This document shows positions 1-64,000 of a stretch of DNA of 64,000 nt, in pieces (positions within the stretch are counted from its first letter, which is position 1; each line of letters starts with the position of its first letter). The DNA is from Chthonomonadia bacterium. Lineage in GTDB: Bacteria > Armatimonadota > HRBIN16. The notes below the pieces were generated by a model. It was given only the letters and a program-made list of their open reading frames with translations. It did not search any database and had not been told where the DNA came from. The translations under genes and the position numbers were made by a program. The stretch is from assembly GCA_013314755.1 (NCBI GenBank), contig JABUFA010000021.1, positions 251 through 64,250 of the forward strand, written 5' to 3'.

Positions 1-3
1 AGT

Positions 4-94
4 AGAGTGTCCTTGCGATTGGAAATCGCAGGCTACACAGGACAAAACCTGCTCAAGCAGGTTTGTGGAGTGCTGAAGCAAGCTTCAGCACTCC
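4..94. repeat. REP/BIME-like palindrome mosaic, copy 1
   Basis: Hairpins CCTTGCGATT-GGA-AATCGCAGG (11-32), ACCTGC-TCAA-GCAGGT (47-62) and GGAGTGCTGAAGC-AA-GCTTCAGCACTCC (67-94). Positions 4-53 are the exact reverse complement of 57668-57717. Confidence 0.85.
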
Positions 95-108
95 AAAGCT
101 GTCTCCTC

Positions 109-137
109 TTGACTCCTCTTCACAAAATATGTATAAT
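109..137 (+). promoter_or_regulatory. sigma70-type promoter
   Basis: TTGACT-17 bp-TATAAT, upstream of a GGAGG ribosome-binding site (155-159) and GTG at 169. Confidence 0.75.
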
Positions 138-168
138 TTTGTATACTACTTTGTGGAGGGCGAATGCG

Positions 169-645
169 GTGAAAGGTGAAGAGACGTTAAAGGACCTGGA
201 GCTTCTGGCAGACCTGTTGTTGCGTCTGGCGGGGCGCGATGAGCACTACCCTGCCTATCCCGAATCTCGCAATGCCCAGCGCGAGCTGGTGGATGCTCAG
301 CGGGCTTCGCAACTGGCTCCCCTGCATCGCAATCTGCAGGTGGACGCGGTGGATTTCCTTCGCCGGCGAGAGATTGCGCTGATGCTGGAGCACGCACCGC
401 TCACCCCGCGCCAGCGACAGGTGGTTGACCTCTTCATGCGGGGCTACACCTTCGAGGAGATAGGCAGTGAATGGGGCATCAGCAAACAGGCGGCGCACAA
501 GCTGTTCCTGCGTGCCTGCGAAGCCATCCGCCAGAGCTGGACAGCACATCCCCTGAACGGTTTAACCCTGAGCTACAGCGAGGCGACCCTGCGCCGCTAC
601 GCCCGTCGGGTGCGATGGCTCAACCGCGACGAAGGGTCGGAATAG
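169..645 (+). CDS. sigma-70 region 4-like helix-turn-helix protein
   Basis: LTPRQRQVVDLFMRGYTFEEIGSEWGISKQAAHKL is a sigma-r4/LuxR-like HTH. Start moved to GTG 169 (RBS present); the ORF extension from 7 is translated repeat and promoter DNA. Confidence 0.7.
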   Translation: MKGEETLKDLELLADLLLRLAGRDEHYPAYPESRNAQRELVDAQRASQLAPLHRNLQVDAVDFLRRREIALMLEHAPLTPRQRQVVDLFMRGYTFEEIGSEWGISKQAAHKLFLRACEAIRQSWTAHPLNGLTLSYSEATLRRYARRVRWLNRDEGSE

Positions 646-714
646 GCGATGCTTTGCAAATGGCCGGCTCCCGCAGGGTACAATAAAGGCAGAACTGGTG
701 CACGGAGGGGTAGT

Positions 715-1311
715 TTGACCGGAAAACTGGTAGTAGGCATCACGGGAGCCAGCGGTGCAATCTATGCGGTGCGTTTTCTGCAACATGCTTCGCGCTATTT
801 CAGCCAGTTGCTGGTGATTGCATCCGAACACGCCCTTTCGGTGGCACGGGCGGAGCTGGGCACAGAAGTAGATGCGCACACGCTGTGCCCCCAGAGCCTG
901 CTCGGTGCGGAATATCCGAATATCGTCTTCCTGAACCCGAAGGACTATTTCACCCCTCCGGCAAGCGGTTCTTTTCGGCACGATGGCATGGTCATCATCC
1001 CCTGTTCCATGGGCACGGCTGGACGCATCGCGCACGGCGTCTCCGATGATTTGATTGCCCGCGCCGCCGACGTGTGCCTGAAGGAACGACGTAAATTAAT
1101 TCTGGTGGTGCGCGAGACTCCGCTGAATCTGATCCACCTGCGCACGCTGACCACGCTCACGGAAGCTGGGGCGGTGGTGTTGCCGGCAGCGCCCGCCTTC
1201 TACCATCGCCCGCAAAGCGTGGAGGAGCTGGTAGACACCGTGGTGGCGCGAGTGCTTCAGCAGCTGGGGGTGGAACAGCAAATCGTGTCGCAATGGCAGG
1301 TCGAAGAGTAA
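715..1311 (+). CDS. ubiX: UbiX-family flavin prenyltransferase
   Basis: VVGITGASGAIY, ASGS, IPCSMGT, RAADVCLKERRKLILVVRETPL, PAFYHRP. TTG start after GGAGG. Confidence 0.93.
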   Translation: MTGKLVVGITGASGAIYAVRFLQHASRYFSQLLVIASEHALSVARAELGTEVDAHTLCPQSLLGAEYPNIVFLNPKDYFTPPASGSFRHDGMVIIPCSMGTAGRIAHGVSDDLIARAADVCLKERRKLILVVRETPLNLIHLRTLTTLTEAGAVVLPAAPAFYHRPQSVEELVDTVVARVLQQLGVEQQIVSQWQVEE

Positions 1312-1401
1312 GGGCAGGAAAAGGCTGTCCAGACGCCTAAAATAATCTGGATAACAGAAAATCGAGCACTAATTACCATCTTCTCAAGGAGGCATCATAC
1401 C

Positions 1402-2562
1402 GTGTCTGCACGTTCCTTTCGCTGGGCGTTGACCCTGTTGCTTATCGTGCTGGGGCTGACGGTAGGCTATCAGGCAACGCCATGGTTTATCAGTTCGCTG
1501 AAAAAACTGTTGCCCGAAGCGGCAACCCAGCCCGATACCCCCAACATTCTTGATGACCCACGCTTCCAGCTGACCGTACGCGTGGCGTTGACGGTGGTCG
1601 GGGGGCTGATCGGCATCATTCTCGGCTCGGAGATATTCCGCTTTGTGCTCAACGTCCAGAAGCAGATAGAGAGCGCGTCCACTCGCGAGAAAATCGCGTT
1701 GACCATCGGGGGCACGTTCGGCGTTCTGCTGACGGTCCCCTTTGCGGTGCTCTTCAGCCGATACGGGCTTATCGGCATCCCGCTCACGTTGATTGTGGGC
1801 ATCACCTTCGTCTACCTGAGCACGGTCGCGGTGCTCAGCATGAAAGAGCTGCGGGTGGTTCTGCCCTCGCCAGAGGGCATAGCCGAAACCGACACGCCCC
1901 GAATCAAGATTCTGGACACCAACGTGATTATCGACGGGCGCATCGCCGACATCTGTCGCACCGGCTTTATTGAAGGCACGATTTACGTGCCCGGCTTCGT
2001 CATTGACGAGCTCCAGCACATCGCCGATTCGCCCGACTCTCTGCGCAGGGCACGGGGCAGGCGCGGGCTGGACATTCTCAACCAGATGCAGAAAGAGCGA
2101 CATCTGGAAGTGCGCACCTACGACGACACGGTGGACCCTAACGAGCCGGTGGACAAACGCCTGGTAAGCCTTGCCAAAAGCATCAACGGCGTCATCGTGA
2201 CCAACGACTTCAACCTGAACAAAGTCGCCGAGCTGGAAGGCGTGCAGGTGCTGAACGTCAACGAGCTCGCCAACGCACTGAAGCCGGTGGTTCTGCCCGG
2301 CGAGGAGATGCGCGTGCGCATCATCAAGGAGGGCAACCAGCCCAATCAGGGCGTCGGCTATATGGATGACGGCACGATGATTGTGGTGGAAGGCGGGCGC
2401 GACTTCATTGACCAGGACGTGGACGTGCTGGTCACCAGCGTGCTCCAGACGGTGGCGGGCAAGATGATTTTCGCCAGCGTGAAAAACCAGGAGAGCGAGA
2501 CCACCGAGTGGGCTGACCGGGGTATGCGCCTTCCCACGGCGCGCCTGCGCCGACGGCGGTAA
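1402..2562 (+). CDS. yacL: PIN/TRAM domain membrane protein (YacL-like)
   Basis: N-terminal TM helices, [16 protein letters not shown] motif, [10 protein letters not shown]-terminal TRAM ([17 protein letters not shown]...[10 protein letters not shown]). Lies upstream of ispDF, a known synteny. Confidence 0.9.
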
Positions 2563-2570
2563 CGAAAGGT

Positions 2571-3755
2571 GTGGTTGAGGTGGCGGATACCTGCGCCATT
2601 CTGCTTGCTGCGGGTAAGGGCGAGCGGTTCGGAAGCCCGGCAGGCAAACTGTGGACGCCGATTGCAGGCAAGCCCGTGCTTCTGTGGGCGATAGAACGCT
2701 TCCACTCTCACCCCGAGGTAGACCATATCGTGCTGGTGGGGCAAGGGGCAGAGCTGCCTCGCCTGCAGGACATAGCAAGCAGGTTCAGTAAGATAACTGC
2801 CGTGGTCAAGGGCGGGCGCGAGCGATGGGAGTCGGTACGCCTGGGGCTGGATGCCGTTCCCGAAGGGGACAGGTGGGTGCTGGTGCACGATGCGGCGCGG
2901 GCGGCGGTATCGGCGGATCTGATTTCGCGCGTATTGCAGGCTACCCGGCAGACTGGCGCCGCCATCCCTGCCCTGCGTGTGGCGGACACCCTCAAATGGG
3001 TGGACGAGGACGACATGGTGCGCGCAACCCTTCCCCGCGAACGCAGACAGGACGGGCAAAGGTGGCGAACGATGGCGGTGCAGACGCCCCAGGGGTTTGC
3101 GGTGGACATCCTGCGCGAGGCGTACGTACGCTTTGACCACTTGCAAAACATCCCCACCGATGACGCGATGCTTGTGGAAGGGTTTCACCCGGTAACCGTT
3201 GTGCCCGGCGACCCTCAGAACATCAAACTGACCTATCCCGAGGACCTGGCGCAGATGGAACGCATTCTTACAGGCGGTGGCGAGGTACGCACCGGCTTCG
3301 GCTACGATGTACACCCCTTCGCCGAGGGGCGCAGGCTGATGCTGGGCGGCGTGCAGGTTCCCTCGCCGCGCGGTTTAGCCGGACACTCCGACGCCGACGT
3401 GGTGCTTCATGCTATCACCGATGCCCTGTTAGGCGCGGCTGGGCTGGATGACATCGGCACGCTGTTTCCCAGCACCGACCCCGCCTATCGCGACGCCGAC
3501 AGCGTGGAACTGATGTGCCTCGCGTGGGAAAGAGTGCGCCAGCAGGGATGGCTGGTGGTGAATGTGGATGTCACTGTGCTAGCGGAAACGCCGCGCCTGC
3601 GCCCTTACGTCTCTGCGATGCGAGAGCGCATTGCCGACGCGCTTCAAATCCAACCCGACCGTGTGAACATCAAAGCGACTACCAGCGAACGAATGGGCTT
3701 CATCGGACGTGAAGAAGGTATCGCCTGCTACGCAGTGGCTACTCTCAGGAGGTGA
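2571..3755 (+). CDS. ispDF: bifunctional IspD/IspF (MEP pathway)
   Basis: LLAAGKGERFG, VLVHDAARA, QTPQGF (IspD); GYDVH, HSDADVVLHAITDALLGA, KATTSERMGFIGREEG (IspF). Confidence 0.95.
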   Translation: MVEVADTCAILLAAGKGERFGSPAGKLWTPIAGKPVLLWAIERFHSHPEVDHIVLVGQGAELPRLQDIASRFSKITAVVKGGRERWESVRLGLDAVPEGDRWVLVHDAARAAVSADLISRVLQATRQTGAAIPALRVADTLKWVDEDDMVRATLPRERRQDGQRWRTMAVQTPQGFAVDILREAYVRFDHLQNIPTDDAMLVEGFHPVTVVPGDPQNIKLTYPEDLAQMERILTGGGEVRTGFGYDVHPFAEGRRLMLGGVQVPSPRGLAGHSDADVVLHAITDALLGAAGLDDIGTLFPSTDPAYRDADSVELMCLAWERVRQQGWLVVNVDVTVLAETPRLRPYVSAMRERIADALQIQPDRVNIKATTSERMGFIGREEGIACYAVATLRR

Positions 3756-4234
3756 TACTCGTGCAGGAGGCGTTGCTGGTGATGCTGTTCGCCATCGCAA
3801 TGGGCTATCTGGAGGCGGCGGTGGTGGTGTACCTGCGTGCGCTGTACTACCCCGATGGCTTTCCCGTTCCGGTGAAACTGGGCGCGGTTCCCATTCGATT
3901 CACGCGCATCCCCGAGTTTGAGGGGCGAATGCCCCAGCACATACTGCGCACCGAAATCGGGCGGGAAGTGGCGACCATCGTGATGCTTGTCTGCCTGGCA
4001 TTGCTGGTGGGCGAAAGTCCGATCCAAGTGCTGGCGGTGTTCCTGCTGGCTTTTGGCGTGTGGGATATTTTCTACTACGTGTTCCTGAAGGTGCTCATCC
4101 GCTGGCCCGAGTCGCTGAAGACGCTGGATGTGCTGTTTCTGATACCGGTGCCCTGGATTGGTCCCGTGTGGCTGCCGGTGAGCATTTCGGCGATGATGAT
4201 TGTGGCAGGAGCAGCAATCCTGCTGGGGAAATAG
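3752..4234 (+). CDS. hypothetical integral membrane protein
   Basis: About 4 hydrophobic helices; start overlaps the ispDF stop, implying translational coupling. Confidence 0.7.
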   Translation: MILVQEALLVMLFAIAMGYLEAAVVVYLRALYYPDGFPVPVKLGAVPIRFTRIPEFEGRMPQHILRTEIGREVATIVMLVCLALLVGESPIQVLAVFLLAFGVWDIFYYVFLKVLIRWPESLKTLDVLFLIPVPWIGPVWLPVSISAMMIVAGAAILLGK

Positions 4235-4240
4235 ACGGTT

Positions 4241-5086
4241 TCAGGGGGCGTCGCTGAACTCTTCGGTACTGCAAATCTCCCAGCCGCCGTTTCGCCAGCG
4301 CAGGATGAAACCACGCCCAACCTGCGTAACAGGGGGGCAACTCTGTGCCAGCACGCACACACTGCGGTCGGGCGTACCGAGCGCTACCTGCAGGTTTATG
4401 CCGTCCGAGGTAGACGTGACCTTTCCCGGCGCAAGCCCCTGCCCTGCATACTGCCATAACTGCTCATGGATCAGCGGTGGGAAATCATCTACGGCGGGGA
4501 GGTCGGGCTGATGAAACTGCAGATAAGCCCGCAGAAACCGCGACAAAACCTCCTGCAGAAGCTCGCGCTCCCGGCACAGCAAGTGGCTGACCCTGTCCTC
4601 GCGTGATTCCCAGTACAGGCGGTTGTCAATCTCGTGATGAAGAACGGTATACCATGTCGGTGCGGAAAAGGTGTCGGTCACCAGCGGCTCGATATCCATC
4701 TGCGCCAGCTGGTCGGGCGAGAAGGGCGTATCGGTGAATATCAGGTACGTCTGTGTCAAACGTGCTATATCCTGCACGTGCTGAGCGGGTACCAGCGCGA
4801 ACGAGGAGCGGATAGAGTGCGCCTGCAGCTTCTGCCGGCGGAGCCACTGCGCCAGCGATTGGTTTGGACGCGCCAGCATCTGCTTGTTGCTGAACGACAG
4901 CAGGAGCAGATACCGCCCCTGCAGGTACTCATGCAGAACGTCCGCGCAGAGATACAGAGGCAAAGGCGCAGCGTACAGCGCGTACACATCCTCCTGCTGG
5001 CGAAGATGCACGTGCACCGGCTGACGAAACAGGGGCTTTCCCTCGCCACCAGCAGATGTGTCTGTTCGGTCACGGTCTGTTACCAT
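4241..5086 (-). CDS. hypothetical protein
   Basis: 281-aa ORF with natural composition, own promoter upstream, convergent with the previous gene. Confidence 0.65.
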   Translation of the reverse strand: MVTDRDRTDTSAGGEGKPLFRQPVHVHLRQQEDVYALYAAPLPLYLCADVLHEYLQGRYLLLLSFSNKQMLARPNQSLAQWLRRQKLQAHSIRSSFALVPAQHVQDIARLTQTYLIFTDTPFSPDQLAQMDIEPLVTDTFSAPTWYTVLHHEIDNRLYWESREDRVSHLLCRERELLQEVLSRFLRAYLQFHQPDLPAVDDFPPLIHEQLWQYAGQGLAPGKVTSTSDGINLQVALGTPDRSVCVLAQSCPPVTQVGRGFILRWRNGGWEICSTEEFSDAP

Positions 5087-5191
5087 ACATCACCATGCAC
5101 TCCTTTGGGAAAAGCTTGCAGACTGAAGGTCAGAAGGCGCTGTCCATCTGGAGACACGGTGTTCTGCAGACTCTACGTGGATGGTTGCCTT

Positions 5192-5220
5192 AGTATATCA
5201 GAAATCGCCTACGGTTGCAA
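5192..5220 (-). promoter_or_regulatory. sigma70-type promoter
   Basis: Minus strand TTGCAA-17 bp-TATACT. Confidence 0.6.
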
Positions 5221-5802
5221 TACCCGACGCAATCTCTGCGCGAACTCGCGCGGCGGCTCGTAACCGACCAGCGTGAGGGACTTCAGCCACTCGCCCTGAC
5301 CGTTCAGAAAGGCAACCGTTGGCAACCCTTCCGCGCCGTACTGCTTCGCCAGTTCCGCGGTTTCCGGGGGCAGGTTACTGGAGGTCATATCCACGCGAAA
5401 GACGGCAAACTGCTTCGCCAGGCGTGCCACCTCGCCGTCGGTGAAGGTTTCGCGCTCCAGCCGTCGACAGAACGGGCACCAGTCGGCAGTGAACACCAGT
5501 ATCACCGGCTTGCCCTCTTCAACAGCCTGCTGGATCGCCGACTTGCTGGCGGGTAGCATGTTTACCTCGCCCCTGCCAGCTACCACGCCCGGCTGGGAGA
5601 CCCACAACGCACCAATGATGAACACAATGCCCAGCGTGGCGGTAACGCCTCGCCGACGCAGGAGCAATACTCCCGCCACCCCGAGGCTGACGGTCATCAA
5701 CACCCGAACAACCTCCAGAGGCATCACCTCTCGCGCTGACCAGAAGATGCCAGCGACTCCCAGCAAAATAACAATCGGAAGCCAGAATCCCAGCTTTTGC
5801 AC
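5209..5802 (-). CDS. membrane-anchored thioredoxin-family protein (DsbD-gamma-like)
   Basis: N-terminal TM segments, FTADWCPFC active site, GLPT cis-Pro loop; visibly paralogous to the C-terminus of the adjacent DsbD. Confidence 0.85.
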   Translation of the reverse strand: MQKLGFWLPIVILLGVAGIFWSAREVMPLEVVRVLMTVSLGVAGVLLLRRRGVTATLGIVFIIGALWVSQPGVVAGRGEVNMLPASKSAIQQAVEEGKPVILVFTADWCPFCRRLERETFTDGEVARLAKQFAVFRVDMTSSNLPPETAELAKQYGAEGLPTVAFLNGQGEWLKSLTLVGYEPPREFAQRLRRVLQP

Positions 5803-5817
5803 CTCTTTTATCCTCCT

Positions 5818-7656
5818 CTATCGCTGTGCGGTTTGCGCCGCCGAATGAAATTGCGCCATCCGTTTCAGGAAGGCGTCCGGCGGCTCGAACTGTACCAGGC
5901 GCAGAGACTCTTGCTCGCGCCCGGAGCCGTCCAGAAACACAATGGTCGGCACACCGACGATTTTGAAACGCTCTTTGACCGCCTTCACCGCGGGGTCTTC
6001 GTCGCGGGTCAGGTCCGCTTTGAGGGCAACGACACCTTCAAACGCCTTCGCCACGCGCGGGTCCGAGAAGGTGTTCGCCTCCAGCTCCTTGCACGGCAGG
6101 CACCAGTCGGCGTAGAAGTCAATAACCACCGGCTTGCCCTCCGCAACAGCTTGCTGGAGTATCTCGTCGCTGTAAGGCTGCCATGCGATATGCCCACCCT
6201 GCGCCTTCTGGGAGGGGATGGCTATCATCACCGCCCAGGCGACCAGCGCTACGCCCAGTAACCGCTTGAACAGGAAGAAGGCGCGCACCGACTTCGCCAG
6301 CTTATCAAAAGCGACCAGGTAGATGCCCACTCCCGCCAGGAACGCGAACATCAGCCATCTGTACACCGCCGCGGGCAGGATGGGGCTGAGGAAGAATATC
6401 GCCACGCCAATCAGCGCAAAGCCGAACAGGTGCTCAACGGCGACCATCCACTCGCCGCTGCGCGGCAGGCGACGAATCGCCCCTGAGAACATTGCCAGCA
6501 CAATATAGGGTATGCCCAGACCAATGCCCAGTGTCAGGAACAACAGAAAGCCCAGAGGCACGTTGCCTGTGCCCGATACCACCGCCGCCAGAGCCACCAC
6601 GACAGGCCCCACACATGGCGCCGCCGCCACACCGACCAGCAAGCCCATCATCAGCGCACCCAACCAGCCTTCACGCAGGCGTGCCTTGTTGCGCAGACCG
6701 GCAGGCAACTGCAGCTGATACACGCCGAACATGCTTAACGCCAGCGCCACCAGTATCACTGCGAAGCCACCCAGCACCCACGGATTCTGCAGCTGAAAGC
6801 CGAAGGTCTTGCCCAGTGCCGCCGCCGCCGTGCCCAGCGAGGCATACATTAACGCCATCCCAAACACATAAACCAGCGCCAGCCCGAACGTTCGTCCCGA
6901 GCTGCCCGCAGTCTGCCTGCTGAAGAACGAGATGGTAATCGGAATCAGTGGGTAGACACAGGGGGTCAGGTTGAGCAGAAGCCCCAACAGCAAGATAATC
7001 GGCAGGGCGATGCCGAAACGCCCCTGGTCCAGCAGGTTCTGCAGACGCTGGAGGTACGCTCCGCCCGGCGCGGAAGCGAACGTACCTGTCGCCTGCGGTG
7101 GGCTGGCTGAGGAGGCTTCTTCCACCTGCGCTACCGTCTGCCCCTCGCCCGGTTCCACGCTCGCAGAGGCTTTGCCGACCTTTAACGACAGGGAGAACGG
7201 CAGGTCGCCCGGTGGATAACACGACTTCTCGTCACATGCCTGATAGTTCACTTTACCGCGGATGGTGACCGAACCCGCCTTTAAACTCTTCGCCGGTGTC
7301 GCCACAATGCGAATGACGGTCTTCCCCTCGTAAACGGCTATCTTTTTGCCGCCGGTGAAGGCGAACTCGCGTTGATGCCCCTTTGGATACTGCGGCTGAG
7401 CGAAGGTGATGCCTGCCACCGGCTCCACGCTAACCGTTGTGGGGATGAGGAACTTCTCGCTTGCCGGATTGGCGTTGACGTGGTAAGGCTGTTTGATATT
7501 CAGCGTCACCAGTATCTCGAACGGCTTGCCCGGCACAATCTGCTTCACCGATGCCCCTGCCTGCACGCTCAGAGCATCTTTGGGCGGAGCAAACTGCGCA
7601 AAGACTGCAACAGACAGCAATAGCGCAATGCTTACCACACTGAAAACAGTTCGCAT
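5818..7656 (-). CDS. dsbD: thiol:disulfide interchange protein DsbD
   Basis: Signal peptide, alpha domain YQACDEKSCYPP, TM domain LTPCVYPLIP and APCVGP, gamma domain WCLPC. Start moved to ATG 7656 (GAGG RBS). Confidence 0.92.
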   Translation of the reverse strand: MRTVFSVVSIALLLSVAVFAQFAPPKDALSVQAGASVKQIVPGKPFEILVTLNIKQPYHVNANPASEKFLIPTTVSVEPVAGITFAQPQYPKGHQREFAFTGGKKIAVYEGKTVIRIVATPAKSLKAGSVTIRGKVNYQACDEKSCYPPGDLPFSLSLKVGKASASVEPGEGQTVAQVEEASSASPPQATGTFASAPGGAYLQRLQNLLDQGRFGIALPIILLLGLLLNLTPCVYPLIPITISFFSRQTAGSSGRTFGLALVYVFGMALMYASLGTAAAALGKTFGFQLQNPWVLGGFAVILVALALSMFGVYQLQLPAGLRNKARLREGWLGALMMGLLVGVAAAPCVGPVVVALAAVVSGTGNVPLGFLLFLTLGIGLGIPYIVLAMFSGAIRRLPRSGEWMVAVEHLFGFALIGVAIFFLSPILPAAVYRWLMFAFLAGVGIYLVAFDKLAKSVRAFFLFKRLLGVALVAWAVMIAIPSQKAQGGHIAWQPYSDEILQQAVAEGKPVVIDFYADWCLPCKELEANTFSDPRVAKAFEGVVALKADLTRDEDPAVKAVKERFKIVGVPTIVFLDGSGREQESLRLVQFEPPDAFLKRMAQFHSAAQTAQR

Positions 7657-7812
7657 AACCCTCACCTCGTTACAGGGTTTCTTTTTCCCTATACGATAGA
7701 TACCTCGAAAGCGGTTTCGGATGCATCGGGACCCCGCAGAGTGTAGCAATTCCGCGCCTGATGCTGTAAGATATAATTGATTGACCAAAAAGTGTGTAGA
7801 GAGGCGAAGACG

Positions 7813-9468
7813 ATGACGGACAACAAATCTCCGCTACAGCAGGCGCGCGCATCCTATCAACCGAAACTGCCTCCTGCTCTGCGCACAGGCAACATTGCCG
7901 TGCAACTGGGCGAGCCAACGGAGCCGGCGACCCACAAGGAGGAGATCCGCAACCTGTTCCCACATACCTACGGTCAACCGATTGCCACGCTCGTGGAAGG
8001 CAAAGGGGAACTGAGCACCAGACCGCTTCGGGTAGGTGTGGTGCTATCGGGAGGACCCGCGCCCGGCGGGCACAACGTGATTGCGGGCATCTTCGACGCC
8101 CTGAAGTCCGCGAACCCCGACAGCCGGCTGTACGGCTTCCTGAAGGGTCCAGGTGGCGTGATTAAGGGCAAATACACGGAGCTCACCGCCGAGACCATTG
8201 ACCAGTACCGCAACACCGGCGGCTTCAATATGATAATGACCGGGCGCGACAAGATTGAGAAGCCGGAAGAGCTGGAAGCCTGCCGCAAGAACTTCGAGCA
8301 GATGGGACTGGATGGGCTGGTGATTATCGGCGGTGACGACTCGAACACCAACGCGGCGGTGCTTGCCGAGTATCTACGGTCGGTGGGTTCCTCTACCTGT
8401 ATCATCGGCGTGCCCAAGACCATCGACGGCGACATGAAGAACGAGCTGATTGAAGCTTCGTTCGGCTTCGACACCGCCAGCAAGGTGTACTCCGAGCTGA
8501 TTGGCAACATCGCCCGCGACGCCACCTCTGCGGTGAAGTACTGGCACTTCATCCGCCTGATGGGGCGCGCCGCCAGCCACGTCACGCTGGAATGTGCCCT
8601 GCAGACGCATCCCAACATCGCGCTCATCTCGGAAGAGGTGCAGGCGAAGGGCACCACGCTGGAACAGATTGTGGATTATATCACCGACGTGGTGGTTCGG
8701 CGTGCCGAGCAGGGCAAGAACTACGGCATCGCTCTGGTACCCGAGGGGCTGGTGGAGTTCATCGGCGACATCAAGACGCTGATTGATGAGCTGAGCGCCA
8801 TCCTCGGCGCGGAAGAGGAGTACATCCACAGCCTGCCCGACCACTCCGAGCGGGTACAGTACCTCAACACCAGACTGAGCGACCACAGCGCCCGGGTATA
8901 CGGCTCCCTGCCGCAGGACATTCAGGCGGTACTTCTGCGCCGCGACAGCCACGGCAACGTGCCCCTGTCGCAGGTGGAGACCGAGCGACTACTGATTGAC
9001 CTCGTATCCGACCGTATCCGCCTCCTGCAGGCGAAGGGCGAGGCGCAGGCGGTGAAGTTCAGTCCGCTCAGCCACTTCTTCGGCTACGAGGGACGCTGTG
9101 CCGCGCCGTCTAACTTTGATGCCGACTATGCCTACACGCTGGGCTACGCGGCGGCGCAGCTCATCCGCGCCAACCTCACCGGCTACACGGTGTACGTGCG
9201 CAACCTAACCCGCAGTGCGGACGAATGGGTGGCTGGCGGCGTGCCGGTCACCATGATGCTCAACATCGAGATGCGCAAGGGCAAGCCCACGCCGGTCATC
9301 AGGAAGGCGCTGGTCGACCTGAACGGCAAGCCATTCCGCACCTTTGCCGAACAGCGCGAGAAGTGGGCAATCGAGGACGACTACCGCTTCCCCGGACCGA
9401 TTCAGTACTTCGGTCCCAGCGAAATCTGCGACGCTCCGACGCTCACCCTGCAGCTGGAGCGCGGCTAA
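7813..9468 (+). CDS. pfp: pyrophosphate-dependent phosphofructokinase, long clade
   Basis: [19 protein letters not shown] (Asp diagnostic of PPi use), PKTIDGD, MGR, GYEGR. Confidence 0.93.
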   Translation: MTDNKSPLQQARASYQPKLPPALRTGNIAVQLGEPTEPATHKEEIRNLFPHTYGQPIATLVEGKGELSTRPLRVGVVLSGGPAPGGHNVIAGIFDALKSANPDSRLYGFLKGPGGVIKGKYTELTAETIDQYRNTGGFNMIMTGRDKIEKPEELEACRKNFEQMGLDGLVIIGGDDSNTNAAVLAEYLRSVGSSTCIIGVPKTIDGDMKNELIEASFGFDTASKVYSELIGNIARDATSAVKYWHFIRLMGRAASHVTLECALQTHPNIALISEEVQAKGTTLEQIVDYITDVVVRRAEQGKNYGIALVPEGLVEFIGDIKTLIDELSAILGAEEEYIHSLPDHSERVQYLNTRLSDHSARVYGSLPQDIQAVLLRRDSHGNVPLSQVETERLLIDLVSDRIRLLQAKGEAQAVKFSPLSHFFGYEGRCAAPSNFDADYAYTLGYAAAQLIRANLTGYTVYVRNLTRSADEWVAGGVPVTMMLNIEMRKGKPTPVIRKALVDLNGKPFRTFAEQREKWAIEDDYRFPGPIQYFGPSEICDAPTLTLQLERG

Positions 9469-9474
9469 GAATCG

Positions 9475-9498
9475 GGTGGGGCGCGTGTGCGCCCCACC
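9475..9498. terminator. GC-rich hairpin after pfp
   Basis: GGTGGGGCGC-GTGT-GCGCCCCACC perfect 10-bp stem; no U-tract, so terminator versus repeat is unresolved. Confidence 0.45.
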
Positions 9499-9577
9499 AG
9501 CATATCCCTCAGCAGGATGCTTCGCCCGCCCCGCGAATCCCTGTCATAAAGCATCCCTTTGCGTCCCGGAGGTAGCC

Positions 9578-12040
9578 ATGCCTGCTCTGCGAAACGGTTT
9601 CTTCACGGTAGAGCGCCAGCAAACCGCGCTGGTTGACCTGCACTGCGACCCGACGGGCAAAGCCCGCCCCAGCCAGACCTTCTGCCTGAGCCTGATTCCC
9701 GAAGGCTGGGAGTGGACACCTCGCACCGCCGAGCACCAGACCGAAACCGAAGCCACCATCGAGCCGCTGGAGGTCTGGCATCCTGAACCGATACTCCTGC
9801 AGAGCGGCGGCGAGGTGACCTTCCCCGAACGGCTGGAGAAGGGACACACGCTGGCGCAGACCTTCCGCATCGCACCCGGACAGCAGTTTCGCACCGTCGC
9901 CGTACACCTGCCCACATGGCATACCTCCGATTCCGCCTGCACGCTCAGCCTTTTCGCCGGGGACAGACTGCTTGCCTCACGCCGGCTGGAAAACGTCCCC
10001 GATAACTCCTGGCAGTCGCTGACGCTGGACGAACCGCAGGGCGAAGGCGAGTACATCGTGCAGATTTCCGACCCTGAAGGCTCTATCGGCTGGTGGAGCA
10101 GTCAGAAGGACGTATGGGCAGGTGGCACTGCGCTGGTAGACGCTCAGTCGGTGCCGCGCGACCGTGCGCTCCGGGTGGATGTTCGTCGCCGGGTGGGGGA
10201 GGGGCGCCTGCGTTATCGCCTGCAGAGAGAGGTGTTGCATGTGGAGGCGGAACTGCTCTCTGCTTCTGTACCGCCCGCCCCTCTGCAGTGGACATGGAGC
10301 ACCTCATGGACTAAATCGGGCTACGACTGCACGCCACGCGCGGGCGTGGTGTTCAGCCGCTTCTTTACCAGCAATCAGCGCTACATGCCCGTCCAGCAAC
10401 TGAAGCGCCGCGACCATGCTGGACTGTCGTTTGACGGCTGTCAGTGGATTGAGATGGAAGGCACGCGCGACGCCGACCTGCGCATTGAGGGGGAAGCACT
10501 GCACCTGCACTGGGAGATGGAAGAGAAGCGGATGTACCTGCGCCTGCATACACCTTATCAACAGGAGGGAGACCGATGGGGCGTGCGATGGGCGATACGT
10601 ACCCTGCCTCGCGCCGACTCGGTTCCTGCCGACTTTCCACGCTTCCTCTGCCCTCAGCGCAGGCTGCAGGAGGATGTGAACCGCTTCTGGTGGGAGCGAG
10701 CCTTCACCTATCCTTCGCCGGCAGGTCCCGCGGCGTGGTTCGAGTGGATGGCGACTATGCGGTGCTGGTACGACGGCGCACAGCGACAGGGCGAAATGAA
10801 CCAGCTGCGCACCTATCCCATGAGCAAAGAGGGATACGTGCACACCTGGGGTGCGCTGGAAGGCTGGCCCTTCCCGCCCTCGCCACCGTACGACACCCGC
10901 CACTTCGACACGAACGCCCGCTTCATCCTTGCTTGCTGGCGGTTTTATCTGTGGACGGGTGACCGCGAGTTCCTGCGCAGTCAATCCGACCGCCTGCGCC
11001 GCGCCATGGCGTATCAGCTGGAGACGCTGAAAGGACACGAGGGATTAATTATCACCGCCAGCAAGGACGTCACCGGCAGACACAAAGGGGTGGGCAATAA
11101 CTACTGGGACATCCTGCCTTTTGGGCATCTGGACGCCTATGCCAACGCCGTCTACTATGCCAGCATTGACGCCATGCGGGGCATCGACGAGGTTCTGCGC
11201 TTGCGCCCGCTGACCGACTACCATGCCCTTCGCCAGAAGGTACACCGCCGCTACGACGAGGTCTTCTGGGACGAGCGAGCAGGGCGTTATATCGGCTGTG
11301 TGGACGTGGACGGCGTGCGCCACGACTACGGCTTTACCTTTGTGAACCTGGAGGCGCTGTACTACGGGCTGGGCGACGCGCAGAAGGCACGACGCATCTT
11401 CCGCTGGATGGAGACCGAACCCACCTCTACCGGCAAGGCGGATACCTACAGCCGATGGATATTTGCCCCACGCGCCAACACCATCCACAACCCAATGTGG
11501 GGCGATAACGCGCCACCCGAAGAGCGTAACAGCCCTGTTCCCCCGTGGTGGCACTTCGGATGGCACGGCACACCCTATGGCGACCAGTGTCAGGACGGCG
11601 GGGCAATCCTGTATACCTCCTACTTTGACCTGATGGTGCGCCTGCGCTACTTTGGGGCAGAGAACGCCTGGAAGCGGTTCAGCGAAATCCTTGCCCGCTA
11701 CCGAATGCCCGACCGCCTGTGCGGAGGTCCGCCGCTGTATCGCGGGGAGATACCGCAACAGGAGAACCCCGGTCAGGTGGGCGTGGACCTGCCTTTCCCC
11801 GAAAGCGGGCTGGTTCCCTGCTTCCTGCTGTACGGGGTGCTGGGCGTGGAAGCCACTGTAGAGGGGTTACGCATCGCGCCAAAGTTACCCCGAACCCTGC
11901 CCTCTCTGGGCGTGGATGGTGTGAACTACCGGGGGAACCGGCTTCGCATCACCGCCAGCCCGCGCGAGGTGCTGGTGGAGGGTGTCTGGCAGGGCAGGCA
12001 GTTCCGCCGCCGGTTCCCACCAGAAGGGGGGACACTATAG
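9578..12040 (+). CDS. (alpha/alpha)6 six-hairpin glycosidase-like protein
   Basis: DTNARFILACWRFYLWTGDREFL, NNYWDILPFGHLDAYANAVYY and FWDERAGRY resemble GH116/GH78/GH63-type barrels. Start moved to ATG 9578 (GGAGG). Confidence 0.7.
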   Translation: MPALRNGFFTVERQQTALVDLHCDPTGKARPSQTFCLSLIPEGWEWTPRTAEHQTETEATIEPLEVWHPEPILLQSGGEVTFPERLEKGHTLAQTFRIAPGQQFRTVAVHLPTWHTSDSACTLSLFAGDRLLASRRLENVPDNSWQSLTLDEPQGEGEYIVQISDPEGSIGWWSSQKDVWAGGTALVDAQSVPRDRALRVDVRRRVGEGRLRYRLQREVLHVEAELLSASVPPAPLQWTWSTSWTKSGYDCTPRAGVVFSRFFTSNQRYMPVQQLKRRDHAGLSFDGCQWIEMEGTRDADLRIEGEALHLHWEMEEKRMYLRLHTPYQQEGDRWGVRWAIRTLPRADSVPADFPRFLCPQRRLQEDVNRFWWERAFTYPSPAGPAAWFEWMATMRCWYDGAQRQGEMNQLRTYPMSKEGYVHTWGALEGWPFPPSPPYDTRHFDTNARFILACWRFYLWTGDREFLRSQSDRLRRAMAYQLETLKGHEGLIITASKDVTGRHKGVGNNYWDILPFGHLDAYANAVYYASIDAMRGIDEVLRLRPLTDYHALRQKVHRRYDEVFWDERAGRYIGCVDVDGVRHDYGFTFVNLEALYYGLGDAQKARRIFRWMETEPTSTGKADTYSRWIFAPRANTIHNPMWGDNAPPEERNSPVPPWWHFGWHGTPYGDQCQDGGAILYTSYFDLMVRLRYFGAENAWKRFSEILARYRMPDRLCGGPPLYRGEIPQQENPGQVGVDLPFPESGLVPCFLLYGVLGVEATVEGLRIAPKLPRTLPSLGVDGVNYRGNRLRITASPREVLVEGVWQGRQFRRRFPPEGGTL

Positions 12041-12144
12041 ATCCCCGTTTGGACATCGTTGGAAACCTCACAGGTTCTTCAAAGCGAATAGACAGGTGAG
12101 AACTCCAGCATGGACACAAAACACGATGTTGCGGAGACCAGAAG

Positions 12145-12603
12145 ATGAAGCTATTTCGCTTTGAGACCGAACAGACTATCCCTGCGCCCCTGGAGGAGGT
12201 GTGGGAGTTCTTCTCCAGCCCTGTAAACCTTAAGACTATCACTCCTCCCTACATGGGCTTTGACATCCTGACGCCAGTGCCCAACAGGATGGAACCCGGG
12301 CTGATTATCGCCTACACCGTGCGACCACTTCTGGGCATCCCCATGTTCTGGGTTACCGAAATCACACACGTTGACCCCCTGCGCTTTTTCGTGGACGAAC
12401 AGCGGTTTGGTCCATATCGGTTTTGGCATCATCGCCACACCTTTGTTCCTGTTGAGGGCGGGGTACACATGAGCGACCTGGTATACTACGCCCTGCCGGT
12501 GCCGGTGATTGATGGAATTGTGAATCGCCTGGTGGTGCGCCCGCGCATTGAGGAGATTTTCGCCTTCCGGCGCCAGAAGATTATCGAACTGTTCGGTAAA
12601 TAG
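12145..12603 (+). CDS. SRPBCC family protein
   Basis: PLEEVWEFFSSPVNLKTITPP, WVTEIT, FVDEQRFGPYRFWHHRHTF. Confidence 0.85.
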   Translation: MKLFRFETEQTIPAPLEEVWEFFSSPVNLKTITPPYMGFDILTPVPNRMEPGLIIAYTVRPLLGIPMFWVTEITHVDPLRFFVDEQRFGPYRFWHHRHTFVPVEGGVHMSDLVYYALPVPVIDGIVNRLVVRPRIEEIFAFRRQKIIELFGK

Positions 12604-12611
12604 GGGGATGT

Positions 12612-13646
12612 TCACTTCATCCCGCACAGTTTTTTGTACAGTTCGATAACCCGTCTCACGTAGGTCTGCGTCTCGCGGTAGGGAGGTACGCCTCCGTATT
12701 TGCGCACCGCGCCCGAACCCGCGTTGTACGCCGCCATCGCGAGGATGATGTCGTTCCAGCTAACGGTTCCCTCTCGGTAAGCACGCCCGCCCGAATAGGT
12801 GTTCAGGTGTCCGTGCAGAAGGCGTATCGCGCCCGCCAGATTTTGCACGGGGTCAAAGGGGTTGCTGACACCAAGACCGCGAGCTGTGCGAGGCATTAAT
12901 TGCCCAAGCCCCATAGCGCCCGCCCGGGAGACCGCATCCGGTCGAAAGCCCGACTCTGCCAGCACCATCGCCACCACCAGGCGCGGGTCCACCCGATAGT
13001 ACCAGCTGAAGGCAAGGATGCTGTTGGTAATCACCTCCACCTGCTGAGGCTTGAGCCGGGGGTTGAAACGCGAGATAGCACGGGCATAAGCATCGTATAC
13101 TGCGCTGTGCCACTGCTCAAAGGTGATAACCGTTCCCTGAGCGGTGCGCATGGGCGTGCTGAAGCGTGATGCCAGGGGGCGCAGGTTGGAAGAACGCGCT
13201 GGAGGTTTGGGAGTCTGTTTTTTCTGCTGTTCGGCTTCCCACCGAGCGATGTCCGCCTCATGCACCGCCTGAATCAGCTCGGCATCGCTCAGACCAACGA
13301 GGTTGCTCTCGCCCACGCGCAGAAGCACCCGCAGGCGCGCACCGATTTGCTCCTGCAAAGCCACATGACCTGCCGCCCGTGGATACACCGACGCCCCATC
13401 TTCCGACTGAAGAACCAGCACCACTGCATCGCCTACCCGGCTGGTGCCGCGCACTGTCGCGGTGAACTCCACCACTCTGCCACGGTACGCCTCCACGTTC
13501 TGCTGGACGATGCTGATGCCGCCCACCGGCACCGCTTTCAGCGACTGGCGCGCCTTCACGTAGCTCGCCACATCTGCCTGAAGCGGTACACTCCAGCAGA
13601 CCAGCAGAATTATGCATACCCAGCGCAGATACATGCCCTGCCTCAC
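12612..13646 (-). CDS. secreted lytic transglycosylase (SLT domain)
   Basis: Signal peptide; [37 protein letters not shown]. Confidence 0.9.
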
Positions 13647-15940
13647 TGTTCCGGTCGGTCAATAGCATTATTCCATTTTTGGCTGGTTGCCGTCAAAAAT
13701 CCTGCACACCAGCCCACCGCTACCAGCGCAAAGTAAAGGCATACCCTTAACAGGTCGGGAGCGTAGCGAAGCAATACCCTCTGCGTGCCGGCAGCAACCT
13801 GCACCCGCTGAAACGTGCCGTCCAGCATCTCTACTTTTCCGGCAGGCTCCACCTTCCATCCCGGCGCAAAGGTCTGCAGGACGTGCAGGCTGCCTGTCTC
13901 CTCTGGCAGGAGCACCTCCAGCCGATTGCACCCCTGCCAGCGAAAGGTGCATTCGCGCCCGTCTTCGGTGCGCACCCACGGACGTGTGCCCATTACCTCG
14001 TACAGCCTTCCCTCCGCGCCCTCTGCGAGCAGCTTCAACCCCGGCTCGGCGAGCGGTTGCACCGACAGCACATACTTCACCCCCACCTCCGCCAGCCTGT
14101 CTGCAGGGGCGCGCCAGCCCAGCGCCATGTTGCCGTTCTCGACGGGCGCGGAGTCCCTGCCGTTCAGCTCGTCCAGCCAGCGTTTGGCGTGCAAAGGCAT
14201 CAGCGAGTCGTAAATCTGCAGGTCATACAGCCCTGCGGCGGTGGCAAGGTTGGGTGGCAGTATCGCCTGCGGTGCGCGATAGAGGCTCCATCCCCCCTGC
14301 ACCGCGAAGATTCGCCATCTGCCCTCGGTCAGGGTCTGCAGTTGCTGGAGGAGAGGTGTGGAGGGATAGACGTTTTGCGCCGGCGAGGCAGGGTTGTACC
14401 CTGTACCCACCACCCACAGCGCACCTGCCACACACAGGGTCAGCACCCCCTGCGAAAAAGCAGGCTTCCACCCGCGCCGCTTTCCATAGAGCACTGCTCC
14501 TGCACCCAGCAGGGTCAGCGCAACACCCTGCACCAGGAAGGGCAATTGCGCCCCCAGCAGCTCGGCGAACGCCTCTTCGCCCAGGGACTGCCCCGCCATC
14601 GTCCGAGCGGAGAGCACTCCCACCGCAAGGAGCACCAGCAGAGCCGCCGCCGTCATCAGCCACTGCCTGCGCGATGCCTCCGCCAGCCGTTCTGCACCCA
14701 GCCCTGCCAGCAGAGCAGTTCCAAATGCCCACAGCACCAGCACCCGCGCGGGGGAGCCGGTGCCGCTGAAGCCGGGCACGCCGAAGTACAGCAGTGCGTT
14801 GAGCGGTGTGCCCAGAGCCAGCAACATCGCCAGAGTTGCCAGAATCAGCGCGTAAACCCGCCACGCCGAGCGATGCGCAAACGCCCCCAGCCCCGCCAGA
14901 AGCAGAGCAGGTATGCCCATGAAGCAGGCAAACTCCGCGTAGTTGCCCTTGCCCCAGTAGGTGCTGACATCAGGAGCGTCAGTACTGGCTGTGCTCGGAT
15001 GCCCAAAGAAGTCAGGCAGGAAAAGGGTTATCAGGTTGGCGAGAGGCATGGCACTGCCTACGTACGCCGAGTAGCCCTCCGCAGTAGCAGGAGCACGACG
15101 GTGGGAGTAACGCGAGAGTTCTACGGCGGGCAGTACTTGCGGCGCACTCAGCGACAGCGCAACGGCAAACGCCAGCGCGAGGGTAGCGAGACGTATCCCC
15201 AGCGTGCCCTTCCACAGGGAAAATAGCGATGCCACCCGAATTGCGCTCGCCAGTATCACGTAGAAGGCTATCTGCAGATGCCCAGCCAGCAGGCATAACC
15301 CCATCGTCGCGCCCCACCAGGTCGCCCGGTGCACATCCGGTGAGCGACACCACGCCGAACATGCCACCAGCACCCACGGCAGCCACGAGGCTGTTGCAGG
15401 CACGGTGGGCAGATACTGCCAGGTGACCATCCACAGCGAAAAGGCGAAAGCTACCGCCCCCGTCAGAGCGGGGACGAAACCAACACCCGCATCCCGGCGC
15501 AGGAGCCACCAGACGCCCATTCCCGCCCACCACACGTGCCATGCGGCAAGCCACCCAAACGCCCCGGCGCCAAGCCACGCGAACAGCGCGTTTGGCGGAT
15601 AGAATACAGCGGACTGACTGTTGGCGTAAAGCGGGTAGCCCATGCCCTGATGGGGGTTCCACAGGGGAAGCCACCCCTCGCGCCACATGCGGGCGGTGTA
15701 CAGACGCCACGCCCCGAACTGTGCGGCGCCATCCCACATCAGCGGGTTCCAGGGAGGCGGCGTTTCGCCAGTGAAGGCACGATAGGGGTACGTCCAGAAC
15801 AGGAGGCGCGTGGGGAGCCACACCCGCCCTCCGGTCAGCGCAGGAACGAAAAACAGCCCGACCAGCAGAGCCAGTATCAGCGCGGCGGAGACGGTTTCCT
15901 TAGAACTGGAGAAACTGAATCTGCTTGAGCGCGACCTCAT
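13643..15940 (-). CDS. YfhO-family (GT-C-like) polytopic membrane protein
   Basis: [16 protein letters not shown], many TM helices, C-terminal loop ending ...LRYAP. Start uncertain; ATG 15940 overlaps the TPR gene. Confidence 0.8.
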
Positions 15941-16253
15941 TGGTCGGGTCCTGGCGCAACACCTCTTCGAACTGCGCGCGCGCCTCCTCGTACATGCCGA
16001 GCATGGCGTAAGTGAGCGCAAGGTCGTTGCGGATGGCTACATTTCGCCCATCTATCTGCACCGCTCGCTCCAGCTCCGCCAGCGATTGCTCGAACTCGCC
16101 GATAAACCCCAGTACCAGCCCCAGCTGATGGTGCACCTCTGCGTTGTTGGGGGCAAGCTGCAACGCCTGGCGCAGCTCCGCCAGCGCCTCTTCATACTGT
16201 CCGTTGATTTTATACGCGACGCCGCGCTCGAGGTGGGATTGCACATCCCCCAT
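15900..16253 (-). CDS. tetratricopeptide repeat protein
   Basis: About 3 TPR repeats (YEEALAELRQALQLAP, LGLVLG, ARAQFEEVLRQDP). Confidence 0.88.
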   Translation of the reverse strand: MGDVQSHLERGVAYKINGQYEEALAELRQALQLAPNNAEVHHQLGLVLGFIGEFEQSLAELERAVQIDGRNVAIRNDLALTYAMLGMYEEARAQFEEVLRQDPTNEVALKQIQFLQF

Positions 16254-16382
16254 AGCCCGGTAGCCCTCCAGTGTCAGATATCCCTCGCCGTTCCCGTTCC
16301 AAACGGCAAGGCAGTCCTTTGGATAAATAACAATAAATCCTCATCCGCCGCTACCTCTTATCCGAGCGATAGCGTCAACGAA

Positions 16383-16411
16383 AGTATAGCAGTTTTGCCC
16401 GATAAAAGCAA
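16383..16411 (-). promoter_or_regulatory. sigma70-type promoter for TPR-YfhO-SLT
   Basis: Minus strand TTGCTT-17 bp-TATACT. Confidence 0.55.
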
Positions 16412-16430
16412 GAGACGTTTGCCTGTTTTT

Positions 16431-17774
16431 TTACTCCTCGCTGAGCGCGCGGCGCATCGCCTGCACGAAATCGTCCATCTCCTGGCGCGTGCGCTTCTCG
16501 GTAACTGCTATCAGCAAGTGGTGCTCGCGACCGCGCTCGTAACGGCTGAGCGGCAGTCCCGCCAGATAGCCCGGAAGCAGTGCCTCCACCACCTCCTCCG
16601 CCGGGCGCGGCAGGCTGATAACGAACTCTTTGAAAAAGCGTGCCTGCGGATACACCATCTGCACGCCGGGCAGCTCGGTCAACCGCTTCGCCAGATAGTG
16701 CGACTTCTGCAGGCACAGGTTTGCCACCCGACGCAGTCCCTGTTTGCCCAGTGCGCTGAGATAAACTGCCGCCGACAGCGCCATCAACGCCTCGTTGGTG
16801 CAGATGTTGGAGGTCGCCCGCTCGCGGCGGATGTCCTGTTCACGGGTGCGCAGAGTCATCACAAAGCCTCGACGCCCCTCCACATCCACCGTCTCGCCGA
16901 TGATGCGCCCCGGCAGGCGACGCACATACTCTTCTTTACAGGCGTAGAAGCCCAGAAGCGGACCGCCAAATCCCATCGCCAGCCCCAGCGGCTGTCCTTC
17001 TCCAACCACCACATCCACGCCGTACTCGCCCGGCGGCTTCAGTACTCCCAGCGCAATCGGGTCCACCGCCACAATCGCCAGCGCGCCCTGTCGATGAGCC
17101 AGCTCGGTTAGATCCGCCATCGGCTCCAGATTGCCGTAGAAGTTGGGGTTCTGCCACAGGACGCATGCTGTGCCGTCTGCTACTGGCACGTCCAGCCGGG
17201 TGACGCCATCCTCGCCGCAGGGGATTTCCTGCACCTCCAGGTCCGCTGCGCTGGCGTAGGTGCGCACCACATGCCGGTAGTGCGGATGCACGCTCCCTGA
17301 AATCACAATCCGCCGGCGCCCGGTGTGGTGCCATGCCATCAGCGCCGCTTCTGCCAGAGCGGTCGCCCCGTCGTACATGGAGGCGTTGCTCACCTCCATG
17401 CCGGTCAGCCCGCAAATCATCGTCTGGTATTCAAACATCGCCTGCAGGATGCCCTGGCTGACCTCCGGCTGGTAGGGCGTGTAGGCGGTCAGAAACTCGC
17501 CGCGGGAGATGATTGCTTCAATCACCGCCGGGGCGAAATGGTCGTAGATGCCAGCCCCTAAGAAGCAGACACTTTGTGAAGCGTCCAGATTCTGCGCCGA
17601 CAGCCGCCGGGCATGTGCCGTCAGCGCAATTTCGTCCATTCCCTTCGGCAGGTTCAGCAGTCCTCGAAAACGCACCTCCTCCGGGATTTCGGCAAACAGC
17701 TGCTCGATGCTGTCCACGCCGATTGCCCGGAGCATACGCTGGCGGTCGGCATCGGTATGCGGGATATAGCTCAT
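16431..17774 (-). CDS. gcvPA: glycine dehydrogenase subunit 1
   Basis: FLGAGIY, EFLTAYTPYQPEVSQG, NASMYDGATA, LRTREQDIRRERATSNICTN. Confidence 0.95.
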   Translation of the reverse strand: MSYIPHTDADRQRMLRAIGVDSIEQLFAEIPEEVRFRGLLNLPKGMDEIALTAHARRLSAQNLDASQSVCFLGAGIYDHFAPAVIEAIISRGEFLTAYTPYQPEVSQGILQAMFEYQTMICGLTGMEVSNASMYDGATALAEAALMAWHHTGRRRIVISGSVHPHYRHVVRTYASAADLEVQEIPCGEDGVTRLDVPVADGTACVLWQNPNFYGNLEPMADLTELAHRQGALAIVAVDPIALGVLKPPGEYGVDVVVGEGQPLGLAMGFGGPLLGFYACKEEYVRRLPGRIIGETVDVEGRRGFVMTLRTREQDIRRERATSNICTNEALMALSAAVYLSALGKQGLRRVANLCLQKSHYLAKRLTELPGVQMVYPQARFFKEFVISLPRPAEEVVEALLPGYLAGLPLSRYERGREHHLLIAVTEKRTRQEMDDFVQAMRRALSEE

Positions 17775-18163
17775 GCCTTCTGTCGCTCCTCAATATATGC
17801 CGCGTATTGCTCGGCGGTGAGCAGAGACTCCACCTCGGCGGGGTTCGTCATCTGCACCTTAATCAGCCAGCCCTCGCCGTACGGGTCCTCGTTCAGCAGT
17901 TCATAGCGTTCACTCACCGCCGGGTTCGTTTCCACCACCTCGCCTGCGACGGGCGCATACAGGTCCGCCACCGCCTTCACCGACTCCACCGTGCCGAACA
18001 TCTCATCGGTCTGCAGAACCCGTCCCGGCTCCGGCAGCTCCACGTACACGATGTCGCCCAGTTCGGATTGCGCGTAGTCGGTGATGCCGATGGTGGCGAT
18101 GTCGCCTTCCACGCGCACCCACTCGTCGGTTTTGGAATATCGTAAATCGCTCGGAATGTTCAT
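17771..18163 (-). CDS. gcvH: glycine cleavage H protein
   Basis: GITDYAQSELGDIVYVELP, lipoyl-Lys in VESVKA, EDPYGEGWL. Confidence 0.96.
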   Translation of the reverse strand: MNIPSDLRYSKTDEWVRVEGDIATIGITDYAQSELGDIVYVELPEPGRVLQTDEMFGTVESVKAVADLYAPVAGEVVETNPAVSERYELLNEDPYGEGWLIKVQMTNPAEVESLLTAEQYAAYIEERQKA

Positions 18164-18181
18164 CAGATGCCCTCCATCTCC

Positions 18182-19276
18182 TTATACGTGACTGACAAAC
18201 CTTCTTGATACCACCTTCGCTGGCACGGCTTTGCCGCGCATATCCACCTGCACTTCGCTACCGGTAGCGGCATACTCGCGGCTGACGAAAGCCATGGCGA
18301 TGCTCTTCTCCAGCGTGGGCGAAAAGGTTCCGCTGGTTATTTCGCCAACAGCTTGCCCGTTTACCTGCACCGCATAGCCCTGTCGCGCCACCATGCGCCC
18401 CTCCACTTCCAGCCCAACCAGTCTGCGTGATGCACCCTGCTCGCGAACGCGGCGGATGACCTCCGCGCCGATGAAGTCTTTCTCCTTGCTGACCACCCAG
18501 CCCAGCCCCGCCTCGATGGGGTTAATCGTCTCGCTCAGCTCGTGACCGTACAGGGGATACCCTGCCTCGATGCGCAGAACGTCCCGTGCGCCCAGTCCAC
18601 AGGGCACTGCTCCTGCCTCGTACAGGGCGTTCCACAGCCGTTCCGCTGCTGAGGCGTCTACTATCAGCTCCACCCCATCTTCGCCGGTGTAACCAGTGCG
18701 CGCCACCAGCACTGTACGTCCCTGCCACTCTACAGTACCAGCGTGGAATCGGGGCAGTTGCTCCAGCGGCTGAGCGAACAACCGACTGACCAGCCCAACC
18801 GCCTCGGGACCCTGTACGGCAATCATGGCGGTTTGAGCGGTCCTATCCTCCAGCGAGACCGACGGGGGCAGGTGCTGTGTTATCCATGCTCTGTCCTTGT
18901 CGGCGTTGGCGGCGTTCACCACCACCAGCAGATGGTCTGCCGTCAGGCGGTATACGATGATATCGTCGATGACGCCGCCTTGTGGATTGGTGAGAAGCGA
19001 ATACTGCGCAGACCCATCGGTAAGGGCGGAAACGTCGTTGGTGGTCAGATTCTCGAGGGCAGAGATAGCGTCTGCACCGTACAGGTGGAACCTGCCCATG
19101 TGGCTGATATCGAACATGCCCACCTGCTGGCGCACGGCACGCGCCTCCTCAATGATACCGCTGTACTGCACGGGCATCCACCACCCGGCAAACTCCACCA
19201 TGCGCGCGCCCATGCGTGGATGCACTTCGGCAAGGGGCGTGCGCCGAAGTTCAGTGTGCTCTGTCGCCATTGACAC
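18182..19276 (-). CDS. gcvT: glycine cleavage aminomethyltransferase
   Basis: FAGWWMPVQY, FDISHMG, RTGYTGEDG, GLGARDVLRIEAGYPLYG. Start may be 19270. Confidence 0.96.
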   Translation of the reverse strand: MSMATEHTELRRTPLAEVHPRMGARMVEFAGWWMPVQYSGIIEEARAVRQQVGMFDISHMGRFHLYGADAISALENLTTNDVSALTDGSAQYSLLTNPQGGVIDDIIVYRLTADHLLVVVNAANADKDRAWITQHLPPSVSLEDRTAQTAMIAVQGPEAVGLVSRLFAQPLEQLPRFHAGTVEWQGRTVLVARTGYTGEDGVELIVDASAAERLWNALYEAGAVPCGLGARDVLRIEAGYPLYGHELSETINPIEAGLGWVVSKEKDFIGAEVIRRVREQGASRRLVGLEVEGRMVARQGYAVQVNGQAVGEITSGTFSPTLEKSIAMAFVSREYAATGSEVQVDMRGKAVPAKVVSRRFVSHV

Positions 19277-20192
19277 CTCCTGTCTCGCGGGGCGGCACCG
19301 TTGCCCGCCCGATCAGTCGAATAAACCCAGAATGCACCTCCGCCCTTTCCATCACAAAGGCAGAGCCCAGCTTCAAATCGCGCCCAACATCCAGCACCGG
19401 ATTGAGGGCAGAAAGCACCTTCTGCGTTACCGCAGGAGGCAGGTCCTTGCCTTCCACCTGCAGCTGCACATCCGTCAAGAGCAGGCGCAAACCATCCTCC
19501 GCCACCTGCACCCTTCCGCTTGCCGAGAACCGCCACGGCACCAGCAGTGCAGATAGTTCCCCCTCCACCCGTATTCCCGAAGGGTCGATGCGCACCACCG
19601 GCGACTGAATTTCGGGCAGGCGGCGGCGAATGAAAGCCAGCAGTCCCTCTTCGTCCAGTTCTACCCAGCCCTCGCCCCATCCTGCACGAAACAGGCGTAT
19701 GCGCAGGTTGAACGCTGCGGCGCGTGAGTCCAGCACCACATCGGGGATGCTCGCTTCGAAACGGCGAATGGGCACGCCTGCTACACTGAAACGATTGAGC
19801 GCGACGGTTACCTGTCGCGCCTTACCCTGCCAGGCGGGTACAGGCTGTTCGGTAAAGAAGGGCATCTGTGCGGTGTGGAAGTCTGTTGCCTCCACATGAA
19901 TACGCTCTGCCCGTGCCAGCAGAACGCCCAGTGTGCCCCAGCGCGGCTCGATCCGCACATGTACACTGCCTGTTCCTCCCAGCTGCGCCAGGATCTGCCG
20001 TTCGGCGGCACGTTCCAGACGGCGGGTGTGTTCTCTGGCAGAGGAGACGACCAGCAGTAGCACCAGAACAACCTCTACCGCTCGACGGGTATCAATCGTC
20101 GCCACGCTCCCGACCAGAGTCCTGACCAGAGTTCTCAAACAGGATGCGGTAAAAACAGTACACCAGCAGCCCAGTGAAAAATGTCCACGCAC
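19251..20192 (-). CDS. LmeA/DUF2993-like protein
   Basis: N-terminal hydrophobic anchor followed by beta-rich repeats typical of DUF2993. Start uncertain. Confidence 0.6.
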   Translation of the reverse strand: MRGHFSLGCWCTVFTASCLRTLVRTLVGSVATIDTRRAVEVVLVLLLVVSSAREHTRRLERAAERQILAQLGGTGSVHVRIEPRWGTLGVLLARAERIHVEATDFHTAQMPFFTEQPVPAWQGKARQVTVALNRFSVAGVPIRRFEASIPDVVLDSRAAAFNLRIRLFRAGWGEGWVELDEEGLLAFIRRRLPEIQSPVVRIDPSGIRVEGELSALLVPWRFSASGRVQVAEDGLRLLLTDVQLQVEGKDLPPAVTQKVLSALNPVLDVGRDLKLGSAFVMERAEVHSGFIRLIGRATVPPRETGGVNGDRAH

Positions 20193-20219
20193 TCAGCATA
20201 AAAACCCAGCCCTGCCAGC

Positions 20220-21887
20220 TCATTCGGGTAGCACCTCCGCCCGCTGCATACTCTTGCGCACATTCCAGGCATACCAGATGGCAAACAGCTGCATGACGAA
20301 CACCAGAATCACAAACCCGCGTACCATCCAGATATGCCAGCCTACCGCCAGACCTACCGCCTCAATGGGGCGGGTGAACAGCTCTCCGGTCAAAAGTGGG
20401 CGCACCACGTTCTCGTAGCCCCATGTACCCAGGATGGCGATAAGGAAAAGCGGGGTAATGTATTTAGCACAGTAGTAGAAGAAGCGAGGGACGTGCAGCA
20501 ACGCTCCCCGGTGCATCTCTTCCCATACTTTGTCTGCGCCGAAAATCCACATCAGGATGACCACTTCAACCAGCGCCATCAACGGTGGTCCGAAGGTGCT
20601 CGACCAGAAGTCGTACACATCCACGCCGCCCTTAATCCAGATAGCGAACTGTACCCCGATGAGCCACAAAACGCCCATCGCGGCAACGGCGCGATTCCGA
20701 CTCAGCCCAAACTCGTCCTCAAGGAAGGCGATAACGGGCTGACACATGGCGACCACCGAGGTCATCGCGGCAAAGAACAACAGCAGGAACCACAGGAACC
20801 CCAGAATGTTACCGAACGGCAGGAAACTGAAGATGGCGGGCATGGACACGAAGCCCAGATAGAAACTGCCCTGAGAGGCTATCGCCTGCGCCGCCGCAAC
20901 GCCGAAGAACGCCGAGGCTGCGGGAAGAGCGATAGATGCCCCCAGCACTACCTCGGCAAAGCTGTTGGAGGCAGTGGTGGAAAGCCCGGTCAGCGTCACA
21001 TCGTCTTTCTGGCGCAGGTACGACGCATAGCACTGAATGGCTCCCATGCCCAGGCTCAGCGAGAAGAACACCTGTCCCGCCGCTGCCAGCCACGTTTTGG
21101 AATCCAGCAACACAAATACCTGTTTGCCGTCGCGCTCTACAAACCATTTGGGCTCCCACAGGAACGCAATACCATCCATCACTCCGTACTCTTTGGAGAC
21201 AGGATGCCCCAGCGTGAATACCCGCACAACCAGCGCAATCGCCAGGAGAAACAGTAGCGGCATAGCGATTTTCGCCAGCAGCTCAATACCGCCCGACACA
21301 CCACGTGCCATCAGCCACAACGTAAGCACATAAACGACCGCAAACACCACCAGGGTAAACACCTCTGGACGCAGAAACACGCTGTCCCCCGCACTGCCTG
21401 AGTATTGCGCCAGAAAGTCGTTGTAGGGCTTCAGTACCGTCTGCGAAATCTCTTCGGAGGACATCCCCTCGTGCAGCTGAACCTTCTCCACGTGCGGTAT
21501 CTGCCACAACAGCGTTTTGATGCTATAGCCCAGCGTCCACGAGCCAAGGTAGGAATAGTAGAACAGGATGAGCGTAGGTATAAACAGCCCCAGAACGCCG
21601 AGATACTTAGCAATGGGATGACGCCACATCAGCTGGAACATGGCAGGCGTGGTACCGTGCCCACGTACGCCCCCGTACCTTCCCTGAGTCCACTCCAGCC
21701 ACATGAGAGGGATTGCCATCAGCAACAGGCAGATGAAATAGGGTATGAGGAACGCACCACCACCGTTCGCCGCTGCCTGCCCCGGAAAGCGCAAGAAGTT
21801 GCCCAGTCCGATGGCGTTACCCGCCATCGCCAGCACCAGTCCTATCCGCGTCCCCCAGTGTTCACGCCTCTCACCGTTGTTGCTCAA
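20220..21887 (-). CDS. sodium-dependent transporter (NSS/SNF family)
   Basis: GNAIGLGNFLRFP, NGGGAFLIPY, WLAAAGQVFFSLSLGMG. Confidence 0.92.
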   Translation of the reverse strand: MSNNGERREHWGTRIGLVLAMAGNAIGLGNFLRFPGQAAANGGGAFLIPYFICLLLMAIPLMWLEWTQGRYGGVRGHGTTPAMFQLMWRHPIAKYLGVLGLFIPTLILFYYSYLGSWTLGYSIKTLLWQIPHVEKVQLHEGMSSEEISQTVLKPYNDFLAQYSGSAGDSVFLRPEVFTLVVFAVVYVLTLWLMARGVSGGIELLAKIAMPLLFLLAIALVVRVFTLGHPVSKEYGVMDGIAFLWEPKWFVERDGKQVFVLLDSKTWLAAAGQVFFSLSLGMGAIQCYASYLRQKDDVTLTGLSTTASNSFAEVVLGASIALPAASAFFGVAAAQAIASQGSFYLGFVSMPAIFSFLPFGNILGFLWFLLLFFAAMTSVVAMCQPVIAFLEDEFGLSRNRAVAAMGVLWLIGVQFAIWIKGGVDVYDFWSSTFGPPLMALVEVVILMWIFGADKVWEEMHRGALLHVPRFFYYCAKYITPLFLIAILGTWGYENVVRPLLTGELFTRPIEAVGLAVGWHIWMVRGFVILVFVMQLFAIWYAWNVRKSMQRAEVLPE

Positions 21888-21971
21888 AGCCGTTCATCCC
21901 CTCCTTCCAGTGTCTGACAAAGCAGGTGAGAAAAACTTTCACCACCGAATGGCTGGATTCCTGTTGGAAGG

Positions 21972-23939
21972 TCAAAACGCCGTGCTGATCTGTACCACCG
22001 CTACCCCGCCGCGCTCTTTGTCCGTGCCCAGCAGGGAATAGGAGGCAACCCCCCTCGCATCGTAGGCGATGAACTGGTACAGCGCACGTAACGCCGTGTC
22101 CTCGCCTATATCATACCCTATCCCGAAGGTAATGTAGTGTTCCACCGGCTTTCCGGGCGACGCCAGCCCCGCGCCCGGGTTAAAACGCTTGGCGTCCTTC
22201 AGGTTCCACAGCACCCCTTCGTACCCCAGGCTCAGCGACCAGCGGGGACGCGTCTGCCAGTAGGTGTTCAACACCAGATGGTACACCGTGTCGTCGGTGC
22301 CGAAGCCCGCAGGGGCTGCTGCCTTGCCCGTGCCGGTGTAGAAGCCGCCTCGTGCATCCAGCGCGACACTGCCCAGCCGCGCCCGCAAACCGGCGTCTAT
22401 GCCGCGCAGGTCAGTCGGGTTGTGCCAGTAGCCGATGCGTCCCCAGTAACCGGGAGCGGCGAAATAAGGACGAAAATCCCGATACCCTAGCCACAAGGAG
22501 GTGTTTTCACCCGCGCTGTACTGCACCCTCGCAAGAAAAGCCCAGTTATCTTTATTCAGGCGGTTGTCGCCATGATGTACCAGGTCGCTCTGGGAATAGA
22601 CGACCGCCATGTTCCACCGCTCAGCAGGCGCAAGCTCCGCCTGCCATCCCCACACGTTCACCTGGTTCACCGTTCCGAACGTGGTAGCAATATCTTGCCC
22701 AGCGTCTATCGCCGCGAACTGTGCTCCCACGCTGATGGCACGTCCCAACCGGAAAGTGGCGGAGGCTCCTGCGCTTTGCCGAGCGTGCAGGATGCCGTAG
22801 GGAATGCGGTTGGGTCGTTGGCGCACAGGGTTGCCCGGCTGGAACAGGTTTATCGTATCGTTGCCCGCCGAAACGCGCATGAAATCCGCATAGATATTGG
22901 CATTGACCGTGCTGTGTTTGGCGGCGTAAAGCATCACGCTCGTCAGGTCGGTATCTATCTGAAACTTCAGCCCGTCCATGCTGTAGTAACCGCTATCGTA
23001 GCGGGGGAGCAGGGTATACACGTCCACGTCGGGGCGCCAGAGCGTCAGCGGGGTCATGCGGTTTTCAATCCTGCCGATGGAGATTGCGCCCTGCCTGCCG
23101 AACAGGTACACGGGCAGACGCGCGTTCGCCTTCCACAACAGGAAATCGGTGGCGCCGGGCGCACGCGAGGGCACGACCGCAAACTGCGACGCCGATCGCA
23201 CGTAGGTCAGATAGTTTCCCACCACCAGTCCCGCCTCTGCCTGCATCGCCGGCGCAAGGTCCGCACTAACCAGCAGGTTTAGCTCATGGGTGACGTGCAC
23301 ATTGTTCAGCAATCCGCCAGTCAGGGTGTAGCCGTTGAGGTCGACGGCGTTTCGCCCATCCAGTCCGTGCGCTCCCCGCCCGATAAGGTCTACCGAACCG
23401 CGCATTCGCACGCGCTCGCGCATCTGTTGTTCCAGTGAGCGCACGCGGCTTTCGGAACCGGAAATCTGCTGGCGGAGCTGGCGCACATCCTCGCCCAGCA
23501 CCTGCAGGTCGCGCCCGAATTCATCCAGCAGCCGTTCCAGGGTGCGCACCTGTTCTTCCAGCTTCTTCAATCGCTCGTCTACGTTGTCGGGGAGGCTGCG
23601 CAATTTGTCGCGCTCCTCGGGGGTGAAAACGATGGCAGGTGGAGGCATTACAACAGGCGGCGGAGGCGGTGGAACACGCCTCCTTAACTCTGCCGACAGG
23701 TTGTCCACCTGGCGCAACATCTCCTTCAGCGCGTTGCGCAGGGCGACGGCGAACTCGTAGCGGGTTAAAGGCTGTGTGCCCCGGAAGGAGCCATCGGGGT
23801 AGCCCTTCAGAACGCCCTGCTGAATCAGCGACTGGACGGCATCATACGCCCAGTGCCCTGGCGGCACATCATCGGCGGCGGCAACCGCGCCTATCCACAG
23901 GCTAATTCCAGCCACAACCAGCAGACCGAAGCGATTCAT
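21972..23939 (-). CDS. SLH + coiled-coil + beta-barrel outer-membrane protein (OmpM-like), second copy
   Basis: SLH DVPPGHWAYDAV...GYPDGSFRG...TRYEFA, Pro-rich hinge, coiled coil, beta-rich C-terminus ending in Phe (ISTAF). Start moved to ATG 23939 (GGAGG). Confidence 0.8.
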   Translation of the reverse strand: MNRFGLLVVAGISLWIGAVAAADDVPPGHWAYDAVQSLIQQGVLKGYPDGSFRGTQPLTRYEFAVALRNALKEMLRQVDNLSAELRRRVPPPPPPVVMPPPAIVFTPEERDKLRSLPDNVDERLKKLEEQVRTLERLLDEFGRDLQVLGEDVRQLRQQISGSESRVRSLEQQMRERVRMRGSVDLIGRGAHGLDGRNAVDLNGYTLTGGLLNNVHVTHELNLLVSADLAPAMQAEAGLVVGNYLTYVRSASQFAVVPSRAPGATDFLLWKANARLPVYLFGRQGAISIGRIENRMTPLTLWRPDVDVYTLLPRYDSGYYSMDGLKFQIDTDLTSVMLYAAKHSTVNANIYADFMRVSAGNDTINLFQPGNPVRQRPNRIPYGILHARQSAGASATFRLGRAISVGAQFAAIDAGQDIATTFGTVNQVNVWGWQAELAPAERWNMAVVYSQSDLVHHGDNRLNKDNWAFLARVQYSAGENTSLWLGYRDFRPYFAAPGYWGRIGYWHNPTDLRGIDAGLRARLGSVALDARGGFYTGTGKAAAPAGFGTDDTVYHLVLNTYWQTRPRWSLSLGYEGVLWNLKDAKRFNPGAGLASPGKPVEHYITFGIGYDIGEDTALRALYQFIAYDARGVASYSLLGTDKERGGVAVVQISTAF

Positions 23940-24010
23940 GGCATGACCTCCCAAGCGCGAGGGGTTGGAAAAAGTTTCGCGATACATAGATGCTTTCCTG
24001 CTGGTTCAGC

Positions 24011-24043
24011 AACGAAAACCCCCTCCGGGCTTGCCGGAGGGGG
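24011..24043 (-). terminator. Rho-independent terminator
   Basis: Minus strand CCCCCTCCGG-CAAGC-CCGGAGGGGG followed by TTTTCGTT, between the two SLH genes. Confidence 0.85.
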
Positions 24044-24064
24044 TGTGGATGCGGACAGTTCCGA

Positions 24065-25978
24065 TTAGAACTTCACGCCGAACTGCGCCACGGCAACGCC
24101 TGCCTTGGCTTTGCCACCGCCCCACCAGACGCCTTTACCGTCAAAGTCCACGACCTGGTAGAGCAGTTTGAGCAGGGCGTTGTCGCTGACCTTGTAGTCC
24201 ACGCCCAGGGTGACGTAGTTCTCCACGGGCTTGGCGCCAGCGGCGGAAGTCTTGAGATTCCACAGAACGCCCTCGTACGAGACGTTCAGGTTCAGCTTCT
24301 CGCTGGCGTTCCACAGCACGCCGGCTGCGATGTGGGTAATCTCATCATCCTTGCCGACGAAGCTCGCCGGGCGGTCGCTGCCCTTGTAGAAGCCGCCCTT
24401 CGCATCGATGGCGATGGACCCCAGCTTCCATGCCAGCGCGACGTCCGCGCCCTTGATGTCGGTGGGGTTGTGCCAGTAGCCGATGCGTCCCCAGTAACCG
24501 GGGGCGGCGAAGTACGGGCGCACCTCACGATAGCCTGCGCTCAGCGTCAGGTTCTCGCCGAAGTTGTAGCCAACGCCCACGAGCAGCGCCCAGTTGTCCT
24601 TGTTGTTGACGTTGCTCTCCTGCAGGAGCAGGTCGCTCTGGGCGTAGTCGGCAGTGATGGTCAGCCGGTCGATCAGGTTCGCCTTCAGGTGACCGCCGTA
24701 TACGTTCAGGCGGTTCACGTTGCCGAAGGGTGCAACATTGATGGTACCCAGTTTGGCGGTTATCACTTCACCGCTGAGGCTCACCTTCTCGCCGAGGTTG
24801 ATGTCCACGGTTGCACCCGCGCTGCTGTCAAACGCGCCGATGCCCGCTACCGTGCCAGTAGCTGGATGAGCGGCAGCGATGTTCGGCGTACCGCCGATGC
24901 CACCGTTGAGGGACATGAAGTTGCCACCGTTGTTGGTGGTGACGGAGCTGTTGCGTGCGGCGAACAGCCCAATCTGCACCGAGCCGATGCCGACGGTGGC
25001 TTTGGCACCGTCCATGCTGTAGTAGCCGTTGTCGTAGCGATCGATGGTGGTGTAGACATCCACATCGGGTCGCCACAGGGTCAGCGGGCTGATGCGGTTC
25101 TCGAAGCGACCGATGGTCAAGCCGACCTCGGTGCCGAACACGCTAATCGGCGCGTTGACCGCAGCTTTCCACAGCACGATGTCGGTGTTGGTTGCCGCCG
25201 GGCGAGCCGCGAACTGCGATGCGGAGCCAAGGTAGGGCAGCCAGTTGCCGACCACGAGGCTCACATCCGCCGAGGCGGTCTCGCCGAGCTTGCTGCTGAT
25301 GTTCAGTCCCAGCTCGTGCAGTACCTCGAGGTTGCCCAGCAAGCCACCTGGCGCGGTGGGTTGAGCGTTCAGGTCAACAGCGGTCTTGTTGTCGATGCTG
25401 TTGGTGCCGCGCGCCACGAAGGTCACATCGCCCGTGATGCGCACGCGCTTCAGCTCTTCCTCAATCGCCTCCACGCGCCGGCGCAGGCTGGCGAGGTCGC
25501 GCTTGGCGGATTCCACATCCACGCCCAGCGAAGCCATCTCGTCCTGGAACTCGGTGGCAAGCCGGTTAATCCGCGCAATTGCCTCCTCCAGCTTCTGCAG
25601 GCGGTCAGCGGTGTCTGCAGGGATCCTGCCCAGCTTGGCTCTCTCCTCTGCGGTGAACACCTCGCCGCGCTGAGGCTGGGGCTGAGGCTGCGGCTGAGGC
25701 GTGGGTGTGGGGCGAATCTGCGACCGCACCTCGTCAATCTGCTGGCGGAGCGCTGCGATCGCATCGCGGATGGCGATGGCGAACTCGTAGCGCGTCATGG
25801 GAACCTTGCCCTTGAAGGTGCCATCCGGATAGCCCTTCAGCACACCGAGCTCCATCAGCTCCGCAATGGCGTCGTAAGCCCAGTGCCCGCTTGGAACATC
25901 CGGGGGCACCTGTGCCCGGGCGCTGCCCGCGAAGGTAATCGCGATGGCGACACCCAAGCCGATCAACAGACGTTTCAT
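24065..25978 (-). CDS. SLH + coiled-coil + beta-barrel outer-membrane protein (OmpM-like), probable major copy
   Basis: SLH DVPSGHWAYDAI...GYPDGTFKG...TRYEFA, PQPQPQ hinge, coiled coil, ends FGVKF. Strong C/G-ending codon bias; strong RBS AAGGAGGAGG. Confidence 0.85.
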   Translation of the reverse strand: MKRLLIGLGVAIAITFAGSARAQVPPDVPSGHWAYDAIAELMELGVLKGYPDGTFKGKVPMTRYEFAIAIRDAIAALRQQIDEVRSQIRPTPTPQPQPQPQPQRGEVFTAEERAKLGRIPADTADRLQKLEEAIARINRLATEFQDEMASLGVDVESAKRDLASLRRRVEAIEEELKRVRITGDVTFVARGTNSIDNKTAVDLNAQPTAPGGLLGNLEVLHELGLNISSKLGETASADVSLVVGNWLPYLGSASQFAARPAATNTDIVLWKAAVNAPISVFGTEVGLTIGRFENRISPLTLWRPDVDVYTTIDRYDNGYYSMDGAKATVGIGSVQIGLFAARNSSVTTNNGGNFMSLNGGIGGTPNIAAAHPATGTVAGIGAFDSSAGATVDINLGEKVSLSGEVITAKLGTINVAPFGNVNRLNVYGGHLKANLIDRLTITADYAQSDLLLQESNVNNKDNWALLVGVGYNFGENLTLSAGYREVRPYFAAPGYWGRIGYWHNPTDIKGADVALAWKLGSIAIDAKGGFYKGSDRPASFVGKDDEITHIAAGVLWNASEKLNLNVSYEGVLWNLKTSAAGAKPVENYVTLGVDYKVSDNALLKLLYQVVDFDGKGVWWGGGKAKAGVAVAQFGVKF

Positions 25979-26218
25979 CGTACCCTCCTCCTTTACAGGA
26001 AGTGTAGTGTACCGTTAGGGGCACGCACTTCCAGAACGAGGAGACACACCTTTCGCGGGCATCGCGTGATGGAGCCTTCCAAGGTTACCTCCCATACGCT
26101 CTGCTACCGCTCTGGGGTGCGCTCCCGCTCCCTTCCGAGAGTGCCCCTTATGCATTCACCGCTTTCGCGGTGGGAATGCCAGATTCCTGCCGACTTCAGG
26201 CTCGTTTTACCAGGTTCA
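25979..26218 (-). promoter_or_regulatory. long structured 5' leader of the SLH-porin gene
   Basis: About 240 nt between promoter and ATG, with several stems (see findings). Confidence 0.55.
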
Positions 26219-26224
26219 TTAACT

Positions 26225-26253
26225 ACTATACCACGACCCTGTGCAAACGTCAA
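26225..26253 (-). promoter_or_regulatory. sigma70-type promoter with extended -10
   Basis: Minus strand TTGACG-17 bp-TATAGT, preceded by TGG. Confidence 0.8.
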
Positions 26254-26404
26254 GCAGTTACCAGTGATTTTGCCGAAAAAGTTGTTTTACCCTACTTTTC
26301 CGGTCGCGGTATTCCGCATACATTGACGAAGCGCATCGAACATCGGTTATCATGATGTTACTCCGTATTTTCGCCGAATATCTTACAGGAGGGGAACGCT
26401 GACG

Positions 26405-27325
26405 TTGGCACGACGGGTAGTGGAGTGTGTACCGAACTTCAGCGAGGGGCGCAACCATGATACAGTCGCCGCACTGGCAGAAGCCGTGCGCGAGGTGTCG
26501 GGCGTTCGTTTAGCTCAGGTGTCGGCGGACCCCGACCATCACCGCACCGTGCTGACCTTTTTGGGCGAGCCAGAATCGGTAGCGGAAGCGGCTTTTCGGT
26601 GTGCCCGGGTAGCTGTGGAGCGCATAGACCTGCGTCTTCATCAGGGCGTACATCCGCGCATCGGCGCGGTGGACGTGATGCCTTTTATCCCACTGAGGGA
26701 GATAACGATGTCCGAATGCGCGCAGCTGGCACGGGAGGTGGGCTATCGCATCGCACACGAGCTGGACGTACCCGTCTACTTCTACGAGCACTCCGCCCTG
26801 CCGGGCAAACCTTCCGACCTGCCCACCATTCGGCGTGGCGGCTTTGAAGCGTGGGTCGGGCGACCGCTGACGGGTAGTCGCGCTCCAGATGCAGGACCGA
26901 CGTTCCTCCACCCGACGGCTGGTGCGACCATTGTGGGCGCGCGCGGTCCGCTTATCGCTTTCAATATCAATCTGGATACAGCGCGCGTGGAGGTAGCACA
27001 GCACATCGCTCGCACCATTCGCCAGCAACGCGCTCATATTCCTCAACTGGCTGGCGTACGCGCTCTGGGACTTTTCCTGCCTTCGCGCGGCATCGCCCAG
27101 GTTTCGCTGAACCTGACCCAGCCTGAGCAAAGCCCGCTGTGGTGGGTGGTGGAGTACGTGCGCACGCTGGCTGAAGAGCAGGGCGTGCAGATTCGGGAGA
27201 CGGAGCTGATAGGGCTTGCACCCGCCTCGGCAATCGCCGGCGTGGCGGCGCAGTCTCTGAAAAACCCGTACTTGCGCGAAGAGCATATTCTGGAGCTGTG
27301 GATGGACCCCGAATGGAATCGCTGA
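26405..27325 (+). CDS. ftcD: glutamate formimidoyltransferase
   Basis: VECVPNFSEGR, DPDHHRTV, HQGVHPRIGAVDVMPF, GARGPLIAFNINL. Confidence 0.92.
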   Translation: MARRVVECVPNFSEGRNHDTVAALAEAVREVSGVRLAQVSADPDHHRTVLTFLGEPESVAEAAFRCARVAVERIDLRLHQGVHPRIGAVDVMPFIPLREITMSECAQLAREVGYRIAHELDVPVYFYEHSALPGKPSDLPTIRRGGFEAWVGRPLTGSRAPDAGPTFLHPTAGATIVGARGPLIAFNINLDTARVEVAQHIARTIRQQRAHIPQLAGVRALGLFLPSRGIAQVSLNLTQPEQSPLWWVVEYVRTLAEEQGVQIRETELIGLAPASAIAGVAAQSLKNPYLREEHILELWMDPEWNR

Positions 27326-29307
27326 ACATCGCACAGATAGCGCTGAGACTGGTGTTCGCGCTGGCGGTGGTGATATGGGGGTGGTACACTCCGCCTCTTC
27401 AGCAGATGATCACAGGCATTGCCGGGGGAGCTCTGCTGTTGACGGCGGTCAAGCCCGGCGGTCGGCTGGCGGTGCTTCTGGACGTGCTGGCGGTATCTGT
27501 CTTGCAGGTCTATTCCCCGCTGTGGCTTCCGCTGGGGGCATGGACAATTGCGGTGCATCGGCGATATGCACGGTCCGCGGCACTCCTGCTGATTCCTGCT
27601 CTCTTCATACGCGCATGGCTGGTGGACGAAAGCTTCCTGGGATGGGCGATTCTGCTCGGGCTGGTGTGGGGCTATCTCGGTTTCACTCTATCTGAACAGC
27701 GCAAAGAGGGCGAAGAGGACATCGGGTTGCTGTTGCCCCTGCCCGACGACCTGCGCGAGCAGTGGGAACAGGAGCGTGAGGCACATCGCCAGCTGCGCTA
27801 TCAGTACCAGGAGCTGGTGGGCGCACACCGCCACCTGCTGGCGCAACGCCAGATAGACCGCGCCTGCCTGCAGATTCTGCGAATCGCCCTCACCGCCGAG
27901 GGACAGCGCGAGGGAGTTCGCCAGATGCTCTCCGTGCTGTGTGACGTCACCGGGGCCGAAGAGGGGGCACTGTGGGTGCTTGAGGAGGCGCCATCCGCTC
28001 TGCGACTGGCGTATGCACCGGCTTCGCGCGAAGTCTCCCCGGTGATACCTCTGCCACACACGCAGGAAAAAGGCTTTGCCCAAGCAGTTCTGGAACGGCT
28101 TCGCAACGCCCTTCAGGCACAGGACGCCGGTATGAGCCTCTCCCTTCTGCAGGACGAGAAGGGGGTTGTAGGCGCGGTAGCTCTGTTTCATCAGCAGGAT
28201 AGTAAGACCGAATTCGCCAGCGATGAACGCTTTCGCCAAGTGCGCGAAACCCTTTCGCTTGCCGTGCGTGCAGTTCTCGAGCATCATGCCATCCTCCAGC
28301 AAAACCGGATGCTGAACGCGCTGTATGAGATTGGGCGGTTGTTGCTGGAGTCGCAATCTGTAGAAGATTCCGCCGGCAAGTTTACCTCCGTGGTGGCAGA
28401 GCTACTGCCTGCTCCGTTTATCACCCTTTATCTGCGCGACCGGGATACCGGCACGTTACGGATAGCCGCCTGCGTGGGCGAGCCCATCCAGTGGGCGGAT
28501 GACGACCAAACCGGCGACGACGAGAGCGTGCTCTCGCGCATCGTGCAGAACGCTCAACCGCTGTACCTGCCTCACGCCTCCGCCGAGCCGAGGCTTATCC
28601 GTTACGCCTCCAAACGGCTTTTTGCCAGCCTGATCGGTGCGCCCCTGCTGGCGCGGGAGCGCGTGGAGGGTGTTCTGCTTGCTGGACATCCTCAACCGGG
28701 TTACTTTGGTGAGCACCATCTGGAGACGCTTATCTCTGCTGCGAATCAGTTCGCCCAGGTGATGGAGGTCTCTCGCCTGACTCGCTCGGTGGGGTTGCTG
28801 GCGTTAACCGATGGTTTGACCGGGCTGTTCAATCGCCGGTATCTGGAATTGCGTCTGGACGAAGAGGTTCGCCGCAGCCAGCGATACGGCAAACGGTTCA
28901 GCCTGATACTGATAGACGTGGACCACTTCAAGCGCATCAACGACACCTGGGGACATGCGACGGGCGACCTGGTCCTGCAGACGGTCGGGCGTATTCTCTC
29001 AGATAATCTGCGGGAAACCGAGCTGGTTTTCCGCTATGGCGGCGAGGAGCTGCTCATTCTTCTACCTGAAACCCCTTTGAAGCAGGCAGTGGAAGTCGCC
29101 CGGCGACTGTGCCAGGTGGTGGCAAACTATCCGTTCCGTACGGTGGACGGCATGAAGACGTTCAGAGTCACCCTCAGCGCGGGGGTGGCGGAGTATCCCA
29201 CGCACGGAACCGACAAACTGACCCTGCTCGCCGCCGCCGACCGCGCCCTGTATCTGGCGAAACAGCAGGGGCGCAACCGGGTGGAGATGTTATCTCCCGC
29301 CGCCTGA
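27313..29307 (+). CDS. membrane-anchored GAF-GAF-GGDEF diguanylate cyclase
   Basis: N-terminal TMs, two GAF-like regions, TDGLTGLFNRR, DVDHFKRINDTWGH, RYGGEEL. Confidence 0.9.
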   Translation: MESLNIAQIALRLVFALAVVIWGWYTPPLQQMITGIAGGALLLTAVKPGGRLAVLLDVLAVSVLQVYSPLWLPLGAWTIAVHRRYARSAALLLIPALFIRAWLVDESFLGWAILLGLVWGYLGFTLSEQRKEGEEDIGLLLPLPDDLREQWEQEREAHRQLRYQYQELVGAHRHLLAQRQIDRACLQILRIALTAEGQREGVRQMLSVLCDVTGAEEGALWVLEEAPSALRLAYAPASREVSPVIPLPHTQEKGFAQAVLERLRNALQAQDAGMSLSLLQDEKGVVGAVALFHQQDSKTEFASDERFRQVRETLSLAVRAVLEHHAILQQNRMLNALYEIGRLLLESQSVEDSAGKFTSVVAELLPAPFITLYLRDRDTGTLRIAACVGEPIQWADDDQTGDDESVLSRIVQNAQPLYLPHASAEPRLIRYASKRLFASLIGAPLLARERVEGVLLAGHPQPGYFGEHHLETLISAANQFAQVMEVSRLTRSVGLLALTDGLTGLFNRRYLELRLDEEVRRSQRYGKRFSLILIDVDHFKRINDTWGHATGDLVLQTVGRILSDNLRETELVFRYGGEELLILLPETPLKQAVEVARRLCQVVANYPFRTVDGMKTFRVTLSAGVAEYPTHGTDKLTLLAAADRALYLAKQQGRNRVEMLSPAA

Positions 29308-29310
29308 CCG

Positions 29311-29898
29311 TTACTGCAGGGAAACCTCCTCCAGCGCGACCAGCCGGGCACCCCGGCTCCGCATCTCGTTCAGCGCCTTCTCGCTGTCGCCGGGCTGAAC
29401 GTCAACCCCGCGCACCGCATCGCGAAGCACCAGCACCTCGAAACCCCGCTCCAGCGCATCCAGCACCGACGCCCGCACACAGTAGTCGGTCGCCAGTCCA
29501 CCCACCACCAGCCGGCGGATGCCTCGCTCCTTCAGCAGGTCTTCCAGCGATGTGCCATCTTCGGTGCGCGCGTCGAAGGCAGAGTAGGCGTCTTCGTTCT
29601 CGCCCATTCCCTTAGAGACCACGATGGCTCCCTCCGGCAGGCGAAGGTCGGGGTGGAACTGCGCGCCCGGCGTGTTCTGCACACAGTGCACGGGCCACTG
29701 TCCTCCGTACTGGGCGAAGTGAGTGCTCTTCTCGGGGTGCCAGTCGCGCGAGGCGATAACGGGTGCACCCGCCTGCTGGAACCGCTCGATCGCACGGTTC
29801 AGCACCGGCACGACTTTATCTCCTTCGGGCACGGGCAACGCACCACCCGGGCAGAAATCGTTCTGTACGTCCACTATCAGCAACGCGGTGTGTGCCAT
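29311..29898 (-). CDS. pncA: nicotinamidase/pyrazinamidase
   Basis: IVDVQNDFCPGGAL, DWHP, WPVHCV, YSAF, GLATDYCV. Start moved to ATG 29898. Confidence 0.92.
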   Translation of the reverse strand: MAHTALLIVDVQNDFCPGGALPVPEGDKVVPVLNRAIERFQQAGAPVIASRDWHPEKSTHFAQYGGQWPVHCVQNTPGAQFHPDLRLPEGAIVVSKGMGENEDAYSAFDARTEDGTSLEDLLKERGIRRLVVGGLATDYCVRASVLDALERGFEVLVLRDAVRGVDVQPGDSEKALNEMRSRGARLVALEEVSLQ

Positions 29899-29998
29899 TC
29901 GCTTACCACCTCCTCCAGAGCCAGTATACCCAAAACTCTGCTGGGCTGGGCAACGCCTCGAGTTTTTGTCCAGATTTTTGCAAAGGTGCTCCAATTGC

Positions 29999-30028
29999 TT
30001 GACAAGCGAGGCACTCCGCTTCTATAGT
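29999..30028 (+). promoter_or_regulatory. sigma70-type promoter for pilT
   Basis: TTGACA-18 bp-TATAGT. Confidence 0.6.
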
Positions 30029-30159
30029 ATATACAGATGCTCATTCCCAGAAACGGTGACAAGAGAAGAGAGGGGAATATCTGCATCTTCGCTGGTTTGT
30101 TATTGCAGTCGCACGTCAACCCGCCCCGGCAAGGGGCAAAATGCAAGGAGGGTGTTGGT

Positions 30160-31314
30160 ATGGTCACGATAGACCAGCTCATGGACCTGGCGTACGAGAA
30201 GGACGCCTCCGATATCCACCTCATCGCAGGGGAACGTCCCGTACTGCGCATCTACGGAAGGCTGTACCGCCTGCAGCAGTTTGAGGTGCTGACCCCCGCG
30301 GATACCGAGCGTTTGGTGCGCTCCATCTGTCCCGACCGCAACTGGGAGGAACTGCAAACCGACCGCAGCACCGACTTTGGTGTCTCGCACCAGAACAAGG
30401 CGCGCTTCCGTGTGGCGGCGTACTGGCAGAAGAACACCCTGGCGATGAACCTGCGTCTGATCCCCTACAAGATGCTTTCCTTTGAGGAACTGGGGTTAGG
30501 GCGCGAGGTGATTGACCTGCTGTATGAGCCGCGTGGACTGATACTCATCACGGGACCGACAGGCTCTGGTAAAACCACCACGCTGGCAACCATGATCGAC
30601 TGGATTAATACCCATCGTGATTGCCACATCATCACCATTGAGGACCCAATTGAGTACTACCACTCGCCGAAGAAGTCTATCATCTCCCAGCGAGAGGTAG
30701 GCGTGGACGTGCCTACCTTTGCAGACGGCGTGGTACGCGCCCTGCGCGAAGACCCGGACGTCATCCTGGTGGGCGAAATGCGCGACCTGCGCACCATTCA
30801 GGCGGCAATCACCGCAGCCGAAACCGGACACCTGGTCTTCTCCACCCTGCACACCACCGGCGCGGCGAAAACGGTGGACCGCATTACCGACGTCTTCCCG
30901 CTGGACCAGCAGGAGCAAATCCGCGTGCAGCTGTCCACCAACCTGGTGGCGGTCATCTCCCAGCAACTGCTACCACGCATCGACCGACCCGGGCGCGTGG
31001 CAGCGTTTGAAGTGATGATTTGCACGCCTGCCATCCAGCACATGATTCGCGACCACAAGACCTACAGCATCTACTCCGCCATCCAGACGGGCCAGCAATG
31101 GGGCATGTGCACGCTGGACTCGTTCCTGCTATCGCTGTACCGCAAGGGCATTATTGACAAGGACGAGATGATGCGCATTGCCGACCGCCCGGAGGAGATT
31201 GCGGAGAAGCTGGGCGAGACGGAGGTGCACCGCGCGGCGGACGTTCATGCCACCACGATACAGACCACCGCGCAGGCGGTGCAGGCGCCGCATCATCCAA
31301 CAAAAGGCGGTTAG
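30160..31314 (+). CDS. pilT: type IV pilus retraction ATPase PilT/PilU
   Basis: ASDIHL, GPTGSGKTT, TIEDPIE, LREDPDVILVGEMRD, AETGHLVFSTLHT. Start moved to ATG 30160. Confidence 0.92.
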   Translation: MVTIDQLMDLAYEKDASDIHLIAGERPVLRIYGRLYRLQQFEVLTPADTERLVRSICPDRNWEELQTDRSTDFGVSHQNKARFRVAAYWQKNTLAMNLRLIPYKMLSFEELGLGREVIDLLYEPRGLILITGPTGSGKTTTLATMIDWINTHRDCHIITIEDPIEYYHSPKKSIISQREVGVDVPTFADGVVRALREDPDVILVGEMRDLRTIQAAITAAETGHLVFSTLHTTGAAKTVDRITDVFPLDQQEQIRVQLSTNLVAVISQQLLPRIDRPGRVAAFEVMICTPAIQHMIRDHKTYSIYSAIQTGQQWGMCTLDSFLLSLYRKGIIDKDEMMRIADRPEEIAEKLGETEVHRAADVHATTIQTTAQAVQAPHHPTKGG

Positions 31315-31320
31315 GCTATC

Positions 31321-31348
31321 TGTGCCCGCCCGCGCGTGGGCGGGCACA
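31321..31348. terminator. GC-rich hairpin after pilT
   Basis: TGTGCCCGCCC-6 nt-GGGCGGGCACA, 11-bp stem, no U-tract. Confidence 0.5.
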
Positions 31349-31382
31349 CCCCCGCATATCTGCTGGAAAAACGCTCTAAGAC

Positions 31383-31411
31383 TTGACAACTCTTGCACCG
31401 ATAACTAAGAT
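31383..31411 (+). promoter_or_regulatory. sigma70-type promoter upstream of the prkA operon
   Basis: TTGACA-17 bp-TAAGAT; a second TATAAT at 31427-31432. Confidence 0.6.
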
Positions 31412-31549
31412 AGGATAAAAAGCAGGTATAATCCTTATACCTACGCGGGTGGCTGCAGATTCTTCACATCTCCGCAAGGGAACTTTCGCGGGTAGCTTGC
31501 AGTCAATCTAAACAAGCATTGTGCAACGAAAGGTTGTTGGAGACGAAAA

Positions 31550-31663
31550 TTGAGCGACCTCGGTGATAAAACCATCGAGCCAGTTGACCTTACCCGTGCT
31601 GCAGAAAGCACCTCTGCAGGCGCTACGGGCATTGTGAAGGAGGCGACGCCTTCGGACGGTTGA
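31550..31663 (+). CDS. possible 37-aa small ORF (MSDLGDKTIEPVDLTRAAESTSAGATGIVKEATPSDG)
   Basis: TTG start with GGAG a few nt upstream; not in the supplied ORF track; lies in a structured leader. Confidence 0.3.
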   Translation: MSDLGDKTIEPVDLTRAAESTSAGATGIVKEATPSDG

Positions 31664-31766
31664 CCTCTTTTTCGCCCGTGTGCTCGTGCGCCTCGTGTGT
31701 GCGTTCTGCAGCGCGAGGCGCATTGCTTTTACTGGCAATCCACAGCAGGAAGGAGACGGGCGAAAG

Positions 31767-33695
31767 ATGAAACCATCCGAGTTTCTCAGACAGGCGGAGG
31801 AGCTCCGCCAGAGCGAGCAGTCTCTGCGCTGGGAAGGCACTTTTGCCGACTACCTGGAGATTGTCACCAAAAACCCCCAGGTGGCAGACCTTGCGCACGC
31901 CCGCGTGTACGACATGATCCTGTCCGCCGGCGTGGACGAACCCGAAGGCGCACCCAAACAGTACCGCTTCTTCCGTAGCGAAATCTTCGGGCTGGACAAA
32001 ACCCTCCAGCAAATCGTGGAGGAGTATTTTGCCCCGGCGGCGCGACGACTCGACGTGCGCAAGCGAATCCTGATGCTGGTCGGTCCGGTAGGCGGTGGCA
32101 AATCCACCCTCGTGACCATGCTCAAGCGGGGACTGGAGCGCTACTCCCGTACCGAGCAGGGCGCGGTGTACGCCATCAAAGGCTGTCCCATGCACGAGGA
32201 GCCATTGCACCTCATCCCGGAAGACCTGCGCCTGGATTTCCGACGCCAGTTCGGCATCTATATCGAAGGCGACCTGTGCCCCGTGTGCCGGTGGCGACTG
32301 AAAGAGGAGTTCAACGGTAAAATCGACCAGGTGCCGGTGGAGCGTATCTTCTTCTCGGAGCGCAACCGCATCGGCATCGGCACCTTCAAGCCGTCCGACC
32401 CCAAATCGCAGGACGTCTCGGAGCTGACGGGCAGTGTGAACCTGCAGATGCTGACCGAAATCGGCGTGGAGAGCGACCCGCGCGTGTACAACTTTGACGG
32501 GGAACTCAACATCGCCAACCGCGGTATCATGGAATTCATCGAGATGCTGAAGGCGGACAAGCGGTTCCTGTATGAACTCAACACCGTAGCGGGCGAACAG
32601 ATGATTAAAGCCTCGCGCTTTGCACTCATCTACTGCGACCTGGTTGTCGTTGCTCACACGAATGAGTATGAATACAACGCCTACTTCTCCAACAAAGAGA
32701 ATGAGGCAATGATTGACCGCATCTTCGTGGTGAAAGTGCCATACAACCTGCGCGTCAGCGACGAAGTACGCATCTACGAAAAGCTCATTGCCCAGAGCGA
32801 GGTGCAGGAAGACGGGGTGGACCTCAAGAAGGTGCATATCGCGCCGCACGCCCTGCGCGTTGCCAGCATGTTTGCCGTGCTCAGTCGCCTGAAGCCGTCC
32901 AAAAAGAGCGGTCTGAGCCTGATGACCAAGATGAAGCTGTACGACGGCGAGAAGCAGGTGGGCGACTGGGACCAGCGGCACCTGAAGGAGCTGCAGGAAG
33001 AGTATCCCGACGAGGGCATGCAGGGCGTGTCGCCGCGCTTTATCATCAACCGCATCTCCAGCGCGATTGCTCGCAGCGGCAAATCCTGCATCACGCCGAT
33101 CGACGTCCTGCGCAGTCTGCGCGACGGTCTCGCCGAATACACGAGCAACGAAGAGGAGAAGCGCAAACTGCTGGGGCTGATCGACGAGGTGCGCAAGGAG
33201 TACGACGAGATCGCCAAAAAGGAGGTTCAGCGGGCGTTCGTCTTCTCGTATGAAAAGGCGGCGCAGACCCTGCTGGACAACTACCTGGACAACGTGGACG
33301 CCTACTGCAACCGCACGAAGGTGAAAGACCCCATCACCGGCGAGGATGTGGAACCCGACGAGCGACTGATGCGCTCCATCGAGGAGCAAATCGGCATCTC
33401 CGAAAACGCCAAGCGCGAGTTCCGGGAGGGCATCCTGCGCTCAGTCGCTTCGCTGGCGCGGCGCAACGTGCGATTCGACATCAACAGCGATGAGCGGCTC
33501 AAGGAAGCCATCGAGCGCAAGCTGTTCGCCGACCTGAAGGACGTGGTGAAGATTACCACCTCCGTCACCACACCCAACGAGGAGCAGCTGAAGAAGATGA
33601 ATGAGGTGGTAGACCGCCTGTGCAACGAACACGGCTACTGCCCCGTGTGCGCCAGCGAGGTCATGCGGTACGTAGGCACGCTGCTGAACCGGTAA
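31767..33695 (+). CDS. prkA: PrkA/YeaG AAA+ serine protein kinase
   Basis: GPVGGGKS, GCPMHEEPL, DGELNIANRGIMEFIEMLK, GMQGVSPR. Start moved to ATG 31767. Confidence 0.95.
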   Translation: MKPSEFLRQAEELRQSEQSLRWEGTFADYLEIVTKNPQVADLAHARVYDMILSAGVDEPEGAPKQYRFFRSEIFGLDKTLQQIVEEYFAPAARRLDVRKRILMLVGPVGGGKSTLVTMLKRGLERYSRTEQGAVYAIKGCPMHEEPLHLIPEDLRLDFRRQFGIYIEGDLCPVCRWRLKEEFNGKIDQVPVERIFFSERNRIGIGTFKPSDPKSQDVSELTGSVNLQMLTEIGVESDPRVYNFDGELNIANRGIMEFIEMLKADKRFLYELNTVAGEQMIKASRFALIYCDLVVVAHTNEYEYNAYFSNKENEAMIDRIFVVKVPYNLRVSDEVRIYEKLIAQSEVQEDGVDLKKVHIAPHALRVASMFAVLSRLKPSKKSGLSLMTKMKLYDGEKQVGDWDQRHLKELQEEYPDEGMQGVSPRFIINRISSAIARSGKSCITPIDVLRSLRDGLAEYTSNEEEKRKLLGLIDEVRKEYDEIAKKEVQRAFVFSYEKAAQTLLDNYLDNVDAYCNRTKVKDPITGEDVEPDERLMRSIEEQIGISENAKREFREGILRSVASLARRNVRFDINSDERLKEAIERKLFADLKDVVKITTSVTTPNEEQLKKMNEVVDRLCNEHGYCPVCASEVMRYVGTLLNR

Positions 33696-33708
33696 CACCG
33701 AAAACCTC

Positions 33709-33737
33709 CCCCTCTCCCGGCGCGCCCGGGGGAGGGG
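33709..33737. repeat. CCCCTCTCCC...GGGAGAGGGG-type palindrome
   Basis: CCCCTCTCCCGG-CGCGC-CCGGGGGAGGGG inside the prkA operon; related copies at 44725-44779. Confidence 0.55.
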
Positions 33738-33759
33738 CGAGAACGCGAGGTGAACGACG

Positions 33760-34926
33760 ATGTGGCATCATCCACCGTTTATCCTGTCACAGGACCCCTG
33801 GGACCTGCACCACCGGGCGGAGCGCGACCGCCAGCGACATAACGAGAAGGTCAAAGAGGTCATTAAACAGAACCTGGGCGATATTATCAGCCATCAGGAC
33901 ATCATCACCGCGCACGATGGTAAGATTGTCAAAATCCCCATCCGCGGGCTGGAGCTGCCGCGAATCCGCTTTGACCCCAATCAGGGCAAGCGCGTGGGGC
34001 AGGGACCGGGCGGCTCACAACCGGGCGACATCATCGGGCGACAGCCGGGCGAAGGAGAAGGTGCAGGCAAACAGGCAGGAACCGAACCCGGCGTGGACTT
34101 CTACGAGGCAGAGTTCACCATTGAAGAGCTGATGGAGCTGGTGTTTGAAGACCTGCACCTGCCAAACCTGCAGGAGAAAGGCAGTAAACAGGTGATGGCA
34201 GACACCACGCAGTTCAACACCATCGCCCGCAAGGGACCGCTGTCAAACATTGACCGCAAGCGCACGCTGATTGAAGCATACAAGCGCAGTGCCAAAGCGG
34301 GCAAGCCCGAGTTCAAGATTCAGGCAGACGACAGACGGTTCCGCTCCTGGGAGGTGGTGCCGGAACCCCAGCGCAACGCGGTCATCTTCGCCATGCGCGA
34401 CGTATCGGGCAGTATGGGCGAGTTCGAGGCATACATCTGCCGCTCGTTCTACTTCTGGATGCTCCGTTTCCTGCGCACCAAATACACCAACACCGAGATT
34501 GTGTTCATCACATGCCACACGATAGCCAAAGAGGTGGACGAACAAGAGTTCTTCGCAGCGGGCGATTCGGGCGGAACCAAACTTTCGGAGGCATACAAGC
34601 TCGCGCTGGACATCATCGAGAAACGCTACAACCCGCGCGAGTGGAACATCTATCCCTTCCTCTTCTCGGACGGCTACAACTGGGGCGACCATGAGGTGGT
34701 GCAGCTGGTGGAGCGAATGGCGTCCATCAGCAACCTGATTGGCTACGGCGAAATCGCGGATGAGCTGTGGGGACACACCGACGCCTTTGCGCCGCTGGGA
34801 CAGGCACTGTATGAACGGTTCGCCACCGACCCGCGCGTGGTGCTGGTGCGCATCACCAGCAAAGAGGACGTCTGGCCCGCGCTGAAACGGTTCTTCAGCA
34901 AACACCCGGAGGTCGAGCAGCTATGA
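33760..34926 (+). CDS. yeaH: YeaH/YhbH (DUF444) protein
   Basis: RDRQRHNEKVKEVIK, Gly-rich linker, vWA-like FAMRDVSGSM, SGGTKLS, FLFSDGYNW. Confidence 0.92.
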   Translation: MWHHPPFILSQDPWDLHHRAERDRQRHNEKVKEVIKQNLGDIISHQDIITAHDGKIVKIPIRGLELPRIRFDPNQGKRVGQGPGGSQPGDIIGRQPGEGEGAGKQAGTEPGVDFYEAEFTIEELMELVFEDLHLPNLQEKGSKQVMADTTQFNTIARKGPLSNIDRKRTLIEAYKRSAKAGKPEFKIQADDRRFRSWEVVPEPQRNAVIFAMRDVSGSMGEFEAYICRSFYFWMLRFLRTKYTNTEIVFITCHTIAKEVDEQEFFAAGDSGGTKLSEAYKLALDIIEKRYNPREWNIYPFLFSDGYNWGDHEVVQLVERMASISNLIGYGEIADELWGHTDAFAPLGQALYERFATDPRVVLVRITSKEDVWPALKRFFSKHPEVEQL

Positions 34927-36368
34927 CCGCACAGGAACGCGCTGATCTGGAAAAGTTTATCGAGCAGGCTTGGGAAACGGCCATCGGCATGGGGCTGGAG
35001 CCTTTCCCCGTGCACTTTGAACTCGTGCCCGCGCACGTCATCTATGAAATCGGCTCGTACGGACTGCCGGCACGGTTCTCGCACTGGACGTTCGGGCGCG
35101 ACTACCACCGCCAGAAGACGATGTACGAATACAACGTCGCGCGCATTTATGAGCTGGTCATCAACACCGACCCGGCGCAGGCGTTCTTGCTGGAGAACAA
35201 CTCGCTACTCGCCAACAAGATGGTGGCGGCGCACGTGATAGGGCACTCGGACTTCTTCAGGAATAATACCTACTTCGCCCACACCGACCGGCGCATGGTG
35301 GAACGCGCCCGCCTCCATGCCGACCGCATCCGCCAGTATGAGATGGAGTACGGTCCCCAGCGCGTCGAGCAGTTTCTGGATGCGGTGTTAAGCATCGAGG
35401 AGCACATCGACCCCGTGGAACCGACCTACCGACGCCCCCAGCCGGAGGAGTACCGGCACCAGAAACCGACGCTGGTGCGCCCGACCAGCGAGTTCGACGA
35501 CCTGCTGGGGCGCGTAGAGACTCCCGAGCCGCCCTCCACTCGGCGCATTCCGCCGGAGCCTGAAAAAGACCTCCTGCTTTTCCTCCGCGATTACGCCCGC
35601 GACCTGGAAGACTGGCAGAGGGACATTATCGGCATGGTGCGCGAGGAGATGCTGTACTTCCTGCCCCAGATTCGCACCAAAATCATGAACGAAGGCTGGG
35701 CATCCTTAGTGCATGAGCGCATTCTGGAGTCTCTGCCGCTGACGCCTGCCGAGCATCTGGAGTTCCGCCGGATGCATTCGAGCGTGCTGGCGCCTGGCTC
35801 GCGCATGAGCATCAACCCCTACTACGTGGGCTACCAGATACTGCGTGACATCGAGCGCCGCTGGAACGGCGAGCCACCCGAAGAGGACGAACAGCCCGAA
35901 ACCGACTGGCTACAGCGTCCCAAACCGCGCCCCGAAGGTGAAGGCTGGCGCAAACTGCTGGAGGTGCGCGAGATGGAGTGCGACGTCACCTTCCTGCGCA
36001 AATACCTCACCGAAGGGCTGGTGAAACGCCTGGACCTCTACACCTACAAACTGGAAGAGGTGAACGGCGAGCTGGTGTGGCGCATTCAGGAGACCGACTG
36101 GGAGAAGGTGCGCGACGCCCTGCTGGACTCCATGACCAACTTCGGCGTGCCGGTGGTTACCGTAGAAGATGGCGACTACGACCGGCGAGGCGAACTGTAC
36201 CTGAAGCACCACTACGACGGCAAACCGTTGGATATTGAATACACCACGCGCACACTGAAAAACATCTACACCATCTGGGGGCGACCGGTGCACCTGGAGA
36301 CGGTGGCAGACGGCACGCGCCTTATCTTTACCTGCGACGGACAGCAGGTCAAACAGCGAAAGGGGTAG
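34923..36368 (+). CDS. spoVR: SpoVR family protein
   Basis: GLPARFSHWTFG, IYELVIN, AHVIGHSDFF, TKIMNEGWAS, NPYYVG. Confidence 0.94.
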   Translation: MTAQERADLEKFIEQAWETAIGMGLEPFPVHFELVPAHVIYEIGSYGLPARFSHWTFGRDYHRQKTMYEYNVARIYELVINTDPAQAFLLENNSLLANKMVAAHVIGHSDFFRNNTYFAHTDRRMVERARLHADRIRQYEMEYGPQRVEQFLDAVLSIEEHIDPVEPTYRRPQPEEYRHQKPTLVRPTSEFDDLLGRVETPEPPSTRRIPPEPEKDLLLFLRDYARDLEDWQRDIIGMVREEMLYFLPQIRTKIMNEGWASLVHERILESLPLTPAEHLEFRRMHSSVLAPGSRMSINPYYVGYQILRDIERRWNGEPPEEDEQPETDWLQRPKPRPEGEGWRKLLEVREMECDVTFLRKYLTEGLVKRLDLYTYKLEEVNGELVWRIQETDWEKVRDALLDSMTNFGVPVVTVEDGDYDRRGELYLKHHYDGKPLDIEYTTRTLKNIYTIWGRPVHLETVADGTRLIFTCDGQQVKQRKG

Positions 36369-36381
36369 ACGGAAACCGCGT

Positions 36382-38238
36382 TCAGAACATCGGCTTCAGT
36401 TCCAGCACGGTTTCCCAGACCCGGCTTCCCCTGCGCAGGCGCACCCGCAGGCAAGAACCCTCTTCGCCCGCCAGCCACTTCTGCACCTCCGCGGGGGCGA
36501 CCCCTTTCGTTGGGCGACCGTTCACCGCCAGCACCTCGTCGCCGCGCTGGATGCCCTGTGACCATGCGGAAGAGAGGGGCGTTACCCCTGCTACCTTCGC
36601 CTCTTCTGCCGTCAGGTCCAGCACGATGCCGGTGCTGGCAGGATCGCCCATAGAGGCGGGCTTGGGCATCCGCTGAAGCACCACCCGCCGCATCGGATAG
36701 TCAATCGTCAGGCGGAAGTGACGCAGGATATTGTTGCCCAGCAAACCGAACCCCGCTTCAGAGAGTATCTGCACCGGCACGCCCTTTGGCGCAGGCGAGG
36801 CGAACATCAGCACCGCGTCGGTGATGGTCTCTTCAGCAAGGCGTACCGTGCTGGCACGCGCCGAGCGGGGAACAGTGCCCGCACCTCCCACGCCCAGCGT
36901 CAGCCCCAACGATGCCGAGCGCGGCGGCTTCCATTGCTGTGCCAGATGTGCGGGAAGGATGGTCATCGCCGCACCGGTGTCCAAAAGCATCGGCACCTTG
37001 CCGATGTCTTCCACCTCCATCTCCAGCAGGGGCGTTGCGCCCGGAAATTGCGCTTTGATCACCCTGCCGGGCGGCAGCCTCCCTCCCGACCGCTCCAACC
37101 TCAGCGTGCCCGAATGGTAATCCAGCATGATGCGGAAGGGCGAAAGCGCGTTGAAACCCAGTATCCCTCCAAACCGCTCGCCGCCCACCAGGCGTATCAG
37201 CCCAAGGTCGGTCACCGCCACCTGCAGGTTGCGCAGTTTCACTCTGCCCAGCTCCAGGCTTGCCAGGCGGGTCACACTCGCCGCGCCCTGTCCGCTGGCG
37301 CCCAGCACGTTCAGGCTCTCGCCGGGCGGAAGATTCAGAGCCTGCGCCACAGGCGCATCAATGACCGTTATCGCCGCGCCGGTGTCCAACAGCATCGTAT
37401 ACTCGCGCCCGTTCAGCCGGGCGTTCACCAGCGCCAGACGCTGGAACATCTGCACGGGAAGCGTCACGGGCAGACCGGCAGGCGGTCGCACAACCGCAGG
37501 CTGGCGGAGCAGGGCACGAAGCGCCGTCTGAGAAAGCCGTTCTATCTTTTCCCAGCGAACCGTCTGCGTGTGGCGGTCGTCTTCGTATACCTTCACCTCT
37601 GTCGGCGTGCGGAGGTTTCCCACCTGCTTCCACTCCGAGGGCAAGACGATAAATCGCGTGGGGCGACGGCGGAAGGAATCGCTCTCATGATAGCCCCATG
37701 CCAGCAGACCGCCCTCCGCATCCAGATAGATGTCCCAGGGCTGTCCATGATGGGGCACAACCTTCAGCCAGCGTGCCGTGCGTCCATCGGGCAGCTCCAT
37801 CGAGCCGTAATCTATCACGCCCATGTCGCCGTACGCGCCACCGAGCAGAATCGCACGTAGCCCCTCCACCGAGAACCGGGCAAACTGCATCGCCTCCGCG
37901 CTCTCAATGGGCAGTACCGCACCATGCTGTGTGCGCCAGCCCCTGCCGGTAAGGGCGTCGTACGCGCTTTCGGTGTGGATTCCCCCCACGCGCAACTGCA
38001 GGTGGAAGCTGGAGCCGTTCTCCGTCAGCACCACCGAGCCTGAATTGGTTTGGGGGTACAGCACCTGTATCCTGCCCTCGGCGCGCCATACGGCGGGGCG
38101 AAACGCTTCCCGCTCCGTGCCGACTATCTGGGGAAGAGCGTTCCGCAGGAGATCGCGCGGCGACTGCGCAGGGGCAGGTATCGTTCCTACCACCCACAGG
38201 AAGACTGCCGTGCACAGAAAACTCCACCTTTTGCTCAT
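36382..38238 (-). CDS. secreted aspartyl protease (two retropepsin-like domains) with C-terminal PDZ
   Basis: Signal peptide, two LLDTGA motifs, GILG/GLLG, GDEVLAVNG PDZ motif. Start moved to ATG 38238. Confidence 0.85.
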   Translation of the reverse strand: MSKRWSFLCTAVFLWVVGTIPAPAQSPRDLLRNALPQIVGTEREAFRPAVWRAEGRIQVLYPQTNSGSVVLTENGSSFHLQLRVGGIHTESAYDALTGRGWRTQHGAVLPIESAEAMQFARFSVEGLRAILLGGAYGDMGVIDYGSMELPDGRTARWLKVVPHHGQPWDIYLDAEGGLLAWGYHESDSFRRRPTRFIVLPSEWKQVGNLRTPTEVKVYEDDRHTQTVRWEKIERLSQTALRALLRQPAVVRPPAGLPVTLPVQMFQRLALVNARLNGREYTMLLDTGAAITVIDAPVAQALNLPPGESLNVLGASGQGAASVTRLASLELGRVKLRNLQVAVTDLGLIRLVGGERFGGILGFNALSPFRIMLDYHSGTLRLERSGGRLPPGRVIKAQFPGATPLLEMEVEDIGKVPMLLDTGAAMTILPAHLAQQWKPPRSASLGLTLGVGGAGTVPRSARASTVRLAEETITDAVLMFASPAPKGVPVQILSEAGFGLLGNNILRHFRLTIDYPMRRVVLQRMPKPASMGDPASTGIVLDLTAEEAKVAGVTPLSSAWSQGIQRGDEVLAVNGRPTKGVAPAEVQKWLAGEEGSCLRVRLRRGSRVWETVLELKPMF

Positions 38239-39326
38239 GAGCGGTTCCCTGCCGTTTGCAGTTTCAGCTGTCCACACGCCGCGGAGATGTCGTGCCCTTT
38301 CTCCACGCGCTGGGTGACCGTAATGCCTGCCCGCTCCAGCTCCGCGCGGAAGCGAGTCACTCGCTGGGGTTCGGGGCGGGTGAAGCCGTCGGGGGTGTCT
38401 ACCTGATTGAACGGTATCAGGTTCACGTTGCACACCATCCCCTTCAGCAGTTTCGCCAGAGCGCGGGCATGATGCGGCTCGTCGTTCACACCGCGAAGCA
38501 GGAGGTATTCAAAGGTCACCTTGCGACCCGTGACCTCTGTATAGTGTCGCGCCGCCTCAATCAGTTCCTGCACCTTCCACTTGCGCCCCACAGGCATCAG
38601 GCGCGCGCGCAGGTCATCGTCAGGTGCATGCAGGGAGATGGCAAGTGTAATCTGCAGGCGATGCTGTGCCAGTTCATAGATAGCCGGCACCACGCCCACG
38701 GTGGAGACGGTGATATGCCGCTGGGAGATGCCCACCTCTTTGTTGAGCAGAAGGATGCTTTTCACCACCTCCTGCAGGTTCCATAACGGCTCGCCCATGC
38801 CCATGTACACCACGTGGCTGATGCGCCTGCCCGCCATCTGCCCGATGGTCAGCACCTCATCCACCATCTCGCCGGCGGTGAGGCTTCGTGAGAAGCCCAT
38901 CTGCGCGGTCGCGCAGAACCGACATCCTGCCGCACAACCCACCTGCGAGGAGATGCATACCGAGGTTCGGTCGTCGTACGGCAGGAAGACCGCTTCCACC
39001 TGTTCGCCGTCCGCTAAGGCGAAAAGGTATTTGACCGTCCCATCCGCCGACTGCTGAGCACGCACGACCTGCAGACGACGCAAAGGAAGCCTTTCCGCCA
39101 GGCTCTGGCGCAGGGCGAGAGGCAGGTTGGTCATCTGCGCGTAATCGCCGACCGCATGGCGATAGACCCACTGGGCTATCTGCTCTGCCCGGTAGGCGGG
39201 CTGACCCAGCTCGCGCACCACCTGCAGAATCTCCTCTCTTGTCGCTCCCGGCAGGACGATGCTGTCCACCCCAGATTTATACTCCGGTATCATTTGCCCA
39301 TCCAGAATTATACTTTTCGGCTCCAA
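38235..39326 (-). CDS. rlmN: 23S rRNA/tRNA m2A methyltransferase (radical SAM)
   Basis: CISSQVGCAAGCRFC, MGMGEPL, ISLHAP, EYLLLRGVND, AACGQL. Confidence 0.95.
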   Translation of the reverse strand: MEPKSIILDGQMIPEYKSGVDSIVLPGATREEILQVVRELGQPAYRAEQIAQWVYRHAVGDYAQMTNLPLALRQSLAERLPLRRLQVVRAQQSADGTVKYLFALADGEQVEAVFLPYDDRTSVCISSQVGCAAGCRFCATAQMGFSRSLTAGEMVDEVLTIGQMAGRRISHVVYMGMGEPLWNLQEVVKSILLLNKEVGISQRHITVSTVGVVPAIYELAQHRLQITLAISLHAPDDDLRARLMPVGRKWKVQELIEAARHYTEVTGRKVTFEYLLLRGVNDEPHHARALAKLLKGMVCNVNLIPFNQVDTPDGFTRPEPQRVTRFRAELERAGITVTQRVEKGHDISAACGQLKLQTAGNRS

Positions 39327-39335
39327 AGTATAATT

Positions 39336-40520
39336 TTACTCCGGCGCATCCTGTGTCAGTACATCCAGTATCCGCCGCGCGATGAAACGCTTCCCGTATC
39401 GCCGGCTGTCGAGAGGCTCCAGCGCACCGATTGCCATCATCCTGCCGATGGCAGATTGCGCACTGCGGTAGGTAACGCCTAGATATTGCTGTGCCTGCGG
39501 TATGGTCAGGATAGGCGACTCGAACAGCAGGTCGATGAGACGAATCTGCAGCGCAGATGCACGAGCCTGCTGTAAGGCATTCCGCCACTCCTCCCGCAAA
39601 TCCTGCAGCTTCCGGGCACGAGAAACCGCATCGCGTGCCTGTTCGGTAACGCCGCGCAGGAAGAAGTAAACCCAGGCGTACCACTCGCCGTGCGTGCTGA
39701 CTCTCAGCAGACGCTCGTAATACTCCTGCCGATGCTTCTCGAAGAACGCGCTGAGGTAAAGCAGAGGCGTTGGCAGAAGGTTCCAGTGCACCATGAGCAG
39801 GGTGATGAGCAGACGTCCGACTCGCCCGTTGCCGTCCAGAAACGGATGAATGGCTTCAAACTGGTAGTGAATAAGAGCCAGTCTTACCAGCGGAGGATAT
39901 TCGTCCGGTTCGTGGATATACTTTTCCAGCGCGTCAAGAGCCTGATGCATCTGGTCAACAGGAGGCGGAACAAACACTGCTTCGTTCAGGGTACATCCCG
40001 GTGGACCAATCCAGTTCTGACTGCGCCGAAACTCTCCGGGGGTGGCATGTTCACCACGAACGCCGTGCATCAGCTTTTCGTGCAGTTCACGTATCAGGCG
40101 CAGACTGACAGGTAGGGTGTTGACTCGCTCCAGCCCGTATTCCAGAGCAAGAACGTAATTATGCACCTCGCGCACGTCGGAGGGTATATCCGCATCTCGC
40201 AGAGAGGGCAAAACCAGCTGCCCCGCTTCATAGGCGTAAAGGTCTGCGAGGTCCGCCTGAGTACCCTCAATGCGCGAGGAGAGCACCGCCTCGCGGCGCA
40301 TGAAGGGTTTTATCAGCAGGTGGGGATTGGGTAGAGCGCGTGCCAGTCCCGCCAGCTCTCCAATCGCCCGGTCGGCTTCGGAGAGGTGGTGCAGTCCTGT
40401 ACGGTCAAAGGTCAGTTGCGGCGGCAGAGGAGGTGGCACGAACGCCCAGTAAGCAATATCTCCTGAGCCGACGCGGAGCAGAAATCTCTGCCTGTCCGGT
40501 GCGAAATCGTGAGGCTTCAT
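39336..40520 (-). CDS. Fic-family protein with N-terminal inhibitory motif and C-terminal HTH
   Basis: HPFLDGNGRVGR catalytic motif, SSRIEG inhibitory motif. Start moved to ATG 40520. Confidence 0.92.
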   Translation of the reverse strand: MKPHDFAPDRQRFLLRVGSGDIAYWAFVPPPLPPQLTFDRTGLHHLSEADRAIGELAGLARALPNPHLLIKPFMRREAVLSSRIEGTQADLADLYAYEAGQLVLPSLRDADIPSDVREVHNYVLALEYGLERVNTLPVSLRLIRELHEKLMHGVRGEHATPGEFRRSQNWIGPPGCTLNEAVFVPPPVDQMHQALDALEKYIHEPDEYPPLVRLALIHYQFEAIHPFLDGNGRVGRLLITLLMVHWNLLPTPLLYLSAFFEKHRQEYYERLLRVSTHGEWYAWVYFFLRGVTEQARDAVSRARKLQDLREEWRNALQQARASALQIRLIDLLFESPILTIPQAQQYLGVTYRSAQSAIGRMMAIGALEPLDSRRYGKRFIARRILDVLTQDAPE

Positions 40521-40539
40521 GATGCCCAGCCGGCTGGCG

Positions 40540-40836
40540 TCATTCTTCCACAATAATCGGCACGGTGAAACAGCCGTCGCGCTGGTCGGGAGCGTTGGCG
40601 AGTATCTCTTCCTGCGGCAGGGAGGGCTGTACGACATCCTCGCGAAACACGTTGTACACCGGGAACGAGTGTGCCGTCGGCTCCACGCCGGTCGTGTCCA
40701 GCTCCTGCAGGCGTTCGAACTGCGCCATCAGGTTGTTGAGATGCTTTTCCATCTGGCGCATCTCCTGCTCGCTCAGCGCCAGCCGCGCCAAACGCGCCAC
40801 ATGCGCTATCTGTTCCAAAGTTAATCGCTGTGCCAT
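40540..40836 (-). CDS. gatC: Asp/Glu-tRNA amidotransferase subunit C
   Basis: HVARLARL, ELDTTGVEP, FREDV, LANAP, VPIIVE. Confidence 0.92.
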   Translation of the reverse strand: MAQRLTLEQIAHVARLARLALSEQEMRQMEKHLNNLMAQFERLQELDTTGVEPTAHSFPVYNVFREDVVQPSLPQEEILANAPDQRDGCFTVPIIVEE

Positions 40837-40845
40837 CGGCTTCCC

Positions 40846-41802
40846 TCAGTCTGTAATCCTCACCAGCGTCAGCGAGACGTCCAGCATCCTGTTATTATAC
40901 GCCCTTCGGATGGCTTCTGCAAACAGGTGCGCCGTGCCCAGCACGGTGACGCGAGGATCCTGATGCCTTTGAGGAACGGTATCGGTGACCACCAGCTCCA
41001 CCACCTCCGGCAGGAGGATGCGCTCCAGTGCGCCCTCGGCGAACACGCCGTGGGTGGCGGCGATACGGATTTCGGGCAGGCATCCCCGCCGGAGCAGTGC
41101 CTGCATACACACCTCCAGCCGCCTGCCGGTCACAATCATATCCTCCACGATGATGGGTTTCAGCCCTTCCACATCCCCAGCGAATCGCACATGCGTGGGG
41201 CTGTCGGCGTGTCCGCGCGTGTATGCCGCTGCCAGAGGCACATTCAGGCGACTCGCCAGAGCTCTCGCCAGACGCACCGCGCCCGCGTCAGGCGCCACCA
41301 CAACGCTCTGCGGGTCACGCCGAGCCGCGTAGTGCCTCACCAGCATCGCCAGCGCACTCAGGTCGTCCACGGGGATATGGAAGAATCCCGCTATCGCCTC
41401 GGCGTGCAGGTCCATGGTGATCACGCGGTCCGCGCCGGCGGTGGTCAGCATATCCGCCACCACTTTGGCGGGCACGGGGTCGCGCGGAGAGGCACGCTTT
41501 TCCTGCCGGGCGTAGGCGAAGTAAGGGACAACCGCCGTCAGGCGGGCAGCGGAGGCACGGCGCAGGGCGTCCAGCAGGATGAGCAGCTCCATCAGGTGGT
41601 CGTGGATGGGCGGACAGAGCGACTGGATCACAAACACATCGCACCCGCGCACGCTCTCGTCACACTCCACCCGTATCTCTCCATCGCTGAACCGGCGCAG
41701 GAGCAGTTTGCCCAGCGGTGTCCCCAGCTCGGCGGCGATGCGGTGGGCGAGGTCGGGATTTCCGTTGCCTGCAAACAGTTTCAGAGGCTGGCGTGGTCTC
41801 AT
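40846..41802 (-). CDS. prs: ribose-phosphate pyrophosphokinase-like protein with degenerate motifs
   Basis: FSDGEI, ESVRGCDVF, PYFAYARQEK, DLHA, HGVF. The PRPP loop and catalytic Lys differ (see findings). Confidence 0.8.
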   Translation of the reverse strand: MRPRQPLKLFAGNGNPDLAHRIAAELGTPLGKLLLRRFSDGEIRVECDESVRGCDVFVIQSLCPPIHDHLMELLILLDALRRASAARLTAVVPYFAYARQEKRASPRDPVPAKVVADMLTTAGADRVITMDLHAEAIAGFFHIPVDDLSALAMLVRHYAARRDPQSVVVAPDAGAVRLARALASRLNVPLAAAYTRGHADSPTHVRFAGDVEGLKPIIVEDMIVTGRRLEVCMQALLRRGCLPEIRIAATHGVFAEGALERILLPEVVELVVTDTVPQRHQDPRVTVLGTAHLFAEAIRRAYNNRMLDVSLTLVRITD

Positions 41803-41841
41803 GGTGAACGGAAGGGGGCGGCACCTGCCGCCCCCGGCACC

Positions 41842-42378
41842 TTAAAAGCGATACCCGACGAGGATAGTGGTGCTATCTCCGCGATAGTCCATTTCCTTGC
41901 CGGTCAGGTGGTAGTTCACCTCTACGAAAAGCTTTTCGTTGATGTCGTAGCCAAGCACCAGTTTGCCGCCAAAGACGGTCTTGGCGCTGACTCCAGCAGG
42001 CTTCAGCACGTACGCGCCCGCGCCCAGTCCGATGTAGCCTTTGAACTGCTCGGTGGGGTCTATCGAGAATATTTGCGTGAGGGTGATGGCGGTGATGCTG
42101 GAGGTCTGGCCGCCTTTACTGCGGGTGTAGTAGTCTACGCCCAACAGCATCTCGCCCTCGCCAATCAACGAGCCACCGCGCAGTTTCACGTCCGCACCTA
42201 CTGCCAGCCATACATCGCCTACCGCGCGCATACTGGCACGGTTGACCACGTTGGCTCCGAGGCGGATGCTGACGTCAGTGGTGGGGTTGTCGAACTGTGC
42301 CCGAGCCTGCTGTGCTGTGAAAACACTCAGGGTCAGCGCCAGCGTCAACAGCGCTGCAAGACGAGATAAGCCTTTCAC
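41842..42378 (-). CDS. small outer-membrane beta-barrel protein (OmpA/OmpW-like)
   Basis: Signal peptide, alternating beta-strands (YIGLGAG, GKLVLGYD), C-terminal VGYRF. Confidence 0.8.
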   Translation of the reverse strand: MKGLSRLAALLTLALTLSVFTAQQARAQFDNPTTDVSIRLGANVVNRASMRAVGDVWLAVGADVKLRGGSLIGEGEMLLGVDYYTRSKGGQTSSITAITLTQIFSIDPTEQFKGYIGLGAGAYVLKPAGVSAKTVFGGKLVLGYDINEKLFVEVNYHLTGKEMDYRGDSTTILVGYRF

Positions 42379-42449
42379 TCACACTCCTCCTTTTGCGATT
42401 TCATAGCGACAGACAGCAGTTCCCTCATTGCCTGCTGCCGTTCGCCAGC

Positions 42450-42478
42450 ATTATACGCTTTCGACATGCTTTTGTCAA
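42450..42478 (-). promoter_or_regulatory. perfect-consensus sigma70 promoter
   Basis: Minus strand TTGACA-17 bp-TATAAT. Confidence 0.85.
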
Positions 42479-42504
42479 ATCCTGAATCCTGATGCGAGAA
42501 TCGG

Positions 42505-42705
42505 GGAGTATCCCTGTAACTGGAAGTTGCAGGCTGGGCTGAAGCATGGCTTCAGCGGTCCATAACCTGCGCCAGCAGGTCTGTCTGGGGTAACAACCCT
42601 GCAACTGGAAGTTGCGGGCCACTCATGACGAAGCCTCCTTGCGGAGGCTATAAACCTGCTTCAGCAGGTTTTGTCAATGGTTGCCTGCGATTTTCAATCG
42701 CAAGG
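42505..42705. repeat. REP/BIME-like palindrome mosaic, copy 2
   Basis: Seven hairpins: 42513-33, 42538-56, 42565-80, 42597-618, 42632-49, 42654-69, 42684-705; modules shared with copies 1 and 3. Confidence 0.85.
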
Positions 42706-42757
42706 TTGGGATAAGAAAGAAGGAGGCGGACCGTGCCGCCTCCGCACACAGAAGCTG

Positions 42758-43282
42758 TTATCGGGGCAGGTTCCTCTCGTAGATGACCAGGTCGCCGCGA
42801 ACCACCTTGCCGGCAAAGGCGAAGGGCTTGTCTGTCTCTCGCGATACGAAGCGCAATGCAATGGTATCGGGTTCACCCTCCTGCACACTGGGAGCGCGGT
42901 TGTCCTTCACCACCACCGTCACCTCGCCGCGCACGCGCCGACCACCACGCGGGGTGGTAAGGGACAGCACCACCAGTCCCTTAAACTCCGCCACTTTGCC
43001 GGCGTCTCCTATGCGCTGACCGTACCCGGTGAGCTTGACCATGTCGATTTTCACCACCGTGCGCGTCTCGGGGTTGGCTGTGGTGAAGTGGAAGAAACCA
43101 TCCAGAACGTGCCTCTGGGTGTCGTTGTTGATGACCTTCTTCACTTCATAACGGAACTGCGCGGGCTTGTTGTTTTCGTTGACCGCCGTGCCCCAGCCTG
43201 TGGAGCCTTTCACCGTGTAGGTCTGCGCCATCGCCGCCGAAGCCACCATCAGAACGCCCAGCCAGAGCCATTTGCGTAACAT
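42758..43282 (-). CDS. secreted hypothetical beta-rich protein
   Basis: Signal peptide MLRKWLWLGVLMVASAAMA. Start moved to ATG 43282 (GGAGG). Confidence 0.75.
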   Translation of the reverse strand: MLRKWLWLGVLMVASAAMAQTYTVKGSTGWGTAVNENNKPAQFRYEVKKVINNDTQRHVLDGFFHFTTANPETRTVVKIDMVKLTGYGQRIGDAGKVAEFKGLVVLSLTTPRGGRRVRGEVTVVVKDNRAPSVQEGEPDTIALRFVSRETDKPFAFAGKVVRGDLVIYERNLPR

Positions 43283-43364
43283 TGGTCGTCCCTCCTTCAT
43301 TCTGGTGGAGTGTTTTTCCATCCACCGTAGACGCAGGAGCTGGACAAATGTTCAATGGGCCGCT

Positions 43365-44687
43365 TTATGCATCCACCCGATAGGGCTTCAGCTGCTCTGC
43401 AAGATCGTGCGTTACCTCTGCTTCCACCAGAATGCCGTCGGGCGTGTACTCCGCGCTGTGCACGCGCCCCAGTTCGTAACACTGCGCCAGCAGATTGCTC
43501 TGGGTGTAGGGCAGTCGTACCCGGATGGGTTGAAGCAATGAGCGCAGGGTAGAAAGGATATGGTTCATCAACTCAGGGATTCCCTCTGCCTTCAGCGCGG
43601 AGATGTACACCGCGTTGGGCGTCTCCGCCACCAGCTGGCGCAGGCGATAGGAATCCTTCACCAGGTCCGCTTTGTTATAGGCGGTGATGATGGGTTTGTT
43701 GTGTGCGCCCAGTTCCGCCAGCACCTGCATGACCGCCTCGCGTTGCAGTTCAAACTGCGGGTGGCTGGCGTCCACGACGTGAATGAGGAAGTCCGCCTCG
43801 GTGACCTCCTCCAGCGTGGCGCGGAAGGCGGCGACGAGGGAGTGCGGTAGGTTGCGGATGAATCCAACGGTATCGGACAGCAGAACGCCCCAACCATCAG
43901 GCAAGACGATACGACGCACGGTGGGGTCGAGTGTGGCGAAGAGGTGCTCATCGGTGTAGATGTGCGCACCCGACAGCGTGTTGAGCAGAGTGGACTTGCC
44001 TGCGCTGGTGTAGCCTACCAGTGCGCCAAAGGGGAAGGGTAGCCGGCGTCTGCCCTGGCGCTGCTGACTGCGCTGACGAGCCACCTGCTCCAGCTCGCGC
44101 TGAAGGTCGGCAATGCGCTCACGCACCTTGCGCCGGTCCTGTTCGAGCTTGGTTTCGCCCGGTCCGCCGCGCATTCCGATGTGCCCCGCCTGCTGTTCAA
44201 ACTTGGTGTAAACGCTCATGAGGCGCGGCAGCTCGTAGGTCAGCTGGGCGAGCTCCACCTGCAGTTTGCCCTCGCGCGTGTGGGCACGCTGGGCGAAGAT
44301 GCGCAGGATGAGCTCGGTACGGTCAATCACGCGCGTCTTCAGGATGTCCTCTAAGTTGCGCTGTTGCAGAGGGGTCAGGTCGTCATCCACAATCACCAGG
44401 TCGGCTGCGACCTCGCGCACCTGCGGGAAGAGCAGTTCCGCCTTGCCCCTGCCGATGAAGGTGGCAGAGTCGGGACGGTTGCGCCGCTGTCGGCTCTCGC
44501 CCACCACCTCCAGACCGGCGGTGTCGCACAGGGCACGCAGCTCTTCCTCCACGTAACGGTCGAGCTCCGGGTCGGGATTGACGTAGATGAGAAACGCTCG
44601 CTCGCGCTCCTGCACCGGATGCAGGCGCGTGGCTGGAGTCGGCAATTCAACGAGCTGAACGGACGGATCCACGTTTCGCTGTGGCAT
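43365..44687 (-). CDS. hflX: GTPase HflX
   Basis: VIDRTELILRIFAQRA, EGKLQVELAQL, GPGETKLEQDRR, GYTSAGKST, LFATLDPT, DTVGFI, AFRATLEE. Confidence 0.95.
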   Translation of the reverse strand: MPQRNVDPSVQLVELPTPATRLHPVQERERAFLIYVNPDPELDRYVEEELRALCDTAGLEVVGESRQRRNRPDSATFIGRGKAELLFPQVREVAADLVIVDDDLTPLQQRNLEDILKTRVIDRTELILRIFAQRAHTREGKLQVELAQLTYELPRLMSVYTKFEQQAGHIGMRGGPGETKLEQDRRKVRERIADLQRELEQVARQRSQQRQGRRRLPFPFGALVGYTSAGKSTLLNTLSGAHIYTDEHLFATLDPTVRRIVLPDGWGVLLSDTVGFIRNLPHSLVAAFRATLEEVTEADFLIHVVDASHPQFELQREAVMQVLAELGAHNKPIITAYNKADLVKDSYRLRQLVAETPNAVYISALKAEGIPELMNHILSTLRSLLQPIRVRLPYTQSNLLAQCYELGRVHSAEYTPDGILVEAEVTHDLAEQLKPYRVDA

Positions 44688-44724
44688 TTCGGTATTTCAC
44701 CTCTTTTCCTTACCTGACCGCCAG

Positions 44725-44779
44725 CCCCTTCCCTGCGAGGGAAGGGGAGCCTTGCCTCTCCCCGCGTCGGGGAGAGGGG
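44725..44779. repeat. two CCCCT(T/C)CCC-type palindromes
   Basis: CCCCTTCCCT-GCG-AGGGAAGGGG and CCTCTCCCC-GCGTC-GGGGAGAGG. Confidence 0.6.
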
Positions 44780-44837
44780 TTAGAGTACCCTCCCTCCAAT
44801 CTCAGTATATCCCTTCGCAACCGCTGAGCGCAACGGG

Positions 44838-45632
44838 CTAAAACCTCACCGCATACAGCCTGACCACCGCCTCGACGGTATGAAAATCGTCCTCACTGCC
44901 GAACTGTTCACGGATATAGTTGCGGGTCTGCTCTAACAGGTCCCTGTGCGCGTCGTCGGGAATGTTCCAGAGCTGCGAGTAGGTGCGCTTTTCCACCTCC
45001 GCCAGCACCTCGCGATGGGTGCGCCCAGCCTGCCAGCGCAGGGAAGGATGCTCTACCAGGGTAACCGCCCCTCCTGTCTGCTTCACGAAGTCCAACGCCT
45101 CGTCCGCGCTGGATGCTCCCAGCACCGGGCTCAGAAGCCCGCGCTCGCGTGCAAGCGCAAGGTAGTACTCTCGCGCGGGGAAGCGCTTGCCCTCTTCATA
45201 CAGCAGGAACAGCACCCCATCGCGCCTGAGCACGCGCCGGCACTCCAGCAACACCGTCCGCCAGTCGGCAATCAGATGCAGAACGTGCGCGACCAGTATC
45301 GCCTTTGCCGAGTGCGAACGAACGGGCAGACGACGCAGGTCCGCCTGCACCAGCTTAAGGCTGGGTGGCGCCCCTTTGCGGAGAAGCTGGCTCATCATCC
45401 TGCGCGAGACGTCTATCCCCAGTACGCGCACTCCGCGCCGGGCAAGAGGCAGAGCGAACCGCCCCGTGCCGGTTCCTGCATCCACAAACCACTCGCCCGG
45501 CGCGATGCTCGCGGCAGCAAGCATCTGCTCCACCACCGCCTCACGCACCGATTCGGGCAGGAAACGGGTGGCATCGTAGTCTTCCGCCACGCGGTCAAAG
45601 CTCAGATACTGGCTCACCGGCTTGCCTTCCAT
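44838..45632 (-). CDS. class I SAM-dependent methyltransferase
   Basis: FDRVAEDYD, VDAGTGTGRF, GIDVS, QADLRRLP. Confidence 0.88.
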   Translation of the reverse strand: MEGKPVSQYLSFDRVAEDYDATRFLPESVREAVVEQMLAAASIAPGEWFVDAGTGTGRFALPLARRGVRVLGIDVSRRMMSQLLRKGAPPSLKLVQADLRRLPVRSHSAKAILVAHVLHLIADWRTVLLECRRVLRRDGVLFLLYEEGKRFPAREYYLALARERGLLSPVLGASSADEALDFVKQTGGAVTLVEHPSLRWQAGRTHREVLAEVEKRTYSQLWNIPDDAHRDLLEQTRNYIREQFGSEDDFHTVEAVVRLYAVRF

Positions 45633-46393
45633 CCCTCCACAATCCGGGTCGCGTAAGCATAGGATTGGGCAACGCGCTCCAACTGCTCCTGCTCGCTCAG
45701 GTTCTCGCCCTCAATCCCCTCCAGCTCCATCGTGAACGGTCCGCGAAAACCGCGCTCCAGCAGAAGACGAAAGATTTCGGGAAAGTCCACCACGCCCTGC
45801 CCGAGGGTGGGAAAGTACCACGTGCGCGGCTTGCCGTTGGTGTCCTTCAGGTGCACGCTGAAGACGTGGGGCAGAATCTTGCGCAGTTCGGTCACCGAAT
45901 CGGTGCCCTCGTTGTAATAGTAGATGTTGGCGGTGTCGAAGTTGATGCCCACGTTGGGATGGTCAATCGCCTGCATGGTGCGCGAAGCGACGTCGCCGTT
46001 GGTGATGAGGTCGGGATGGGTTTCCATCGCCACCTTCACGCCCAGCTCGCCCGCGATGTCGCCTATGCGCCGGAGTCGGCGATAGACGTCGGGCAGGGGC
46101 AGTTCCCCCGCGTGCACGCTGATGAAGGCAATCTTCGCCCCCATGCGCCCAACCGCTCTGGCTATTTGCGCGAAGCTTTCCGCCCCTTCATCGGAAGAGA
46201 CGTCACAGGGGCAAATCACGCTGGAGATGTGGATACCATACGGCTCAACCTGCTTCAGCCACTCGTCGGCGTCTTCGGGCTTGCCGATACTGACCTCGGC
46301 GTAGCGAATGCCTGTGGCTTGCATGTGTTCAAACGCCCGCTGACGGTATCTGCCGTAGCTGTACACGTTGCAGGCGAGGATAATGTCGTCCAT
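45614..46393 (-). CDS. sugar phosphate isomerase/epimerase (TIM barrel)
   Basis: METH, FDTAN, VHLKD, MELE metal ligands. Start moved to ATG 46393. Confidence 0.88.
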   Translation of the reverse strand: MDDIILACNVYSYGRYRQRAFEHMQATGIRYAEVSIGKPEDADEWLKQVEPYGIHISSVICPCDVSSDEGAESFAQIARAVGRMGAKIAFISVHAGELPLPDVYRRLRRIGDIAGELGVKVAMETHPDLITNGDVASRTMQAIDHPNVGINFDTANIYYYNEGTDSVTELRKILPHVFSVHLKDTNGKPRTWYFPTLGQGVVDFPEIFRLLLERGFRGPFTMELEGIEGENLSEQEQLERVAQSYAYATRIVEGWKASR

Positions 46394-46452
46394 CGCAGGG
46401 TCTCCTCTGTTTGGCTTTGAGGTACGTTTCGCCCCGAACGGGCGGGTTCCTC

Positions 46453-47703
46453 TTACATTGCCCGCATGACCAGACCGCTCAGCAATTTGGGGTAGAAGTA
46501 GGTGGACTTGGGCGGCATCTTTTCGCCTGCAAGAGCCACCTCGCGCACCTCCTGCACAGTGGGCGGGTTGAGCAGGAACGCCACCGACGCCTCTCCAGAA
46601 GATGTCCATTCTATCGCCTCGCGCTCGTCGCGGGTGTAGCGGATGCCCTCGGCGCGTTCCAGATGATGCTGGGTTATGCCGAACAGGGGTTCCAGCACCA
46701 GCGACTGCAGAAGGGTGACGTCCAGCTGGCGGTACGCGGGGCTGTGCTCGCCGGGCACGAGCGTTTCGGGCGCAATGCCGGGCTTGAGCCACGCGGTCAA
46801 CGCCTTCCCTCCACGAAGCACCACGCCGAAACCTCGGCGAGCCGCTCCCTGCTGAAGCAGTCCCGGAAGATCCTGCGGAGCGCAGGGGTTCAGCTCAAAC
46901 CACTGCCCTAACCAATCCGCCAGCCGCGCCAGCGCATCCTCCGAAGCGGAGGGAAGCACGCGGTGGGTGGGCAGTATCACGATGCCCGGGTCGTCAAAAG
47001 GGGTAAGGGCTATCATCAACCAGTCGTAGGGCTGGAGGGATGGGGGATTGCCCTCGCTGGCGCGTCGCTCGCGCCGATACTGCAAACTGGTCTCGTAACG
47101 GTGATGTCCATCCGCAATCCACACTCGCGATGGGGCAACGGTCGCTTCCAGCCGTTGCAGGGTTGCAGAGTCATCCACGCGGTACAGGCGATGCAGTCCG
47201 TCGGTGTACTCCACCTCTGCCACGGGGGGCACGGTGTGGCTCAACTGCTCCAGCACGGGGAACAGATTCCCTTCCACCAGCCCATAGATAGGCTCCAGAT
47301 TCGCCTGCGTGGCGCGAAGCAGGTGCAGTCGGTCCTCTTTTGCCTTCGCCTGCGTGTTCTCGTGCGGGAGCACAACCCCGGTTTCGTACTCCTCCAGCGC
47401 CATCAGGCAGACCAGCGCAAGCCGGCGGCGCACCTCGCCGGTGACAGGGTGGACGAACCGCTGTTCCAGAAGGTACATGGCTGGCTGGGGGTCGGTGCGA
47501 AGGATGCCCTGCTCCTGCCACCGGCGCCACAGGCTTTGAGCCTGTTCGTAGCTGTCGGGAAGGGTAAGGTGGGTGATGTTATAGTTGAGCTGTCGGAGCC
47601 TTTCGCGCTCCGGCGGCGTAATCACGTCGTACGGTGGCGCAACGCACTCATGGAGCTCGGACAGCCCATAGCGCACGCCACAAAACGAGGCGATACGCGC
47701 CAT
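46453..47703 (-). CDS. DUF1015 family protein
   Basis: PPYDVI, IADGHHRYET, MPPKSTYFYPKL. Start moved to ATG 47703. Confidence 0.9.
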   Translation of the reverse strand: MARIASFCGVRYGLSELHECVAPPYDVITPPERERLRQLNYNITHLTLPDSYEQAQSLWRRWQEQGILRTDPQPAMYLLEQRFVHPVTGEVRRRLALVCLMALEEYETGVVLPHENTQAKAKEDRLHLLRATQANLEPIYGLVEGNLFPVLEQLSHTVPPVAEVEYTDGLHRLYRVDDSATLQRLEATVAPSRVWIADGHHRYETSLQYRRERRASEGNPPSLQPYDWLMIALTPFDDPGIVILPTHRVLPSASEDALARLADWLGQWFELNPCAPQDLPGLLQQGAARRGFGVVLRGGKALTAWLKPGIAPETLVPGEHSPAYRQLDVTLLQSLVLEPLFGITQHHLERAEGIRYTRDEREAIEWTSSGEASVAFLLNPPTVQEVREVALAGEKMPPKSTYFYPKLLSGLVMRAM

Positions 47704-47707
47704 GCAG

Positions 47708-48028
47708 TTACAGCAAAGCCTCCAGCTTCTGCACAATGGTCTGCTTGGGCACCACGCCCACAATCATATCCTGCACCTTGCCGTCCTTGAAGAACAGCAG
47801 AGTGGGGATGCTCTGGATTCCATAGCGAAGAGCCAGCTCCGGCTCCTCGTCAACGTTCACCTTCACCACTTTTGCCCTGCCGGCGTATTCCTGCGAAATC
47901 GCATCCACATGCGGAGCAATCGCTTTGCACGGACCGCACCATACCGCCCAGAAGTCCACCAGCACCGGCACGCTGGACTGCAGAACTTCTGTATCAAACT
48001 GGTCGGTCGTGACGTGTGTTGCGCTCAT
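47708..48028 (-). CDS. trxA: thioredoxin
   Basis: [18 protein letters not shown]. Confidence 0.95.
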
Positions 48029-48086
48029 GCTTGCCTCCTGCCTCAAAGTCTTACGTCCTCATTATGGGAGATAGAGGGGCATTTTG

Positions 48087-48827
48087 TCAACCGACAGCGT
48101 GCATCCACACAATGAGCCACACGGCAAACCACACCGAGCACACAATCTCAATCACGCCCAGCACTATCGCCTTGAAGTTATGGTTCTGGGGGATGAGCAG
48201 GGTGCGCACCGCCGCGGGCAGGTACGCCACCGCCAGCAGAGGCTGAAACACCAGCGCCAGCACGCCGGGAACCGCCAGTGCATATGCTATCGCGACCAGC
48301 TTCAGCGGGCGGTTGCGCCGCTCGCGAATCAGCGACTTCACGTGCAGAGCGGTGCCGAAGAAATACAGCAGGCACAACGCCCACAGGCTCCACGCTTCCG
48401 CATCCAGCCGCCCCCTGCCCACCACGTACCCTGCCACCACCGCCAGATTCAGCCCTGCCATCGCCACCAGGTCGTTCAGCAGGTGTCTCTCGTTGCGTCG
48501 CCGGGCGAACCAGGCGTTCACGGCAAAACCTGTTAGGGCAATCAGCCCAACGACCAGCAGGGCAGGGTACATCCACACCAGCGGCAGCCCGAAGCCGCCA
48601 GCAACGGCTCCGTAGCCCACTGTCCACCTCAGCCAGTATGCCCGCTGAGACGGATAGCGCAGGGACTGCAGGAGGGGATAGGATGCGAGGTATGCAAACA
48701 ACACTGCAACCACCAGCAGAAGCTTTGAAGGATGCCACGCTGTCCCCGCCAGACCCACCGCCAGCGGCGCCAGCCACATCATCCACGCTCCGTGCTCGTG
48801 TGGTATCACCAGCTGCCGTGCGCGCAT
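48087..48827 (-). CDS. YwiC-like membrane protein
   Basis: IPHEHGAWMM N-terminal motif and multiple TMs. Start moved to ATG 48827. Confidence 0.8.
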   Translation of the reverse strand: MRARQLVIPHEHGAWMMWLAPLAVGLAGTAWHPSKLLLVVAVLFAYLASYPLLQSLRYPSQRAYWLRWTVGYGAVAGGFGLPLVWMYPALLVVGLIALTGFAVNAWFARRRNERHLLNDLVAMAGLNLAVVAGYVVGRGRLDAEAWSLWALCLLYFFGTALHVKSLIRERRNRPLKLVAIAYALAVPGVLALVFQPLLAVAYLPAAVRTLLIPQNHNFKAIVLGVIEIVCSVWFAVWLIVWMHAVG

Positions 48828-48913
48828 ATCACTGCGAAGTATACCAGATAAAATCAACTTCCCGTACCGTTGCGGGTAGAGGTCTACCATACCGTTCCGA
48901 TAGTGGTAATAGG

Positions 48914-50986
48914 ATGAACGCGCAGACCGCACCAGAACTGAGCGTAGCACCACCAGTTTCTCTGGGACGCTACCGGCTGTATCACTGGCAGGACGGCACC
49001 TTCTGGATAGCGATGCCGCAGGGCAAAGCGGAGGTGCCGCTGGTGGGCGTCAACGCGCCTCTGTCCCCCATCACGCTCACAACCTCTCACGAACACCACG
49101 CCCTGTTTGTGCGCAACCTGGACGCCCGAAAGGGCGAGGCAGCCCTGTGGGATGAGCGCGTGATAGACAATGTGCCGGTGCGATGGGAAATCCTGCTCGA
49201 AGAACAGGATGGCGACCTGTGCATGCAAATGCACTTCCTCAGTTACGGCTCCCTGCAGGCTGAGGTGCACTTTTTGTTAAACCTTGACGATGAAAGTTTA
49301 ACCAGAATCTTCTCGTGTGCCCATCCCTCCGCGCTGATAGAGACGGCGCGCCACACTATCTCCATCGTCACCCTTCAGCCCGCAACACCTGCCTGTCTGC
49401 GCCAGGAGGGGGAGGAGCGACTGGTGTGGACCCTGCCTCCTGCCAGCCTGCACCAGCAGAGTCTGCACCTGCGCGTCCATGTGCAACCGTGCGAGCAGAA
49501 GGGAGAGGCTCCTGTCCAACACGTGGAGTACAGAGGTTCGCTGTTCGTGCCAGAGGCGTTCTCGGCTTCCTCTCTCAAGCTCCGGGCGGCGGCGCAGAGT
49601 GCGGTTGCTCTCCTGCTGAACCCCGACAGGCAGGCACATCTCGCCGAAGACCAGGTGGTGCTGTGGGTGGCTCCGGGCGACCGCCGCTTCAGTGCGTTCA
49701 CCATCGCCGCGGCGAAGGCGCTGTTGGACTGGAGGCGGTTTTCAGGAGAGGAATCGGCGGCGTGGACGGCTCGGCTCGCCATGAACAGCGCGATGGAGTT
49801 TCAGGTGCTCAACGCACAGAATGCCAACAGCGGCGCGTGCTGGGACACGGTGGACGAACACAAACAGGGCGCGGACATCACCGGACGACGGCGCTTTAAC
49901 CTCCATCGCAATGCCCAGCTGTTCCAGCACCTGCTTCTGCTGCACCGGGATACCGGCTCTGAACTCAGCGTGAGGGTGGCGTTCAACGGCATCTCGTGGC
50001 TCCTGCTGAAGCGAGGGGCAACGGGCAGATACGACGGTGCAAACGTCCTGCCGGATGGCACGGTAGAGAGAGGCGACGGCAGGGGAATCATGGGGGCGAT
50101 TGTGTCGGTGATGTGCACGGCATACGGTCTCACCGAGACGGAAGCGTACATCCACGGGGCGAACCGCCTGGCAGAATATCTCCTGCGCGATTGCTGTCAG
50201 CCGCTGTCTCCGGGCTCCGTGATGTCTGCCGAGCTCCCGCCCAGCCTGCAGGATGACGTGTTCGCTGCCTCAAGCATTATCCAGGGTCTGGCACGCCTCT
50301 ACCGTGCCTACCCGCATGAGCAGTGGCGGGACGGCGCCCTGCGTATGGCACAGTGGCTGCGCCTGTGGCAGATTCAGGCGGACTTAGAAGGGGTTGGCGA
50401 AGCAGGGGAGGTGCTGGCGGGGGAAAGAAGCCCGGGCGGCTTTGTGGATGCCAGCATCGAAGCGGCAAGAGGTGCGCTGTGGGCGTTTTCTCTGCAGCGA
50501 GACACTCGCTGGTTCGCCTACGCCACACGCGCCCTGCACACGGCAGCAGGTTATCTTGACCCGCTCGCCGGCTTTCCGGATGCCAAACTGGCTTACCCCG
50601 ACCACGTACACGCCCTTGCGCTGTTCGTGCGCGCCTATCTGCACTGGTTACTCTCCATCCCCGCGCTGGCGCCGGAGGTGGAATGTGACCCCGACCTGCT
50701 GGTGTGCCGCTATGGCAATCGCATCTTCGTGCCGGAGCCCAGCCTGTGGCAATCAGTGCGCGTGCAGGCACGTGGGCTGATAGACTGGGTGGCGCTGGCG
50801 TGCCCGGCGACGCATGACGTGCTGGTGGCGGTGCTGACAGACGGAAGCAGTGGTGCTGCGCAGGTGCATGCCGGTGAGCATCGCCAGCTAGCGACCGACC
50901 TGATAGGCGGCGACACGGGCGCGATATACCCCCTTCATCCTGTGCCCGGCGTTGGCAGTGTCGGCGTGTACATCCTGCAGGCGTAA
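48914..50986 (+). CDS. hypothetical protein, possible (alpha/alpha)6 barrel core
   Basis: Repeated helical units (EAYIHGANRLAEYLL; GLARLYRAYPHEQWRDGALRMAQWL; RWFAYATRAL). Start ATG 48914 after AGG. Confidence 0.6.
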   Translation: MNAQTAPELSVAPPVSLGRYRLYHWQDGTFWIAMPQGKAEVPLVGVNAPLSPITLTTSHEHHALFVRNLDARKGEAALWDERVIDNVPVRWEILLEEQDGDLCMQMHFLSYGSLQAEVHFLLNLDDESLTRIFSCAHPSALIETARHTISIVTLQPATPACLRQEGEERLVWTLPPASLHQQSLHLRVHVQPCEQKGEAPVQHVEYRGSLFVPEAFSASSLKLRAAAQSAVALLLNPDRQAHLAEDQVVLWVAPGDRRFSAFTIAAAKALLDWRRFSGEESAAWTARLAMNSAMEFQVLNAQNANSGACWDTVDEHKQGADITGRRRFNLHRNAQLFQHLLLLHRDTGSELSVRVAFNGISWLLLKRGATGRYDGANVLPDGTVERGDGRGIMGAIVSVMCTAYGLTETEAYIHGANRLAEYLLRDCCQPLSPGSVMSAELPPSLQDDVFAASSIIQGLARLYRAYPHEQWRDGALRMAQWLRLWQIQADLEGVGEAGEVLAGERSPGGFVDASIEAARGALWAFSLQRDTRWFAYATRALHTAAGYLDPLAGFPDAKLAYPDHVHALALFVRAYLHWLLSIPALAPEVECDPDLLVCRYGNRIFVPEPSLWQSVRVQARGLIDWVALACPATHDVLVAVLTDGSSGAAQVHAGEHRQLATDLIGGDTGAIYPLHPVPGVGSVGVYILQA

Positions 50987-50999
50987 ACAAAAGTTTGCG

Positions 51000-51028
51000 T
51001 TGTCACGGCGTGTGGATTCTGCTATAAT
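51000..51028 (+). promoter_or_regulatory. dnaA promoter
   Basis: TTGTCA-17 bp-TATAAT; RBS AAGGAGG precedes GTG 51064. Confidence 0.75.
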
Positions 51029-51063
51029 TCGGCGTTGGACGAGGAAAGGAGGGCGGGCTCGAG

Positions 51064-52470
51064 GTGGAGGACCAGTTGCATCTGGGCGAAGACGAAAACA
51101 CGCTGGCTCTGCGCCGCGCGTGGGACCGGGCGATGCACACGCTGGCAAACCGCGTGAACAAGCCCTCGTTCGAATCCTGGTTCAAAAGCATGAAGCCCGT
51201 CTCCTTTGACGGGGAGAGGGCAGTGCTGGGCGCACCGAGCCCGTTCGCCTGTGAGTGGGTCACCAAACGGTATGGCAACCTGGTGCGCGAGGTGCTGTCT
51301 CAACATTTGGGCAGGTCGGTGGAGGTGTCCATTATCTATCTGCCCCCCGACAAGCGCCCCGTGCTGGGAGAGCCGCCCGCCGAAGAGCCGTCTGCTCCAA
51401 AGGAGACCGTACTTCCCGTAGAACCCGAGCCAGTTGCCTTCGAAAAGCCGGTGTTGAACCCGAAATACACCTTCGAGAACTTCGTGGTGGGCAATTCCAA
51501 CCGGCTGGCGCAGGCGGGAGCCATGTCGGTGGCGCGCGCGCCGGGGCAGAGCTATAATCCGCTGTTCATCTACGGTGGGGCGGGGCTGGGCAAGACGCAC
51601 CTGATGCACGCCATCGGGCACTACATCCTGCAGGCGCATCCGCGTCTGAGGGTCGCCTATCTCTCCGGCGAGACCTTTGCCCAGCAGTATGTTGCTGCCC
51701 TGCGGGAACACCGCATTGATGTCTTTCGGCAGAAGTACCGCAACGTGGACGTGTGGCTGGTGGACGATATCCAGTTCATCGCGGGCAAAGAGCACACTAA
51801 AGAGGAGTTCTTCCACACCTTCAACGCGCTGTACCAGATGGGAAGACAGGTGGTGTTCGCCAGCGACCGACCGCCCCGCGAACTGCACGCGATGGACGAC
51901 CGCCTCCGTTCGCGCTTCGAGGCAGGGTTGATTGCGGACATCGCACCACCGGAGTTGGAAACCCGTATAGCTATTTTGCAAAAACGTGCACAGATTGAGG
52001 GCATTCAGGTTCCCGACCAGGTGATCTACCACATCGCCTACGCGGTGGAGGGCAACGTGCGCACGCTTGAAGGAGTGCTCATCTCCATCGCCGCGCGGGC
52101 GTCGGTGCACGGCAAACCCATCACCCTGCAGCTGGCGAACGAGGTGCTGGCAAGGCACTACGTGGACGAAAAACAGATGCCGGTCATACCTACCGAACAG
52201 GCGGTACTGCAGGCGGTCTGTCAGCGATTCGGGCTGACAACGCAGGATATTCTGGGCGACCAGCGCAGCCGCGAGGTGTTGATGGCACGGCAGATAGCGA
52301 TGTATCTTTTGCGCGAGAAGGCGCAGCTTCCGCTTCAGCAAATCGGGCAGATGTTTGGCAAGAACCACTCGACGGTGCTTCACGCCTGCAACCGCGTGCG
52401 CAGTAGTCTGCACAGAGACGCCGAGATTACCAGCATCATCCACGATTTGGACACACTTTTGGGCAACTGA
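51064..52470 (+). CDS. dnaA: chromosomal replication initiator
   Basis: LNPKYTFENFVVG, YNPLFIYGGAGLGKTHL, VDDIQF, EEFFHTFN, RLRSRF, GNVRTLEG, ARQIAMYL, NHSTVLHA. Confidence 0.97.
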   Translation: MEDQLHLGEDENTLALRRAWDRAMHTLANRVNKPSFESWFKSMKPVSFDGERAVLGAPSPFACEWVTKRYGNLVREVLSQHLGRSVEVSIIYLPPDKRPVLGEPPAEEPSAPKETVLPVEPEPVAFEKPVLNPKYTFENFVVGNSNRLAQAGAMSVARAPGQSYNPLFIYGGAGLGKTHLMHAIGHYILQAHPRLRVAYLSGETFAQQYVAALREHRIDVFRQKYRNVDVWLVDDIQFIAGKEHTKEEFFHTFNALYQMGRQVVFASDRPPRELHAMDDRLRSRFEAGLIADIAPPELETRIAILQKRAQIEGIQVPDQVIYHIAYAVEGNVRTLEGVLISIAARASVHGKPITLQLANEVLARHYVDEKQMPVIPTEQAVLQAVCQRFGLTTQDILGDQRSREVLMARQIAMYLLREKAQLPLQQIGQMFGKNHSTVLHACNRVRSSLHRDAEITSIIHDLDTLLGN

Positions 52471-52860
52471 GGCTTGGTCATTGTTGAAACATTTGCTATA
52501 AATGTTCAAAACTTTGTTGAAAACTCCCCAAAAATTGTTGAAAACTCTCCTGGAGTGTTCAAAACTTTGTTGAAAACTTGCTCACTTCCGCCCGCGCCGC
52601 ACCGATTTCAACAATTTTGTGCAGGTTTTCAACAGAGTTTTCAACAATGCATTGTTGAAATCTTTGCTATCTGTGTTGAAACTGAACGAACTAATCAATT
52701 GGATAAATAGACAATTTCTTGATTTTATAGAGACGAAAATAAGCATAATATCAACAAAACACGATTCCGATACACGCAAATACTACCGAGTTTTCAACAA
52801 TTTCAACAAGTACATAATAATAAATAAGGGGGAGAGTGTGCATTCACAATGTTCAAAAAC
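52471..52860. other. oriC: probable replication origin oriC with non-canonical DnaA boxes
   Basis: AT-rich intergenic region right after dnaA; TTTTCAACA exact at 52515, 52536, 52568 (reverse) and 52626, 52638, 52791 (forward), plus 8 one-mismatch copies. Confidence 0.85.
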
Positions 52861-53467
52861 CTGTAGGAAGGGAGGAAATCGGTTTTCTTCCTCGTGCCAG
52901 ATAGAACTCTGGTTCATCAATGACTTCCACATCAACCCAACCTGCCTGGGTCAGCATTGTCCTCATCTTATCGGCTGGAGGTACCCGGTCCTCAAAAACG
53001 GCTTGGTGCTGACTGTGTATTCTGTTCACTGCTTCTCGACCGATGGGATGCGAAATTACCACCAGCCCACCCGGACGCAGTACCCGCCACGCCTCCTGCA
53101 AAGCGGTCTTCTTATCATCGAAGTGCGGAAACACGGCGTTGCACAGCACGCGATGGAAGCTTTCGTCCTTCAGACCTGCGCGCTGCATATCACCGTGCAC
53201 CAGATGCACATTGGGCGGAAGCATTCTCCCTTTCGCCTGCTTCAGCATCTGCAGAGAGATGTCTAACGCGACGACCAGTCCGCTCTCCCCGATTGCCTCC
53301 AGAATATATGGGATCAACACCCCGGTGCCTGTACCCACGTCCAGCACTCGCTGTCCCGGCTGCAGGTCAGACAGCAGAACTACCCGCGCCAGACGCACTG
53401 AGATATCTGCGACCCCCTGGCTATCCCATTCCTTTGCCAGACTGTCGAAGAACGCGCTTTTGTTCAA
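52853..53467 (-). CDS. class I SAM-dependent methyltransferase (UbiE-like)
   Basis: FFDSLAKEWD, VLDVGTGTG, ALDISLQML, NAVFPHF. Stop/start overlap with the permease gene. Confidence 0.88.
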   Translation of the reverse strand: MNKSAFFDSLAKEWDSQGVADISVRLARVVLLSDLQPGQRVLDVGTGTGVLIPYILEAIGESGLVVALDISLQMLKQAKGRMLPPNVHLVHGDMQRAGLKDESFHRVLCNAVFPHFDDKKTALQEAWRVLRPGGLVVISHPIGREAVNRIHSQHQAVFEDRVPPADKMRTMLTQAGWVDVEVIDEPEFYLARGRKPISSLPTGF

Positions 53468-54285
53468 CTTTTGCCTCCCGTCCGTTTTGGAGATAGGGTA
53501 ATTGCTATCAGCAGACCGGCGGTGGAAATCAGCACAATCATCGCGCCGCTGGGCAGGTTAAACAGCACGGAAAGTGCAAGCCCAATCCAGCCCGCCATGA
53601 CGGCAAAAACCGCCGACAGCACGAACAGGTTTCTGAGGTTGTAGGTAAGCTGATAAGCGGTGGCAGCAGGATTAATCACCATGCTGAACACCAGCAGTCC
53701 TCCAATCGCGCTGAGCGATGCAGTGATAGCGGCACCACTGCACACCAGCACCCCGTAAAATATAGCGGTTGCCGGCAAGCCCGACGCACTTGCCAGCTCG
53801 CGGTGGAAGATAACCGCCTGAATCTCTTTGAAGAAGAGCGCAGTCAGCATCACTATTCCGCCGGCTACATATCCCAGCACACGCAGGTTATCGCTGGTGA
53901 CGGTCAGCACATTTCCCCAGAGCCAGCTCAACGCCTCGCTTTTCGGTCCCGGAAGGAGTGCAAGCAGGAGAAAAGCCAGCGCAATAGAAGCGGAGAACAC
54001 CACGCCGATTGCTGTATCGGGGCTGAGGTTGCCTCTGTCTGCCAGAGGACCCAGAACGCCTACAGCAAGCAGACTACCCACCAGTGCACTGCTCAGCGGC
54101 GATATTCCAAAGTGAAGCCCAACCAGCGCACCTGCGAACGCCGCATGAGAAATACACACCCCAATGAACGACAGGCGCATCGTTACCACCAGCACGCCGA
54201 CGAGCGAGCAGGCTACTCCCGACAGCGCGGTGGCGAGCATGGCGCGAAGCATGAACTCTTCTTTCCAGATGTCCACCCACGTCAT
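53464..54285 (-). CDS. metal ABC transporter permease (ZnuB/MntB family)
   Basis: ISHAAFAG, DTAIGVVFS, LWGNVL, IGGLLVFSMVINPAATA, LPSGAMIV. Start moved to ATG 54285. Confidence 0.9.
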   Translation of the reverse strand: MTWVDIWKEEFMLRAMLATALSGVACSLVGVLVVTMRLSFIGVCISHAAFAGALVGLHFGISPLSSALVGSLLAVGVLGPLADRGNLSPDTAIGVVFSASIALAFLLLALLPGPKSEALSWLWGNVLTVTSDNLRVLGYVAGGIVMLTALFFKEIQAVIFHRELASASGLPATAIFYGVLVCSGAAITASLSAIGGLLVFSMVINPAATAYQLTYNLRNLFVLSAVFAVMAGWIGLALSVLFNLPSGAMIVLISTAGLLIAITLSPKRTGGKS

Positions 54286-55004
54286 GTTAGCTCCCGCCCG
54301 ATGTATGTCAGAAGGTCGCGGGCTTGCAGGTCGCCCAGAATGCTTCCACCCTCCATCAGCACCACTCGGTCGCATAGCTGAGCGAGAAAGGGAGCATCGT
54401 GCGAGACCACAATGGTGGTCAGATTGCTTGCCTGATGCACCTGGCGGATCAGGGATGTCAGGTCGCGCACGAACTGCCAGTCCACCGAGCTGGTGGGCTC
54501 GTCCATTAACAGCAGATGCGGTGCTGAGGCGAGGGCGCGTGCCAGCAGGACTCTCTGCTGTTCCCCGCCGGAGAGATGCCCAAACGGCTTATGGGCAAGA
54601 TGCAGGACGCCCATTTTCTGCAGAGCATCAGCTGCCGCCTGGTGGTGCGTGCGCGAGGGAAAGCGCAACAGTCCAATGCGGGCATATTGTCCCATCATCA
54701 CCACGTCCCAGGCGCGTACCGGCGTGCGCGGGTCTATGTTCAGCATTTGCGGCACGTAGCCAATCTGCTGGCGCAGTTGCGGCAGGTAACTGCCGGTGCA
54801 TGGGACGCCGTTTACCAGTATCTGTCCCTGCCGAACGGGAACCAGCCCCAGGATCGCCCGAATCAGCGTGGATTTACCTGCGCCGTTGTGCCCGAAAAGC
54901 CCCAGCAGTTCGCCCTGCCTTACCCGAAGCGATATGTTGCGAAGTGCAGGTGTCTTTCCGTAGAACACCCACACTTCGCGAAGTTCACAGGCAACCTGAG
55001 CCAT
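54282..55004 (-). CDS. metal ABC transporter ATPase
   Basis: GHNGAGKST, GYVPQ, LSGGEQQRVLLARAL, LLMDEP. Confidence 0.93.
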   Translation of the reverse strand: MAQVACELREVWVFYGKTPALRNISLRVRQGELLGLFGHNGAGKSTLIRAILGLVPVRQGQILVNGVPCTGSYLPQLRQQIGYVPQMLNIDPRTPVRAWDVVMMGQYARIGLLRFPSRTHHQAAADALQKMGVLHLAHKPFGHLSGGEQQRVLLARALASAPHLLLMDEPTSSVDWQFVRDLTSLIRQVHQASNLTTIVVSHDAPFLAQLCDRVVLMEGGSILGDLQARDLLTYIGRELT

Positions 55005-55837
55005 CTCTTCTGCTTCGTCCGTTTGACCTTGCCGACCGCGGAGATGACGCGCCGAACGTTCTCACGCAGACAGGCTTCCCAGCTTGCCGTGTTGGGCAGT
55101 CCGCCGGGGAAATTGCTGAGCAGTACATGCTGTGCGTTCAAATCTCGCGCCAGCTCCACGCCGGTGTTCGCGCCGCTTTGCAGGTTGTCAATCACCAGCC
55201 GTACCCCTGCCTGTCGCGCGGAGCGTACCACGTTCAGCCATTGGGCAGGGGTCAGGTCCTCCGCACGCCCATAGCTCACCACCACCTTCAGCTCCATCCA
55301 ACGCAGCAGCGGCTCCAGCATATCCGATCCTGCAACAGGTGTACCGGGCACGCCAGCGCGACGCATGCTCCTCCTGAGCTCGTCTTCCACCGCTCTGGCA
55401 CGCTGGCGCAGGCGCTGCAGGTTGCGGCGATACTCGTGCGCTCCGTTTGGGTCAAGCCGAACAAGTATGTCGGTGACTCTTTCGCCTGCTTCCAGGAAGG
55501 TGGCGGGCACGAGCCAGTTTCCCTTTACGCCGATACGATGGACCACCGTGTCTCCACCTGCTACCTCGCCGATGCGGTCGATAAATCGCTCGAACTGGTG
55601 CGCAAACAGCACGCGCGACCGCTTGATAGTTGCCACGTCGCCGGGGCGCAGGTCAAAGTGTCCGGGACATGAAGCCGGGGGTATCAGTACGTTGACCTGT
55701 ACCCGTGAACCTCCGATTTCGCGAAGGAGGCTTCCCAGCAGGCTGGTGGTTGCGGTAACCTGCAGGGGCTCGGCGGACGTGCCCCCCGTCACACCGAGCC
55801 ATATCCACGCGATGAACAGCACCGTTAGTCTTCTCAT
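54920..55837 (-). CDS. metal ABC transporter substrate-binding protein (ZnuA-like fold)
   Basis: Signal peptide, [36 protein letters not shown]. The 3' end overlaps the ATPase by 85 nt. Confidence 0.82.
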
Positions 55838-56520
55838 GGGTTGCCTTCGTAGGTGATGTCCCAGTAGTAGCGCATGGTGCTTTCGGGCACTACCGTCAGC
55901 GGCGCGTTGTTCAGGGTGACGGGGTTGCCCTGACCGTCCTCGTGGTCGGTGTTGCTGTGGTAGGCTTCGGGCTTCAGCCAGCGCACGTGCCCATCGCCAA
56001 AAAGCAGATTCGAGCCGCCGCCATGAATGCGCGTGACCGCCCAGTAACAGGTTGCTCCCCCAGCGAAGAGTCCAGCTGGACCGACTGGAGGTCCGGCGTT
56101 ACAGCGGTCCCATTCTACCACCAGGATTTTATTTGCGGGAGCTACCACCGCCGCCATACTGCGCTCCTGAAAGCCGACCACCGGCGGTGTAATGTTCGCG
56201 TATCCGATGTTGTAGCCCTGCCCGTAATACCACGGCAGGTGCTGGCGGCTGGGACACCTGTTAATGTCGAAGGTCTTGATATAGGGCTGGAGGCGGGTTT
56301 TCCACTGGTACACGGGTGGGTATACCTCGTCGTAGTCCGCCGTGTACATGTGGAACGCCAGACCCAGCTGTTTCAGGTTGCTCTGACAGGTAGCGGCACG
56401 TGCCTTTTCCCGTGCCTGAGCAAAGACGGGGAACAGTATTGCCGCCAGTATCGCGATAATCGCGATGACCACCAGCAGCTCAATCAGCGTGAAGCCTGAT
56501 GGTAGTAACCTGTTCTTCAA
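55834..56520 (-). CDS. prepilin-type N-terminal / DUF1559 / H-X9-DG protein
   Basis: [59 protein letters not shown] start with AGGAG 10 nt upstream. Confidence 0.88.
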
Positions 56521-56557
56521 AATCGTGCTACTCCTGGTAGACAAAAAACGCCCGCGG

Positions 56558-56977
56558 TTATGCGAGCGACTTGCCTGTCGTGGTACAAACGAGCTTTCCA
56601 TGTTTCACCCCTCGCGTACTGATGAGTTTATCCGCTATGGCTCGCACCTGCTGGGCGGAACCGCGCAATACTACCACCTCCATGCAGTGATGTTCGTCCA
56701 GATGCACGTGCGTGGTGCAGATGATGGATTCGAGGTGGTGGTGTTGCAGGTGCGTCAGGGTCCGCGCCAGTTCGCGCATCTCATGGTCGTACACGATGGT
56801 CACCGTGCCTACGACCTCGCCGGTGTCGCTCTCCCACTCGCTTTCCACCAGTGCGTCACGCATCAGGTCGCGCACTGCTTCTGAGCGGGTGCGGTAGCCT
56901 TTACGTTCGATCAGGCGGTCGAAGGCGTCCACCAGCTCTGACGGGATAGATACTCCAAATCGCTTCAGCTTTGCCAT
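56558..56977 (-). CDS. nikR: nickel-responsive regulator
   Basis: RHH strand [13 protein letters not shown], metal site H...HVH-x5-C ([13 protein letters not shown]). Confidence 0.95.
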
Positions 56978-56980
56978 AGC

Positions 56981-57026
56981 GTAACACCTTTTGAATTATT
57001 GTAACACAGGATGTCGTTAGCGTCAA
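56981..57026 (-). promoter_or_regulatory. nikR promoter with candidate NikR operator
   Basis: Minus strand TTGACG-17 bp-TACAAT. GTGTTAC-13 bp-GTGTTAC (56981-57007) covers the -10 element and the RBS. Confidence 0.75.
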
Positions 57027-57032
57027 GCCGCT

Positions 57033-57515
57033 TCACTGCACCTTCTTGCCGTCGATGAAGGTGGTTTCCTTCAGCGATTCGGTCATCTTCACTTTCCAGC
57101 CCTGCGGGGTTTTAACCCACGTGTCGCGTGTCGTGGCTCTGGTATACGCCCTGTGGGGTTTGCCCTGCGTATCCAAAAAGGTAAAAGCCAGCTCCTCCTC
57201 GGTGGTCACCAGCACGGTGTTGCCCTTGAACTCCATCTTCTTGATGGTGGTGGTGCGCTTCTGGACCGACTTCATCATCCTGAACTGGTCGCGCATTGCC
57301 GATTCCACCATCTGTTTGTTCATCACGCCCCCTGTCTGGGTTTTATACAGGAAGTCTGGCGTCATCTGGCGGAGCAGTCCTTCCAGATTCTTCTGCTTGA
57401 AGTACCGCACGGTTTTGGCGTATTCGGCGCGAATCTGCCGCTCGGTCTTTTTGTCCGCGGTCGCGATGCCAGCAAGAAGCAGAAAGATACTCATCACGGT
57501 AAATATTGTTCTCAT
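57033..57515 (-). CDS. secreted SnoaL/NTF2-like (DUF4440-type) protein
   Basis: Signal peptide; alpha+beta pattern ending DTWVKTPQGWKV. Confidence 0.75.
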   Translation of the reverse strand: MRTIFTVMSIFLLLAGIATADKKTERQIRAEYAKTVRYFKQKNLEGLLRQMTPDFLYKTQTGGVMNKQMVESAMRDQFRMMKSVQKRTTTIKKMEFKGNTVLVTTEEELAFTFLDTQGKPHRAYTRATTRDTWVKTPQGWKVKMTESLKETTFIDGKKVQ

Positions 57516-57600
57516 GTCGATTCTCCCCCTTTCTCACAATGTTTTTACACAAAGGAATGGGAATATCCTGTTGGGAGAACTCCGGTGCTCCGAAGAAGAG

Positions 57601-57717
57601 CTAACCCTGCAACTGGAAGTTGCAGGCTCTGCTGAAGCATGGCTTCAGCACTCCATAAACATGCGCCAGCAGGTTTTGTCCTGTGTAGCCTGCGATTTCC
57701 AATCGCAAGGACACTCT
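57601..57717. repeat. REP/BIME-like palindrome mosaic, copy 3
   Basis: CCTGCAAC-TGGAA-GTTGCAGG, GCTGAAGC-ATG-GCTTCAGC, GTAG-CCTGCGATT-TCC-AATCGCAAGG. Confidence 0.85.
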
Positions 57718-57750
57718 CCTCATCCAGCCCCCCGACCTCTGCATAACCTC

Positions 57751-57779
57751 TTGACATGTTTTCGTGGTTACTCTATAAT
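57751..57779 (+). promoter_or_regulatory. perfect-consensus sigma70 promoter
   Basis: TTGACA-17 bp-TATAAT. Confidence 0.85.
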
Positions 57780-57810
57780 GGTCACACACTTTGCAGCAGA
57801 GGGAACAATC

Positions 57811-58200
57811 GTGTGCAGAGTAGCGCTGTTTTGCCAGGATGCACCCCTTCTTCAGAAACTGCGCAGTTGTCTGGAGAAAGAAGGCTTTACCGTGTGCATA
57901 CATCCCTGCCAGGCGGAAGCGGTGGCAGTGGTCGATTCGCCCTTAACGCCCGCGCAGGTGGAGGTGTTGCAGGCGTATGTGGAGGCAGGAGACGTGGAGG
58001 AGGTGGCGCGGTTAAGGGGTTGTTCAGCGGAGACAGTTCGGCGTCATCTGGCGGAGGCGCGGCGGCGGGTGGGGGCAAAGAACGTGGCGCAGTTAGTTCA
58101 CATTGCCTGGGCGTTAGGTTTGTTAACCATTGGGTATAACAAAAATTGGTCAAAAAAATGGCAAAAATTTGGTATTGACGCGGGGGGGGGGACGATGTAG
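57811..58200 (+). CDS. LuxR-type HTH regulator with truncated receiver-like N-terminus
   Basis: LTPAQVEVL...EEVARLRGCSAETVRRHLAEARRRVGAKNVAQLV...GLL; this is the 3' part of the supplied ORF 57046..58200; GTG start after GAGGG. Confidence 0.75.
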   Translation: MCRVALFCQDAPLLQKLRSCLEKEGFTVCIHPCQAEAVAVVDSPLTPAQVEVLQAYVEAGDVEEVARLRGCSAETVRRHLAEARRRVGAKNVAQLVHIAWALGLLTIGYNKNWSKKWQKFGIDAGGGTM

Positions 58201-58203
58201 AAT
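58175..58203 (+). promoter_or_regulatory. sigma70 promoter with G10 tract in the spacer
   Basis: TTGACG-C(G)10ACGATG-TAGAAT (17-bp spacer), preceded by three A-tracts near 58140, 58152 and 58163. Confidence 0.75.
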
Positions 58204-58238
58204 AGGGGGTAGAAAACTCAAAAAGGAGGAGGTACCCC

Positions 58239-58652
58239 ATGCAACGTGGTAGCTTCATCTACGCCCTGCTTGTTGCGGCGGTGGCTGTAGCGATTCTGTG
58301 GTACGGGACGCAGGAGGTTGTTGCCTCCAAGGATCCCATTCCTTATTGCCCACCCCCTGTTACGAAGCGGCAAAGTTACTGCAGTAACGATTATTACACG
58401 TGCCGTGACAGCACCTGTACAAATGCAGTTCAGGGGTGCGTGAATCTGCCGTCTTTGACAGTGTGTGGAGGGGTTGGAAGCGGAAAATTCGTTGCCACTC
58501 CGACGAAGCTCTATGTGTGCAAGCCAAGCACGAACCCCAAAGACACCTGCACGGAGTTTGGTCAGGAGTGCGGTCGTTACATTCTCTATGTGCTATCCAA
58601 CTGTAATATGCCCCTCTACGACAGGCCCGGATTTCAAATAACCTGTAGGTGA
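58239..58652 (+). CDS. secreted cysteine-rich small protein
   Basis: Strong RBS AAGGAGGAGG, signal peptide, 11 Cys in about 108 mature residues. Confidence 0.82.
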   Translation: MQRGSFIYALLVAAVAVAILWYGTQEVVASKDPIPYCPPPVTKRQSYCSNDYYTCRDSTCTNAVQGCVNLPSLTVCGGVGSGKFVATPTKLYVCKPSTNPKDTCTEFGQECGRYILYVLSNCNMPLYDRPGFQITCR

Positions 58653-58656
58653 GGAC

Positions 58657-59706
58657 ATGACTGTTTGGCTCAGGATTGCTATCAACATGATGTTGCTGTT
58701 TACACTTTGTGTTGCTGAGGGACAGTCCGCCGTCCCTCAGCCGTCTACACTGCTTGATGCCGCCGAGCAGCTGTATTCCGACTTTACTCAGCACATCCGC
58801 TCGTATAAATTGGAGGGGCAAAAGAAGGTCCGGCTTAGGCTGCGTGACCAGGCAATAGATGCCAATGGCCAGTGGCAGCCATGGCAGGAAACTGCCCGAT
58901 GGCGCGTTTGGCGGCATAAGAACCTTTTCATCTGGGATTGCACCAGGAGCGACGGGCAGCGAACCGTTTATAGCTTCGACGGTAAGCGCTACTATTGCTA
59001 CACCGGTTGGTCATCATCTGGCGTTATTCAAAACGCGCAATCATTGCGTCAAACAGACCTGCCGCCGTGCCAGAATAATTTTTACGACATATACCCATTT
59101 GATGTGGCTCACCTCCTGCAGTCTCCGCTAGCAGGGGGAAGCTGGCTCACTGAAGAACCGTTTTATTCCACCCTGCGCCGGTCGTTTCTGTCTTCTCTTG
59201 AAGTTGTACGTGCTAGCCCTTCGTCGCTGACATACACGTTGCGAATAAAGCCCTCAGGTCGCCTCGTCAAAACATCGGAACATCTACCGGGCGAGATCGT
59301 CTTCCAGCTAGACAGAGACCGCTTTCTTCCTGTCAAGATGTTATTGAGAATTGGCGAGCAGGAAGAGATGGAATACCGAGTTGTCTCATCACAGTGGTTT
59401 GGCACCTGCTGGGTGCCAACGGAAGTAAGCATCATCGCGCGAAGGGCAACACCGTCTGGAAAGAAAGCCGATATTGCAGAAACGCGCATCAGTTTGCGAG
59501 TACACGACGTCAATCAAAATATCCCGCCACAGGCTTTCCAGTTCGAGTTTCCTGCTGGAACACGCCTGACTGACGAAACCGGCGGCGAGTCCATTGTCGG
59601 CGTGCGATGGCTGCGCATTTTCATAGGTGTCAGCGTTGTGGTGCTGATAATGCTACTGGCAGGCATCTTGTTGCGGCGTTGGCTTGGCGTGGGGAGGAAA
59701 CAATGA
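58657..59706 (+). CDS. exported protein, LolA/RseB-like fold, with C-terminal TM anchor
   Basis: Signal peptide, beta-rich body, VNQNIPPQAFQFEFPAGT, then a hydrophobic helix followed by RRWLG. Confidence 0.65.
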   Translation: MTVWLRIAINMMLLFTLCVAEGQSAVPQPSTLLDAAEQLYSDFTQHIRSYKLEGQKKVRLRLRDQAIDANGQWQPWQETARWRVWRHKNLFIWDCTRSDGQRTVYSFDGKRYYCYTGWSSSGVIQNAQSLRQTDLPPCQNNFYDIYPFDVAHLLQSPLAGGSWLTEEPFYSTLRRSFLSSLEVVRASPSSLTYTLRIKPSGRLVKTSEHLPGEIVFQLDRDRFLPVKMLLRIGEQEEMEYRVVSSQWFGTCWVPTEVSIIARRATPSGKKADIAETRISLRVHDVNQNIPPQAFQFEFPAGTRLTDETGGESIVGVRWLRIFIGVSVVVLIMLLAGILLRRWLGVGRKQ

Positions 59707-60722
59707 ACCGTACACCTCCACGGCTGATTTATCTCCTGCTCGGAGTTGCGTTAGCATGTCTGATAGGGCTAATGTTTGTGACACGACCTGTAATGTCGCC
59801 TGATACTGCTCCAAGGATACGGGTTTTCCGCCTGCGTTTTGTTCCTCAGCGGTGGGTTTTGCCTACGGATATTGCAAGGCTCCATCGCACTAAGGTGCGA
59901 TTGTGCAACGATTCCGAAAAAGATATTACAGTTGATGTGGATACTTGCTGCGATGTGTCTGTAGAACCGAATCACAACATACGTGTACCATCCCGAAGAT
60001 GTGTCACCTTGCATCTGACCAGCCAGCCTACCGCAGACAGGAACTATCGCGGAGCCATCTTTGTGCGCGCCCGGGGTACGCAATCGCCCGTGGCTATGTT
60101 GCCCATTCTTGGAGACGTACGCGAAAGTATCCTATCATCGCCTACCCGCACGATTTCACTCCCAGCTCTGGTTAGAAAAAGCCCCGATACCTCCAGTAAA
60201 GTTGTCTGTGCCGCGCTGGCAGTTGACCCACCCTTTGAGGTGGTGGGATTGACGGCTGCGGCTACTTGGCTACAGGTGTGGTACCAACATCAAGACACCC
60301 AGACAGTTCTCTATGCTCAGTCTCTACCGTACGCTCGAGAGGGTGAATTTCGGGTTCCCCTTGTGGTTCGCTACCGTACACAACCGGGGCGGACAGGAGA
60401 GGACATCCTCACATTGGAAGGAGAAATTACCTCCATGGTACAGGTTCACCCTGAAAGGCTCTTTTTCGGTGTTCTGCAGCATGGAAAGCACGTGGCGGCG
60501 AAAGGGCTGACGATTCGCTCGAGGATGTATCAGAACAAGCCGGTCTCCGTTCGGCTCGACTGCCCTCTGTTCTCCGCCAATGTCCGACAAAGTGCTCCAG
60601 ATGCGTGGCAGGTAACAGTATCTTTTTCGCCTCTTCGCAAAGGCGAGATTACAGGTGAACTACGAGCCTATGTGGATGGGCAGTTGCTATGCAAGGTGCC
60701 GCTTTCCGCTTACGTTCAATAA
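59703..60722 (+). CDS. membrane-anchored Ig-like repeat protein (DUF1573/ASH-like)
   Basis: N-terminal TM; LCNDSEKDITVDVDTCCDVSV resembles the DUF1573 N...SCGC motif; VHPERLFFG starts another Ig-like module. Confidence 0.6.
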   Translation: MNRTPPRLIYLLLGVALACLIGLMFVTRPVMSPDTAPRIRVFRLRFVPQRWVLPTDIARLHRTKVRLCNDSEKDITVDVDTCCDVSVEPNHNIRVPSRRCVTLHLTSQPTADRNYRGAIFVRARGTQSPVAMLPILGDVRESILSSPTRTISLPALVRKSPDTSSKVVCAALAVDPPFEVVGLTAAATWLQVWYQHQDTQTVLYAQSLPYAREGEFRVPLVVRYRTQPGRTGEDILTLEGEITSMVQVHPERLFFGVLQHGKHVAAKGLTIRSRMYQNKPVSVRLDCPLFSANVRQSAPDAWQVTVSFSPLRKGEITGELRAYVDGQLLCKVPLSAYVQ

Positions 60723-62641
60723 CAGGTAGACGCACTGCAATCGCTGCAGCTGGATGGCTATGCTTTGTGGCAGTGCAACTCTTGTGGCTATATCCTTCCT
60801 CTGTTTTTTCCAAGATGACTTTGGCCGAGCTGTCTTTTATCGGTCAGGAGCTGGCTGGCAGCTACATCTCTTATTTCTTGCTGTGGTTTTGTGCGCTCGC
60901 CCAAGCGCTGCTCGTGCTTCGGGTCGTTGGACAAAACGCCACGAGGGAAATGGCGTCCCTGCTGTTGTTGTTTCCCTTATTGCTCATCTGGGATGCACTG
61001 TTCTCTCTGTATCCGGGCTATCCGGTGGAGCGAGTGAACCTACTGCTGTTGTCGTGGAACAGCGCGATAGTGTGCTTTTTGCTGATGAGACACCTCCGCG
61101 TGGGATGCATTGCTCAAGCAATCCCAACAGCCGTTGTGGGTTTAGAAACAGTAACCTCTCTACTGGAGTGGAATCCGCAGGATCGGCTCAGTGGCGGTTT
61201 TGGAAACCCATTGTTCTTCTATCCGCTGCTGGTGTATGGACTGGCGATTGCAGCGTCGGGGGCTGTAAGCACACCAACGCTTGTTGGGCAAGTTGGCTGG
61301 TCGGTGTTGGCGATTGTCTTTTCCGTCGGCTTGGTTGCTAACGCAACCCGTGCTGGTATTATCGCATGTGCTGTCGTTGTCATTTACTTGATCTACAACG
61401 CAGTGTGGGGTAGACTGGACGTGCGCCATCCACGACCGGTGATTGTAACGCTTCTGCTGGTTGGTATACTTCTCATGGTTGGCTGGCACCGACGCGCGGA
61501 ACTCGCCAACACTACGCTTACCCAAGAACGTTCGGCGTTGTCCCGTCCCGTACTCTGGTGGGCGGGGTGGCGCGTGACATTAGCAACACACGGACTGGGA
61601 TGCGGATTGGAGAATTACGCTAATGCTCAGAGCCAGCTAACTGAACTCATTCTACTAAAACAGTCCATGATGCCCAATGAGCCCCATCATCTTTTTCTGG
61701 GGATGCTTGCAATCTATGGCACCGGCGGACTATTGTACCTCTGCTACTTTCTATCCGCATCTTGGAAGCTGTCGTCCAATAGGTGCGGGAACTTGCGAAT
61801 TGCAGGGCGCGCTATCCTGCTGGCAACAATTGTCATGGGCATGTCGGATACGGTGCTATTCATTCCCCAACAAGCACGGGCTACCTTTTTCTTCCTGCAG
61901 TGGTGGTTCTTTGCACTGATTCCAGCCACTGAATCAGCGACCAGCCAGAACCGTGCTCCTCTTCCGTCCAAACATCTGCGTCTCTTCATGAAGCTGACCG
62001 CATTGGTATTTCTTATGGCAGCTGCTGGAGTGATGTACACCTACTCAGCAGTTGCTCCTTATCGTTCGCGATTGGACTTATTGGAGAGAAGACATGTTCT
62101 CCCCCTGTCCCACTATCCACCTGAGATGATACGGATGCTGATCGCACGCGAGGATCGAAATTTCTATTCGCACCGCGGAGTGGATTGGCGAGGGGTGCAC
62201 CGAGCACTTCGGGCTAATTTGAGAACCCTGAGATACGCACAGGGCGGAAGCACAATTACTCAGCAAATGGTGCGTGTCTTGGTTCTGGATCCAGCGATAG
62301 CCAAACGAAAAAGCATCTTACGAAAAATGGTAGAAATGTGGCTGGCAATAGAGGCCGAACGACGCCTCAGTAAGACAAGGATTTTGGAATTGTATCTGCC
62401 GACGGTCATCGAACCGCTTGACCTGCTGAGTAGCAGCGAAAAGGATGTTGCCCGTCTGTCTGTCGCAGAGATGGCCACGTTTGTCGGCTGGCTTCCTGTA
62501 TCTCTTCAGAGCGAGGTCGATTTTGCCCGCACAGTGGCTCTCCGAAATGCTGTTCTTTCCGCGTTAGACGAACAGCGCGCTGTCACATATTCATTGGCAC
62601 CGCTACAGATAGTTGCTCCGTGCCAATGTGGAGTACGGTGA
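60689..62641 (+). CDS. O-antigen ligase-like (Wzy_C) domain fused to a GT51 transglycosylase domain
   Basis: RLSGGFGNP, TRAG, SRPVLW, GLGCGLENY, PHHLFLGML..YG..G, then EDRNFYSHRG, QGGSTITQQ, RKMVE, KTRILELYL. Start uncertain. Confidence 0.8.
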   Translation: MQGAAFRLRSITGRRTAIAAAGWLCFVAVQLLWLYPSSVFSKMTLAELSFIGQELAGSYISYFLLWFCALAQALLVLRVVGQNATREMASLLLLFPLLLIWDALFSLYPGYPVERVNLLLLSWNSAIVCFLLMRHLRVGCIAQAIPTAVVGLETVTSLLEWNPQDRLSGGFGNPLFFYPLLVYGLAIAASGAVSTPTLVGQVGWSVLAIVFSVGLVANATRAGIIACAVVVIYLIYNAVWGRLDVRHPRPVIVTLLLVGILLMVGWHRRAELANTTLTQERSALSRPVLWWAGWRVTLATHGLGCGLENYANAQSQLTELILLKQSMMPNEPHHLFLGMLAIYGTGGLLYLCYFLSASWKLSSNRCGNLRIAGRAILLATIVMGMSDTVLFIPQQARATFFFLQWWFFALIPATESATSQNRAPLPSKHLRLFMKLTALVFLMAAAGVMYTYSAVAPYRSRLDLLERRHVLPLSHYPPEMIRMLIAREDRNFYSHRGVDWRGVHRALRANLRTLRYAQGGSTITQQMVRVLVLDPAIAKRKSILRKMVEMWLAIEAERRLSKTRILELYLPTVIEPLDLLSSSEKDVARLSVAEMATFVGWLPVSLQSEVDFARTVALRNAVLSALDEQRAVTYSLAPLQIVAPCQCGVR

Positions 62642-63687
62642 TGACGCGACGATTATCTCATAGATACCTTGTGGCAGCTTTGTTACTGGCTACGCTTGTC
62701 GCGCACTATACTGTGACGATGCAACAGGAGCAGTCTCCCTCTCCAAATGAACCTCTCTCGCGGTATCTGACATGCGTGGTGGATGATACGCAATATTCCC
62801 CCAAACCTAAGCTTGTGGCAATATGGTGGATTCAGTCGTGCAGTCAGTTTACAGATGTGGTGCAGATACCTGTGCGAATGCTGGTACGCTTTGATGTTTT
62901 CAGTAAGCCCGTGACGCTAGAAAGCCTGTATGACAACGGTGAGCTTGCCAGAACCTTGCCTTCTGTACTTATCTACAGCCTTGGTCTGCCAGTTCCCCAA
63001 ATTACCTTCTGTTCACTGCGAGACTTACTCAGCTCGCGAGCTTTGCAGTATCCAGTTACCCTGTTCTTGGACGAAGCTTACACAGTGTTCACCGAAACCT
63101 ATACTGTGGCCTTTCACACGGGCACTTTCAAAGCTGGCGAAGAAGAAATTCGCCACCTTTTGTCTGGTTACACGTTGTTTGGAGGCGAATGGTCACGCAT
63201 GTGGCGACAAAGAACAGTGCTGCGGAGTTTGCTCGACCGTGTGCACCAGCTGCCGCCAGGATGGGAATGGCTCCGTCTACTGCAAAAGAGGAAGGTGCAG
63301 TTTCATGTGCCTCCATGTACGCGTCCCGTCGGATGGAAAGGTGGATTGGAAGGCGACTATCTGTTCCTGGTTCCTGGCGGCTTTTCTGCTAAAGCCCTTG
63401 AACTGCGAAAAAGAGACGCTCGCTTTCTGACACGTGTTTCGCTTTGCTTTGACATGGACGTCGCACCTCCGGTACGCCAGCAGATAGTGGAACAGGTTTT
63501 TAACGAAGGATATTCCGTCTCTATCGCAATCGGGAATCAGCAGTGTGAGCAGTCATTTGATTTGCCTGACGAAGTTGGGCGGGTTACAAGGAGACTTCAA
63601 CATATTCTGAGCCAACATAAATTGACAGTCGAGCCGTTTTTGCGGAATCGCACGCTGATACTAACCATTCATAAAGAAGGAGGCTAA
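62641..63687 (+). CDS. membrane-anchored hypothetical protein, possible degenerate thioredoxin-like fold
   Basis: ATG overlaps the previous TGA; N-terminal TM; KLVAIWWIQSCSQF and YPVTLFLDE resemble TlpA-type motifs. Confidence 0.6.
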   Translation: MTRRLSHRYLVAALLLATLVAHYTVTMQQEQSPSPNEPLSRYLTCVVDDTQYSPKPKLVAIWWIQSCSQFTDVVQIPVRMLVRFDVFSKPVTLESLYDNGELARTLPSVLIYSLGLPVPQITFCSLRDLLSSRALQYPVTLFLDEAYTVFTETYTVAFHTGTFKAGEEEIRHLLSGYTLFGGEWSRMWRQRTVLRSLLDRVHQLPPGWEWLRLLQKRKVQFHVPPCTRPVGWKGGLEGDYLFLVPGGFSAKALELRKRDARFLTRVSLCFDMDVAPPVRQQIVEQVFNEGYSVSIAIGNQQCEQSFDLPDEVGRVTRRLQHILSQHKLTVEPFLRNRTLILTIHKEGG

Positions 63688-63693
63688 GGCACC

Positions 63694-64000
63694 ATGCGAA
63701 AGGGATTCACGCTGATAGAACTGCTGGTGGTGATAGCCATCATCGCCCTGCTGGCGGCGCTGATATTTCCTGTGTTCTTCCGTGCGAGAGAGGCGGGGCG
63801 CAAGGTTACCTGCTCCTCCAACGTGCGCCAGCTGGCGCAGGCATGGGTGATGTATGCGCAGGACTGGGACGAGCGCACGCCGGGCGGGGCATACACCCGC
63901 TTTGCGGACAAATATACAGGCAGAAGTCCCGATGGCAAGCGGTACACCGCGCTGTGGGCGCTGTTGCCCTACGTGCGCACCGAGAAGATATTCGTGTGCC
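63694..64000 (+). CDS. prepilin-type N-terminal / DUF1559 protein (runs off the window)
   Basis: [60 protein letters not shown]; high GC3 resumes here. Confidence 0.88.

Follow-up and report, generated by a model that had tools for sequence, protein, structure and literature searches.

The locus described here lies in a 64 kb stretch of DNA, which was analysed as a whole and is called the window below. It consists of six co-oriented genes on the minus strand, encoding NikR, a prepilin-type protein, a binding protein, an ATPase, a permease and a methyltransferase. These families had been named by an earlier reading of the letters without database searches (the sequence-only reading), and profile searches confirmed all of them. 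The span 55834-56977 that this reading had singled out comprises two genes, nikR and the pilin-like gene. The features are as follows.

56998-57026, minus strand: sigma-70-type promoter of nikR, TTGACG-17-TACAAT, with TG before the -10 element; 10/12 matches
56981-57007, no strand assigned: NikR operator box 1, GTGTTAC-N13-GTGTTAC read on the minus strand
56558-56977, minus strand: nikR, 139 aa; RHH_1 and NikR_C (108.8 bits); NCBIfam NF003381, 209 bits, cutoff 105
56549-56568, minus strand: terminator-like hairpin over the nikR stop codon; 7 pairs, 6 of them G-C, then T6
56505-56531, no strand assigned: NikR operator box 2, GTAGCAC-N13-AGGTTAC, with 2 mismatches to the pattern
55834-56520, minus strand: DUF1559/H-X9-DG prepilin-type gene of the nickel subfamily, 228 aa, assigned by profile matches and conserved residues
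54920-55837, minus strand: ZnuA/TroA-type periplasmic binding protein; PF01297, 82 bits; invariant SCPGH motif
54282-55004, minus strand: ABC transporter ATPase; ABC_tran, 124 bits
53464-54285, minus strand: ABC-3 family permease; ABC-3, 171 bits; open frame up to 54375
52853-53467, minus strand: class I SAM-dependent methyltransferase, 204 aa; 77 bits
30037-31314, plus strand: PilT/PilU-family type IVa pilus ATPase; TIGR01420, 438 bits, cutoff 319; unlinked, 25 kb off

The five genes from the pilin-like gene to the methyltransferase gene form a chain of overlapping stop and start codons. The pilin stop and the binding-protein start overlap in ATGA, as do the ATPase stop and the permease start at 54285 (the likely permease start being ATG 54285); the permease stop and the methyltransferase start overlap in TTGA at 53467. 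The binding-protein gene has CAG in place of the usual stop and thereby acquires a 30-aa tail overlapping the ATPase gene. Metatranscriptome contigs with 99-100% identity covered the permease, ATPase and binding-protein genes as well as the nikR/pilin junction, a thin support at the RNA level that comes from assembled contigs (depth 2-6) of one metatranscriptome without nickel contrast, with DNA carry-over possible.

For the pilin-like gene, TTG 56520 is the most probable start codon, as it has AGGAG 10 nt upstream and yields a normal 9-residue leader; ATG 56601 was rejected as a start, being located inside nikR (44-nt overlap) and devoid of a ribosome-binding site. The leader, MKNRLLPSG, is followed by FTLIELLVV with the cleavage site before the F, a glutamate at +5 and a proline at +22. 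The prepilin signal profiles PF07963 (31.9 bits, cutoff 21.2) and TIGR02532 (33.9 bits, cutoff 16.3) matched the protein, and so did the H-X9-DG profile TIGR04294 (27.8 bits, cutoff 19). PF07596 (DUF1559/SBP_bac_10) gave 52 bits, above its gathering cutoff of 23.3; the alignment was confined to positions 2-38 of the 268 in the profile, and the central globular part therefore diverges from the Pfam model. By its leader, cleavage site, hydrophobic helix and Glu+5, the protein is type IV prepilin-like, and peptidase processing and filament assembly are predicted. The AF2 model (pLDDT 88.6) has an N-terminal helix of 51 residues. A PDB fold search with this model gave no significant match for the globular domain; the best PDB matches were full-length type IV pilins with E ∼0.07. 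The GspG model TIGR01710 matched the N-terminal 60 residues with 40.8 bits, below the equivalog cutoff of 88.85. An identity as the GspG major pseudopilin was rejected on account of this N-terminus-only match below cutoff and of the neighbours, which are importer genes and form no gsp operon. The G/F cleavage site, E+5 and P+22 are shared with GspG/PulG, whereas the globular domain is larger and unrelated in sequence. Some relatives carry the NCBI name 'DUF1559 family PulG-like putative transporter'. A second DUF1559 gene in the window starts at 63694.

Orthologues of the pilin-like gene form a close-knit family within Armatimonadota, with 51-90% identity. The best 120 homologues were 59-100% identical, and all taxon-named ones among them were from Armatimonadota. 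Scanning metagenomes for subfamily-specific motifs, with alignment of the C-terminal domain only, recovered 80 loci, and the orthologous loci come from hot-spring and sediment bacteria. The scan of named genomes used full-length alignment and was dominated by the shared pilin helix; it returned paralogues only (at most 47% identity), which served as the control set (80 loci). Given the 51-90% spread of identity, the orthologue set is unlikely to derive from a few near-identical genomes.

The cleavage site, E+5 and P+22 were invariant in the orthologues. C45, C89, H166 and D176 were conserved alike in 64 orthologues and 55 paralogues, while about 20 residues were both invariant and subfamily-specific, including the motifs WDRC (W137-C140) and YHS (Y187-S189). 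Extra potential metal ligands had been pointed out in the sequence-only reading, and all of them were present in the protein. WDRC and YHS proved invariant and the histidine of RIH (H166) family-wide; the TCYW cysteine and the 'DHED' part were not conserved. The invariant residues of the subfamily with ligand chemistry include D138, C140, H188 and D195, which stand beside the family-wide H166, D176 and H178. As metal ligands, these residues are candidates by conservation only.

The genomic context was surveyed for DUF1559 genes in metal operons, as the sequence-only reading had suggested. An importer gene followed the pilin gene directly at its 3′ side in 64/71 metagenome loci with at least 300 nt of downstream sequence (∼90%), vs 1/80 paralogue loci, and this single control locus (L007), where nikR and an S component are also present, is itself a distant orthologue. 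The first downstream gene in the 64 loci encodes an ECF S component (48), ZnuA (12), FmdE (3) or the methyltransferase (1). The complete genome CP070648 has the order pilin-ZnuA-ATPase-ABC-3-methyltransferase, and other relatives have pilin-S component-FmdE-CbiQ-ATPase. Importer types clustered on the pilin tree, with 3 changes vs 13.3 in shuffles, a pattern for which either a specific match to the inner-membrane importer or simple common ancestry could account. Seven orthologous loci had no importer directly downstream. In two of them (L113 and L165), the gene immediately upstream of the orthologue encodes a fusion of DUF4198 (NikK-like) and TrmO_N; an ArsP_2 metal permease is encoded in L127 and an SBP_bac_3 protein in L151; and in L147, S component-FmdE genes lie ∼5 kb downstream. 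L145 is closely related to L151, as is L122 to L113, and L122 has only 317 nt of downstream sequence. At two further loci (L168 and L169), a second, unrelated pilin-like family and a secreted protein of ∼450 aa precede NikR-boxed ZnuABC+methyltransferase modules.

Two apparently undescribed importers of nickel type emerge from these operons. One is ZnuABC-like and combines an SCPGH binding protein with an obligatory methyltransferase, whose gene is the conserved last gene of this importer. Its binding-protein subfamily has the invariant residues C57, H60, D62, H80 and D217 in an SCPGH...DNLQS pattern. The canonical metal site of cluster A-I binding proteins is His/His/His-or-Glu/Asp, and the SCPGH...DNLQS set appears to be unlike the zinc and manganese sites. 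A zinc/manganese importer was rejected: matches to the NCBIfam models MntC and AztC were far below cutoff and covered the N-terminal third only, and NikR-type control is seen in the regulator as well as in both operators. The other importer is of the ECF type and has a new S component together with an FmdE protein. The ∼200-aa membrane protein encoded in relatives matched PF12822 over the full profile length, though weakly (E 2e-4) and with a score that falls short of the cutoff; many relatives have precomputed PF12822 matches and the NCBI name 'ECF transporter S component'. We assign it as an ECF S component from these matches and from the CbiQ and ATPase genes that follow.

The nikR product combines a ribbon-helix-helix domain with a C-terminal nickel-binding domain, scores above the NF003381 equivalog cutoff and shows the NikR ligand pattern H-x10-H-x-H-x5-C in '[20 protein letters not shown]'. 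The consensus derived from the orthologous loci, GTRNYAC-N13-GTRNYAC, is the published NikR signal, GTGTTAC-N13/14-GTAACAC (PMC545781). Box 1 lies on the -10 element of nikR, ends 4 nt before the nikR ATG and is the sole exact site in the 64 kb window (0.01 expected). Orthologous loci repeat this promoter arrangement: TTGAC(A) stands ∼17 nt ahead of a -10 element that overlaps the upstream half-site. Exact boxes were present in 43/63 orthologous upstream regions (∼0.02 expected by our own estimate), 29 of the 43 at loci without an adjacent nikR, and the control, 1.6 Mb of paralogue loci, contained only 3 exact sites. Box 2 is positioned directly after the ribosome-binding site and overlaps the TTG start of the pilin-like gene. 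It is not significant in the window alone, where 18 such matches with at most two mismatches occur by chance; across the nikR-linked orthologous loci, a box with at most two mismatches was found between nikR and the pilin gene in 22/22, and seven of these were perfect. A T-run occupies the hairpin position in 18/22 of the same loci, and the hairpins at this place in relatives differ in stem sequence. A search with Rfam for a riboswitch gave no match in ten loci, examined as cases lacking nikR, or in window positions 50000-64000. All six genes had been placed behind one promoter in the sequence-only reading. A good sigma-70 promoter does precede nikR, but the hairpin and the second NikR-type operator lie before the pilin gene; since the hairpin separates nikR from the pilin-importer unit and each has a NikR box, the one-promoter view is too simple. 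By its operator the pilin-like gene is a member of the NikR regulon, for which nickel-dependent repression is predicted. The data support the view that the DUF1559 gene is a conserved, NikR-controlled part of metal uptake operons and no chance neighbour.

We further compared the envelope partners of the importer modules. Two Desulfobacterales loci have a homologous ZnuABC+methyltransferase module beside a TonB-dependent (Plug-domain) receptor, and TonB/ExbB/ExbD are encoded near one of them. The sequence-only reading had assigned such a receptor to this operon slot in Proteobacteria; it is indeed found beside the module, but as a divergently placed neighbour and not in the same slot. The homologous module in Moorella, a Bacillota MAG and a Chloroflexota MAG has neither receptor nor pilin; the two Bacillota loci are from monoderms, and these three loci were sampled outside diderm groups. 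The comparison includes eight loci only (receptor, n = 2; pilin, n = 3; no partner, n = 3). In Firmicutes, the S-component homologues are solitary. NikR boxes are absent from the Desulfobacterales and Firmicute modules, whose metal may therefore differ. No homologue of TonB, ExbB, ExbD or the Desulfobacterales-type receptor was detected by phmmer in 1.4 Mb of DUF1559 loci, and the operon in the window encodes no TonB-dependent receptor domain (Plug or beta-barrel). No gene for a secretin, an assembly ATPase or a platform protein was found in or next to any pilin-importer operon. The pilT gene that the sequence-only reading had noted at 30160 is a genuine PilT/PilU-family gene, the only one in the window.

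The pilin-like protein is very probably a dedicated extracytoplasmic accessory of nickel uptake. Taken as a whole, the assignment of the genes to their families, their coupling in the operon, the conserved neighbourhood of two importer types, the NikR boxes and the pilin features are best explained by a DUF1559 prepilin of the nickel regulon that is encoded by the importer's first gene and most likely acts as a pseudopilus subunit, a reading to which we assign a probability of about 0.55. The protein would be exported, anchored by its GspG-like pilin helix and made together with the NikR-repressed importer. When nickel is plentiful, NikR would occupy both operators and switch off the nikR unit and the pilin-importer unit; when nickel is scarce, the pilin-like protein would be made and processed by prepilin peptidase. 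Outside the cytoplasmic membrane it would capture nickel or a nickel complex, and we infer that it binds the metal itself and hands it over to the importer, that is, to the ZnuA-type binding protein here and to the ECF S component in most relatives. Its most likely form would be a subunit, assembled into filaments, of a pseudopilus that resembles type II secretion systems or type IV pili and bridges the outer envelope, thus possibly doing the job of the TonB-dependent receptor found at the homologous Desulfobacterales importer. For this pseudopilus or outer-envelope version, we put the chances slightly short of even. Pilus retraction across the outer membrane, as envisaged in the sequence-only reading, is a plausible hypothesis; the model for that idea is competence DNA uptake.

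Most of the same data would also be accounted for by a tethered hand-over protein at the inner membrane, a serious contender that we nevertheless consider the less probable case. The cleaved pilin-type helix would then be a membrane anchor, with no filament and no outer-membrane step, and the domain would bind periplasmic nickel and load the ZnuA protein or the ECF S component, in the manner of NikK/NikL/NikN or CbiN in other nickel and cobalt importers, or of the pilin-signal proteins of the archaeal bindosome. A gene that is always first in an inner-membrane importer operon and translationally coupled fits such a tether, as do the clustering of importer types on the pilin tree, the lack of linked pilus assembly genes and the NikK-like DUF4198 proteins beside the orthologue in L113 and L165. 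The ECF-type operons encode no other extracytoplasmic soluble domain, and published nickel ECF systems require extra periplasmic components (PMC545781). Small membrane-anchored extracytoplasmic helpers, NikK/NikL/NikN and CbiN, serve ECF nickel/cobalt importers elsewhere (PMC545781); since these helpers are unrelated to the outer membrane, nothing more than such a helper may be at work here. However, Firmicute S components and monoderm ZnuABC homologues work without such a partner and the diderm Desulfobacterales add an outer-membrane receptor instead, which indicates an envelope-related need. A plain signal-anchor or a lipoprotein would also be a simpler tether. In pilins, E+5 and P+22 matter for filament assembly and not for mere anchoring, and both are invariant here.

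It is improbable that the protein, though a pilin under nickel control, serves something other than transport, as a surface or adhesion subunit or in nickel buffering or storage. NikR boxes show regulation and not function, and the DUF1559 family is huge with no function assigned; yet two unrelated importer types have this gene as their first, translationally coupled gene, it keeps that position over 51-90% identity, an unrelated pilin-like family takes the position in L168 and L169, and a gene repressed at abundant nickel does not fit a storage role. Least credible, and very unlikely, is that the gene is a mere passenger from an expanding paralogue family, which landed beside a nickel importer and was inherited without functional meaning: DUF1559 genes are very numerous in these genomes, with a second one in the window, but the arrangement distinguishes orthologous from paralogue loci and outlasts exchange of the whole importer, the operator lies before the pilin gene and not before the importer genes, and the subfamily has its own set of invariant residues.

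The prepilin reading can be set against several known systems. NikR-repressed importers include E. coli nikABCDE and the delta-proteobacterial nik(MN)QO/nikKMLQO (Rodionov et al., 2004, PMC545781). The present locus resembles them in its RHH + NikR_C repressor, in the operator consensus with 13-nt spacing on the promoter, in having an ABC or ECF target and in co-encoding extra extracytoplasmic components. Unlike NikABCDE, NikMNQO and NiCoT, it encodes a ZnuA/ABC-3 (cluster A-I) importer with the SCPGH motif and a methyltransferase, or in relatives the ECF system with its new S component and FmdE protein, and the extra component is a prepilin-type DUF1559 protein. Helicobacter pylori FrpB4 and FecA3 are NikR-regulated, TonB-dependent nickel receptors; they too are envelope components of diderm cells that share a locus or their regulation with an inner-membrane importer of nickel type, but differ completely in fold and energy coupling.

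In the archaeal bindosome, Sulfolobus sugar-binding proteins carry class III (pilin-type) signal peptides and are assembled by Bas proteins. The likeness lies in ABC-importer proteins with a type IV pilin-like N-terminus that presumably build a surface structure aiding uptake. The bindosome is archaeal and handles sugars, and its pilin-signal proteins are classical binding proteins, whereas in these diderm bacteria the control is by metal and the pilin-type N-terminus belongs to a separate small domain (fold unsolved) besides a classical binding protein. NCBIfam includes a BasE model. To our knowledge, competence pseudopili and type IV pili (ComGC, PilA-ComP, PilT retraction) are the one established case of inward transport by pilin fibres through the outer envelope; in contrast to the operons described here, their genes lie with those of the assembly machinery and their substrate is a polymer, while the cargo here would be a metal ion or chelate.

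Our literature search found no account of DUF1559/H-X9-DG function, nor of a prepilin-type protein in any nickel system. The recurrent pairing with importers gives this very large family a concrete and testable role in nickel uptake, and the nickel subfamily offers an experimental handle, with a signal (nickel), a regulator and operator, partner proteins and a phenotype (nickel uptake and nickel-enzyme activity). If the protein does act in the outer envelope, it would represent a TonB-independent route of metal import in diderms and help explain how these phyla feed. We also consider, tentatively and as a conjecture we would not bet on, that DUF1559 pseudopilins are interchangeable, substrate-specific capture subunits of a TonB-free, pilus-like import in Armatimonadota and probably the PVC phyla; the paralogues, tens to hundreds in a genome, may then each be an adaptor for a different nutrient operon, and the nickel subfamily may be the first whose cargo can be assigned. 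Among the paralogue families of model planctomycetes, DUF1559 is the largest; Planctopirus limnophila has 68 copies, two of them essential, with no known function (PMC10632474). The family is equally expanded in Armatimonadota.

Six genes, all in the same direction, occupy 52853-56977 on the minus strand of the window. The sequence-only reading had placed a pilin-like gene at 55834-56977; such a gene is present there, but the span holds two genes, nikR and the pilin-like gene.

56558-56977, minus strand: nikR; ribbon-helix-helix and NikR_C domains, NF003381 at 209 bits against a cutoff of 105
55834-56520, minus strand: pilin-like gene, TTG start at 56520; PF07963, PF07596 (DUF1559) at 52 bits against 23.3, TIGR04294 (H-X9-DG) at 27.8 bits against 19
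Remaining four genes, minus strand, by family matches: ZnuA-type binding protein, ABC ATPase, ABC-3 permease and class I SAM methyltransferase

TTG 56520, with AGGAG 10 nt upstream, is the most likely start of the pilin-like gene, giving a leader MKNRLLPSG and a mature end FTLIELLVV. The pilin/binding-protein junction is an ATGA overlap, as is the ATPase/permease junction at 54285; permease and methyltransferase overlap by TTGA at 53467. The binding protein of a relative (93% identical) stops at residue 275. In the window a CAG stands after the K275 codon (55004-55012), so that 30 more codons follow and overlap the ATPase gene by 85 nt; this extension may reflect a natural variant or an error in the sequence. 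The nikR promoter is immediately preceded by a same-strand gene for a secreted DUF4440/SnoaL-like protein (57033-57515, minus); a single metatranscriptome contig (56938-57092) extends from the 3' end of that gene over the promoter into nikR.

The nikR gene is preceded by a sigma-70-type promoter, TTGACG-17-TACAAT, whose -10 element is overlapped by GTGTTAC-N13-GTGTTAC (box 1). Box 1 fits GTRNYAC-N13-GTRNYAC exactly, and no other site in the 64 kb does (0.01 expected); the pattern corresponds to the NikR signal published for nickel importers of delta-proteobacteria, GTGTTAC-N13/14-GTAACAC, whose half-sites may point either way (Rodionov et al., PMC545781). A degenerate second site, GTAGCAC-N13-AGGTTAC (box 2, 56505-56531), starts right after the ribosome-binding site of the pilin-like gene and overlaps its TTG start. 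Sites with two mismatches occur 18 times in the window by chance, so box 2 by itself is meaningless. A box with at most two mismatches is found at this position in all 22 loci with nikR before the pilin gene, seven of them perfect. Because of box 1 and the conserved box 2, nikR and the pilin-importer unit are each predicted to have a separate NikR operator. Immediately 3' of the nikR stop is a 7-pair hairpin followed by T6; relatives have hairpins of differing stem sequence at the same spot, with a T-run in 18 of 22 loci, and the hairpin may attenuate read-through from nikR into the pilin-importer unit. No riboswitch was found by Rfam match in ten loci or at 50000-64000 of the window. In a hot-spring metatranscriptome, 99-100% identical contigs (at most one mismatch) lie over the permease, ATPase and binding-protein genes, and one 224-nt contig bridges the nikR/pilin junction; depth was low and DNA carry-over is possible.

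The best 120 homologues of the pilin-like protein are 59-100% identical, and all those with a taxon name are Armatimonadota; some carry the NCBI name 'DUF1559 family PulG-like putative transporter'. Paralogues dominated a first search for loci with the full-length alignment, and 80 paralogue loci served as control. Searching with just the C-terminal domain then gave 80 metagenome loci at 51-86% identity. Open frames were called in all loci and classified by reference proteins from the window and from comparison locus L002. Of the orthologous loci, 71 extend 300 nt or more past the pilin gene, and in 64 of these an importer gene lies directly 3' of it: a multi-pass membrane protein of ~200 aa in 48, a ZnuA protein in 12, FmdE in three and the methyltransferase in one. 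By a weak full-length PF12822 match and the names of its relatives, the ~200-aa protein is assigned as an ECF S component. Two operon types emerge, pilin-ZnuA-ATPase-ABC-3-methyltransferase (type A; the window and complete genome CP070648) and pilin-S component-FmdE-CbiQ-ATPase (type B). Among the 80 paralogue loci one, L007, had an importer context; it is a distant orthologue (42% identical) from Zipacnadia, an Armatimonadota class, flanked by nikR and an S component. Seven orthologous loci are exceptions to the direct-importer context, some still metal-related. In L113 and L165 the gene immediately upstream of the orthologue encodes a fusion of a DUF4198 (NikK-like) protein with a TrmO_N domain, and in L127 an ArsP_2 metal permease gene lies downstream.

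The exact NikR box occurs in 43 of 63 upstream regions of orthologous loci, usually 3-60 nt 5' of the start codon, where it overlaps a -10 element; the 43 include 29 of the 47 loci that have no adjacent nikR gene. The paralogue loci (1.6 Mb) hold just three exact sites. Importer type requires three changes on a 54-orthologue tree, compared with 13.3 when labels are shuffled; the pilin family has therefore remained in place through a few exchanges of the complete inner-membrane importer. These loci show the pilin-like gene as the first, translationally coupled gene of predicted nickel-regulated importers under a NikR operator. Regulator, operator and importer classes belong to known kinds, to which the pilin-like component is a new addition. 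DUF1559 is the largest paralogue group of P. limnophila (PMC10632474). The literature found mentioning DUF1559 assigns it no function, and a search for NikR together with pseudopilins found nothing.

By its sequence, the pilin-like product has every hallmark of a processed pilin-like protein with a predicted extracytoplasmic head. Orthologues and paralogues alike keep the G|F cleavage site, Glu +5 and Pro +22 without exception, features that mark both GspG and pilins that form filaments. C45, C89 and H166...D176-G177 (the H-X9-DG motif) are conserved family-wide; ~20 residues are invariant in the nickel subfamily only, including E136-W137-D138-R139-C140, W160, Y187-H188-S189, D195, E213, R217 and W220-D221. 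Among the potential ligands proposed earlier, WDRC and YHS are thus meaningful, but the TCYW cysteine and 'DHED' are not conserved. The AlphaFold model is confident (pLDDT 88.6, pTM 0.82) and shows an N-terminal helix of 51 residues and a head of mixed alpha/beta structure; a fold search with it returned whole type IV pilins alone, at E ~0.07, and nothing for the head. The partner binding-protein subfamily has an invariant SCPGH...H80...DNLQS pattern, and a cysteine there is uncommon among the family's zinc or manganese proteins.

Binding-protein homologues outside Armatimonadota are 33-44% identical, and the NikR box is absent from the non-Armatimonadota modules compared.

Partners of ZnuABC modules in comparison loci
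L166, Desulfobacterales: methyltransferases and a Plug-domain TonB-dependent receptor beside ZnuABC; TonB, ExbB and ExbD nearby
L170, Desulfobacterales: methyltransferases and a Plug-domain TonB-dependent receptor beside ZnuABC
L167, Moorella thermoacetica: ZnuABC-methyltransferase alone, no partner
L172, Bacillota MAG: ZnuABC-methyltransferase alone, no partner
L173, Chloroflexota MAG: FUR, nickel chaperone CooT and TrmO_N protein 5' of ZnuABC
L168, Armatimonadota: ~450-aa secreted protein and 200-aa prepilin-type protein; perfect NikR box in front
L169, unassigned taxon: same pair as L168; perfect NikR box in front

Across just eight loci, the envelope partner is absent from the three Bacillota/Chloroflexota loci, a TonB-dependent receptor in Desulfobacterales and pilin-like in Armatimonadota, the pattern that the sequence-only reading had predicted. 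S-component homologues in Firmicutes are solitary or accompanied by a methyltransferase. Single-sequence queries, which make for a weak test, gave no homologue of the receptor, TonB, ExbB or ExbD across 1.4 Mb of DUF1559 loci. Because the short pilin of L168/L169 has just the N-terminal 57 residues in common with the window protein, a pilin-like partner must have been recruited at least twice.

We propose that the head would bind nickel or a nickel complex and hand it over to the binding protein or S component. The favoured reading, to which we give a probability of roughly 0.45, is a pseudopilus-type device bridging the outer envelope in place of a TonB-dependent receptor; the points in its favour are how partners are distributed over envelope types, the invariance of the assembly residues and the independent recruitment of a second pilin-like family. 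Nearly as likely is a membrane-tethered periplasmic chaperone, like NikK/NikL or the archaeal bindosome: such helpers serve ECF nickel importers elsewhere, and no assembly genes are linked to the pilin-like gene. Retraction by PilT is pure conjecture; the window does contain a PilT/PilU gene, but it is unlinked to the operon. The conserved methyltransferase (type A) and FmdE (type B) hint that the cargo or its cytoplasmic handling may be more than a bare ion.

The ~200-aa class I SAM methyltransferase (window 52853-53467; also L001, L087-L098, L119, L167-L169, L172 and L175) always ends the ZnuABC-type module in Armatimonadota and in Bacillota, Moorella among them. In a Firmicute the same type comes after a lone ECF S component, and two or three such genes lie beside the module in Desulfobacterales; its best NCBIfam matches (DVU_1556 family, arsenite methyltransferase) are below cutoff. 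The FmdE-domain protein of L002 (8246-8695, and relatives) has a His-rich N-terminus, MSEHTHEHSLH, and that of L133 (7452-7985) a signal-peptide-like N-terminus with a CDCC motif; in ECF-type operons this protein may act on either membrane side. TrmO_N in nickel contexts is found inside the DUF4198 secreted protein adjoining the pilin orthologue (L113:5498-6727, L165:193-1443) and as a separate gene between the CooT and ZnuA genes (L173:5424-5975).

Elsewhere in the window, a PrkA-DUF444-SpoVR set (31680-36368, plus; yeaG-yeaH-ycgB-type stress module) adjoins the PilT-family gene and also neighbours a GAF-GGDEF protein (27298-29307). A second DUF1559-type prepilin gene starts at the window end (63694-64000, plus), right after a conserved envelope gene block (58239-63687). 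After dnaA (51064-52470, plus; DnaA_N, Bac_DnaA, Bac_DnaA_C) comes a stretch of 39% G+C (52480-52850) in which TTTTCAACA / TGTTGAAAA recurs about twelve times, in both orientations. It is probably a replication origin with divergent DnaA boxes, and it borders directly on the nickel operon's 3' end. The 22-nt palindrome GCCTGCAACTTCCAGTTGCAGG is dispersed in three copies where none is expected (57606-57627, 42513-42534 and 42598-42619, all minus); its spot shows the highest metatranscriptome depth (17) and many contigs with differing flanks, which is what a transcribed, REP-like repeat should give.

Follow-up and report, generated by a model that had tools for sequence, protein, structure and literature searches.

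Within the window, the stretch of 64,000 nucleotides that was analysed, a small gene encoding a LuxR/GerE-type helix-turn-helix (HTH) regulator of 129 amino acids without a receiver domain (57811–58200, GTG start, TAG stop) is followed by a predicted five-gene envelope operon (58239–63687), and the last 30 codons of the regulator gene overlap the putative promoter of that operon; all features of the window named here are on the plus strand. This promoter comprises a -35 hexamer TTGACG (58175–58180), recognised both by reading the sequence and by a promoter consensus scan of the window, a 17-nt spacer read as C, G10 and ACGATG (58181–58197), and a -10 hexamer TAGAAT (58198–58203), and TTGACG-17-TAGAAT has 10 of 12 matches to the consensus. 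On re-reading, the combination of hexamers, 17-bp spacer and G run described in the initial annotation proved exact, and the run itself (58182–58191), a hypermutable element that ranges from G7 to G11 among the unique copies of this promoter, is indeed the longest homopolymer in the window, the runner-up being two runs of 7. The homopolymer lies between recognisable -35 and -10 elements of the promoter of the presumably controlled gene. Upstream, the three A-tracts that had been placed 11–12 bp apart are present as A5, A7 and A5 (58141–58145, 58152–58158 and 58163–58167, roughly -70 to -43) that begin at intervals of exactly 11 bp; they may act as an UP-like element or bend the DNA, or possibly form a set of direct repeats, three copies of CAAAAAWWTGG, to which an activator would bind. 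An extended -10 element (TGn) was rejected because TG abuts TAGAAT directly, one position off. Transcription would begin near 58210–58211, giving a predicted short leader (58204–58238) that contains a strong Shine-Dalgarno sequence (SD), GGAGGAGG (58225–58232), and the promoter stands 36 nt ahead of the operon, which starts with ATG.

The regulator gene has its own sigma-70-type promoter, TTGACA-17-TATAAT (57751–57779), with 12 of 12 consensus matches, and the same perfect promoter is found before paralogous LuxR copies at the 3' end of contig C4 and the 5' end of contig C74, while TTGACA-17 promoters also precede LuxR genes in the genome G008 of the same genus. Assignment of the product to the LuxR/GerE family is supported by a match to Pfam GerE (PF00196) over residues 44–99, with 31.2 bits against a cut-off of 23.5 and an E value of 1.7e-7, and the gene is conserved across the genus. 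The LuxR copy with which the contig of the window begins (C74:1–340) is apparently one C short (CCC vs CCCC). Just upstream of the LuxR promoter (window 57603–57713) lies a hairpin-containing repeat of about 81–110 nt, of which more than 150 dispersed copies, often in tandem, occur genome-wide. The three 11-bp-phased CAAAAAWWTGG repeats beside the -35 hexamer are, as a guess by analogy, a candidate LuxR site. A scan of the window for a terminator-like site between the LuxR gene and the cassette found none; since the LuxR gene has a perfect promoter of its own, read-through could blunt an off state, and the cassette may never be fully off.

Regarding the genes downstream, the ORFs of the operon are arranged with overlaps or with gaps of a few nt and are predicted to encode a secreted mini-protein with 11 cysteines (gene 1, 58239–58652), a membrane-anchored protein (58657–59706), a third product (59607–60722), a fusion of an O-antigen-ligase-like Wzy_C domain with a peptidoglycan transglycosylase (60689–62641, Pfam Wzy_C and Transgly) and a fifth product (62620–63687). 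The presence of signal-peptide proteins together with the Wzy_C/Transgly fusion predicts a surface or envelope target. In the genome that contains the window (G000), paralogous cassettes stand behind the same promoter on contigs C15 and C19; the Wzy_C/Transgly fusion is found in all three cassettes, and their gene-1 products are only 28% identical (E = 4e-11). The final 228 nt of C15 and C19 form a transglycosylase-domain segment that is 97% identical, and both contigs begin in the shared LuxR/promoter module. Diverged cassettes between two conserved flanks represent a layout that would allow exchange by recombination.

The LuxR-plus-promoter module ahead of these three diverged cassettes is 95–98% identical. 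A similarity search of 61 Armatimonadota genomes detected the module in seven of the 13 genomes of the genus and in none of the 48 outside it, with one to five tract-bearing copies per carrier genome; further copies came from pattern scans of metagenome contigs and GTDB genomes, for a total of 57 copies, 46 of them unique. Among the unique copies, the tract is pure G7 in one, G8 in nine, G9 in 18, G10 in eight and G11 in four, and it is interrupted in six. TAGAAT is present in 56 of the 57 copies, and both hexamers are conserved in 56–57 of them. Similarly, across the 19 similarity-derived copies TTGAC is invariant (100%) and TAGAAT about 100% conserved, the two promoter-proximal A-tracts are nearly invariant (they also persist in copies whose LuxR ORF is a mere remnant), and non-G bases within the tract number 0 of 172, with about 23% non-consensus bases in the flanks. 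The reading of this site as a promoter is well supported by the -35 and -10 hexamers being the most conserved positions of the module. Both hexamers, the A-tracts nearest to them and the uninterrupted run of G's stand out as conserved islands, the pattern expected of a promoter with a selected slippery spacer.

The possibility that the C15 and C19 copies are strain variants of the window locus was rejected, because three LuxR copies have different upstream flanks and because in G008, an assembly of 7 contigs, five separate sites have a tract-bearing copy, two of the copies being arranged in tandem. Promoter copies inside one genome are homogenised by recombination and are therefore not independent observations. 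A fourth copy in the genome of the window (L020, C12:4504–4563) has identical A-tracts and -35 hexamer, a purine-rich spacer of 18 nt from which the G run is absent, and the -10 hexamer TACAAT; apparently a decayed, fixed version, it is followed by genes for another Cys-rich protein and a prepilin-like product.

Comparison of the same loci in different assemblies reveals variation in the length of the tract. Between C15 of the window's genome and a metagenome contig (L038), 3479 nt were aligned with 0 mismatches and a single gap of 2 nt, corresponding to G9 vs G11, and the comparison with a MAG contig (L063) gave the same result; at another locus, 6337 nt of L028 and L030 were aligned with 0 mismatches and a single gap of 1 nt (G10 vs G9). 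The ortholog of the window locus in another MAG (L075) has G9, and the close relatives G004 and G008 have G10 and G11, respectively, at one locus. Altogether, the tract differs, in length or by interruption, in nine of the 12 locus groups that are represented by more than one sequence version, with combinations of G8/G9/G11, G9/G10 or G10/G11 among assemblies of one locus. The tract-length check that the initial annotation had proposed for related assemblies therefore shows that the length is not invariant, and at two loci it is the sole difference over 3.5 kb and 6.3 kb. Tract lengths that differ within identical flanks of 3.5–6.3 kb indicate a rate of tract indels orders of magnitude above the substitution rate, and this combination of identical flanks and differing tract is the localised hypermutability of a promoter-spacer contingency locus. 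Some length calls from metagenomic consensus sequences could be assembler choices among mixed reads, in which case heterogeneity would still be implied.

Regarding the consequences for the promoter, the spacer measures n + 7 nt, so that G7–G11 correspond to 14–18 nt. The six alleles in which a point substitution interrupts, and thereby locks, the tract have a spacer of 16 nt (four alleles) or 17 nt (two), and since all fall on these two values, 16 and 17 nt are read as working spacings; G9 and G10 would accordingly represent on or high states, and G7, G8 and G11 weak, low or off states. The modal state is G9 with its 16-nt spacer (18 of the 40 pure tracts) and not the canonical 17 nt, and genomes with several copies usually have zero to two with the canonical spacing. 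With spacers spread over 14–18 nt, a graded 'dimmer' is as likely as a strict on/off switch.

Tracts of the same kind occur in other genes of this genome and of the genus. In RHS-repeat genes (DUF6531 plus RHS repeats), a G tract directly follows the conserved signal peptide (MLRRFPF/YxR...), with G10 at C38:8597–8606, G8 at C18:30309–30316 and G8 at C50:106249–106256 / C65:14–21 in the genome of the window; each of these copies misses the reading frame by a single base, G9 being the length that would restore it. In the genus as a whole, RHS tracts of 6, 7, 8, 8, 8, 8, 9, 10, 10, 10, 10 and 13 were recorded, in addition to interrupted copies, and only the G6 copy reads through in frame. Three assembly contigs end at or inside an RHS tract, which is compatible with heterogeneous reads there. 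A pair of genes for secreted TPR proteins similarly has the tract after the signal peptide (C5:126410–126419, G10; C21:11767–11774, G8), one member having a base too many and the other a base too few relative to the in-frame G9. Tracts placed after the start or signal peptide, with both in-frame and out-of-frame copies, are the arrangement of 5'-coding poly-G contingency genes. A second promoter family of the form TTGACAAAAGCAA-G(n)-TAGAAT, in which the G tract abuts the -10 hexamer, was detected at C5:96624–96632 (G9, spacer 16) and C27:238–245 (G8, spacer 15) before a secreted protein of 512 amino acids without a Pfam match; it was found only in the species of the window (G000) and, weakly, in its nearest relative (G003). 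Two further tracts, C32:2136–2145 (G10) and C48:24041–24049 (G9), lie beside genes that, judged by eye only, resemble those for sigma factors or anti-sigma factors; the former, located behind a transmembrane segment, would need G9 to be in frame, and the latter is in frame within an ORF of 509 amino acids.

On this evidence the G10 tract is probably a functional element of a slippage-tuned promoter, that is, a promoter-spacer contingency locus of the porA/opc/fim type, and the candidate phase-variation switch suggested in the initial annotation gains support from the conservation of the hexamers together with the tract-length polymorphism between assemblies. In the mechanism proposed, a sigma-A promoter with a slipped-strand contingency tract in its spacer would drive a cassette that belongs to a paralogous set for envelope glycan or cell wall; slippage during replication would add or remove G's, the distance between -35 and -10 would change and with it the strength of the promoter. 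We infer that transcription starts here, that expression depends on n and that switching is reversible within a lineage. Near-identical modules, each comprising the LuxR gene, A-tracts, -35, G(n) and -10, precede different versions of the cassette, one to five per carrier genome, and if several of them are switchable, cells of one population would differ in the set of envelope variants they express, plausibly as bet-hedging against phages or competitors.

The alternative that the G run is static promoter architecture, either a rigid G/C spacer or a protein-binding site, with length differences due to near-neutral drift or assembly noise and no adaptive switching, is unlikely. For a genome of 3.95 Mb with a G+C fraction of 0.598 (59.8%), arithmetic from size and composition under an i.i.d. 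model gives an expectation of about 33 G/C runs of at least 10, and 4 were observed; long runs are depleted genome-wide, and from base composition G10 is by itself unremarkable. What is above chance is its context, namely the occurrence at the same site in 57 copies of the genus, the purity in 40 of 46 unique copies and the invariant hexamers on either side. The genome contains 21 G/C runs of at least 8, most of which belong to paralogous families whose copies differ in tract length, those of the window's promoter family being G10, G9 and G9. In about half of the runs of at least 8, the next two bases are TA (G(n)TA), whether the run is in a promoter or in a coding region.

Static architecture would be consistent with the dominance of G9 among the pure tracts, with loci of constant length across assemblies (8/8/8, 10/10, 9/9) and with the presence of mismatch repair, MutS1 being intact in all 13 genomes of the genus and exceeding the family cut-off in 12. 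Missing mismatch repair as the cause of slippage was rejected on the same grounds. Long G runs are moreover common in other Armatimonadota genomes, and runs of G9 or longer are not enriched in the genus relative to these in a GGGGGGGGG pattern count over the 61 genomes, the counts being inflated by overlapping matches and by poly-G at contig ends and hence uninformative. With MutS1 intact and long G runs no commoner than elsewhere in the phylum, the case for switching rests on the position and polymorphism of the tract and not on abundance. It is in these respects that a static spacer fails to account for the data: the tract changes where kilobases of flanking sequence remain identical, the range of 14–18 nt is too wide for a fixed architecture, the interrupted alleles converge on 16–17 nt, and the coding tracts of the same genome are one base off the in-frame length, as is typical of contingency loci.

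A second alternative, which is quite unlikely, accepts that the tract is hypermutable and places its real target in the LuxR gene, either by phase variation of the C-terminus or by translational coupling with gene 1. The overlap of gene and promoter has the consequence that the tract is read as GGG GGG GGG, encoding three glycines, and that the TAG of the -10 box serves as the LuxR stop codon. In each of the 35 unique loci, LuxR ends on this TAG when n = 1 mod 3; for n = 2 mod 3, its stop is located 5 nt further on (11 nt in two of the 35 unique loci); and with n = 0 mod 3, LuxR reads across the SD and is in frame with gene 1 in 16 of 35 unique loci. The corresponding tails are ...GGGTM* for G10, ...GGDDVE* for G8 and G11, and an extended one for G9. 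The proposal in the initial annotation that slippage would also change the LuxR C-terminus is therefore correct at the level of sequence, where a tract near the 3' end of a coding sequence is found at which slippage alters the C-terminus only. Two in-frame fusions of LuxR to the Cys-rich gene-1 ORF by G9 are seen in L099 (G008:C3:118000–137000, at 4999–5970 and 9979–10887); the fused open frames are 302–323 amino acids long and involve both tandem modules of this near-complete genome, and a fusion is also present in G000:C19.

Such a role for the tail would fit the three-frame behaviour, the consensus promoter of the LuxR gene and the lack of a terminator before the cassette, and for Helicobacter canadensis it has been proposed that homopolymers at the 3' end of genes switch C-termini (PMC2823697). 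The share of loci in frame with gene 1 also exceeds the third or so expected by chance, but this excess is weak and comes from loci that do not count as independent. Invariance coincides exactly with the promoter hexamers, and the tail falls outside the fold, since the GerE domain extends only to residue 99 of 129. Pure tracts and intact hexamers persist behind LuxR copies that are dead: L005 and L016 have an in-frame nonsense codon inside the HTH, L016, L019, L021, L028 and L053 have frameshifts or deletions near codon 30, and L018 and L007 retain LuxR remnants of only 45 and 21 codons, one remnant with an internal stop codon. A pure tract kept behind a dead gene indicates that the tract is maintained for the promoter and not for the LuxR tail, and the C-terminal change is probably an incidental by-product of the overlap between gene and promoter. 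The LuxR coding tail was likewise rejected as the reason for the conservation of the A-tracts and -35 hexamer, as copies with a truncated or pseudogenised LuxR still have this block. A second slippery site behind the recurrent LuxR frameshifts near codon 30 was also considered and rejected, because no homopolymer is present there and the changes are ordinary indels. Intact LuxR copies may act in trans.

A more elaborate reading combines these elements, making the one homopolymer a three-state device that couples the regulator to its target, with mutually exclusive cassettes and a genus-wide phasome, and as a whole it is very improbable. A short LuxR, terminating at the -10 box or shortly beyond it, would result from n = 1 or 2 mod 3; in the commonest class (n = 0 mod 3), LuxR would extend across the SD and in about half of the loci be fused to the gene-1 signal peptide, giving a membrane-tethered, ToxR-like HTH protein; combined with the effect on the spacer, paralogous envelope cassettes would be expressed in a mutually exclusive manner, in a free-living bacterium whose poly-G phasome would also gate RHS toxins. 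The remaining alternative, that the block is not a promoter at all and owes its conservation to being the 3' part of the LuxR coding sequence, or else an element, acting as RNA or in recombination, that shuffles cassettes between LuxR and transglycosylase flanks, is exceedingly improbable: the module and the 228-nt 3' segment are near-identical between paralogous loci around highly diverged cassettes, as gene conversion would produce, but the best-conserved positions are a canonical -35 and -10 at 14–18 nt immediately preceding an SD and ATG, the block is retained even next to LuxR remnants of 21–45 codons (one with an internal stop), and recombination of the flanks is compatible with the block also being a promoter.

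If the spacer tract is a promoter switch as preferred here, it points to stochastic diversification of surface and weapons, probably driven by phages or neighbours. It would also provide a handle on the unannotated WaaL-like/transglycosylase cassettes, the expression state of which could be read from tract length in metagenomic reads. Several genes that appear 'frameshifted' are probably switchable and not dead, and annotators of these MAGs should therefore regard tract length as a property that varies within the population.

Phase variation driven by repeats is well established in host-adapted pathogens. In Neisseria meningitidis, the promoter spacers of porA (poly-G) and of opc and fetA (poly-C) contain tracts of about 8–11, slippage of which changes promoter strength in steps. 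The locus described here resembles porA, opc and fetA in having a G/C homopolymer between the -35 and -10 of a sigma-70-type promoter ahead of a predicted surface component. It differs in that the organism is an uncultured member of the Armatimonadota and not a host-adapted pathogen, in that one genome may have the module in front of as many as five cassette paralogs, and in that the tract lies inside the 3' end of the upstream regulator gene.

The fim2, fim3 and fimX promoters of Bordetella pertussis have a poly-C tract between the -10 and the site for BvgA, a response regulator that is encoded elsewhere. Shared with this system are the several paralogous surface loci, each with a G/C tract in its promoter, and a LuxR/FixJ-type HTH protein with phased upstream sites beside the -35 region, which are candidate sites whose role is suggested by analogy. 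A GerE protein is encoded upstream and three 11-bp-phased repeats abut the -35, but here the -35 has a full TTGAC and many of the LuxR genes are pseudogenes; in contrast to BvgA, this LuxR lacks a receiver domain and is encoded immediately upstream of each promoter.

Bacteroides fragilis has multiple capsular polysaccharide loci with invertible promoters, a recombinase and a locus-specific regulator as the first gene. The Armatimonadota modules are similar in that several diverged envelope-glycan loci each have their own putative promoter switch and a locus-specific regulator, while the switch here would be a homopolymer, and neither an invertase nor inverted repeats were seen.

Campylobacter and Helicobacter lack MutS1/MutL repair, whereas mutS1 is intact here, and the targets in the present genus include RHS toxins and the WaaL-like/transglycosylase cassettes. 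The poly-G 'phasomes' of Campylobacter and Helicobacter comprise many G/C tracts of 8–13 (PMC6321876, PMC8355987). As in these phasomes, tracts are located in promoters or close behind the start or signal peptide in genes for surface and secreted products, their lengths differ between strains and many copies are out of frame. The effect on the LuxR tail matches the C-terminal type proposed for Helicobacter canadensis and is here probably a by-product, given that the tract is kept behind dead LuxR genes. In a literature search, neither phase variation nor homopolymeric switching was found to have been described for Armatimonadota. The mechanism itself is not new; features of interest in the present case, which comes from an environmental bacterium, are the repeated regulator-plus-promoter module, the stop codon supplied by the -10 box and the companion poly-G gates predicted on RHS toxins.
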